DNA of 32,000 nt from an uncultured Clostridia bacterium (GCA_946409545.1 CAMJWT010000002.1:94491-126490); one strand, 5' to 3'; shown: positions 1-32,000, counted from the first letter of the stretch. Program-made: numbers and translations. The notes: generated by a model not told the origin, from the letters alone.

Positions 1-32
1 AAAGCTTTAATAACCCAATTTTTATTGTTCAT
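1..32 (-). CDS. 5' end of an unidentified gene that runs off the window (MNNKNWVIKA...)
   Basis: The reverse complement reads AAGGAGAAAGA-ATG-AAC-AAT-AAA-AAT-TGG..., a strong SD followed by ATG at 32..30. Only about 10 codons are visible, so no product can be assigned. Confidence 0.3.
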   Translation of the reverse strand, partial: MNNKNWVIKA

Positions 33-85
33 TCTTTCTCCTTGATTTATTAATTATATAAAAGAATAACTTTTTCGTCAAATCA

Positions 86-94
86 TGTTATAAT
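86..94 (+). promoter_or_regulatory. Extended -10 promoter element (TGtTATAAT) upstream of the first Big_2/SGNH gene
   Basis: TG at 86-87 and TATAAT at 89-94, about 17 nt upstream of the GGAG SD (101-104) and ATG 111. The -35 is weak. Confidence 0.4.
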
Positions 95-110
95 CGTATT
101 GGAGTAAGAT

Positions 111-1481
111 ATGAAAGATAAATTTAATATTATTATAGGAATTCTTATAGTACTATGTATTGTTATAATAGTATTTTTATTTATGGGTAATGATAATCCA
201 ATTGTTAATAATCCACCTACAATTAGTTTTAACGGTGGAGCGGTTGTGTTAAAAGTTGGAGAGAGTAAAGAATTAAAACCAGTGGTTACAAATCTTGATA
301 ATTATACAGTTACCTGGACTAGTTCTAATAATAATGTTGCAACGGTTAATAAAGGAATAGTTAATGCTATATCAAAGGGAAATTCTAGTATAACTGCGAA
401 ACTTGATGGCTATGATTTATCAGCAACGATGGTTGTTATTGTTAATGATATTGAACCAACAAGTATAACTTTAAGTAGTAATAAATTGGAATTAATCGAA
501 GGTGAAGAAGCAAGGCTAACTTATACAATTATGCCTGATAATGCAACCAATAAAGAAATAAAATGGGAAGTTAGTAACCAAGAAGTTATTAGTATTACAA
601 ATGATGTAGTACGTGCTTTAGCACCAGGAGAAGCAAGAATAACGATTAGAACAAGTAATGGTTATGTTGATACATGTGATGTTATAGTAAAAAGTAAAGA
701 AGTCTTTGTTCAAGAAATTAAATTTGATAAAGATTCTTATAGTTTGTATGTTGGTGATACCTTAAAGATTAATGCAACAATAATCCCTGATAACGCAACA
801 GATAAAACATTAACATGGTCAAGTAGTGATAAAAGTATAGTAACAGTAGATAATGGTCTTCTAAAAGGTATTAAAAAAGGAAATGCAACGATTAAAGCAA
901 CCGATAGTAAAGGTGTTGTAAGTCGTGAAGTAAATGTAACCGTTAATAAACATATTGTTAATGTTAATCCAAAAGAAATAACAATTATTGGTGACTCTAG
1001 AATGGTTGGATTATGTAAATATAAATGGTATAAAAATGAAGGTGGAACATGTGTATCTAAAGGTGCTATGGGATTTAAATGGTTACGTGATACCGCTATT
1101 CCTGAAGTTAATCGATTAAGTTCATCTAAAAAGAAAAATATAGTTACTAATTTAGGTGTTAATGATTTAGATAATATTGATAAATATATCGATAAATATC
1201 GTGAAATGGTAACAGGTGATTGGAAGAACTATCATGTCTTTATTCTTTCAGTTAATCCAACAAGTGGTTCAAGAGCAAATATGAATACGAGAATTGAATC
1301 ATTTAATAGTAAACTAAAGAGTAGTTTACAAAACTATTCTAATGTAACATATTGTGATAGTTATTCATATTTAAAGAAGAATGGCTTTGGATCAGGAGAT
1401 GGTGTTCATTATTATGAAAGTACTTCAAAAACGATCTATCAATTTATAAAAGATTGTGTATATAAATATTATAACGAGTAG
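111..1481 (+). CDS. Membrane-anchored surface protein: N-terminal TM anchor, three Big_2-type Ig-like repeats, C-terminal SGNH/GDSL-type hydrolase
   Basis: Hydrophobic N-terminus IIIGILIVLCIVIIVFLF. Three repeats of about 90 aa carry the Big_2 signatures (LxVGe...L...ilPdNATnK.v.W.SSn..vAtV...G.v.a...G.a.It). SGNH blocks are IIGDSRMVG (GDS), NLGVNDL (GxND) and GDGVHY (DxxH). Confidence 0.8.
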   Translation: MKDKFNIIIGILIVLCIVIIVFLFMGNDNPIVNNPPTISFNGGAVVLKVGESKELKPVVTNLDNYTVTWTSSNNNVATVNKGIVNAISKGNSSITAKLDGYDLSATMVVIVNDIEPTSITLSSNKLELIEGEEARLTYTIMPDNATNKEIKWEVSNQEVISITNDVVRALAPGEARITIRTSNGYVDTCDVIVKSKEVFVQEIKFDKDSYSLYVGDTLKINATIIPDNATDKTLTWSSSDKSIVTVDNGLLKGIKKGNATIKATDSKGVVSREVNVTVNKHIVNVNPKEITIIGDSRMVGLCKYKWYKNEGGTCVSKGAMGFKWLRDTAIPEVNRLSSSKKKNIVTNLGVNDLDNIDKYIDKYREMVTGDWKNYHVFILSVNPTSGSRANMNTRIESFNSKLKSSLQNYSNVTYCDSYSYLKKNGFGSGDGVHYYESTSKTIYQFIKDCVYKYYNE

Positions 1482-1497
1482 AAATACTCGTTTTTTT
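1475..1497 (+). terminator. Intrinsic terminator
   Basis: CGAGTA-gaaa-TACTCG hairpin overlapping the stop codon, followed by T7. Confidence 0.7.
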
Positions 1498-1532
1498 ATA
1501 AAATATGATATACTTTTTATAGTAGGTGATTT

Positions 1533-3674
1533 ATGAAAAAAATCGAATTACTTAGTCCCGCTGGTAATATGGAAAGTTTAATTGCTGCCGTAGAAGCAGG
1601 ATGTGATGCTGTATACCTTGGAGGGACTCTTTTTGGAGCTCGTGCTTTTGCAGGTAATTTTAATAATGATGAATTAGTTGAAGCTATTAAATATTGTCAT
1701 TCTTATGGAGTTAAAGTATATGTAACAACTAATATTTTAATATATGAACATGAAGTAGATCATTTTATGGAATATATTGATTTCTTACATAAAAATAATG
1801 TTGATGCCGTTCTTATTCAAGATCTTGGAATGTTAGATTTAGTTCATAAAACATATCCTAATTTAGAATGTCATGCATCAACCCAAATGCATATTCATAA
1901 TCTAGATGGTGTTATAATGGCAAATAAACTAGGATGTAAAAGAGTAGTACTTGCTCGTGAAACACCAATTGAAGTTGTAAAAGAAATTATTGAAAAGACT
2001 AATGTTGATATAGAAATATTTGCGCATGGGGCATTATGTGTTAGTTATTCAGGACAATGCTTGTTCTCTAGTTTAATAGGTAATAGAAGTGGTAATAGAG
2101 GAAGTTGTGTTGGAAGTTGTAGATTACCATATAAAATAGTTAATAAAGATAATAAAAAATTAAATGATGGTGATTATCCATTAAGTATGAAAGACTTAAA
2201 TACCTTAGAGTATGTAGGGGAACTAATCGAAGCTGGTGTAACTAGTTTAAAGATTGAGGGAAGAATGAAAAGTCCTGAATATGTTTATACTGTAACAAAG
2301 TTATATCGAGAAGCTATTGATAGTTATTATGAAAAAAAAGAAGTCTTTATTGATAAAAAGGAACTAAATAACTTACAAAAACTATTTAGTAGAGGTTTTA
2401 CTAAAGGATATTTATTTAATGAAAAAATAGATAATATTTTAAATACCCAAAGACCTAATCATCAAGGTATATATATTGGTAAAATAGTTAATTACAGTAA
2501 TAATTTTGTTAGTTTAAAACTAGCTAGTGATGTATCAATTAATGATGGCTTAAGAATTGTTCTTGATGATGAAGACTACGGTTTAATATTAAATGAATTT
2601 TACATCAATAAAAAATTAGTTAAAGAAGCTCATTCTTCTGATACGATATCATTTAAAGTAAATAAAAAGATTCCTATTAATAGTAAAGTACTACTAACTA
2701 AAGATTCTAAATTAGTAAAGACAATTGATGATATAATCAAAAAACATGAAAGAAAAGTACCAGTAACATGTATTGTTAATATCAAAAAGAATGAACCCTT
2801 AACAATGTTTATTACAGATTATAATAATTGTCTTTATGTATATGGAAAGACTATTGAAGAATCTAAAAATAGACCTATATTATATGAAGATATATTAAGT
2901 AAAATGAATAAGATTAATGACACGATATATTGTTATGATAATTTAAAAATTAATCTTGATGAAAATGTGTTTTTATCATATAAAGATTTAAATGATTTAA
3001 GACATCAATTATTTATGGAATTAGATAAATGTCGTTTATATAAATCCAATTATCAAAAAAATGAATATAGTATTTCTCTAGTAGATTATCCACATGAAGA
3101 ATTAAGAAGTGTTTTGGTAAGTAAAAATGATAATTATAAATATGATATTATCTATTCTGAAAGTGATGATAGTGGTATTAGAAAACTACCAAAAGTTATT
3201 AATAATTATCAAGAATATGATAATAATAAAGAATACTTAGTAGGTGAATTAGGAGCAATAAATTATATTAAGAATTTCTCTTGTGATTATTCTTTTAATG
3301 TAACTAATTCATATACTTTGGCGCTACTTCATTCATTAAGTGCTAAAAGAGTAACGTTATCAGTAGAACTTTCAAGTAAACAAATTGAAAATATTATTAA
3401 TGGTTATATAAAACGTTATAATAAGAAACCAAATGTTGAAGTAATCGTTTCTAGTTATCGAGAAGTTATGTGCTTAAAAACAAATTTAAATAAAATATAT
3501 AATGAAGATGAATTATATTTAGTAGATCGTTTTAATAATAAATATCGAATTAGAGATTATAATGGACTATCATATATTTATGAATATAAGAAGTTTAATG
3601 ATAATTATAATTATTATGATATTGGTGTTAATGTTTTAAGAGATGAAAAAGTGATAGGTGATTATTATGGATAA
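1533..3674 (+). CDS. Long-form peptidase U32 family protein (PrtC/YhbU-YegQ-like; the family includes RNA-hydroxylation factors RlhA/TrhP)
   Basis: The N-terminus MKKIELLSPAGNMESLIAAVEAGCDAVYLGG...FGARAFAGNF is the characteristic U32 start. Also present are the cysteine-rich GALCVSYSGQCLFSS...GNRGSCVGSCR motif and EGRMKSPEYV. The 713-aa length fits the fused long form with a C-terminal extension. Confidence 0.85.
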   Translation: MKKIELLSPAGNMESLIAAVEAGCDAVYLGGTLFGARAFAGNFNNDELVEAIKYCHSYGVKVYVTTNILIYEHEVDHFMEYIDFLHKNNVDAVLIQDLGMLDLVHKTYPNLECHASTQMHIHNLDGVIMANKLGCKRVVLARETPIEVVKEIIEKTNVDIEIFAHGALCVSYSGQCLFSSLIGNRSGNRGSCVGSCRLPYKIVNKDNKKLNDGDYPLSMKDLNTLEYVGELIEAGVTSLKIEGRMKSPEYVYTVTKLYREAIDSYYEKKEVFIDKKELNNLQKLFSRGFTKGYLFNEKIDNILNTQRPNHQGIYIGKIVNYSNNFVSLKLASDVSINDGLRIVLDDEDYGLILNEFYINKKLVKEAHSSDTISFKVNKKIPINSKVLLTKDSKLVKTIDDIIKKHERKVPVTCIVNIKKNEPLTMFITDYNNCLYVYGKTIEESKNRPILYEDILSKMNKINDTIYCYDNLKINLDENVFLSYKDLNDLRHQLFMELDKCRLYKSNYQKNEYSISLVDYPHEELRSVLVSKNDNYKYDIIYSESDDSGIRKLPKVINNYQEYDNNKEYLVGELGAINYIKNFSCDYSFNVTNSYTLALLHSLSAKRVTLSVELSSKQIENIINGYIKRYNKKPNVEVIVSSYREVMCLKTNLNKIYNEDELYLVDRFNNKYRIRDYNGLSYIYEYKKFNDNYNYYDIGVNVLRDEKVIGDYYG

Positions 3675-5400
3675 TAATAATTCAAATAGATTATCAAGTA
3701 TTATACCAATAGCATTAATAGTCATAATAATTATCGTTAGCTTATTTGCTTTTAATGTTATACCAAGTCCATTTAGTAAAAATAATATAAGCAATGATAT
3801 TACTTTTAAAGAAAAATCTATTAGATTAAAAAAAGATTCTAGTTATCAATTAGTTTTAACAAGTAATGATGGTAGAGTTAAATATAAAAGTAGTAACTCT
3901 AATATTGTAAAAGTAAATGAAAATACTGGTTATATAACAGGAGTTAGTGATGGAACTGCTGTTATTACAGCTTATCTTGATGATAAAGAATTAGATAGAT
4001 GTACCATTGAAGTATATTCACCAACTAATGTTATTAATGTTAAAAGTGTTTCCATAAGTCCAACAAAATTAAGTTTATATGTTGGCGAGTCAGAAAGATT
4101 AAAAGTAGCAATATTACCAAGTAATGCCACAGAAAAAAAATTATATTGGTCAACAAGTAATGAAAAAGTAGTAACTGTTGATAATAATGGTAATGTTAAA
4201 GCAATTGGTACAGGAACCGCATATATAACTGTTAGATCAGCAAGTAATGTTAGTGCTAATTGTATGGTAACAGTATCTAAAAAAACATCAAGTTCTCCAA
4301 CTACAAAATATAAGTTATCTTATAATGCTAATGGTGGTAGTGTAAATCCTTCTAGTAAAACATTAAATAAAGGAGATAAGTATGGTACCCTTCCAACACC
4401 AGTAAGAAGTGGCTATACTTTTGAAGGATGGTATACAGAGAAGAATGGTGGAACAAAAGTAAGTTCAAATACCATAATTAATAGTAATGTAATAATTTAC
4501 GCTCATTGGAAAAAAGCATCATCTCCAACTACTAAATATACTTTAACTTATAATGCTAATGGTGGTAAGGTAACTCCTGCTAGTAAAACGCTAAATAAGG
4601 GTAGTAAATATGGAACATTACCAACACCAACAAGAAGTGGCTATACTTTTAATGGATGGTATACAGAGAAGGATGGTGGAACAAAAGTAAGTTCAAATAC
4701 CATAATTAATAGTAATGTAACAATTTATGCTCATTGGAAGAAAAATAATACATCTATTACCAAAAATAAAACAGCTCTATTTGTGGGTGACTCTATCACT
4801 TATGGAAAAGATGGCCATTATTCATGGGCTAATTATATAGGTGAACATTACGATTTAAAGAAAACCGTAAATGCAGGCTTATCTGGTGGTGTTTTCTCAA
4901 CCTTTAGAGGTGAATTATGGCTTGTAGATGTTGTTAAAAAATATAAAGGAACAAGTTATGATTATGTTATTATGCATGGTGGTATTAATGATATTGCATT
5001 AGTTGCTAAAAGAGGAGAACCAAAAGGTAGTTATAAAGATAATGATTTTAGTGGTAATTATAATATCAATACCTTTATAGGTGGTCTTGAAACATATATT
5101 TATACTGTTAAGAAACAATGGCCTAATGCTAAAATTGGTTATATTATTAATTATCGTACGCCAGCAGATAAAGCTGTTGATCCTATTTCATCAGAGTATT
5201 ATTCAATAATTAAAAAAGTATGTAAAAAATGGAATATTAAATATATTGATCTATATTCAGGTAAAAATTCTAGTGGTGTAAAATATAGTGATTTATTAAA
5301 AGTTAGTACAAATACATATATATCAGATGGAATTCATTTAAATAGAGCAGGTTATAATGTTATTTCACCATATATTTATTCATGGATGAAAACTTTATAA
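3667..5400 (+). CDS. Membrane-anchored surface protein: TM anchor, two Big_2 repeats, two Listeria-Bacteroides (Flg_new-type) repeats, C-terminal SGNH hydrolase
   Basis: The ORF track starts at GTG 3658. ATG 3667 has an AGGTGA SD 5 nt upstream and overlaps the U32 stop (ATGGATAA). Big_2 signatures are LPSNATEKKLYWSTSNEKVVTVDNNGNVKAIGTGTAYITV. Two units YNANGG...GYTFxGWYTEKxGGTKV are typical of Flg_new repeats. SGNH blocks are FVGDSITYG, HGGINDI and SDGIHLN. Confidence 0.8.
   Translation: MDNNNSNRLSSIIPIALIVIIIIVSLFAFNVIPSPFSKNNISNDITFKEKSIRLKKDSSYQLVLTSNDGRVKYKSSNSNIVKVNENTGYITGVSDGTAVITAYLDDKELDRCTIEVYSPTNVINVKSVSISPTKLSLYVGESERLKVAILPSNATEKKLYWSTSNEKVVTVDNNGNVKAIGTGTAYITVRSASNVSANCMVTVSKKTSSSPTTKYKLSYNANGGSVNPSSKTLNKGDKYGTLPTPVRSGYTFEGWYTEKNGGTKVSSNTIINSNVIIYAHWKKASSPTTKYTLTYNANGGKVTPASKTLNKGSKYGTLPTPTRSGYTFNGWYTEKDGGTKVSSNTIINSNVTIYAHWKKNNTSITKNKTALFVGDSITYGKDGHYSWANYIGEHYDLKKTVNAGLSGGVFSTFRGELWLVDVVKKYKGTSYDYVIMHGGINDIALVAKRGEPKGSYKDNDFSGNYNINTFIGGLETYIYTVKKQWPNAKIGYIINYRTPADKAVDPISSEYYSIIKKVCKKWNIKYIDLYSGKNSSGVKYSDLLKVSTNTYISDGIHLNRAGYNVISPYIYSWMKTL
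4291..4746 (+). repeat. In-frame tandem duplication, 2 x 228 bp (2 x 76 aa), inside the CDS
   Basis: Copy 1 is about 4291-4518 and copy 2 about 4519-4746. The 3' halves are nearly identical, e.g. agaagtggctatactttt..ggatggtatacagagaag.atggtggaacaaaagtaagttcaaataccataattaatagtaatgtaa. Confidence 0.85.
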
Positions 5401-5413
5401 AAAGGAGGAAGAT

Positions 5414-7054
5414 ATGAAGAATAAATTAAATGTCATAATTGCAATTCTTGCAACATTATGTGTCGGTTTATCTTTATATTTACTCTTAGGCAAAGATAGT
5501 ATTATAAAGCCTAATCCTACTATTACTCTTAATAGAGGAACAATTATTTTAAAAATAGGGGAAGAAGAAACATTAAAACCTATTGTAGAAAATCTTGATA
5601 ATTATACATTAGAATGGACAAGTAGTAATAATAATGTTGCAACCGTTATAGATGGAACTATAAGAGCTGTTAATAAAGGAAGTTCTTTAATAACCGTTAA
5701 AATAAAAGACTATGATGTATCTACAAGTGTTAATGTTATTGTTAATGAAATAGAACCAGAAAGTATCAAATTAGATACTAATTTATTAGAATTAACCGTT
5801 GATGATACATATGAGTTTAGTTATACTTTACTTCCTGAAAATGTAACAAATAAAGAAGTAAGATGGGAAGTTAGTGATAATAGTTTAGTTTCATTTGATA
5901 ATGGAAAATTAACTGCAATTAAAAGTGGTGTCTTAAGTATTCGTGTTATTGCTAGTAACGGTATTAAAGATACATGTAATATTTTAATAAAAGATAAAGT
6001 TATACCTGTAGAGGAAATAACTATTGAAAAAGATAGTTACGAATTAAAAATTGGTGATAGCATTACTATTAAACCATCGATTAGTCCATCTAATGCCACA
6101 GATAAAACTCTTATATGGGAAAGTAGTGACCCAAGTATTGCAACAGTATCTAAAGGAGTTATTAAAGCTATTAAACAAGGTAGTGTTACAATAACAGTAA
6201 GTGATAGTACTAAACAAGTTACTAAAAGTATCAATGTTACAGTAACACCAAAGAGTCAAAAAATTCACTTTATTAAACAAAGTGTTGTAAAAGCTGATGC
6301 TGGAGATGCTATTCTAATTGAATCAGATGGCAAATTTGCAATGGTTGATACAGGTCTTAATACAACAGGAGATAATACTTTTGTATATAACTATTTAAAA
6401 AGTGTTGGTGTTAAAGAATTAGAATTTATTTTAATAACCCATTGTCATGATGATCATATAGGTGGTGTTGTATCACTAGTTAATAGTGGTATTAAAATAA
6501 ATAGATTTTATATAAAGACATATATTGGTAAAGATGGTAATAGTGGAACTAATTCTAAATTGTATAAAAATGCTATTAATGCTATGAAAAGTAAAAATGT
6601 TCCTATAACTTATATTGATCAATCATTTAGAGATGGTAGTGCAATTCAATTTGGAAGTATGAATATAAAGTTATATAACACTGTTCAAAGAATGAATGAA
6701 AAAAGATTTTTACATGGCAATGAAAATAATAATTCAGTAATGGAATTAGTAATGATAAATAATTATAAAGTATTTTTACCAGGAGATTCATATAATGGTT
6801 CTATTATGGGCGAAATAATTAGTAAAATAGGGTCAGTTGATGTTTTAAAGTTACCTCATCATGGTTATGCAACATGTTCTCTTAATTCTGAAAAAGCAGC
6901 AAGATTAAATCCTAAATATATCATTGTTACTAATTCTAAGATAAATGCTTGTCGCAGTAACTTTAATAGTAGCATTCCAACATATTACACAAGAGCATCT
7001 AGTAAGAATGCAATTGTTGTAGATTTGACTAATAAAATAAGAATAGAAAGTTAA
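5414..7054 (+). CDS. Membrane-anchored surface protein: TM anchor, three Big_2 repeats, C-terminal metallo-beta-lactamase-fold hydrolase (ComEC-C-terminal-like)
   Basis: The N-terminal 280 aa are collinear with, and about half identical by eye to, the 111-1481 product. The MBL motifs are DAGDAILIESDGKFAMVDTG, ITHCHDDHIGG (HxHxDH) and LKLPHHG. Confidence 0.8.
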   Translation: MKNKLNVIIAILATLCVGLSLYLLLGKDSIIKPNPTITLNRGTIILKIGEEETLKPIVENLDNYTLEWTSSNNNVATVIDGTIRAVNKGSSLITVKIKDYDVSTSVNVIVNEIEPESIKLDTNLLELTVDDTYEFSYTLLPENVTNKEVRWEVSDNSLVSFDNGKLTAIKSGVLSIRVIASNGIKDTCNILIKDKVIPVEEITIEKDSYELKIGDSITIKPSISPSNATDKTLIWESSDPSIATVSKGVIKAIKQGSVTITVSDSTKQVTKSINVTVTPKSQKIHFIKQSVVKADAGDAILIESDGKFAMVDTGLNTTGDNTFVYNYLKSVGVKELEFILITHCHDDHIGGVVSLVNSGIKINRFYIKTYIGKDGNSGTNSKLYKNAINAMKSKNVPITYIDQSFRDGSAIQFGSMNIKLYNTVQRMNEKRFLHGNENNNSVMELVMINNYKVFLPGDSYNGSIMGEIISKIGSVDVLKLPHHGYATCSLNSEKAARLNPKYIIVTNSKINACRSNFNSSIPTYYTRASSKNAIVVDLTNKIRIES

Positions 7055-7064
7055 TTTTGAAAGA

Positions 7065-7090
7065 AGATTGTATAGTTTACAGTCTTTTTT
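7065..7090 (+). terminator. Intrinsic terminator
   Basis: AGATTGTA-tagtt-TACAGTCT hairpin (one G-U pair) followed by T5-6. Confidence 0.65.
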
Positions 7091-7106
7091 ATTGCTTTTT
7101 TATATC

Positions 7107-7142
7107 TATCCAATTATAATAATTAACCTGTATCCAATTATA
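7107..7142 (+). repeat. Two direct copies of TATCCAATTATA, 24 bp apart start to start, just upstream of a consensus promoter
   Basis: Exact 12-mers at 7107-7118 and 7131-7142. Confidence 0.6.
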
Positions 7143-7153
7143 TTATATTTTGG

Positions 7154-7182
7154 TTGACATTTTTGGACATATATAGTATAAT
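7154..7182 (+). promoter_or_regulatory. Consensus sigma-A-type promoter (TTGACA - 17 nt - TATAAT)
   Basis: TTGACA at 7154-7159, a 17-nt spacer, and TATAAT at 7177-7182. Both hexamers match the consensus perfectly. Confidence 0.8.
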
Positions 7183-7209
7183 ATGCAAACTGATGGGGGA
7201 ATGATTTTT

Positions 7210-9372
7210 ATGATGGATGAATTTAACATTATTAAACGCAAGAAAAAGAAAAATGCGTTTGCATCAACAGCGCTATTAGCAAGTATAGGAATTGCTGTCT
7301 TAGCTATATTGTTAATAGTACTTGTGATGGGAAGAAGTAGAACAACAAAAACTAGTACCGTTCAAACATATAGTGGTAATGGTTCTGATACTACTTGTGC
7401 TAATGCTTCTAAAGAAGAAAAGTTTACAAACAATCTTCGTACAATTAAAGAAGCAGCAGTAAGTTATTTCACAGTTGAAAGAATGCCAAAGAATGTTGGT
7501 GATTCAATTAAACTTACATTAAAAGAAATGCAAAAGAAAAAATTAGTATTAGATATCTATGATAGTACTGGTAAAAAATGTAGTACAGAAAATTCATACG
7601 TAGAAGTTACTAAAGAAGAAGACGAATACGTAATGAAGATTCACTTATCATGTGATGATATGGAAGACTACATTGTTATTCATATTGGATGCTATGATTT
7701 CTGTGATGGAAAAATTTGTGAAGACAAAGTAAGATATGAATACGAATACAAGAAAGAAGTTTCATGTACAATGTCTGATTGGTCTGATTGGGGCGAATGG
7801 AAGACAAAACGTGAAGCTACAAACAGCAATAAGAAAGAAGAAACTAAGACAGAAACTAAGACTCAAGAAGTTGTAGAAACAAAGGATGCTACACCAAGCC
7901 CAACAACATATAACTGTGATAAATATCCTGGTTATAAGTTAGAAGGTAAAGAATGTGTTAAGAGAACAACTATTGTTGATACTAAACCAGCAACACCAAG
8001 TGAATACTCTTATACATGTGAAGATTATCCTGGTTATACATTAGTTGGTAAAGTATGTGAAAAGAAGATCGTAACAGAAACTCGTTATGATGCAACACCA
8101 AACCCAACAACATATAATTGTGATAAATATCCTGGATACACACTAAGTGGTAAAAAATGTGTTAAGACTGTTACAACAACAGATACAATTGATGCTACAA
8201 AAGTTTATAGTTGTCCAAGTGGATATACATTAAAAGGTACAAAATGTACAAAAACAGTTACAACAACAGATACAATTGATGCTTCATTATCTTATAAATG
8301 TCCAAGTGGATATACATTAAGTGGAACAAAATGTAAGAAGACTACAACAGATACAATTGACGCTACAGTGTCTTACTCATGTCCAAGTGGATATACACTA
8401 AGTGGAACAAAATGTAAGAAGACAACAACATCAAGTGTTGACGCTACTCCAACATATGGAAGTAGACAAGTATCATATACATGTTATAAACAAGAATGTA
8501 CTACAGAAACAGTATTCTCTTGTGATAACACTGGTTGTGGAAATAAACCAGTAACAAGTTGTAAGAATGTTCCAAAAACATGTTATAAAACTGAACAATA
8601 TGTTACAGGATATACATGTCCAAGTGGATATACATTAAGTGGAACAAAATGTAATAAATCAACTACAAGTTCAATTGATGCAACTAAGAATTATAGTTGT
8701 CCAAGTGGATATACATTAGATGGTACAAAATGTAAAAAATCAACAACAAGTTCAATTGATGCAACAAAAGTATATAGTTGCCCAAGTGGATATACATTAG
8801 ATGGAACAAAGTGTAAGAAAACAACTTCTTATACAGAAACTATTGATGCTTCATTTAAATATAGTTGTCCAAATGGATACACATTAAGTGGATCTAAATG
8901 TTCTAAGACAACTACTACAACATATACTGAAGATGCAACAGCTAATCCAACAACATATAACTGTGATAAATATCCTGGATCAAGACTTGAAGGTAAAAAA
9001 TGTGTAGTTACAACAACTACTATTGATCGTAAAGATGCTAAGAAAGTACCAGGTGGATATGTTTGTCCAGATGGATATGTAAAAGAAGGATTAACTTGTA
9101 AAAAGACAACAACAACAGTTGATAGAAAACCTGCAGATCATGGAACAATTACTTATAGTTGTCCAGAAGGATATACATTAATTGGTAAAAAATGTACTAG
9201 AAAAGTAATGAAAGAAGTTAAAGTAACATATTATCGTTATGCTACTAGAACTTGTGATGGCGGAGAAGTATTAATTGAATGGAGTACTGATAATCATGAC
9301 GAATCATTATTAAATGATGGTTATAAATTAACAGGAAACAAGAGAGCCATTAATGAAGAATCAGGAAAATAA
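7210..9372 (+). CDS. Membrane-anchored, Thr/Cys-rich repeat protein with 13 two-cysteine hairpin units (Y-x-C-x2-4-G-Y-x-L-x-G-x-x-C)
   Basis: The track start 7183 lies directly after the -10 box. The GGGGGA SD at 7195-7200 favours ATG 7210 or 7213 (MMDEFNIIKRKKKK). A TM helix (ALLASIGIAVLAILLIVLVMG) is followed by 13 units such as YSCPSGYTLSGTKCKKTTT and YNCDKYPGYTLSGKKCVKT, separated by T-rich spacers ending in IDAT. Confidence 0.8.
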   Translation: MMDEFNIIKRKKKKNAFASTALLASIGIAVLAILLIVLVMGRSRTTKTSTVQTYSGNGSDTTCANASKEEKFTNNLRTIKEAAVSYFTVERMPKNVGDSIKLTLKEMQKKKLVLDIYDSTGKKCSTENSYVEVTKEEDEYVMKIHLSCDDMEDYIVIHIGCYDFCDGKICEDKVRYEYEYKKEVSCTMSDWSDWGEWKTKREATNSNKKEETKTETKTQEVVETKDATPSPTTYNCDKYPGYKLEGKECVKRTTIVDTKPATPSEYSYTCEDYPGYTLVGKVCEKKIVTETRYDATPNPTTYNCDKYPGYTLSGKKCVKTVTTTDTIDATKVYSCPSGYTLKGTKCTKTVTTTDTIDASLSYKCPSGYTLSGTKCKKTTTDTIDATVSYSCPSGYTLSGTKCKKTTTSSVDATPTYGSRQVSYTCYKQECTTETVFSCDNTGCGNKPVTSCKNVPKTCYKTEQYVTGYTCPSGYTLSGTKCNKSTTSSIDATKNYSCPSGYTLDGTKCKKSTTSSIDATKVYSCPSGYTLDGTKCKKTTSYTETIDASFKYSCPNGYTLSGSKCSKTTTTTYTEDATANPTTYNCDKYPGSRLEGKKCVVTTTTIDRKDAKKVPGGYVCPDGYVKEGLTCKKTTTTVDRKPADHGTITYSCPEGYTLIGKKCTRKVMKEVKVTYYRYATRTCDGGEVLIEWSTDNHDESLLNDGYKLTGNKRAINEESGK
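7909..9205 (+). repeat. Coding tandem-repeat array (13 Cys-hairpin units of about 26-33 aa)
   Basis: The DNA block tgtccaagtggatatacattaagtggaacaaaatgtaagaag recurs with minor variants near 8212, 8299, 8380, 8618, 8698, 8777 and 8866. A second variant, tgtgataaatatcctgg..., occurs near 7916, 8019, 8119 and 8962. Confidence 0.85.
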
Positions 9373-9387
9373 TTAGGGGGAATAAAA

Positions 9388-10383
9388 ATGAAAAATTTAA
9401 CTATTAAAGAAATAACTAAAAAAGGTATGGCTATTGCTTTAGCAGTAGTAATGGAATTAACAGGAGCAGCATTAAATACAAAAGGTGCTTCTGCTGAAAC
9501 TTATACTTATGGTGGTCATACACTTGTTCAACAAGAAGTAGAAGCAAATCCAATGACAATTGAAGAATATGCTCTTGAATGTGATGAAGATGCTGCATAT
9601 TTAGGTGGTGTTGCTGAAAAGAATGCTAAAAATGCTGATCCAGATGGTGGTTTTATTCCATATGATCACTTATATTCAGATAATCAATGTTTAGAATTCT
9701 TAATTAACATTACTTTAATTCCACAAGAAGTTAAAGATGAATTAGTTGCAAAAGGAATTGTATTTAAAGTTGATTTTGAAACATATCAAGGTATGGAATT
9801 ATTTGGATATGCATATAACTTAATTAACTTAATTAGTAAATATAATCAAGCTGCAATTAAAGAAGGTCATTCACGTGAATTAATTGATGCATCAAAACTT
9901 TGCTATGACGAGCATGATGCAAGCTTATTAAAAACAATTCATGATACATACTTTAATGCTTATGTAACAGGTATGGAAGGTGAAAAAGGAACATTAATTT
10001 TAAATGAACATTATAATAATTTATTCCAAATGTTATTAGATTTAAATTATGGTGTTGAAAATGGTAACCTTCGTGGAGCTACAGTTGGTGGAAGATGGTT
10101 TGGATTAAATATCTATGGTAATGGAATTAGACAATTAATTTATGATTACATTCAATCTCATTACACACCAAATGAAATATATCAATACTTTGTTCAAGAA
10201 AAATGGAACGCAGGTCAAATGGTAGTAAGACCAGACCTTGTATTAGATACTAATTGCTTAAAGAACGAACTTGAAGTATTAGCATTCCAAGTTGGACAAA
10301 TCGATGTATGGATTTACGATACAATTAATAACGATATCTTTAAAGAAGTAGAAAACTTCGGAAGAGGATGCGCTACAAAATAA
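9388..10383 (+). CDS. Secreted protein of unknown function, co-transcribed with the repeat protein
   Basis: GGGGGA SD 7 nt upstream. Signal-peptide-like N-terminus (KKGMAIALAVVMELTGAALNTKGASA). I recognise no family motif. Codon usage looks like that of a highly expressed gene. Confidence 0.7.
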   Translation: MKNLTIKEITKKGMAIALAVVMELTGAALNTKGASAETYTYGGHTLVQQEVEANPMTIEEYALECDEDAAYLGGVAEKNAKNADPDGGFIPYDHLYSDNQCLEFLINITLIPQEVKDELVAKGIVFKVDFETYQGMELFGYAYNLINLISKYNQAAIKEGHSRELIDASKLCYDEHDASLLKTIHDTYFNAYVTGMEGEKGTLILNEHYNNLFQMLLDLNYGVENGNLRGATVGGRWFGLNIYGNGIRQLIYDYIQSHYTPNEIYQYFVQEKWNAGQMVVRPDLVLDTNCLKNELEVLAFQVGQIDVWIYDTINNDIFKEVENFGRGCATK

Positions 10384-10392
10384 TAAAAAAGG

Positions 10393-10416
10393 CTCGAGTT
10401 TAACTCGAGTTTTTTA
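10393..10416 (+). terminator. Intrinsic terminator
   Basis: CTCGAGT-tta-ACTCGAG hairpin followed by T6. Confidence 0.8.
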
Positions 10417-10446
10417 TTGACTAAATATTATTATTTGTGCTAAAAT
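10417..10446 (+). promoter_or_regulatory. typA promoter (TTGACT - 18 nt - TGcTAAAAT)
   Basis: TTGACT at 10417-10422 and TAAAAT at 10441-10446, with a TG extension at 10438-10439. Confidence 0.55.
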
Positions 10447-10476
10447 ACCTAGGTACAAAAAAAGGGAAGTGTAATT

Positions 10477-12291
10477 ATGGAAAATATAAGAAATATTGCT
10501 ATTATTGCCCATGTCGATCACGGTAAAACAACACTTGTTGATAAAATGTTACAAATGAGTGGAACATTCCGTGATAATGAAGAAGTAGGTAGTATGGACT
10601 CTAATGCGATAGAACATGAAAGAGGAATTACTATCTTAGCTAAACCAACAGCGATTAATTATAAAGGATATCGTATTAATATACTTGATACTCCAGGACA
10701 CGCTGATTTTGGTGGTGAAGTAGAACGTATTATGAATATGGTAGATGGAGTACTACTTGTTGTTGATGCATATGAAGGAACAATGCCTCAAACAAGATTT
10801 GTTTTAAAGAAAGCACTAGCAGCAGGAGTAACGCCAATAGTAGTAGTTAATAAAATAGATAAACCAAGTGCTAGACCATCTCAAGTAGTAGATGAAGTTA
10901 TGGATTTATTTATTGAATTAGGTGCTGATATTGAACAATTAGATTTTCCAGTAATATATTCTAGTGCAATTAATGGAACTAGTAGTTTATCACCAGATAT
11001 TAGTACGCAAGAACCTACAATGGATTATATCTTAGATTCCATTATTGAGAATATCCCAGCTCCTAAAGTTAGTGAAGGATCATTCCAATTTCAACCAGCA
11101 CTACTTGATTATAATGATTATGTAGGAAGAATTGGTATTGGTGTTATTAAACGTGGTAGTGTTAAAGTAGGACAAATGGTATCTTGTGTAAGACTTGATG
11201 GTTCTATTAAACAATTTAGATTACAAAAGATGTTTGGATATCTTGGACTTAAACATATTGAACTAGAAGAAGCTCATCAAGGTGATATTGTAGCTATCGC
11301 AGGATTATCTGATATTAACGTTGGTGAAACTCTTTGTGAAGTAGGAAAAGAAGAAGCACTACCTCATCTTAGAATTGATGAACCAACTCTACAAATGACC
11401 TTTGGTGTTAATACAAGTCCATTCGCAGGTCGTGAAGGTAAATTATTAACTGTAAGAAAAATAGAAGAACGTTTATATAAAGAAACAGAACGTGATGTAT
11501 CTTTAAAAGTAGAACCATTTGATCAAGAAAGTTTTGTTGTATCAGGGCGTGGTGAATTACATTTGTCTATTTTAATAGAGAATATGCGAAGAGAAGGATT
11601 TGAACTTCAAGTATCAAAACCAACTGTTATTGTTAAAGAAATAGATGGTGTTAAATGTGAACCATATGAAGAATTACAAATGGATGTTCCACAAGACAGT
11701 GTTGGTGGTGTTATTGAAGCCCTTGGTTCTCGTGAAGCCGAAATGGTTAGTATGAATAATCATATTGATCAAACAAGATTAAGTTATGTAATACCTTCTC
11801 GTGGTTTAATTGGATTTATGACTGAATTCATGACATTAACAAAAGGTTATGGAATTATGAACCATGCATTCCTTGAATATCGTAAGATGGCAGGAGATAC
11901 AGTTGGAGAAAGAAAAGTTGGTGTACTTGTATCAATGGAAAATGGTAAGTCAACAGCATATGCCTTAGGACAACTTGAAGAACGTGGTACAATGTTTATT
12001 GAACCAGGTGAAGATGTATATGAAGGTATGATTGTTGGTGAACATAATCATGAAAATGACTTAGCAGTTAATGTTGTTAAAGGAAAACAATTAACAAATA
12101 CTCGTGCAGCTGGTTCTGATCATACAGTTGTTTTAAAAAGACCAAGATATATGAGTCTAGAAGTATGTCTTGAATATATCAATAATGATGAACTAGTTGA
12201 AGTTACACCACATAGTTTTAGATTAAGAAAGAAAATCTTAAATGCCGATGAAAGAAAAAGAATCGCTGCAAGACAAGGTAAAATAATATAA
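10477..12291 (+). CDS. typA: Translational GTPase TypA/BipA
   Basis: G1 [16 protein letters not shown]3 [15 protein letters not shown]4 NKIDK. Overall collinearity with the BipA family, including the C-terminal [13 protein letters not shown]. Confidence 0.95.
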
Positions 12292-12292
12292 T

Positions 12293-12322
12293 AAATATCC
12301 ACTTTATTGTGGATATTTTTTT
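12293..12322 (+). terminator. Intrinsic terminator
   Basis: AAATATCCAC-tttatt-GTGGATATTT hairpin followed by a T-run. Confidence 0.8.
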
Positions 12323-12358
12323 ATGTCTTTATGATATACTTATAAAGTAGGAGTATAT

Positions 12359-12613
12359 ATGAAAAGGTTATTAATAGGAACTAGTATTTTTCTTTTTATA
12401 GTAATTGTTTCTTTATCTTTTGTTTTATATCGAAGATATCAAGATAATAAAATAATTAATCAAGAAATAAAAGAAGATCGAGAAGAGAAAAATAAAAAAA
12501 GAGAAGAAAAACAAAGAGAATTAGATAATCTTATTGAACAAAATAAAGATAAAATTGAAAGGTATCAAAAAATAGAGAAATGGAACGAAGAAATTACCTC
12601 TTACTTAGAATAA
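12359..12613 (+). CDS. Small membrane-anchored coiled-coil protein, unknown function
   Basis: AGGAG SD. One TM helix (LLIGTSIFLFIVIVSLSFVLY) followed by a charged K/E-rich helix. Confidence 0.55.
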   Translation: MKRLLIGTSIFLFIVIVSLSFVLYRRYQDNKIINQEIKEDREEKNKKREEKQRELDNLIEQNKDKIERYQKIEKWNEEITSYLE

Positions 12614-13419
12614 TTGTTTCTATTGAATTATCTATCCTTTTCTATATTATATTGTTTATATCTAAAACTCCTATAAAAAAATTAGATATTCAAGAAGAAA
12701 ATTATAAAGATATTGAAGAAAAAATAAATTTCTATAAAGATATTGATAATCAAATCAATTTAAAATATGAAGAATATACAGATAATATTGCAAAGTTAGA
12801 ACAAAAAGTTAAGAATAAAGAAACTAAAGTTAAAATCGCTTATTTAACTTTTGATGATGGACCATATGATTTAACTGATAAGTTTCTTGATGTTTTAAAA
12901 AAGAATGATGTTCGAGCAACATTTTTTACATTAGGAAAAAGAGATTATATTAAAACCTATAAAAGAATTCTAAATGAAGATCATGTACTTGCAAATCATA
13001 CATATTATCATAATATATGGAAAGGATTATATAAAAGTACTAATAACTTTATATCACAAGTAAAGCAATTAGAAAAATTGATATATGATAATACAGGTTA
13101 TAAAACAACCTTAGTAAGATTCCCTGGTGGAGTAAATACAGCAGGAAAATTAAAAAATAGTATTATTAACGAGTTACATAAAAATGGATATAAATATGTT
13201 GAATGGACATGTATAACAGGTGATGGTTCTGATGAACAATTAAGACAACATGACACCTGGTATTGGTATAATAAAACCTGCAAAGGGGATATTATGGTAA
13301 TATTGATGCATGATTATAATTATTCAACGTATACAATTCTTGATAAAGTAATAAAAGATTTAAGAAGTAAAGGATATATTCTTTTACCGTTAACAAATAA
13401 GAGTATGATGGCTAAATAA
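12580..13419 (+). CDS. Polysaccharide deacetylase (NodB homology domain) with N-terminal TM anchor
   Basis: NodB motifs IAYLTFDDGP, ANHTYYH and LVRFPGG. The start is uncertain: ATG 12580 overlaps the upstream ORF by 34 nt and has a weak SD. Confidence 0.8.
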   Translation: MERRNYLLLRIIVSIELSILFYIILFISKTPIKKLDIQEENYKDIEEKINFYKDIDNQINLKYEEYTDNIAKLEQKVKNKETKVKIAYLTFDDGPYDLTDKFLDVLKKNDVRATFFTLGKRDYIKTYKRILNEDHVLANHTYYHNIWKGLYKSTNNFISQVKQLEKLIYDNTGYKTTLVRFPGGVNTAGKLKNSIINELHKNGYKYVEWTCITGDGSDEQLRQHDTWYWYNKTCKGDIMVILMHDYNYSTYTILDKVIKDLRSKGYILLPLTNKSMMAK

Positions 13420-13446
13420 AAGATCTACAAAAAGTAGATCTTTTTT
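13417..13446. terminator. Bidirectional terminator between convergent genes
   Basis: AAAGATCTAC-aaaaa-GTAGATCTTT hairpin with an A-run on one side and a T-run on the other. Confidence 0.8.
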
Positions 13447-14413
13447 AATTCCATTTTTTTACAATATAACGACATAATGTTTTAGGATTATTTGATGTAT
13501 ATTTTGATATTGGGCAATAATCTTGTTCAGGAACGGGATTAATGTATACATCGCATCCTTCTTGTATCTCAAATATGTTTTGTTCATCTATTTCACTTGC
13601 AATTGGAATATTAGTCCCATATATACCATTTTGTCTTAAGAATACTAACCAAGCTCGATTATTTTCTGGATGCATACAATACCATCTTGTATCATCTTTT
13701 ATACCAAGTGATGGATAAATAACAGGACAACTAATATGGTCTTTAGGAAATTGTTTATAAATATTGTCTAATTGAAGATGAACATTTTTTATTTCTTCTT
13801 CTGTTAAATGTTGATGTGTTGGAAGACACCCTTTTTCAACAGATCCAATATGGAAACTAAAATCTTGAATATCCATTTGTGAAAAATATTTAACAATAGA
13901 ATATGCTTCTAGATAATTACATGACCATAATGTTGGTTGTATTTTTATTTTGTAACCAGAATCTTGTGCCCATTTAATACCATCGATAGCTTTATCAAAA
14001 GGATAGTTAACGCCTTTCAGTAAATTCATTTTCATTTTATCAACGGAATCAATACTAAATGATACATAATCAACATTTTCTGGTTTAATATCTTTAAGTA
14101 GAGTCTTTAATGTTTTAATACCACCAATACCACTTGTTGAATAGCAAACATTACTACCATTTTCAATAGCTTTTAGAGATAATTTATTACAATATTTAGT
14201 ATCAACTGCGGGATCAGGGTTTCCTAAAATATAAGTTTGTTTAAGGTTAGGGAAGATTCTAAATAACTCATCTATTTGTTCATTAGTACCTTGGTATGTT
14301 GACATACTTCCTTTTTGTGAACATATAGGACATTTGCATAGACAAGACTCACTACCTTTTTCACCGGTATAGACAGTTATACTATTTATTTCATTTGTTT
14401 TAAATAAACCCAT
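13445..14413 (-). CDS. Radical SAM enzyme of unassigned subfamily
   Basis: CxxxCxxC cluster CLCKCPIC (nt 14321-14344). A GNPDP element sits where the GGEP SAM-binding motif is expected. There are additional C-terminal cysteines. The track start is TTG 14431, but the GGGGGA SD (14423-14418) favours ATG 14413, and ATG 14425 is also possible. Confidence 0.7.
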   Translation of the reverse strand: MGLFKTNEINSITVYTGEKGSESCLCKCPICSQKGSMSTYQGTNEQIDELFRIFPNLKQTYILGNPDPAVDTKYCNKLSLKAIENGSNVCYSTSGIGGIKTLKTLLKDIKPENVDYVSFSIDSVDKMKMNLLKGVNYPFDKAIDGIKWAQDSGYKIKIQPTLWSCNYLEAYSIVKYFSQMDIQDFSFHIGSVEKGCLPTHQHLTEEEIKNVHLQLDNIYKQFPKDHISCPVIYPSLGIKDDTRWYCMHPENNRAWLVFLRQNGIYGTNIPIASEIDEQNIFEIQEGCDVYINPVPEQDYCPISKYTSNNPKTLCRYIVKKWN

Positions 14414-14436
14414 AACATCCCCCATAAACAAGGCAT

Positions 14437-14465
14437 ATTATATCATTTATATATATAATTAACAA
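14437..14465 (-). promoter_or_regulatory. Promoter for the radical SAM gene (TTGTTA - 17 nt - TATAAT on the - strand)
   Basis: The - strand reads TTGTTA (14465-14460), a 17-nt spacer, then TATAAT (14442-14437). This sits directly after the HTH gene stop. Confidence 0.55.
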
Positions 14466-14480
14466 TACATTATTTTACAT

Positions 14481-14978
14481 TTAATAATCAAATAGTTTAC
14501 ATTTATATTCACTTAATAAATCATTGATTGAAATAATATCATATATTTTGTTAATAAAACAAAATCTTATTATTAAATCATAGTAGTTATTCTTAGGAAG
14601 AGAATATGATGCACTTCTAAGTAAACTATCTATTTCATCCTCATTTAGTTCAAGTGATAATCCTAAAAGAATAACGGTTTCTTTACTTGGATGATAGTTT
14701 TTATCACTTCTTATTTTTGAAAATAAACGTCTATCAATATGAACTTTATTATATACATCACTATCAATAAGATTTCTTTCATCAATATATTTAAATAACA
14801 ATGTTTGAAAATCATTTAAATCTTTATTTTCATTTATATAATTATCGATATTAGGAGCTGCTGATTCACACATCATATCTTCATTAAATGAAGCTTTACT
14901 TCTTAATGAAAAATTACCAAATAATCTTTTTTCAACTTCTAAATTTTCTTTTATATATTTTCTTAATTCATCTTTCAT
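14481..14978 (-). CDS. Putative DNA-binding protein with C-terminal XRE-like helix-turn-helix module
   Basis: The segment DSDVYNKVHIDRRLFSKIRSDKNYHPSKETVILLGLSLELNEDEIDSLLRSASYSL matches a helix-turn-helix family I recognise as common in Firmicutes. The gene is divergent from the vWA gene. Confidence 0.6.
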   Translation of the reverse strand: MKDELRKYIKENLEVEKRLFGNFSLRSKASFNEDMMCESAAPNIDNYINENKDLNDFQTLLFKYIDERNLIDSDVYNKVHIDRRLFSKIRSDKNYHPSKETVILLGLSLELNEDEIDSLLRSASYSLPKNNYYDLIIRFCFINKIYDIISINDLLSEYKCKLFDY

Positions 14979-15075
14979 AATAACCTCAAACTAATTATAT
15001 CAAATGTCGCTTTAAAAGAGACCAATTAATCATTATAAAGTAATAAAATGTAGTCATGAAAGGAAGAGATGAAAA

Positions 15076-15690
15076 ATGATGAAAAAAAGAAATTTAATGC
15101 ATGTTGTATTCCTACTTGATAGAAGTGGAAGTATGTCAGGATCTGAATCTGATACAATAGGAGGTTTTAATAGTTACATTAAAAAGAATAAAAAGAAAGA
15201 TTATTTAGTAACAACCATTCTTTTTGATGATAAGTATGAAAAACTATATACTGCAAAACATATTAGTGATGTAGCCGAATTAACTAACAAAGAATATTAT
15301 GTTAGAGGTTGTACAGCTTTATTAGATGCTCTAGGTAAAACAATTAATTTTATGGATCATGAAACTAAAGATAAAGTATTATTTGTAATAACAACTGATG
15401 GTTATGAAAATGCATCACATGAGTTTACTAAAGAAAAGATTAAAGAAATGATAAAAGGTCATAAAAACTATGAATTCATGTATATTGGAGCTGATATTGA
15501 TTCTTATAGTGAAGCAAGTAATATTGGTATTAGTCGAAGTAATGTCGCAAACTATAGAAAGAGCAAAAAAGGTATTAATAGAATGTTTGATGCTGTTAGT
15601 ATGGCATGTGAAGAATATTCATGTGGTTCATCAATAGGTTCTAAATGGAAAGAATCTCTTGATGAATATGTTTCAAATAACGAAGAATAG
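15076..15690 (+). CDS. Stand-alone cytoplasmic von Willebrand factor A (vWA) domain protein, TerY-like in size and architecture
   Basis: Intact MIDAS: VVFLLDRSGSMSG (DxSxS, nt 15118-15132), the Thr in GCTALLDA, and ITTDGYEN. No signal peptide or TM segment. Confidence 0.8.
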   Translation: MMKKRNLMHVVFLLDRSGSMSGSESDTIGGFNSYIKKNKKKDYLVTTILFDDKYEKLYTAKHISDVAELTNKEYYVRGCTALLDALGKTINFMDHETKDKVLFVITTDGYENASHEFTKEKIKEMIKGHKNYEFMYIGADIDSYSEASNIGISRSNVANYRKSKKGINRMFDAVSMACEEYSCGSSIGSKWKESLDEYVSNNEE

Positions 15691-15712
15691 ATACGTCAAC
15701 GTATCTTTTTTT
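15689..15712 (+). terminator. Intrinsic terminator isolating the vWA gene
   Basis: AGATACG-tcaa-CGTATCT hairpin followed by T7. Confidence 0.75.
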
Positions 15713-15725
15713 CATATCCATTAGA

Positions 15726-15754
15726 TTGAAATTGCAATAGTGAGATGATATATT
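15726..15754 (+). promoter_or_regulatory. Promoter of the AAA+ operon (TTGAAA - 17 nt - TATATT)
   Basis: TTGAAA at 15726-15731, a 17-nt spacer, and TATATT at 15749-15754. A second TATAAT lies just downstream. Confidence 0.5.
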
Positions 15755-15788
15755 ATAAGTATAATAGTAATAATAGGTGGTGTTTTTT

Positions 15789-17840
15789 ATGAGAGAAAAA
15801 GAATTAATAAAGACTATTAGAGATGATCCTTTTATTGATGCTGATGAATTAATTGATATTATTAATGATCCAGGTGTAACGCCAAATGTATTAAAAGTAA
15901 TTATCGATGAAAATAATACTGCTATGGTTCGTTATGCTATTTTGAAATGCAATGTTCTTGATGAAGATACCCTTATATATTTGATTAAAAAAACGAGAAG
16001 TGATGCGAGTGAAAGAATGATTCGCGCTATTATTGAATGTGAAAAAATGACACCACTTGCTTTAAGATACGCATGCAATATGGTAAATTATAGTATTTGG
16101 AGTTGGAGTGATGTTATAATGGGATCACCTGGTTTTGATGAATCAGTTGCTCTTGAATTAATTAACTTATTTGTCAAACATGAACAGCCATCACGATGTT
16201 CTGAATTATTTATGCAATTAGTAGATGATCCAGTATGCACTAAAAATATTTTATTAGAAATTATTAATAAAACGAATTCTACTAGGGTAATAAATAAAAT
16301 CTTGGATAGTCCTTTAGCTGATTTAAGTATTAAAGTTGAATTAGTTCTAAAGAAAAAACTTTTATCATCTGAGGATATTGATAATATTTTTAGTACACCT
16401 GGTATTACCTCAGAAATTATATGTAGATTAGTTAGAAAACACAATACAGAAGAAGTTATTAGAAGAGCTTTAACTTTTCCAGGTATAGATAATGAACTAT
16501 ATAAAACGATTGTTAATGCTATTTTCTTTAAAGATGATCCTAGTGATGAAGCAATAATTGATGAATTGCTTACTAGAGATATATCTGATGATGTTCTTTC
16601 GACAATTATTAAAGGGGCAAAAAAAGTCGATATAATTCGCAAAGTAGCAGAACATCCAAATGCTTCTCTTCGAAATGTTCAAGTAATTTTGTTTGATGTT
16701 GAACAATGGAAGGAACCTTATCGCAAACAATTAATAGAAATTGCTAAAAAATTAAAAAATACGATAATTGCTAAAACATATAAAGTAGAAAAAGAAGAAA
16801 ATGTTACCGAAATGCTTCGAGCTAATGTTGAAGATGGATTAACAACAATGTTATGGGGACCATCTGGTGTAGGTAAAAGTAGTCGTGTCTTTGAAGTAGA
16901 CCCAACAGCAACCTTATTAATTTTGAAAAATGGTATGTTATCTGAAGAAGTAATTGGAGGTAGAGAACCAAATGGTCAACCAGGGCAAGTATATCCACCA
17001 CATTGGTATCAAGTTTTATGTGAGAAATGTCGAAAAGAACCTGATAGACAGCATATTTTATTCATTGATGAATTTACAAATGTTACAGATACTATTAAAA
17101 ATCTAGTCTGGGAAATAATTGGTAATAGAATGGTAAATGGAAATGAAGAATGGCCATTACCAGAAAATTGTTCAATTGTTGTTGCGGGTAATAGACCAGA
17201 AGAATCATCTGCTGTTCGAATGGATAGTACTGGTGGCGTTATGCCAGCACCTCTTCATAATAGAATGGATTCCATGATTGAAATTCAATTTGATATTGAT
17301 GAGTGGCAAAAATGGGCTTTAGAAACTGATTATCGAACAGGACATTTACATATTCATCCTATTGTATATTCATTCTGTGTTGCTAATGCGGATAAAGTTA
17401 TGTTTACACAGTATGATTCAGAAGATGTAACAGCGCCATTCTTAACACCAAGAAAATGGGAAACTTTATCAAGAGCTATTTATAAAGCTCAAGATAGAAG
17501 TGGTGAAAATACATTAATAAGTGAAGCCAGAATAAAGAGTATTATTGGTGATAATGATATTAGTAATGCTTTCATTGAACATTATTATCGAATTCCAATT
17601 GATATGAAGAAAATTGAGAATGGTGAATATAAAGAATATGATTTCCCAACTGTTGAAGATAAGCTTTATGCCTTGGGAATTGTAATTGCTAATTATAATG
17701 GTGATGAAATCGCTATTGAAGACTTTATAAGAGAATGCTTAGGTGATGAATACTATGCAATATACGTTAATATGAAAAGAAATAGGCAATCAGTTTTGGA
17801 AACAAGCCAAAATACATCAACAACGGGTAAAACAATATAG
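15789..17840 (+). CDS. Fusion protein: N-terminal alpha-helical repeat (LRV/HEAT-like) region plus C-terminal MoxR/AAA_5-like AAA+ ATPase
   Basis: The AGGTGG SD favours ATG 15789 over track start 15777. Walker A is LWGPSGVGKS (16857-16880) and Walker B is ILFIDEF (17055-17075). Sensor-1 is VVAGNRP and an Arg-finger-like region is APLHNRMDSMIEI. The N-terminal 330 aa or so contain repeated units of roughly 30 aa, such as DPGVTPNVLKVII...VRYAIL, SPGFDESVALELI, TPGITSEIICRLV, FPGIDNELYKTIV and HPNASLRNVQVIL. Confidence 0.8.
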   Translation: MREKELIKTIRDDPFIDADELIDIINDPGVTPNVLKVIIDENNTAMVRYAILKCNVLDEDTLIYLIKKTRSDASERMIRAIIECEKMTPLALRYACNMVNYSIWSWSDVIMGSPGFDESVALELINLFVKHEQPSRCSELFMQLVDDPVCTKNILLEIINKTNSTRVINKILDSPLADLSIKVELVLKKKLLSSEDIDNIFSTPGITSEIICRLVRKHNTEEVIRRALTFPGIDNELYKTIVNAIFFKDDPSDEAIIDELLTRDISDDVLSTIIKGAKKVDIIRKVAEHPNASLRNVQVILFDVEQWKEPYRKQLIEIAKKLKNTIIAKTYKVEKEENVTEMLRANVEDGLTTMLWGPSGVGKSSRVFEVDPTATLLILKNGMLSEEVIGGREPNGQPGQVYPPHWYQVLCEKCRKEPDRQHILFIDEFTNVTDTIKNLVWEIIGNRMVNGNEEWPLPENCSIVVAGNRPEESSAVRMDSTGGVMPAPLHNRMDSMIEIQFDIDEWQKWALETDYRTGHLHIHPIVYSFCVANADKVMFTQYDSEDVTAPFLTPRKWETLSRAIYKAQDRSGENTLISEARIKSIIGDNDISNAFIEHYYRIPIDMKKIENGEYKEYDFPTVEDKLYALGIVIANYNGDEIAIEDFIRECLGDEYYAIYVNMKRNRQSVLETSQNTSTTGKTI

Positions 17841-17854
17841 GAGGAGATGATAAT

Positions 17855-18250
17855 ATGGAAAAAGATAATGGAATGAATTCAATAAAGGAAGCTTTAGTTG
17901 ATTATTCTGATCCTATTTATATTGTTGGTGATATGAAAAAGAGTATATCACCATCAGTTGTTACAATTTCTGCAACAATGCCTAAAGAAGAATTAATAAT
18001 TAAAAATAATGAATATCCAATTTGGTATTTAAAAGTATTAAGAAATTCATATAAAGGTAATAGTATTTTATGTATAAGAGATTTTGACAAGATATCTATT
18101 GAGGAACAAAAATTATTTTTAGATATTATTAGTAAGCAATATTTCTCTAGTGAAAAATTGCCACCTAATTTAAAGATAATTATTCAATCAGAAACTCCAT
18201 GTCAATTGTTACCAGAAATCGAAGAAGTAATTCAATACTATAAGGTTTAG
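17855..18250 (+). CDS. Small protein resembling a degenerate AAA+ core, paralogous to the preceding ATPase domain
   Basis: GGAGGAG SD. The product is collinear with the upstream ATPase core: YPIWYLKVL...ILCIRDFDKISIEEQKLFLDIIS...LPPNLKIIIQSETP versus PPHWYQVL...ILFIDEFTNVTDTIKNLVWEII...LPENCSIVVAGNRP. The P-loop position reads IVGDMKKS instead of GPSGVGKS. Confidence 0.6.
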   Translation: MEKDNGMNSIKEALVDYSDPIYIVGDMKKSISPSVVTISATMPKEELIIKNNEYPIWYLKVLRNSYKGNSILCIRDFDKISIEEQKLFLDIISKQYFSSEKLPPNLKIIIQSETPCQLLPEIEEVIQYYKV

Positions 18251-18260
18251 AGGTATTATT

Positions 18261-19892
18261 ATGACTGTTGAAGATTTAGAAAGAGTAAAACGATCAGTTA
18301 TAAGGCGTTATCCTATTTCAGCAGGCTTAGCTCTACAAGGTGTAAATATTGAACTGTCAAAAACGATTGATACAGCAGCTGTTGTTGGTAAAAAAAATGA
18401 TCAAGGAGTAATTGAAGTTGATAAACTTTTAGTAAACCCTGATTTTATGGATCGATTATCGTTTAGTGAAAGAGTATTTGTACTGGCTCATGAAGCCTTA
18501 CATATTGCTTTAAAACACTTTGCAAGATCTAAAGAAAAACCAGAAGCGGACGCTGAAAGAGAATATGAAGAGTATTGTGAAAGAGAACAAGATGAAGCGA
18601 AGCGACAAGCTAAAAAAGCATATCTTCATAGTCATTATCAAAGATTATGGAATATTGCCACTGATGCCTGTATTAATGCTTTCTTAAAAAGAGATGGTTT
18701 TACTTTTCCAGAGAATGTTCCTAATCCTAAAACAGGAAAGCCAATGCAATTTATTGATATGAAAGATGGTCTTGTTCGAAGTGCTGAAAAAATATATGAT
18801 GCCCTAGTTAAAAAAGAAAAAAAAGAAAAAGAAGAAAAAGAAAAGGAAAAGCAAAAACAAAAAGATTTAGATAAAGATCAACAAGAAAATAATAATCAAC
18901 AACCTAGTGATCCAGATCAAAATAATCAAGAACAACAAAATAATAATGATAATCAACAACAAAATCATGAATCTGATGAAGATGATACATCATTAGGGGA
19001 ATTACCAGATCCAGATGATTATGATGGATTTGATTCTCATGAACATTGGACTAATGATGATGTTAAAAGTGATTCAAAAGATAGTGGAGAGACGAAAAAA
19101 CAAGATGCATCCCAAGAAAAATCCCAATCTAAAGCTAAACCAGAACCTGTTGATGAAGAAGATATCTTAGAGAAAGAACTAGAAAAAAGAGAAAAGAAGG
19201 ATACTTCTGAAGAAGAAAAGAAAAATCCCTTTTCTAGTCTTCGTTCAAAATTAGGTATTCCTGATGTTAAAGGTTTTAAACCTGTTTTATCTTGGAAAAG
19301 AGTTCTTGCTGGTACCCAAGAAAGAATTGTTGAAAAATGGAGTACCAGAAGATCATCAAGATTTAATCCTAATCCAAGAGTTGAAGAAATGACTGAAGAA
19401 ACTGGTGTTTCAGTTGAAGTAATATTAGATGTTTCAGGTTCAATATCTGTTGAATTATTAAGAGGATTTTTATTACAATTATATCCAATATTTGAAACAT
19501 TATATGGAACGGGAAATGTTAGTTTAAAAGTTGGAACCTTCTCTACAAAATTCTCAGGATTTCAAGTTATAAAAAATAGAGAAGATATTGCTAGTTATGA
19601 TCCAGAAATTGGTGGTTGGACAAATTATGAAGTTGCAGCAACATCATTTTCACAAAATAGAGGGGATAGAGCTGTAAAGATTGTCTTCACTGATGGAGTT
19701 CTTGATGGAAAGCCAGAACATAAACAACGAACAAGAGTATCGGATATTATTTGGATTGTTTTTGGGGATAGAATGAATTTTACTCCACTTGGAGGAAGAA
19801 TTATTCGTGTTAGTGAAAAAGAATATAATGACATGATTGCTAGTGGACTAGTATATCAAAGTGATGATGGATATCATACTAGTCGCATATAA
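18261..19892 (+). CDS. HExxH metallopeptidase-like domain (DUF2201_N-like) + disordered acidic/QN-rich linker + C-terminal vWA-like domain (DUF2201-like)
   Basis: VLAHEALHIALKH (HEALH at nt 18489-18503) followed by WNIATDACINAF. A low-complexity linker spans roughly aa 183-330. The C-terminal MIDAS is VILDVSGSIS (nt 19428-19442) plus VFTDGVLDG. Confidence 0.75.
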   Translation: MTVEDLERVKRSVIRRYPISAGLALQGVNIELSKTIDTAAVVGKKNDQGVIEVDKLLVNPDFMDRLSFSERVFVLAHEALHIALKHFARSKEKPEADAEREYEEYCEREQDEAKRQAKKAYLHSHYQRLWNIATDACINAFLKRDGFTFPENVPNPKTGKPMQFIDMKDGLVRSAEKIYDALVKKEKKEKEEKEKEKQKQKDLDKDQQENNNQQPSDPDQNNQEQQNNNDNQQQNHESDEDDTSLGELPDPDDYDGFDSHEHWTNDDVKSDSKDSGETKKQDASQEKSQSKAKPEPVDEEDILEKELEKREKKDTSEEEKKNPFSSLRSKLGIPDVKGFKPVLSWKRVLAGTQERIVEKWSTRRSSRFNPNPRVEEMTEETGVSVEVILDVSGSISVELLRGFLLQLYPIFETLYGTGNVSLKVGTFSTKFSGFQVIKNREDIASYDPEIGGWTNYEVAATSFSQNRGDRAVKIVFTDGVLDGKPEHKQRTRVSDIIWIVFGDRMNFTPLGGRIIRVSEKEYNDMIASGLVYQSDDGYHTSRI

Positions 19893-19912
19893 TATAATGA
19901 AAGGTGAAATAA

Positions 19913-20503
19913 ATGAAAAAAATAGATGAGTTACATTGTCCCAATTGTGGAGCTCCTGTTACTACGGAAATATGTCCTTATTGCAAAGTAAGAACTGGTC
20001 TTGATACCAAAGATGCAGATATGGAATATCCTGTAATTGATTGTAAAGAAGCCATTTTAAATTTTTGGAATACAATATTTCCTGGTATTTTTGCTTTTGG
20101 ATTTGGTTTATCAGGAATAACAAGTTATTTTATGTTAAATAGTTTTGAAAAAAACTTTGATAGTTTTATGTCAGGTTTTAAATTTTTTCCAATTCCTTTT
20201 ATAACAATTGGTTTAATAGCATTCATCATTGTTATTGTTCATTTAAGACGTTACTTCTTAGTTAAATCTTTTGGTAAAGAAATTAAAGCTACGGTCTACG
20301 GATATATGGATGATAATTTGTATATTAATGGAAACCCTGCCCAAATTGTAAAATTACTTGTTGATACTAATGAAGGTAAAAGATTCATTTTATATCAATT
20401 AAAAGATATCAAGAAACCTTATAAAGTTAATAGTACAATCGATTTAGTTGTATATAAGAATTATTTCTTGATTTCTAAAAAAAATAAGAATTATTTTAAT
20501 TAG
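19913..20503 (+). CDS. Zn-ribbon membrane protein (N-terminal CxxC...CxxC, 2-3 TM helices, C-terminal beta-rich DUF3592-like module)
   Basis: CPNCGAPVTTEICPYC (nt 19937-19984). Hydrophobic segments are IFPGIFAFGFGLSGITSYFML and FFPIPFITIGLIAFIIVIVHL. The C-terminal KATVYGYMDD...PAQIVKLLVDT...RFILYQL resembles DUF3592. Confidence 0.65.
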   Translation: MKKIDELHCPNCGAPVTTEICPYCKVRTGLDTKDADMEYPVIDCKEAILNFWNTIFPGIFAFGFGLSGITSYFMLNSFEKNFDSFMSGFKFFPIPFITIGLIAFIIVIVHLRRYFLVKSFGKEIKATVYGYMDDNLYINGNPAQIVKLLVDTNEGKRFILYQLKDIKKPYKVNSTIDLVVYKNYFLISKKNKNYFN

Positions 20504-20527
20504 ATTGAGTTTATCTCAATCTTTTTT
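20502..20527 (+). terminator. Intrinsic terminator ending the AAA+ operon
   Basis: AGATTGAG-tttat-CTCAATCT hairpin followed by T5. Confidence 0.8.
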
Positions 20528-20553
20528 ATGATACAATATGTTTGGTGATTTTG

Positions 20554-21408
20554 ATGGGAATATTATATGTAATAGGAACCCCTATTGGAAATTTAGATGA
20601 TTTATCAAAAAGAGTTATTGATACTTTTAATAATGTTGATTATATTGCTTGTGAAGATACAAGAAATTCTATAAATTTATTAAGATATCTTGGTATTAAT
20701 AAAAAGTTAGTAGCTTATCATAAATTTAATGAAAAAGGTAAAAGTAATACGATTATTGAAGATCTTAAAGCTGGTATGAATATTGGTCTTATTAGTGATG
20801 CAGGATGCCCTTGTATATCAGATCCAGGTAGTATTTTAGTTCATGAAGCAATTGAAAATAATATTGAAGTAATAAGTATACCAGGACCAAGTGCTGTTAT
20901 TACATCACTTATGAGTAGTGGTATGAATACTGATTCATTTACTTTTTATGGATTCTTCCCAAGAGAAAATAAAGAGATAATTAATCTATGTAAAAGAATT
21001 AAGACAGATTATAGTACATTAGGTATTATTTATGAGTCACCTAAAAGAATAATGAAGACTCTTGAATCTTTATTAAATAATATTGGTGATATTAATATTT
21101 GTTTATCAAATGATTTAACGAAGAAATTTGAAAAGAAATATTATGGAACAATTACTAATGTAATTTCTGAGTTAAAGAATAATCCTAATTATGAAAAAGG
21201 AGAATATGTTCTTATCATTGAAAGTATTAAAGAAGAAGTTAATAGTTGTAAAGTAGGTATAGAATCAATGATAGTTGACGAAATGATAAATAATAATTGT
21301 AGTATTAAAGAAGCAATTAAATATGTTTGTGATAAATATAATTTACCAAAGAATGATGTTTATAATGCATCATTAAAGTTAAAAGAGATATTTGTCAATC
21401 AAAAATAA
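20554..21408 (+). CDS. rsmI: 16S rRNA (cytidine1402-2'-O)-methyltransferase RsmI
   Basis: GILYVIGTPIGNLDDLSKR, ACEDTR, SDAGCPCISDPG and YESPKR are hallmark RsmI (tetrapyrrole-methylase fold) motifs. ATG 20554 with a GGTGA SD is preferred over TTG 20542. An extended -10 element, TGaTACAAT, lies at 20529-20537. Confidence 0.9.
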   Translation: MGILYVIGTPIGNLDDLSKRVIDTFNNVDYIACEDTRNSINLLRYLGINKKLVAYHKFNEKGKSNTIIEDLKAGMNIGLISDAGCPCISDPGSILVHEAIENNIEVISIPGPSAVITSLMSSGMNTDSFTFYGFFPRENKEIINLCKRIKTDYSTLGIIYESPKRIMKTLESLLNNIGDINICLSNDLTKKFEKKYYGTITNVISELKNNPNYEKGEYVLIIESIKEEVNSCKVGIESMIVDEMINNNCSIKEAIKYVCDKYNLPKNDVYNASLKLKEIFVNQK

Positions 21409-21459
21409 AGTTTACAAAAAAGACTACATTTTAAAATAAAAGTGTGTTATATTAAAGTT

Positions 21460-21643
21460 GTCTAGAAGATATGAAAGTCTCTATGTTATAAAACCGACTG
21501 AATTTTATAAGGGAGTCAGGAACGATTAATCTGTGTTGAATACTTAGTGTGAGTTCCTAAGGATCCTAAGGATTAAGTATGGACACCCACCTGCGTAGCG
21601 CGGGTTTTAGTAAACTGGCTTTCGATTTTCTGGATTTTTTTTT
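21460..21643 (+). ncRNA. Structured RNA of about 185 nt with a long 5'/3' closing helix, a large internal bubble and a U-tail; 6S RNA (ssrS)-like candidate, identity unconfirmed
   Basis: This is the only GC-enriched intergenic stretch in the window. 21462-21479 (CTAGAAGATATGAAAGTC) pairs with 21617-21633 (GGCTTTCGATTTTCTGG). 21489-21495 (TAAAACC) pairs with 21603-21609 (GGTTTTA). 21511-21517 (GGGAGTC) pairs with 21582-21588 (GACACCC). 21526-21531 (TTAATC) pairs with 21571-21576 (GATTAA). Unpaired stretches of about 15 and 13 nt lie between helices 2 and 3. T9 at 21635-21643. An extended -10 element, TGtTATATT, lies at 21445-21453. Confidence 0.5.
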
Positions 21644-21661
21644 ATAACTTGGAGGTAGTGT

Positions 21662-22867
21662 ATGAAAAAGAGAGTAATTATCTTTATCTTAATTATTATC
21701 GTTTTAATACCTATCTTTTTCTTTGGCTATAAAATGTATCAAAATTATCAAGAAGAAATGAAAATTAAGAATGCCAAAATTGTCGTTGATTTAAAAGGCA
21801 ATTTAAAAATACGTTATGATGAAAAAGTTAAAATAAGTGATTTAATTGAAAATATAAATGGAAAAATAATCGATGATAAAGTTTTAGATACTAAAGATCT
21901 TGGTAAAAAAACGATTGAATTTAAGTATATTAATGAAGAAGAGATAACAATTCCTTATACAATCGAATATGAAGTTATTGATAATGTTCCACCGATTATC
22001 TGGCTTTCTGATACTTATTCTATTAAAGTAGGCACTAAAGGTGATTTAGAAACAATGATTATGTCAGGAGATTATTATGATGATAATCCTAAAAGAGAAG
22101 TTATTGGTGAATATGATTTAAATAAAATTGGTAATTATAAATTAACATATCGTATTGTTGATAAAAGTGGCAATGAAACGAAAAAAGATTTTACTTTAAA
22201 AGTACATAATAATCCTAGTAACTACAAAGTAAATAAAAAGAATTTTTTTGATTTAAAGAAAAAATATAAAAATGATAAAACATTAATAGGACTTGATGTA
22301 TCTAAGTGGCAAGGTAATATTGATTATTCTATGGTTGCCAATAGTGGTATTGATTTTGTTATGATTAAATTAGGAGGAACAAGTGGTATTGGTGGAGAAT
22401 ACTATGTTGATCCAAAGTTTAAAGATAATATTGAAGGATTTCAAGAACAAGGAATAGAAGTAGGAGTATATTTCTATTCATATGCAAAAAGTATAGAAGA
22501 AGCGAAAAGAGAAGCTGGTTTTGTTCTTTCACAAATTAAAGATTATAATATAACGTTTCCAATTGCCTTTGATTGGGAAAACTGGAGTAGTTTTAATAAA
22601 TTTAATATAAGTTTTAAAACTTTATCAGAAACCGCAAATGCTTTTATTGAAACAGTAGAAGAATCTGGATACATTGGTCTTCTTTATAGTAGTAAAAATT
22701 ATTTAGAGAAAATATGGGATACCATGGATAATCCTATTTGGCTTGCCCATTACACTGATAAAACAGACTATAAAGGAGATTATCTAATGTGGCAATTAAC
22801 TAGCGGAGGAGTAATCCCAGGCATTACCGAAAATACAGTTGATGTTGATATTATGTATTTAAAATAG
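21662..22867 (+). CDS. Membrane-anchored GH25 muramidase (lysozyme) with an Ig-like (DUF5011-like) middle domain
   Basis: TM helix VIIFILIIIVLIPIFFF. The GH25 signature is GLDVSKWQGNIDYSMVANSGIDFVMIKLG...GVYFYSYA...PIAFDWE. The middle region (VIDNVPPII...YKLTYRIVDKSGNETKKDFTLKV) resembles DUF5011. Confidence 0.8.
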   Translation: MKKRVIIFILIIIVLIPIFFFGYKMYQNYQEEMKIKNAKIVVDLKGNLKIRYDEKVKISDLIENINGKIIDDKVLDTKDLGKKTIEFKYINEEEITIPYTIEYEVIDNVPPIIWLSDTYSIKVGTKGDLETMIMSGDYYDDNPKREVIGEYDLNKIGNYKLTYRIVDKSGNETKKDFTLKVHNNPSNYKVNKKNFFDLKKKYKNDKTLIGLDVSKWQGNIDYSMVANSGIDFVMIKLGGTSGIGGEYYVDPKFKDNIEGFQEQGIEVGVYFYSYAKSIEEAKREAGFVLSQIKDYNITFPIAFDWENWSSFNKFNISFKTLSETANAFIETVEESGYIGLLYSSKNYLEKIWDTMDNPIWLAHYTDKTDYKGDYLMWQLTSGGVIPGITENTVDVDIMYLK

Positions 22868-22898
22868 TATGATATAATTATATTAAGGAGAGTTATAT

Positions 22899-23285
22899 AT
22901 GTCTTTATTTCGTCATTTTAATACTAGAAATGCTTATACAATAGAAGAATTATTTAACGTATTAAGAAATTATCAATTTTCTGCAGGTGTACCTAGTCTT
23001 GAAAAAGAGGGTGTAAATAATATTATTACTTTTCCCGCTCTTGGCGAGTTTAATCAAGTTCGTATTATGCCTCATGGAGGTAGAGTTGGTAATGATCGAT
23101 TTACAAAATGGACGATTATAAAAGTAGACCATAAAGCAGGCCTTGGTAATTTTGTGAAAAATCGATTTTTAGAAGATATTACTGATGGTTGGACAGGATT
23201 CTTGAGTACTTTTGGTTCAAATGCTAGTGAAGGTTATAAACAGGTAGATGCAGTCCTTGCAGAAATACAATCTTTGAATTTATAA
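22899..23285 (+). CDS. Hypothetical cytoplasmic protein, 128 aa
   Basis: AAGGAGAG SD, and the ORF is followed by a terminator. No motif recognised. Confidence 0.55.
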   Translation: MSLFRHFNTRNAYTIEELFNVLRNYQFSAGVPSLEKEGVNNIITFPALGEFNQVRIMPHGGRVGNDRFTKWTIIKVDHKAGLGNFVKNRFLEDITDGWTGFLSTFGSNASEGYKQVDAVLAEIQSLNL

Positions 23286-23291
23286 ATAATA

Positions 23292-23319
23292 AAAAATTAG
23301 TTTCATAACTAATTTTTTT
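23292..23319 (+). terminator. Intrinsic terminator
   Basis: AAAAATTAGTT-tcat-AACTAATTTTT hairpin with a T-run. Confidence 0.7.
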
Positions 23320-23372
23320 AATTGTTTATAATTTATAGATAAGTTATAATTGTTTATAGTAGGTGATGATAT

Positions 23373-24407
23373 ATGAGATTATTAACTAAATTACTTATTG
23401 TATTTAATCTTTTAATAATTTCATTTTTATTTTTCATTTATTCACCATTATTTGATAAGACACATAAGAAATTTGTTAATGAATATGCTATTGATAATAA
23501 ATTAAGTTATTTATCATATACCTTTTATAATCAAGATAGGATTGATTCTTTGACTGACGTTAAAATAGATGTTATTAAACTTGATGAAGAATCATCTAAA
23601 GATTATTTGGTTGAACCTAAAGAGAAGATATCTTATGATTCTAAATATGATGAAATTGTTTTATCAAAAGATGTTGGAAATGATGATTATAAAGTATATA
23701 AAACAAAGATTGGTAGGAATGAAGCTATTATGGTCTTTATTTATGATCCAAGTAAAGTTCATATATTAACATCAAAGAAGTTCGCATCAAGAGACCATTA
23801 TTCAGGTCTTGAAACGGTTAAACAAATGACTAAAAGATTAAATGCTAGTGTTGGTATTAATGGCGGTGGTTTTAGACAAGATGCTAGAACCCTTAGTATT
23901 GATACGCCAATTGGCTATGTTATTAAAGATGGAAAAGTTGTATGGTCTAAAAAAGGGTCTGGTAACCTTATTTGTATGACTAATGATAATAAATTAAAAT
24001 TAATAAAAACAACGGGTAATGATGCTATTACAAATCATAATGTTCGTGATGCCTTAGAGTTTGGTCCATTCTTAATAGTTGATGGAATAGAACAAAAGTT
24101 ACCTGAAACCGCAGGAGGTTATGCCCGTTCAGCAAGAAGTGTTATTGCCCAAAGAAAAGATGGTATCATAATATTTTTGGTAACAGAAGTGAAAAATGGG
24201 TATACTAATGGAACAACCTTACAAGAAATAGTTAATGAATTAAAAAAATATGATGTCTATAATGCCGCTAATTTAGATGGTGGTGCAAGTACACAATTAG
24301 TTGTTGATGGAAAAGTTGTTAATAAACCATTAAACATTTATAACCGTATTATAAATGGAGGTAATGGAAGATCTTTAGTAACAGGTTGGGGCTTAATGAA
24401 TAATTAA
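23373..24407 (+). CDS. Phosphodiester glycosidase family protein (NAGPA/DUF2233-like), membrane-anchored
   Basis: TM helix LLIVFNLLIISFLFFIY. Family signatures are VGINGGGF, FGPFLIVDG, ARSVIAQRKDG and ANLDGGASTQLVVDGK. Confidence 0.75.
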   Translation: MRLLTKLLIVFNLLIISFLFFIYSPLFDKTHKKFVNEYAIDNKLSYLSYTFYNQDRIDSLTDVKIDVIKLDEESSKDYLVEPKEKISYDSKYDEIVLSKDVGNDDYKVYKTKIGRNEAIMVFIYDPSKVHILTSKKFASRDHYSGLETVKQMTKRLNASVGINGGGFRQDARTLSIDTPIGYVIKDGKVVWSKKGSGNLICMTNDNKLKLIKTTGNDAITNHNVRDALEFGPFLIVDGIEQKLPETAGGYARSARSVIAQRKDGIIIFLVTEVKNGYTNGTTLQEIVNELKKYDVYNAANLDGGASTQLVVDGKVVNKPLNIYNRIINGGNGRSLVTGWGLMNN

Positions 24408-24492
24408 AGAAAATGATTAATCATAAATTGATTAATTATTTTTTATAATGTATAATATCTATGTATATAGTTTTTTAACTATTGGAGGATGT

Positions 24493-24993
24493 ATGAAAGA
24501 ATATATAAAAGGTCATAAAAAAACGTTAATATTATTATTTATATATGCGCTACTTATTGTTTTAGCGTTTAAAGTTAAGGATATTTTAATCCCTGATGAA
24601 GGAGCCGAAGTATACGGTACAAGATTAAATGAAATCGATAAATATCCTATTGAAGAAAGTGTTTACAAAAAGATTGAAGATACTTTAAAAAAGAATGAAA
24701 ATGTAGAAAAAGTATCATACCGTGTTCAAGGTAAAATTATTAATTATTATGTAACAGTTGGCGAAAAAGTATCTATTGCTGATGCTAAGAAAATAGGGGA
24801 GTCAATACCTCCACTATTTGAAGAAAAAGCATTAAGTTATTATTCAATTCAAATATGGATGATTAAAGAGAATAAAGAGATGAATAATTTCCCAATTGTT
24901 GGTATGAAAAATCCGGCTTCATCTAAAGTTGTATGGACTCTTGATAGAGAGATAACAGTTCCTGAAACAGAAGGTGAATCAGATGAAGAATAA
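24493..24993 (+). CDS. Small membrane-anchored protein of unknown function
   Basis: The GGAGGA SD favours ATG 24493. Track start 24448 sits inside the TATAAT boxes at 24444-24456. One TM helix (LILLFIYALLIVLAF). The 3' end overlaps the next gene by 20 nt. Confidence 0.6.
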   Translation: MKEYIKGHKKTLILLFIYALLIVLAFKVKDILIPDEGAEVYGTRLNEIDKYPIEESVYKKIEDTLKKNENVEKVSYRVQGKIINYYVTVGEKVSIADAKKIGESIPPLFEEKALSYYSIQIWMIKENKEMNNFPIVGMKNPASSKVVWTLDREITVPETEGESDEE

Positions 24994-27007
24994 GAAGAAA
25001 TTATTATTCCTTCTTCCAGTATTAGCAATAATTATTTTTGTTGTTTTATACATTGTTTTTAAATATAGTGAACCAAATGTATTAGATTCAAAAGATAAAG
25101 AATGGATATCACAAAATGGTGGTAAGATTGTTGATATTGCTGTTGTAAATAATATTCCTTTATACGGTAGCGATGGTAAAGGATTAGTCTTTGATTATTT
25201 AGATTATGTTACCCAAGAATCAACAATTGAGTTTAATAAAATACCTTATTTAATTGGTGGTGAACCAGGTAATGCTGAATATCAAATTGAAATAATTGAT
25301 GGTGATGTTAATTTAACTAAAAATCAATTATTAATATATGAAGATAATTATGTAGCAATCGGTAAGAAGAATGAAATATTAGATTTATTTAGTGATTTAA
25401 AAGGACAAACAATTGGTGTATTAACTACAGATTCATCAATGATTAATTATTATTTAAAAGGATTAAGTACAGTAGTAATAAAGAATTACGATACAATTGA
25501 AAATTTATTTACAGCACTTGATGAAAGTGAAATTAATTTAGTAGTTGTTCCTAATGTAATGAATTTAGATAAAACGATTAATAATAAATATTATGTTAAT
25601 TATTTCTTTAATGAAATATCTAAAAAGGTTGTTTTAACATTAAGTGATAAAAATAATGAAATGAATACAATCTTCAAAAAAACATATAATAGATGGTTAG
25701 AAGAAGAATATACTGATGACTATAATGAATTATTATTAAATTATTATTTAAAAGAAAATAGTATTAATGATAAAACAAGAGCAGACTTATTAAGTAAGAC
25801 ATATGTTTATGGTTATGTAGATACCCCACCATATGAATTTTCAAAATCTAGTAAGATGTATGGTATTGCAATTGAATACATGAATCGTATTGTAAGACTT
25901 ACAGATATTGATATTACATATCGTGAATATAAAGATTATAAAGAGTTGAAACAAGCTATTGAAAAAGGTGATGTTGATATTTATTTTGATTATGTAAATA
26001 TCAAAGATTCTGGTTATTTACAAACTAAATCAGTATTTGCTGAAGAATATGTTGTTTTAGGAAATAATGAAGTTGCCATTAATTCATTAGAAAGTCTAAA
26101 AAATAAAAATGTTAATATGTTCTCTGGTAATTATTTACTATCATTTGTTAAAGATAATTCGATGGCCAATATTCATGAATATACTAAAGTATCAGATTTA
26201 TTAAAAGATGATAATTTAATAATTGTTGATAAAGAAATATATAATTATTATAAAAATAGTACATTTAAAGATTTAACTGTTTTATATGATGACTATATGA
26301 CTAATGAATATAGTTTCATGATAAAAAGTACGAATGATTCATTCTATAAATTATTTGATTTTATTATTAATACAAATTCTTATTTTAATTATCGAAGAGA
26401 AGCTTATAAATCATTTGATGATAGTATTTTCAGTAATGTTTCATTCGAAGAATTATATCTAATAATATTAGGAATTATCTTAGTTCCAATTATTATTGTT
26501 GTAGGTATTCTATTATTAATTAAGAATAAACATCGTATTAATATCTTAAAACGTGATGATCGTAAGAAATTCACTGATATGTTAACTTCATTGAAGAATC
26601 GTAATTATTTGAATTTAAATATTCCTAAATGGAATGAAAATAAAACATATCCACAAGCAATTGTTATTATTGACCTTAATAATACTAAGTATGTTAATGA
26701 TAATTATGGACGTGAAAAAGGTGATAACTTAATAGTTAAAGCAGCGTCTATTCTTGTTAATGCCCAACTTGAAAATTCTGAAATAATAAGAAGTGATGGT
26801 AATGAATTCTTAATATATATGATTGGTTATAATGAAAATCAAGTTGAAGTATATACAAAGAAATTATCTAAATCACTTAAAGATTTACCATATGGCTTTG
26901 GAGCTGCTATTGGTTATAGTATGATAACAGATAATATCAAGACAATTGATGATGCCATCAATGAAGCAACTCTTGATATGGAAAGTGATAAAGAAAGCAA
27001 TAAATAG
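24974..27007 (+). CDS. Sensor protein: TM, two extracytoplasmic solute-binding (SBP_bac_3-like) domains, TM, cytoplasmic degenerate GGDEF domain
   Basis: SBP-like segments include YGYVDTPPYEF...GIAIEYMNRI...IEKGDVDIYFDY. GGDEF-domain landmarks are DMLTSLKNRNYL and VIIDLNNTKYVNDNYGREKGDNLI. The signature motif reads RSDGNEF instead of RxGGDEF. Confidence 0.75.
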   Translation: MNQMKNKKKLLFLLPVLAIIIFVVLYIVFKYSEPNVLDSKDKEWISQNGGKIVDIAVVNNIPLYGSDGKGLVFDYLDYVTQESTIEFNKIPYLIGGEPGNAEYQIEIIDGDVNLTKNQLLIYEDNYVAIGKKNEILDLFSDLKGQTIGVLTTDSSMINYYLKGLSTVVIKNYDTIENLFTALDESEINLVVVPNVMNLDKTINNKYYVNYFFNEISKKVVLTLSDKNNEMNTIFKKTYNRWLEEEYTDDYNELLLNYYLKENSINDKTRADLLSKTYVYGYVDTPPYEFSKSSKMYGIAIEYMNRIVRLTDIDITYREYKDYKELKQAIEKGDVDIYFDYVNIKDSGYLQTKSVFAEEYVVLGNNEVAINSLESLKNKNVNMFSGNYLLSFVKDNSMANIHEYTKVSDLLKDDNLIIVDKEIYNYYKNSTFKDLTVLYDDYMTNEYSFMIKSTNDSFYKLFDFIINTNSYFNYRREAYKSFDDSIFSNVSFEELYLIILGIILVPIIIVVGILLLIKNKHRINILKRDDRKKFTDMLTSLKNRNYLNLNIPKWNENKTYPQAIVIIDLNNTKYVNDNYGREKGDNLIVKAASILVNAQLENSEIIRSDGNEFLIYMIGYNENQVEVYTKKLSKSLKDLPYGFGAAIGYSMITDNIKTIDDAINEATLDMESDKESNK

Positions 27008-27015
27008 AGGATTTT

Positions 27016-27843
27016 ATGAAAAGACTAAAAAAATGGTTTAAAAGTATTTATAAAATTCTAAGACTAGAAGAAATGCAAATCCTTCCAGGACAACTTGCTT
27101 TCTTTTTGGTTGTTTCCGTATTTGCAATGTTACCATTAATTGCCTTAATAGGATCAAGTTTTATTACTAAAGAATTTGCTAATAGTTTAAAGAATTTACC
27201 ATCTGGAGTTTCAGCAATCTTTAAATCACTTTTAGATACTGATTCAACAGGTTATAACATTTTCTTGTTTGTTGCAATAAGTTTATTCTTTTCATCAAGT
27301 GGATGTAAGGCTATTATTGTAACAAGTGATGTTATATATAAAATTACTGAACGTAATGCTGTAAAGCAAGCAATAAAATCATTTATTATGACAATTATCT
27401 TAATGATTGTTATTGTTTTAACTGCAGTAATCCCAGCATTTGGTGATTTAGTTTTAAATTCAATTAAAGCTAAATATCCTGGAGATGTAATTAATTTAAT
27501 AATTCAAATATTTATTATATTAAAATACCCATTATCATTCTTATTGATTTTTAATGGAGTTAAAATTATTTATACAATGGCTCCTGACGCCACGATTAGA
27601 AGTAGATTTACTAATAAAGGTGCATTATTTACAACCGTTAGTTGGATTATAATTACAAGAGTTTATGCAATTTATTTAAATAATATAAATACGTATAATA
27701 TCTTTTATGGAAGTTTAGCAAACGTTGTAATTGTCCTTTTTTGGTTCTATTTATTGTCGTATGTCTTTACGATGGGTATGGCTTTAAATGCTAATACATA
27801 TTTTGATTATTTAAATGAATTAAAGAAAGAAGGAAAAGAGTAG
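27016..27843 (+). CDS. YihY/BrkB (virulence factor BrkB / 'ribonuclease BN-like') family membrane protein
   Basis: The N-terminal LPGQLAFFLVVSVFAMLPLIALIGS and six predicted TM helices are typical of YihY. Confidence 0.7.
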   Translation: MKRLKKWFKSIYKILRLEEMQILPGQLAFFLVVSVFAMLPLIALIGSSFITKEFANSLKNLPSGVSAIFKSLLDTDSTGYNIFLFVAISLFFSSSGCKAIIVTSDVIYKITERNAVKQAIKSFIMTIILMIVIVLTAVIPAFGDLVLNSIKAKYPGDVINLIIQIFIILKYPLSFLLIFNGVKIIYTMAPDATIRSRFTNKGALFTTVSWIIITRVYAIYLNNINTYNIFYGSLANVVIVLFWFYLLSYVFTMGMALNANTYFDYLNELKKEGKE

Positions 27844-27857
27844 AAATACTCTTTTTT
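27837..27857 (+). terminator. Intrinsic terminator
   Basis: AGAGTA-gaaa-TACTCT hairpin overlapping the stop codon, followed by T6. Confidence 0.7.
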
Positions 27858-27883
27858 ATGTTATAATTTTAATATAGGAGAGT

Positions 27884-30340
27884 ATGATGAAAAAAATAAT
27901 TATTGTTTTAATTTATTTTCTAATTATATTTTCCGTTAGAGCTAAAGAAATAGAAGCTGGTACTAAAACATCTTACTATTTTTCTACAACGCAAAAAGTT
28001 ATGAAAGAAGTTATGAAAGACTATTATTTGCGTGGTGAAAACATACAATATAGCGCTAGTAGAATAATGACACCAGGAATGCCTCCTGAGGATGCTACAA
28101 GTCAAGATAGACAATATCATAACTGTGTTAACTATTATTACAATGTTTTATATGAAGCGTTTCACATGAATAAAGAGAGTAAACACCCAATAACCTCATT
28201 GATGAATGGCCTTACTCAAGCAAGAGATTATTATAATAAATATATAAAAGGTAAAGAAAATGATAGTAAATACGCTAGTTATCGAGATGGACATTTCTTA
28301 CTATTTTATCAAAGTAAAAAAACAGCTAAACTAACTGCAGGAAAATATATATATAAAAACAATTATAATTTTTCTAGTTTCGTTAAGCTCTTACAACCAG
28401 GTGATATTATTGAATGGAAATCAGAATCGAATGCTGGACATTATGCAGTTGTATATAGTCTAGTAAAAGATAGTAGTGGGAAAGTAATTGATGCAGCATT
28501 ATTAAATTCAACAGGTTATGCGGTAATACCATCAAGATTATATGGAGTAAGAAATCTTAGATATATTTATAAAAAGCCAATAAAAAATGATGTTATTAAT
28601 ATTGATATTGAAGGAACAATTCAATTAGCGTATTTAAGTGAATCTACAAGAATGGTTGCAAATGGAAAAATTACATGTGCTAAAGATGAAGAATGTATGA
28701 TAATTAGACCATATTATAACGATAATGGTAAAACAGTATTTAATTATGATATTACATCAGAAGCATATGCAAGAAGTTTTTTAAGAACAAAATATCCGGG
28801 AATGATAATCGAAAAGACAGTAGATAAAATGGATAATAATGGTGTTTATCCAAATGATACTCTTACTTATTCCATTAAAATAACGAATAGAAGTAATGCA
28901 ACTAATAAAGGTAAAGATAGTATTAAATATGAAAAATTTACAATCAAGGAAGAAATTAATCCAGACTTGGTTGGTAATTTTAAAAGTAGTGATTGTACCA
29001 TTAAAGGAAAAGAAATAACATGTATTGTTAATGGTTTAGAAGTAGGTCAATCAAAAACAATTAAGTATTCTGTAAAAGTAAAGAATAAGGTTGGTAAAGA
29101 AATAAAAGCAACAGGAAAATTTTATGGTAGTTTTGAAAATGTAAAAAATTCTTATATTCCAACAGGTACTGTTAGTAATATGATATTACCTTCGAAGAAA
29201 AAGAATTATAGTTATAAAAACTGTTATGATGAAGGCATTAAAAAGAATTTAACAGGATTAGTTTTAGTAGATCATGTTTATAAATGTGCAACAGGAAAAA
29301 ATTATCATTTTGCATCATTTGATTTCTTAGATTTGTTTGTTAGATATGAAAATGTTGATAGTAAAACAGGTAAGAAAACGATGATTGTTGATTTTAATTC
29401 CAAAATGAATAATAATACAAAAGTTTATAAAAAGATGATTTTAAATAATTATTGGAGTGCAATAATGTTTATGTATAATTATTTAAAAAATGATCGAGTA
29501 GTAATTCCTAAAACATGGACAGCCTCTGATATAAGAAAAAGATTTATTAATAGCAAAGATTTAGTTGATGGAGACATATTAATATATTATGTTAATTATA
29601 AAGAAACTTTAGATGGTAATACATTTGTTACTGAAGATTCTAATATTCATACTAAGGAAAATGGTTATTATGCGTATATCTATTTAAATGGTAAATTTGT
29701 TGGTGTTAATTATCCTAATAAAGAAAATGAAAGAAATGAATTTACTTACCAGTATTATAAAAATGTATATGGTACAAATGGATATATTAAACATTTATAT
29801 AACAAATATAATGAAATCCCTGATAAAGAAAAAGATCGAATTCTTACTATTGCAAATTATGAAACATTATTTGATAAAGATTATTTTGTAATTCTTCGTC
29901 CATCAATATTAATTGGTCAAATATTAAAAATTGAAATGAATAAGTTACCATCAAAATTAGAATATGAACAAGACAAAGAAGAATTAAATTTAGACGGTGG
30001 TAAAATTAAAGTTTATTTTGAAGATAATACATCAAGTATAATAGATTTAAAAAATAAAGATGTTAAAGTAACAGGTTTTGATAATCATTCACTTGGTGAA
30101 AAAGTAATAAAAGTAACTTATCAAGGAAAAGCAACATCTTTTAAAATAAAGATTGTGGAACCGGTAAAAGAAGAAGAACCAGATGAACCACAAGATGAAC
30201 CTCCGATTGAAGAAGAGCCAAAAGAAATCGAAAATGATAAGTTAAATCCATATATAATTGTAGCTATAGTTTGTGTAACAATATTACTGCTATTATCTAT
30301 AATCTTCTTTAATAAAAAATGGACTAAAAATAATATATAA
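27884..30340 (+). CDS. Large surface protein: signal peptide, putative Cys/His (papain- or NlpC/P60-like) N-terminal region, DUF11-like domain, Ig-like domain, acidic Pro-rich stalk, C-terminal TM anchor
   Basis: Signal peptide IIVLIYFLIIFSVRA. Candidate catalytic pair is QYHNCVNYYY plus SNAGHYAVVY. The DUF11-like stretch is YPNDTLTYSIKITNRSN...GQSKTIKYSVKV. The Ig-like stretch is LNLDGGKIKVYF...VIKVTYQGKATSFKIKIV. The stalk EPVKEEEPDEPQDEPPIEEEPKE is followed by TM helix IIVAIVCVTILLLLSIIFF. Confidence 0.65.
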   Translation: MMKKIIIVLIYFLIIFSVRAKEIEAGTKTSYYFSTTQKVMKEVMKDYYLRGENIQYSASRIMTPGMPPEDATSQDRQYHNCVNYYYNVLYEAFHMNKESKHPITSLMNGLTQARDYYNKYIKGKENDSKYASYRDGHFLLFYQSKKTAKLTAGKYIYKNNYNFSSFVKLLQPGDIIEWKSESNAGHYAVVYSLVKDSSGKVIDAALLNSTGYAVIPSRLYGVRNLRYIYKKPIKNDVINIDIEGTIQLAYLSESTRMVANGKITCAKDEECMIIRPYYNDNGKTVFNYDITSEAYARSFLRTKYPGMIIEKTVDKMDNNGVYPNDTLTYSIKITNRSNATNKGKDSIKYEKFTIKEEINPDLVGNFKSSDCTIKGKEITCIVNGLEVGQSKTIKYSVKVKNKVGKEIKATGKFYGSFENVKNSYIPTGTVSNMILPSKKKNYSYKNCYDEGIKKNLTGLVLVDHVYKCATGKNYHFASFDFLDLFVRYENVDSKTGKKTMIVDFNSKMNNNTKVYKKMILNNYWSAIMFMYNYLKNDRVVIPKTWTASDIRKRFINSKDLVDGDILIYYVNYKETLDGNTFVTEDSNIHTKENGYYAYIYLNGKFVGVNYPNKENERNEFTYQYYKNVYGTNGYIKHLYNKYNEIPDKEKDRILTIANYETLFDKDYFVILRPSILIGQILKIEMNKLPSKLEYEQDKEELNLDGGKIKVYFEDNTSSIIDLKNKDVKVTGFDNHSLGEKVIKVTYQGKATSFKIKIVEPVKEEEPDEPQDEPPIEEEPKEIENDKLNPYIIVAIVCVTILLLLSIIFFNKKWTKNNI

Positions 30341-30358
30341 AACAAAATATTAAAAATA

Positions 30359-30407
30359 TATAGATTATAAATTTAATAATTCATTAAGTTTATAATCTAT
30401 TTTTTTA
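30359..30407 (+). terminator. Long hairpin terminator
   Basis: TAGATTATAAA (30361-30371) pairs with TTTATAATCTA (30389-30399). An inner TTAAT/ATTAA stem is present, and T8 follows. Confidence 0.75.
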
Positions 30408-30426
30408 TATTAAATAATTATTTATC

Positions 30427-30489
30427 CACAAAATTGTTAATAAAATATTTTAAATATTTGTTTTATTTTTATTCACAAAATTGTTAATA
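30427..30489 (+). repeat. Two exact direct copies of CACAAAATTGTTAATA upstream of comEA
   Basis: 16-mers at 30427-30442 and 30474-30489, 47 bp apart start to start. The second copy ends 34 nt before the comEA ATG. Confidence 0.7.
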
Positions 30490-30523
30490 TTATCTTTCAT
30501 ATATTAATGGTGAAAGGAGTAGT

Positions 30524-31171
30524 ATGGATAAAATCAAGTTAGCTTTTTATAATCATCGCTATATAATAGTAATCATTTGTTTATTAACAATTGGGATCTT
30601 TTTATTTCTTATGACACCAAATGATAAAGAAGAAAATATAATAGTAGAAAAAGAAGAACCAAAAAAAGAAGAAGTTATCGAGGAAGAATATATCTATGTA
30701 GATATAAAAGGCCAAGTTAAGAATAATGGTGTTTATAAGATCTTAAATGGCGCTAGAGTAATTGATGCTATAAAAGTAGCAGGAGGATTATTACCAGATG
30801 CAGATACTTCATTAATTAATTTGTCGATGAAACTAAGGGATGAAATGGCTATTGTAATCTTTAGTAAGAAGGAAGTGGAAAATTTTTATCAAACAAAAGA
30901 GGAAGTTAACATTAAAGTAAATGAATGTGAAAATAAGTGTGATGCATGTATTGAAAGAATAGAAGATAGTAATGATAAAAATTTATTAAATATTAATAAA
31001 GCTTCTATTAATGATTTTATGAGTTTACCAGGAATAGGTGAAGCAAAAGCAAAATCTATTATTGATTATCGAAATAGTAAAGGGTCATTTAAAAGTCTTG
31101 ATGAAATTAAGGATGTTAAAGGTATAGGAGAAAGTATTTTTGAAAAGATTAAGGAGTATCTTACAATTTAG
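30524..31171 (+). CDS. comEA: Competence protein ComEA (TM anchor, SLBB domain, helix-hairpin-helix DNA-binding domain)
   Basis: YVDIKGQVKNNGVYKILNGARVIDAIKVAGG (SLBB) and INKASINDFMSLPGIGEAKAKSIIDYRNSKGSFKSLDEIKDVKGIGESIFEKIK (HhH). Confidence 0.9.
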   Translation: MDKIKLAFYNHRYIIVIICLLTIGIFLFLMTPNDKEENIIVEKEEPKKEEVIEEEYIYVDIKGQVKNNGVYKILNGARVIDAIKVAGGLLPDADTSLINLSMKLRDEMAIVIFSKKEVENFYQTKEEVNIKVNECENKCDACIERIEDSNDKNLLNINKASINDFMSLPGIGEAKAKSIIDYRNSKGSFKSLDEIKDVKGIGESIFEKIKEYLTI

Positions 31172-32000
31172 ATATTTGTTAATAATATTATTGTTTTTCT
31201 TAATACTATCACTTATTAATAAAAAATATCTAATAAAAAGATATTCGATAAATGATAAAGAATTTATCTTAGAAGTTACTAATGTCGATTATGTTAATGA
31301 TAAGTATAAAGTAGAATTAAAAGGTATAGAAAAACTAATAAGTTATCCTAAAGATTTTGAATATAATATTGGAGATGTAATAAAAGTAAATGGAACTTTG
31401 TCTACAGTTAATAGTAATACAATACCAAATATATTTGATTATAAGAAATATTTAAAGTATCAAGATATTAATTATGTTTTGAATATAGATACTGTATATT
31501 TAATTAGCAAAAATAAGAATATTTTATATAAAGTAAAAGAAACTATTAAAAATATAATAAAAAATCGTAATTCATTCAGTTATCTCAACTCCTTTATTAT
31601 GGGTAATACAACTTATTTAAATAGTGATATTAAAAGTATTTATCAAAAGATAGGAATAAGTCATCTGTTTAGTATAAGTGGGACTCATATAACGCTAATT
31701 ACCTTATTATTTAGTTATCTATATAAAAAGAAAAAGATAAATAATACAATTTATTTCTTATTAATTAATATTATTGTTATCTTTTATTTGTTTTTAACTA
31801 ATTATAAAGTTTCTATTTTGCGGTTTGTTTTGTTTTTTGATATATCATTTATTAACAAAAAGGTTAATCTAGGTTATGATAATTTAAAAACAATGATTAT
31901 TGTTATATTATTATCTTTAATAATAAATCCATATTACTTCTTTCAAACTAGTTTTGAATACTCATATTTAATTAGTTTTTTTCTTATACGTTTTAGTAAT
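31140..32000 (+). CDS. comEC: Competence protein ComEC, N-terminal part (continues beyond the window)
   Basis: Not in the ORF track because there is no ATG start. The frame with codon starts at positions divisible by 3 is open from 31128 to the window end. TTG 31140 lies 9 nt after AGGAG (31126-31130). The translation contains PNIFDYKKYLKYQDINYV and IGISHLFSISGTHITL, both ComEC hallmarks, plus several TM segments. The start codon is uncertain. Confidence 0.75.
   Translation, partial: MKRLRSILQFRYLLIILLFFLILSLINKKYLIKRYSINDKEFILEVTNVDYVNDKYKVELKGIEKLISYPKDFEYNIGDVIKVNGTLSTVNSNTIPNIFDYKKYLKYQDINYVLNIDTVYLISKNKNILYKVKETIKNIIKNRNSFSYLNSFIMGNTTYLNSDIKSIYQKIGISHLFSISGTHITLITLLFSYLYKKKKINNTIYFLLINIIVIFYLFLTNYKVSILRFVLFFDISFINKKVNLGYDNLKTMIIVILLSLIINPYYFFQTSFEYSYLISFFLIRFSN

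Follow-up and report, generated by a model that had tools for sequence, protein, structure and literature searches.

A three-gene MoxR-class AAA+/vWA system with a variable ATPase N-terminus, possibly immune-like, in gut and rumen bacteria

The window analysed here is a stretch of 32,000 nucleotides from an uncultured Clostridia bacterium (GCA_946409545.1 CAMJWT010000002.1:94491-126490). Three of its genes, termed the trio below, encode a repeat::MoxR-class ATPase, a small AAA+ paralogue and a metallopeptidase-vWA (MPTase-vWA) protein, and are flanked by typA, a deacetylase, rsmI and GH25. The features of the region are as follows.

13445-14431, minus strand: radical-SAM gene
14481-14978, minus strand: gene for a 165-aa protein (labelled "HTH" in the earlier note)
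15076-15690, plus strand: stand-alone vWA protein of 204 aa (vWA204)
15726-15754, plus strand: candidate operon promoter 5' of the ATPase gene, sigma-70-like -35/-10 (TTGAAA-17-TATATT with TG)
15777-17840, plus strand: repeat::MoxR-class AAA+ ATPase, 687 aa
17855-18250, plus strand: small AAA+ core paralogue, 131 aa
18261-19892, plus strand: MPTase-vWA protein of the DUF2201_N/DUF2201 type, 543 aa
19913-20503, plus strand: Zn-ribbon membrane protein, 196 aa
20502-20522, plus strand: terminator-like hairpin with T-run at the end of the transcription unit, from a hairpin scan

All seven ORFs described earlier for this region, five on the plus strand and two on the minus strand, were found at the coordinates given, and the tight operon spacing of 10-20 nt agrees with these coordinates, which give intergenic gaps of 14, 10 and 20 nt. 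The Zn-ribbon gene is probably co-transcribed with the trio. A promoter-like match does exist at 15726, where the operon promoter had been placed, but such matches were equally frequent in shuffled sequence (72 found in the region, 73 expected from shuffles); the match is thus a possible operon promoter. Terminators had been proposed at 13417 and 20502. The scan flagged the latter but not the former, where a hairpin (13417-13446) is nevertheless visible, and it found a second terminator-like hairpin at 15689, at the end of vWA204.

Residues 1-330 of the ATPase (15777-16766) form tandem alpha-helical LRV-like repeats, and residues 331-687 (16767-17840) comprise the AAA+ module and a C-terminal helical region. 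The repetitive nature of the first 330 residues was evident from off-diagonal hhalign self-matches (E 7e-18, 9e-17 and 3e-7), and the homologue P0035 gave an LRV_2 match of 27.4 bits. In the Pfam search the ATPase scored slightly below the AAA_5 cut-off (6e-4; 20.3 bits, cut-off 22), which was passed by the family members P0041 (33.9 bits) and P0039/P0040. It matched phrog_1297, "ATPase", at 5e-30, and tblastn showed about 25% identity to phage proteins annotated as MoxR ATPase. Walker A (GPSGVGKS), Walker B (FIDE) and sensor 1 (AGN) were invariant among 24 homologues, in which R496 was near-invariant (at least 90%) and R559 was conserved. The MPTase-vWA gene follows the ATPase gene in 33 loci and thus supplies an adjacent vWA/MIDAS partner. 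The protein is predicted to be an active AAA+ ATPase fused to a rapidly diversifying N-terminal domain.

The 131-aa protein aligned in register with the ATPase core (E 2e-4, hhalign against the ATPase alignment) through Walker A, PxWY, Walker B, LPxN and sensor 1; its Walker A lysine is missing, and DF stands in place of DE. The AF2 model (pLDDT 84.5, pTM 0.79) had its best Foldseek matches in NorQ (9qh9, 9qh7, 9qhd) and other AAA+ proteins, and phage MoxR-like ATPases were also retrieved, with TMq up to 0.76. In 29 loci the gene is placed between those for the ATPase and the MPTase-vWA protein, and 143 matching clusters were found among 1.84e9 representatives. Alignment and model together indicate that this third component of the trio is a lid-less, catalytically dead paralogue of the AAA+ alpha/beta core.

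The MPTase-vWA protein consists of a zincin-like domain (residues ~1-185), an acidic disordered linker (~186-350) and a vWA domain (~351-530). It matched DUF2201_N (PF13203) at 1.5e-18 (67.9 bits, cut-off 23.2) and phrog_1314 at 4e-44; DUF2201 (PF09967), present in most homologues, was matched at 5e-5 (23.7 bits against a cut-off of 26.4). Among 33 homologues, H77, E78 and H81 of the HExxH motif and H86, R89, W130, N131 and D135 of the peptidase domain were invariant, and the zincin fold of this domain is predicted from Pfam and this motif conservation. The vWA domain is predicted to carry a complete MIDAS, whose residues D390, S392, S394 and D478 were invariant and T454 97% conserved in the same homologues. 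In the AF2 model the end domains reached pLDDT ~85-90 and the linker stayed below 50; Foldseek related the C-terminal domain to integrin I and vWA structures. The structure search with this protein was dominated by its vWA domain. The Pfam, PHROG, hhalign and AF2/Foldseek data are in keeping with the domain architecture described in the earlier note. No toxic effector was evident in the trio beyond the peptidase.

The trio was found in the same gene order in about 30 loci of gut and rumen MAGs labelled Bacilli, Clostridia, Lachnospiraceae, Christensenella, Alphaproteobacteria and Prevotella, and its synteny persisted across different genomic contexts. It is rare, with 42 matches among 5.8e9 proteins and 48 loci among 185,579 species. 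A cassette of five or seven genes had been suggested, but in the neighbourhood comparison only the ATPase, the small paralogue and the MPTase-vWA protein co-occurred across loci; as judged from these loci, the ATPase is always encoded together with the dead lid-less AAA+ copy and the MPTase-vWA protein. At the typA-rsmI site the trio was seen only in the two closest relatives. In L080, L091 and L094 typA abuts rsmI directly with nothing between, and in L065-L070 the interval holds other cargo, cell-surface and miscellaneous genes with none for defence. The locus had been described as not an obvious mobile island; no integrase is present, but the entire typA-rsmI interval is a variable insertion site. 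These comparisons indicate that the trio is an accessory insertion, patchily spread across phyla of gut and rumen bacteria. Among 150 ORFs flanking it in about 25 loci, most were housekeeping genes (ABC transporters, tRNA synthetases, GidA, sigma factors), and RM, RT or helicase matches were only scattered; the trio is therefore not embedded in defence islands.

The same ATPase module carries at least four unrelated N-terminal domain types. Clustering across the loci gave three groups (LRV-like, DUF6273-like and a 37-aa repeat type), a fourth type consists of the WG beta-repeats of P0041, and the N-terminus of L014 also remained separate and ungrouped. Homology between the ATPases of the window and L061 begins exactly at residue 334. 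Paralogues within one genome have ATPase modules 93-99% identical and N-termini 36-44% identical; between the window and L003 the corresponding values are 90-94% and 34-72%. The dN/dS of the ATPase N-terminus was 0.30, versus 0.07-0.13. For all three trio genes dN/dS was 0.02-0.41; all are under purifying selection, and the putative catalytic and metal-binding residues are all conserved. The overall value of 0.3 for the N-terminus is not above 1.

In three related loci, L061, L026 and L144, DGRs target the N-terminal domain of the ATPase. TR and RT were found in all three and an Avd-like gene in L061 and L026; the VR lies inside the N-terminal domain, and 11/12, 20/24 and about 11/14 of the mismatches, respectively, fall at TR adenines. 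The relatives thus appear to diversify one part, the ATPase N-terminus, through exchange of domains, expansion into paralogues and mutagenesis by DGRs. The window contained neither an RT or Avd homologue nor an adenine-differing repeat of the TR/VR type, and the repeats of its ATPase N-terminus have no relation to the DUF6273-like domain that the DGRs target; the sensor assignment is therefore transferred from relatives. The earlier proposal of a sensor (repeats) - NTPase - protease logic gains support from an N-terminus that is fast-evolving, swapped and, in three relatives, DGR-mutagenised. The trio resembles a variable system for ligand sensing and may be immune-like.

No characterised system matched this gene set, as had been suspected. 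PADLOC-DB v2 gave no system match for the trio proteins (the ATPase reached only DolB, at E 0.0028 and through the P-loop only), the NCBIfam profile search gave nothing specific, and a literature search found no paper on the gene set. The analogy drawn to TerY-P did not hold, with kinase and phosphatase both absent: neither domain was detected by Pfam or NCBIfam in any ORF from 12580 to 21408. The closest parallel is with the MoxR-vWA ternary conflict systems, of which VMAP, iSTAND, FtsH and beta-propeller types have been described (Kaur, Burroughs, Iyer & Aravind 2020, PMC7159879), some with DGR-diversified sensors (PMC10907252). Like these, the trio combines a MoxR AAA+ ATPase, a vWA protein and a conserved third component in synteny; the vWA component bears a peptidase, ligands are presumably sensed by a hypervariable module without enzymatic activity, and some members are DGR-diversified. 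The differences are also clear. The third component of the trio is the predicted lid-less dead copy of the MoxR core (~130 aa), and the trio proteins had no Pfam match to the VMAP or bpMoxR families. The variable module is placed on the ATPase N-terminus instead of the third component or the vWA protein, and the peptidase is a constant N-terminal zincin, the sole domain added to the C-terminal vWA, rather than a variable C-terminal effector. Furthermore, the ternary systems are enriched in multicellular cyanobacteria and actinobacteria, whereas the trio occurs in gut and rumen anaerobes with the MAG labels listed above, here called unicellular. The trio is best read as a putative, previously undescribed variant of the ternary MoxR-vWA systems that join a sensor, a switch and a protease. 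The real unit would be a cytoplasmic three-gene MoxR-class AAA+/vWA machine, for which invader sensing, in conflict or immunity, is the most likely role, at about even confidence.

Several other explanations have to be weighed against this reading. The functional unit may be larger: the trio may work with the stand-alone vWA and, as terminal effector, the Zn-ribbon membrane protein, and perhaps with the 165-aa and radical-SAM genes. vWA204 matched VWA_2 (4.8e-6), with DxSxS readable in its sequence, and had weak NCBIfam matches to chelatase-type families. The radical-SAM gene product matched Radical_SAM (2e-9), and the 165-aa protein had no Pfam match, hence none for its "HTH" label. The Zn-ribbon protein had a weak DZR match (0.004), two predicted TM segments and, in the Pfam search, no DUF3592 match. 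These genes are close neighbours in the typA-rsmI interval, the Zn-ribbon gene starts 20 nt after the MPTase-vWA gene and precedes the terminator, and L062 retains the entire block and L003/L063 most of it. A single unit of this size is nevertheless highly improbable and for the most part contradicted by gene synteny, since the Zn-ribbon gene was present only in L062, a 98-99% identical contig, and in L003/L063 an unrelated 204-aa protein occupies its slot. The gene downstream of the trio differed in every other locus. No membrane effector, proposed earlier as the end of the pathway, is thus conserved, and the Zn-ribbon gene is predicted to be a lineage-specific passenger outside the conserved system. 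vWA204, which has its own terminator, and the 165-aa and radical-SAM genes were missing from every trio locus beyond the closest relatives of the window; the first two form a separate pair, which L066 retains in the absence of the trio and which two gut phage records also carry as linked genes, and the radical-SAM gene stands alone beside rsmI in L065. A phage origin, as a prophage remnant or domesticated gene set, is highly improbable. The MoxR ATPase and metallopeptidase-vWA pair of jumbo and rV5-like phages, for which a role in virion assembly was proposed (Iyer et al. 2021, PMC7824862), has the same two-gene core of the DUF2201_N/DUF2201 type, and the matches to phrog_1297 and phrog_1314, tblastn matches in 118 phage records and the matches of phiTE_060 and phage G gp576 to the MPTase-vWA profile all point to this homology. 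A phage-type vWA and its partner gene also adjoin the trio in the window, and one IMG/VR contig (L144) carries the trio. However, the phage proteins are only about 25% identical, the window trio is chromosomal and, with the flanks named above, not among phage genes, and no phage structural, integrase or lysis gene lay beside the trio in the loci examined. In L144 the trio is flanked by an ABC ATPase gene and a DGR instead of virion genes, and 2.9 million viral contigs yielded one remote relative of the ATPase, one of the MPTase-vWA protein and none of the small protein; IMG/VR is thus almost devoid of the family. The pair is also cellular, as in the Synechocystis plasmid pSYSA, and phage and plasmid versions alike lack the sensor-like N-terminal ATPase domain and the small dead AAA+ gene.

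Another explanation, which we consider unlikely though less so than the two above, is that the trio serves one specific client as a chaperone or in its maturation, as classical MoxR-vWA systems do (NorQ-NorD, CbbQ-CbbO, CoxD-CoxE or RavA-ViaA); it would remodel one cellular protein complex, process it by proteolysis and use the repeats for client docking. The pairing of MoxR with vWA is a hallmark of such systems (PMC13036017, PMC9976466). The flexible linker of the MPTase-vWA protein resembles the element on which the motor acts in NorQ-NorD (PMC13036017). NorQ is also closest in structure to the small paralogue, and a MoxR hexamer with a MIDAS-vWA partner is common to NorQ-NorD, CbbQ-CbbO and CoxD-CoxE. 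The mostly housekeeping flanks, the purifying selection on all three genes and the lack of a known defence signature in PADLOC would fit a chaperone as well. Those systems, however, act by metal insertion or reactivation on one fixed enzyme whose gene is nearby, and across about 50 loci no conserved client gene adjoined the trio; a peptidase domain, a variable N-terminal domain and a dead AAA+ subunit are all absent from those systems. The distribution of the trio is extremely patchy and crosses phyla, close relatives lack it at the same site, several ATPase paralogues with near-identical motors and divergent N-termini occur per genome, and a system with one fixed client would hardly be expected to have its N-terminal domain targeted by DGRs. 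Mg-chelatase BchI/BchD and cobaltochelatase CobS/CobT combine an active AAA+ motor with an inactive AAA+, a linker rich in acidic residues and a MIDAS vWA domain at the C-terminus; BchD carries the dead AAA+ module, linker and vWA domain on one polypeptide. The dead AAA+ of the trio differs in being a separate 131-aa protein, with a zincin at the N-terminus of the linker-vWA protein, and no tetrapyrrole genes lie nearby.

For the sensor-switch-protease reading, the following mechanism is proposed. The N-terminal domain would bind a variable protein ligand, and binding would gate the ATPase ring. The ring may then engage the vWA domain of its partner, as NorQ does with NorD, and pull on the linker, which would switch on or position the metallopeptidase for target cleavage. 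The precedent is NorQ-NorD, where a vWA finger occupies the pore of the AAA+ ring and the linker of NorD is remodelled by the ATPase (PMC13036017). The dead AAA+ subunit may serve as an adaptor or as a brake on ring assembly or vWA docking. The role would be invader sensing, analogous to that predicted for the MoxR-vWA ternary systems, with the sensor on the ATPase itself. Tentatively, and at somewhat less than even confidence, the trio may represent a fifth, hitherto undescribed class of immune-like MoxR-vWA ternary system, carried by unicellular anaerobes of the gut and rumen, in which the AAA+ motor bears the antigen-recognition domain. Equally tentatively, this domain would be exchangeable, present in paralogue families on near-identical motors and rewritten by DGRs in some lineages, with the dead AAA+ regulating the ring and the tethered zincin as output.

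Few AAA+ machines are as poorly understood as the MoxR-vWA pairs, and no function has been assigned to the zincin-vWA partner of the DUF2201 type. If the fifth-class reading is true, the trio would be a somatically or evolutionarily diversifying intracellular receptor-protease, and DGR-driven intracellular sensing, known in multicellular bacteria, would extend to gut anaerobes; if it is a client chaperone instead, a new protease-coupled MoxR function would be defined. The trio is compact (three genes, about 4.1 kb), and its presumed ligand-binding domain, motor, regulatory pseudo-subunit and protease output are cleanly separable. In relatives, diversification is confined to the ATPase N-terminus, which makes the sensor - switch - protease hypothesis for MoxR-vWA conflict systems directly testable.

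Homology searches with the window ATPase retrieved 42 proteins among 5.8 billion, all derived from metagenomes or MAGs, and the contigs that encode them share one gene order, in which a long ATPase comes first, a protein of roughly 131 aa second, and a DUF2201_N/DUF2201 protein third. A species-level scan, for which one genome was taken per species, yielded 48 loci among 185,579 species. HMM searches of the ORFs in these loci revealed that the genes for the ATPase, the small protein and the metallopeptidase-vWA protein (MPTase-vWA), referred to here as the trio, lie next to each other and in one direction in most of these loci; gene order differs in a few. All-against-all clustering of the locus ORFs revealed no further conserved neighbor. 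The carriers are MAGs of gut or rumen origin, under the labels Bacilli, Clostridia, Lachnospiraceae, Christensenella, Alphaproteobacteria and Prevotella, and the surroundings of the trio vary from locus to locus (pnp...smc; scpAB; near ToxN; near a type IIG restriction enzyme; pyrF...rpiA/sepF/clpPX). The window genes considered are as follows.

13445-14431, minus strand: radical-SAM protein, 328 aa
14481-14978, minus strand: "HTH" protein, 165 aa
15076-15690, plus strand: stand-alone vWA protein, 204 aa
15777-17840, plus strand: repeat::MoxR-class AAA+ ATPase, 687 aa (trio)
17855-18250, plus strand: small protein, 131 aa (trio)
18261-19892, plus strand: MPTase-vWA, 543 aa (trio)
19913-20503, plus strand: Zn-ribbon two-TM protein, 196 aa

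The ORFs were confirmed where the earlier note places them, and the last four genes are separated by gaps of 14, 10 and 20 nt. Profile searches bore out the assignments of the stand-alone vWA protein (VWA_2, 4.8e-6; phrog_7371, 2e-48), the MPTase-vWA (DUF2201_N, 1.5e-18; DUF2201, 5e-5), and the radical-SAM enzyme, whose best NCBIfam similarities are weak ones to NirJ/AhbC-type SPASM enzymes. The MoxR-like AAA+ module assigned to the 687-aa protein was also recovered, with AAA_5 at 20.3 bits, slightly below the cut-off of 22, and phrog_1297 'ATPase' at 5e-30; its identity with phage proteins annotated as MoxR ATPase is about 25%. A weak zinc-ribbon match was the sole profile match of the 196-aa protein, and the Pfam search with the 165-aa protein returned no match. 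Terminator-like hairpins follow two of the genes, those for the stand-alone vWA (at 15689) and for the Zn-ribbon protein (at 20502), and another hairpin (13417-13446) is readable directly from the window sequence. The promoter placed at 15726 by the earlier note does have a -35/-10 match, but such matches are no commoner here than in shuffled sequence.

The same note had proposed that up to seven of these genes form one cassette with a membrane effector. As a unit, the seven-gene cassette was rejected on the basis of the clustering and of tblastn searches of the trio loci with the window proteins: the stand-alone vWA protein, the 165-aa protein and the radical-SAM protein were found in the nearest relative only, and the Zn-ribbon protein had no tblastn match even there. 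The gene downstream of the trio is different in every other locus. The Zn-ribbon protein was therefore rejected as a conserved membrane effector, since an unrelated membrane protein, a single-TM Cys-rich protein, fills its slot after the MPTase-vWA in the nearest relative (L003:14078-14692; flanks 92% identical). This looks like local gene replacement at one position. In two other loci the trio adjoins chromosome-segregation genes, namely smc downstream in L001 (14755-17706) and scpA-scpB upstream in L004 (8468-9764). A link with chromosome segregation was dismissed; the adjacency is probably coincidence, because it is absent from other loci.

To examine the site itself, the homologous region was fetched from metagenomes via RsmI, and the window proteins were then located in those contigs. 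The typA-rsmI interval (window 12292-20541) is a variable insertion site, and the trio is accessory. Two contigs contain it at this site, one of them 99% identical and the other with a 92%-identical RsmI; contigs whose RsmI is 85, 83, 81, 80 or 76% identical lack it. The closer trio-less relatives carry alternative cargo (glycosyltransferases, acyltransferases, a deacetylase, a methyltransferase, GNAT, a 1,835-aa adhesin and a HAD hydrolase), and in more distant relatives the site is empty, with 53-100 bp from the typA end to rsmI. No integrase or tRNA gene was seen in this interval in the window or in the compared contigs L062-L094. The 165-aa gene and the stand-alone vWA gene are kept together without the trio in one relative (L066). 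For both proteins, the best phage matches, at 36-41% identity, come from one shared pair of gut phage records (PV036457.1 and MT838259.1), in which they are no more than about 1 kb apart; these two genes thus form a separate module. Relatives of the stand-alone vWA protein occur in 217 phage records (Streptomyces, Microbacterium and jumbo phages). The radical-SAM gene is an independent passenger, because it directly adjoins rsmI in a relative (L065, 8956-9972) that has neither the stand-alone vWA, the trio, nor the 165-aa gene.

All three trio genes are under purifying selection, with dN/dS of 0.02-0.41. Three ATPase motifs do not vary among the 24 homologs compared: GPSGVGKS of Walker A, FIDE of Walker B and AGN of sensor 1. 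Conservation in this set extends to R496 and R559. The alignment of the small protein retains the conserved beta-strand and the Gly at the Walker A position; the lysine is missing, D-F replaces D-E, and N/S stands at sensor 1. In profile-profile comparison it aligns in register with the ATPase core (E 2e-4), and the register takes in the PxWY segment that separates Walker A from Walker B. AlphaFold models the protein with confidence (pLDDT 84.5), and the best structural matches are NorQ in NorQ-NorD complexes, followed by other AAA+ cores; the viral models that match best are those of full-length MoxR-like ATPases, one of them phage G gp566. Judging from the alignment, the register and the model matches, the small protein is a lid-less, catalytically dead paralog of the ATPase motor. 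The profile-profile alignment and the structural matches thereby confirm the earlier guess of a small degenerate AAA+ paralog. An exhaustive profile search with this protein returned just 143 clusters, and almost every one represents a stand-alone protein 120-140 aa long. In the MPTase-vWA, H77, E78, H81, H86, R89, W130, N131 and D135 are invariant among 33 homologs, as are D390, S392, S394 and D478 of the MIDAS, where T454 is 97% conserved. Its model consists of two confident domains, and the acidic linker between them, about 150 residues long, is disordered. The C-terminal domain resembles integrin I and vWA structures, and Foldseek matches of the full-length model are dominated by the vWA domain, not the peptidase. 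For none of the trio proteins did PADLOC, NCBIfam or PDB sequence searches yield a match to a system or a structure.

The N-terminal 330 residues of the ATPase consist of tandem repeats (off-diagonal hhalign self-matches, E 7e-18, 9e-17 and 3e-7); one ATPase homolog attains the LRV_2 threshold. The closest relative that is distinct from the window shares 90-94% identity with it in the ATPase module but just 34-72% in the repeats. The dN/dS of the repeats, 0.30, is raised relative to that of the module (0.07-0.13) and not above 1, so that positive selection is not indicated. The BLASTP alignment of the window ATPase with that of L061, a related locus, begins exactly at residue 334. Unrelated N-terminal domains are joined to the same module, with three multi-member groups among the loci and L014 alone.

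Group 1: LRV-like repeats, in the window's clade
Group 2: domain with faint DUF6273 similarity, 45 ORFs
Group 3: array of 37-aa repeats

Another homolog (P0041) has WG beta-repeats as its N-terminal domain, and some family members lack the domain entirely. In one subgroup, an array of 37-aa repeats (AHGQVIIDSGDANYNYxFARDIKGADIK) precedes two AAA+ modules per ATPase polypeptide (L035:913-3684 and L038:248-2734). Many genomes encode extra ATPase paralogs, tandem or dispersed, without partner genes of their own. Within a genome, the motors of such paralogs can be 93-99% identical and the N-termini 36-44% (27-44% for the gut MAG loci listed below), as if several sensors shared one protease partner.

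Loci with several ATPase paralogs: L015, L019, L025, L028, L034, L037, L045; L030-L033, L036, L039, L040, L043, L046, L050, L051, L055

The most striking element is the ATPase targeted by a diversity-generating retroelement (DGR) in relatives. A DGR precedes the ATPase gene in three related loci (L061:3524-7591, L026:4395-9059 and L144:3636-7591); each has a reverse transcriptase (RT) and a template repeat (TR), an Avd-like gene is shown in L061 and L026, and the variable repeat (VR) lies inside the DUF6273-like N-terminal domain of the MoxR-type ATPase. L061 encodes a bAvd-like gene, a 126-nt template repeat and an RVT_1 reverse transcriptase; its second repeat copy lies inside ATPase codons ~47-89, and 11 of the 12 mismatches fall at template adenines. 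L026 has Avd and RT homologous to those of L061 and 20 of 24 mismatches at adenines, one such change creating a TAA stop inside the VR that splits the reading frame. In L144, an RT accompanies an 83-nt TR/VR pair with about 11 of 14 mismatches at adenines, as read from the sequences. Searches of the window for an RT, Avd or TR/VR-type repeat found none. The N-terminal domain of the ATPase is most plausibly a recognition module, because it is the sole diversified element and is targeted by DGRs in relatives, and the domains that DGRs target bind ligands.

In the NorQ-NorD system, a vWA-domain finger inserts into the AAA+ hexamer pore, and the motor remodels the NorD linker (PMC13036017). By analogy, the ATPase ring may dock the vWA domain of its partner, act on the long acidic linker of the MPTase-vWA, and in this way control the zincin domain at the linker's far end. 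The dead AAA+ core retains the pore-facing insert and is missing the nucleotide site and lid. Its role could be to cap the ring, to interrupt it, or to retain the vWA finger up to the moment of activation.

The two-gene core of a MoxR ATPase and a zincin-vWA protein of the DUF2201 type has precedents in Pfam, phages, and plasmids such as Synechocystis pSYSA. On this plasmid of strain PCC 6803, the pair at 26352-28630 (L060) consists of a plain MoxR family ATPase and of a 'VWA-like domain-containing protein', both recovered by the profiles from this analysis (E 1e-17 and 2e-9); the neighbors are toxin-antitoxin genes (PIN, HepT, DUF1778/GNAT), and the plasmid is CRISPR-rich. An equivalent of the small paralog was sought in phage MoxR loci and was not found. 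The ternary MoxR-vWA concept is also already known. The trio misses the defining features of all four described ternary classes: its third component is a dead core of the MoxR-like type, its variable module belongs to the ATPase, and its peptidase is a constant N-terminal domain. Literature searches found no paper describing the trio and no functional study of the gene set.

The trio may be a conflict or immunity system. It is accessory, patchy, spread across phyla and located in a variable chromosomal site, and its recognition domains are exchangeable and hypermutated while the motors are conserved. Parallels exist in the predicted MoxR-vWA ternary conflict systems (PMC7159879) and in the DGR-diversified sensors of such systems (PMC10907252). 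Against this role, the trio proteins have no match in PADLOC, and the cargo that replaces the trio at the window's typA-rsmI site is not defense-related. Nor was a defense-island context borne out: pooled Pfam and PADLOC scans of 150 neighboring ORFs returned mostly housekeeping families, the PADLOC 'hits' being generic ABC or P-loop matches. A client-specific chaperone/protease is a serious rival to the conflict role. An origin from a prophage or from virion assembly was considered as well, given that phages possess pairs of MoxR and metallopeptidase-vWA proteins (PMC7824862) that are remote homologs. This origin was rejected, because 2.9 million viral contigs contain almost no members of the family and the flanking genes include no phage genes.

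Elsewhere in the window, diverged direct DNA repeats of 74-161 nt with 76-85% identity were observed at 8089-9005. They lie inside the ORF at 7183-9372, whose 729-aa product has EGF-like Cys-rich repeats; the genes upstream of it encode Big_2 surface proteins, a U32 peptidase and a GDSL lipase.
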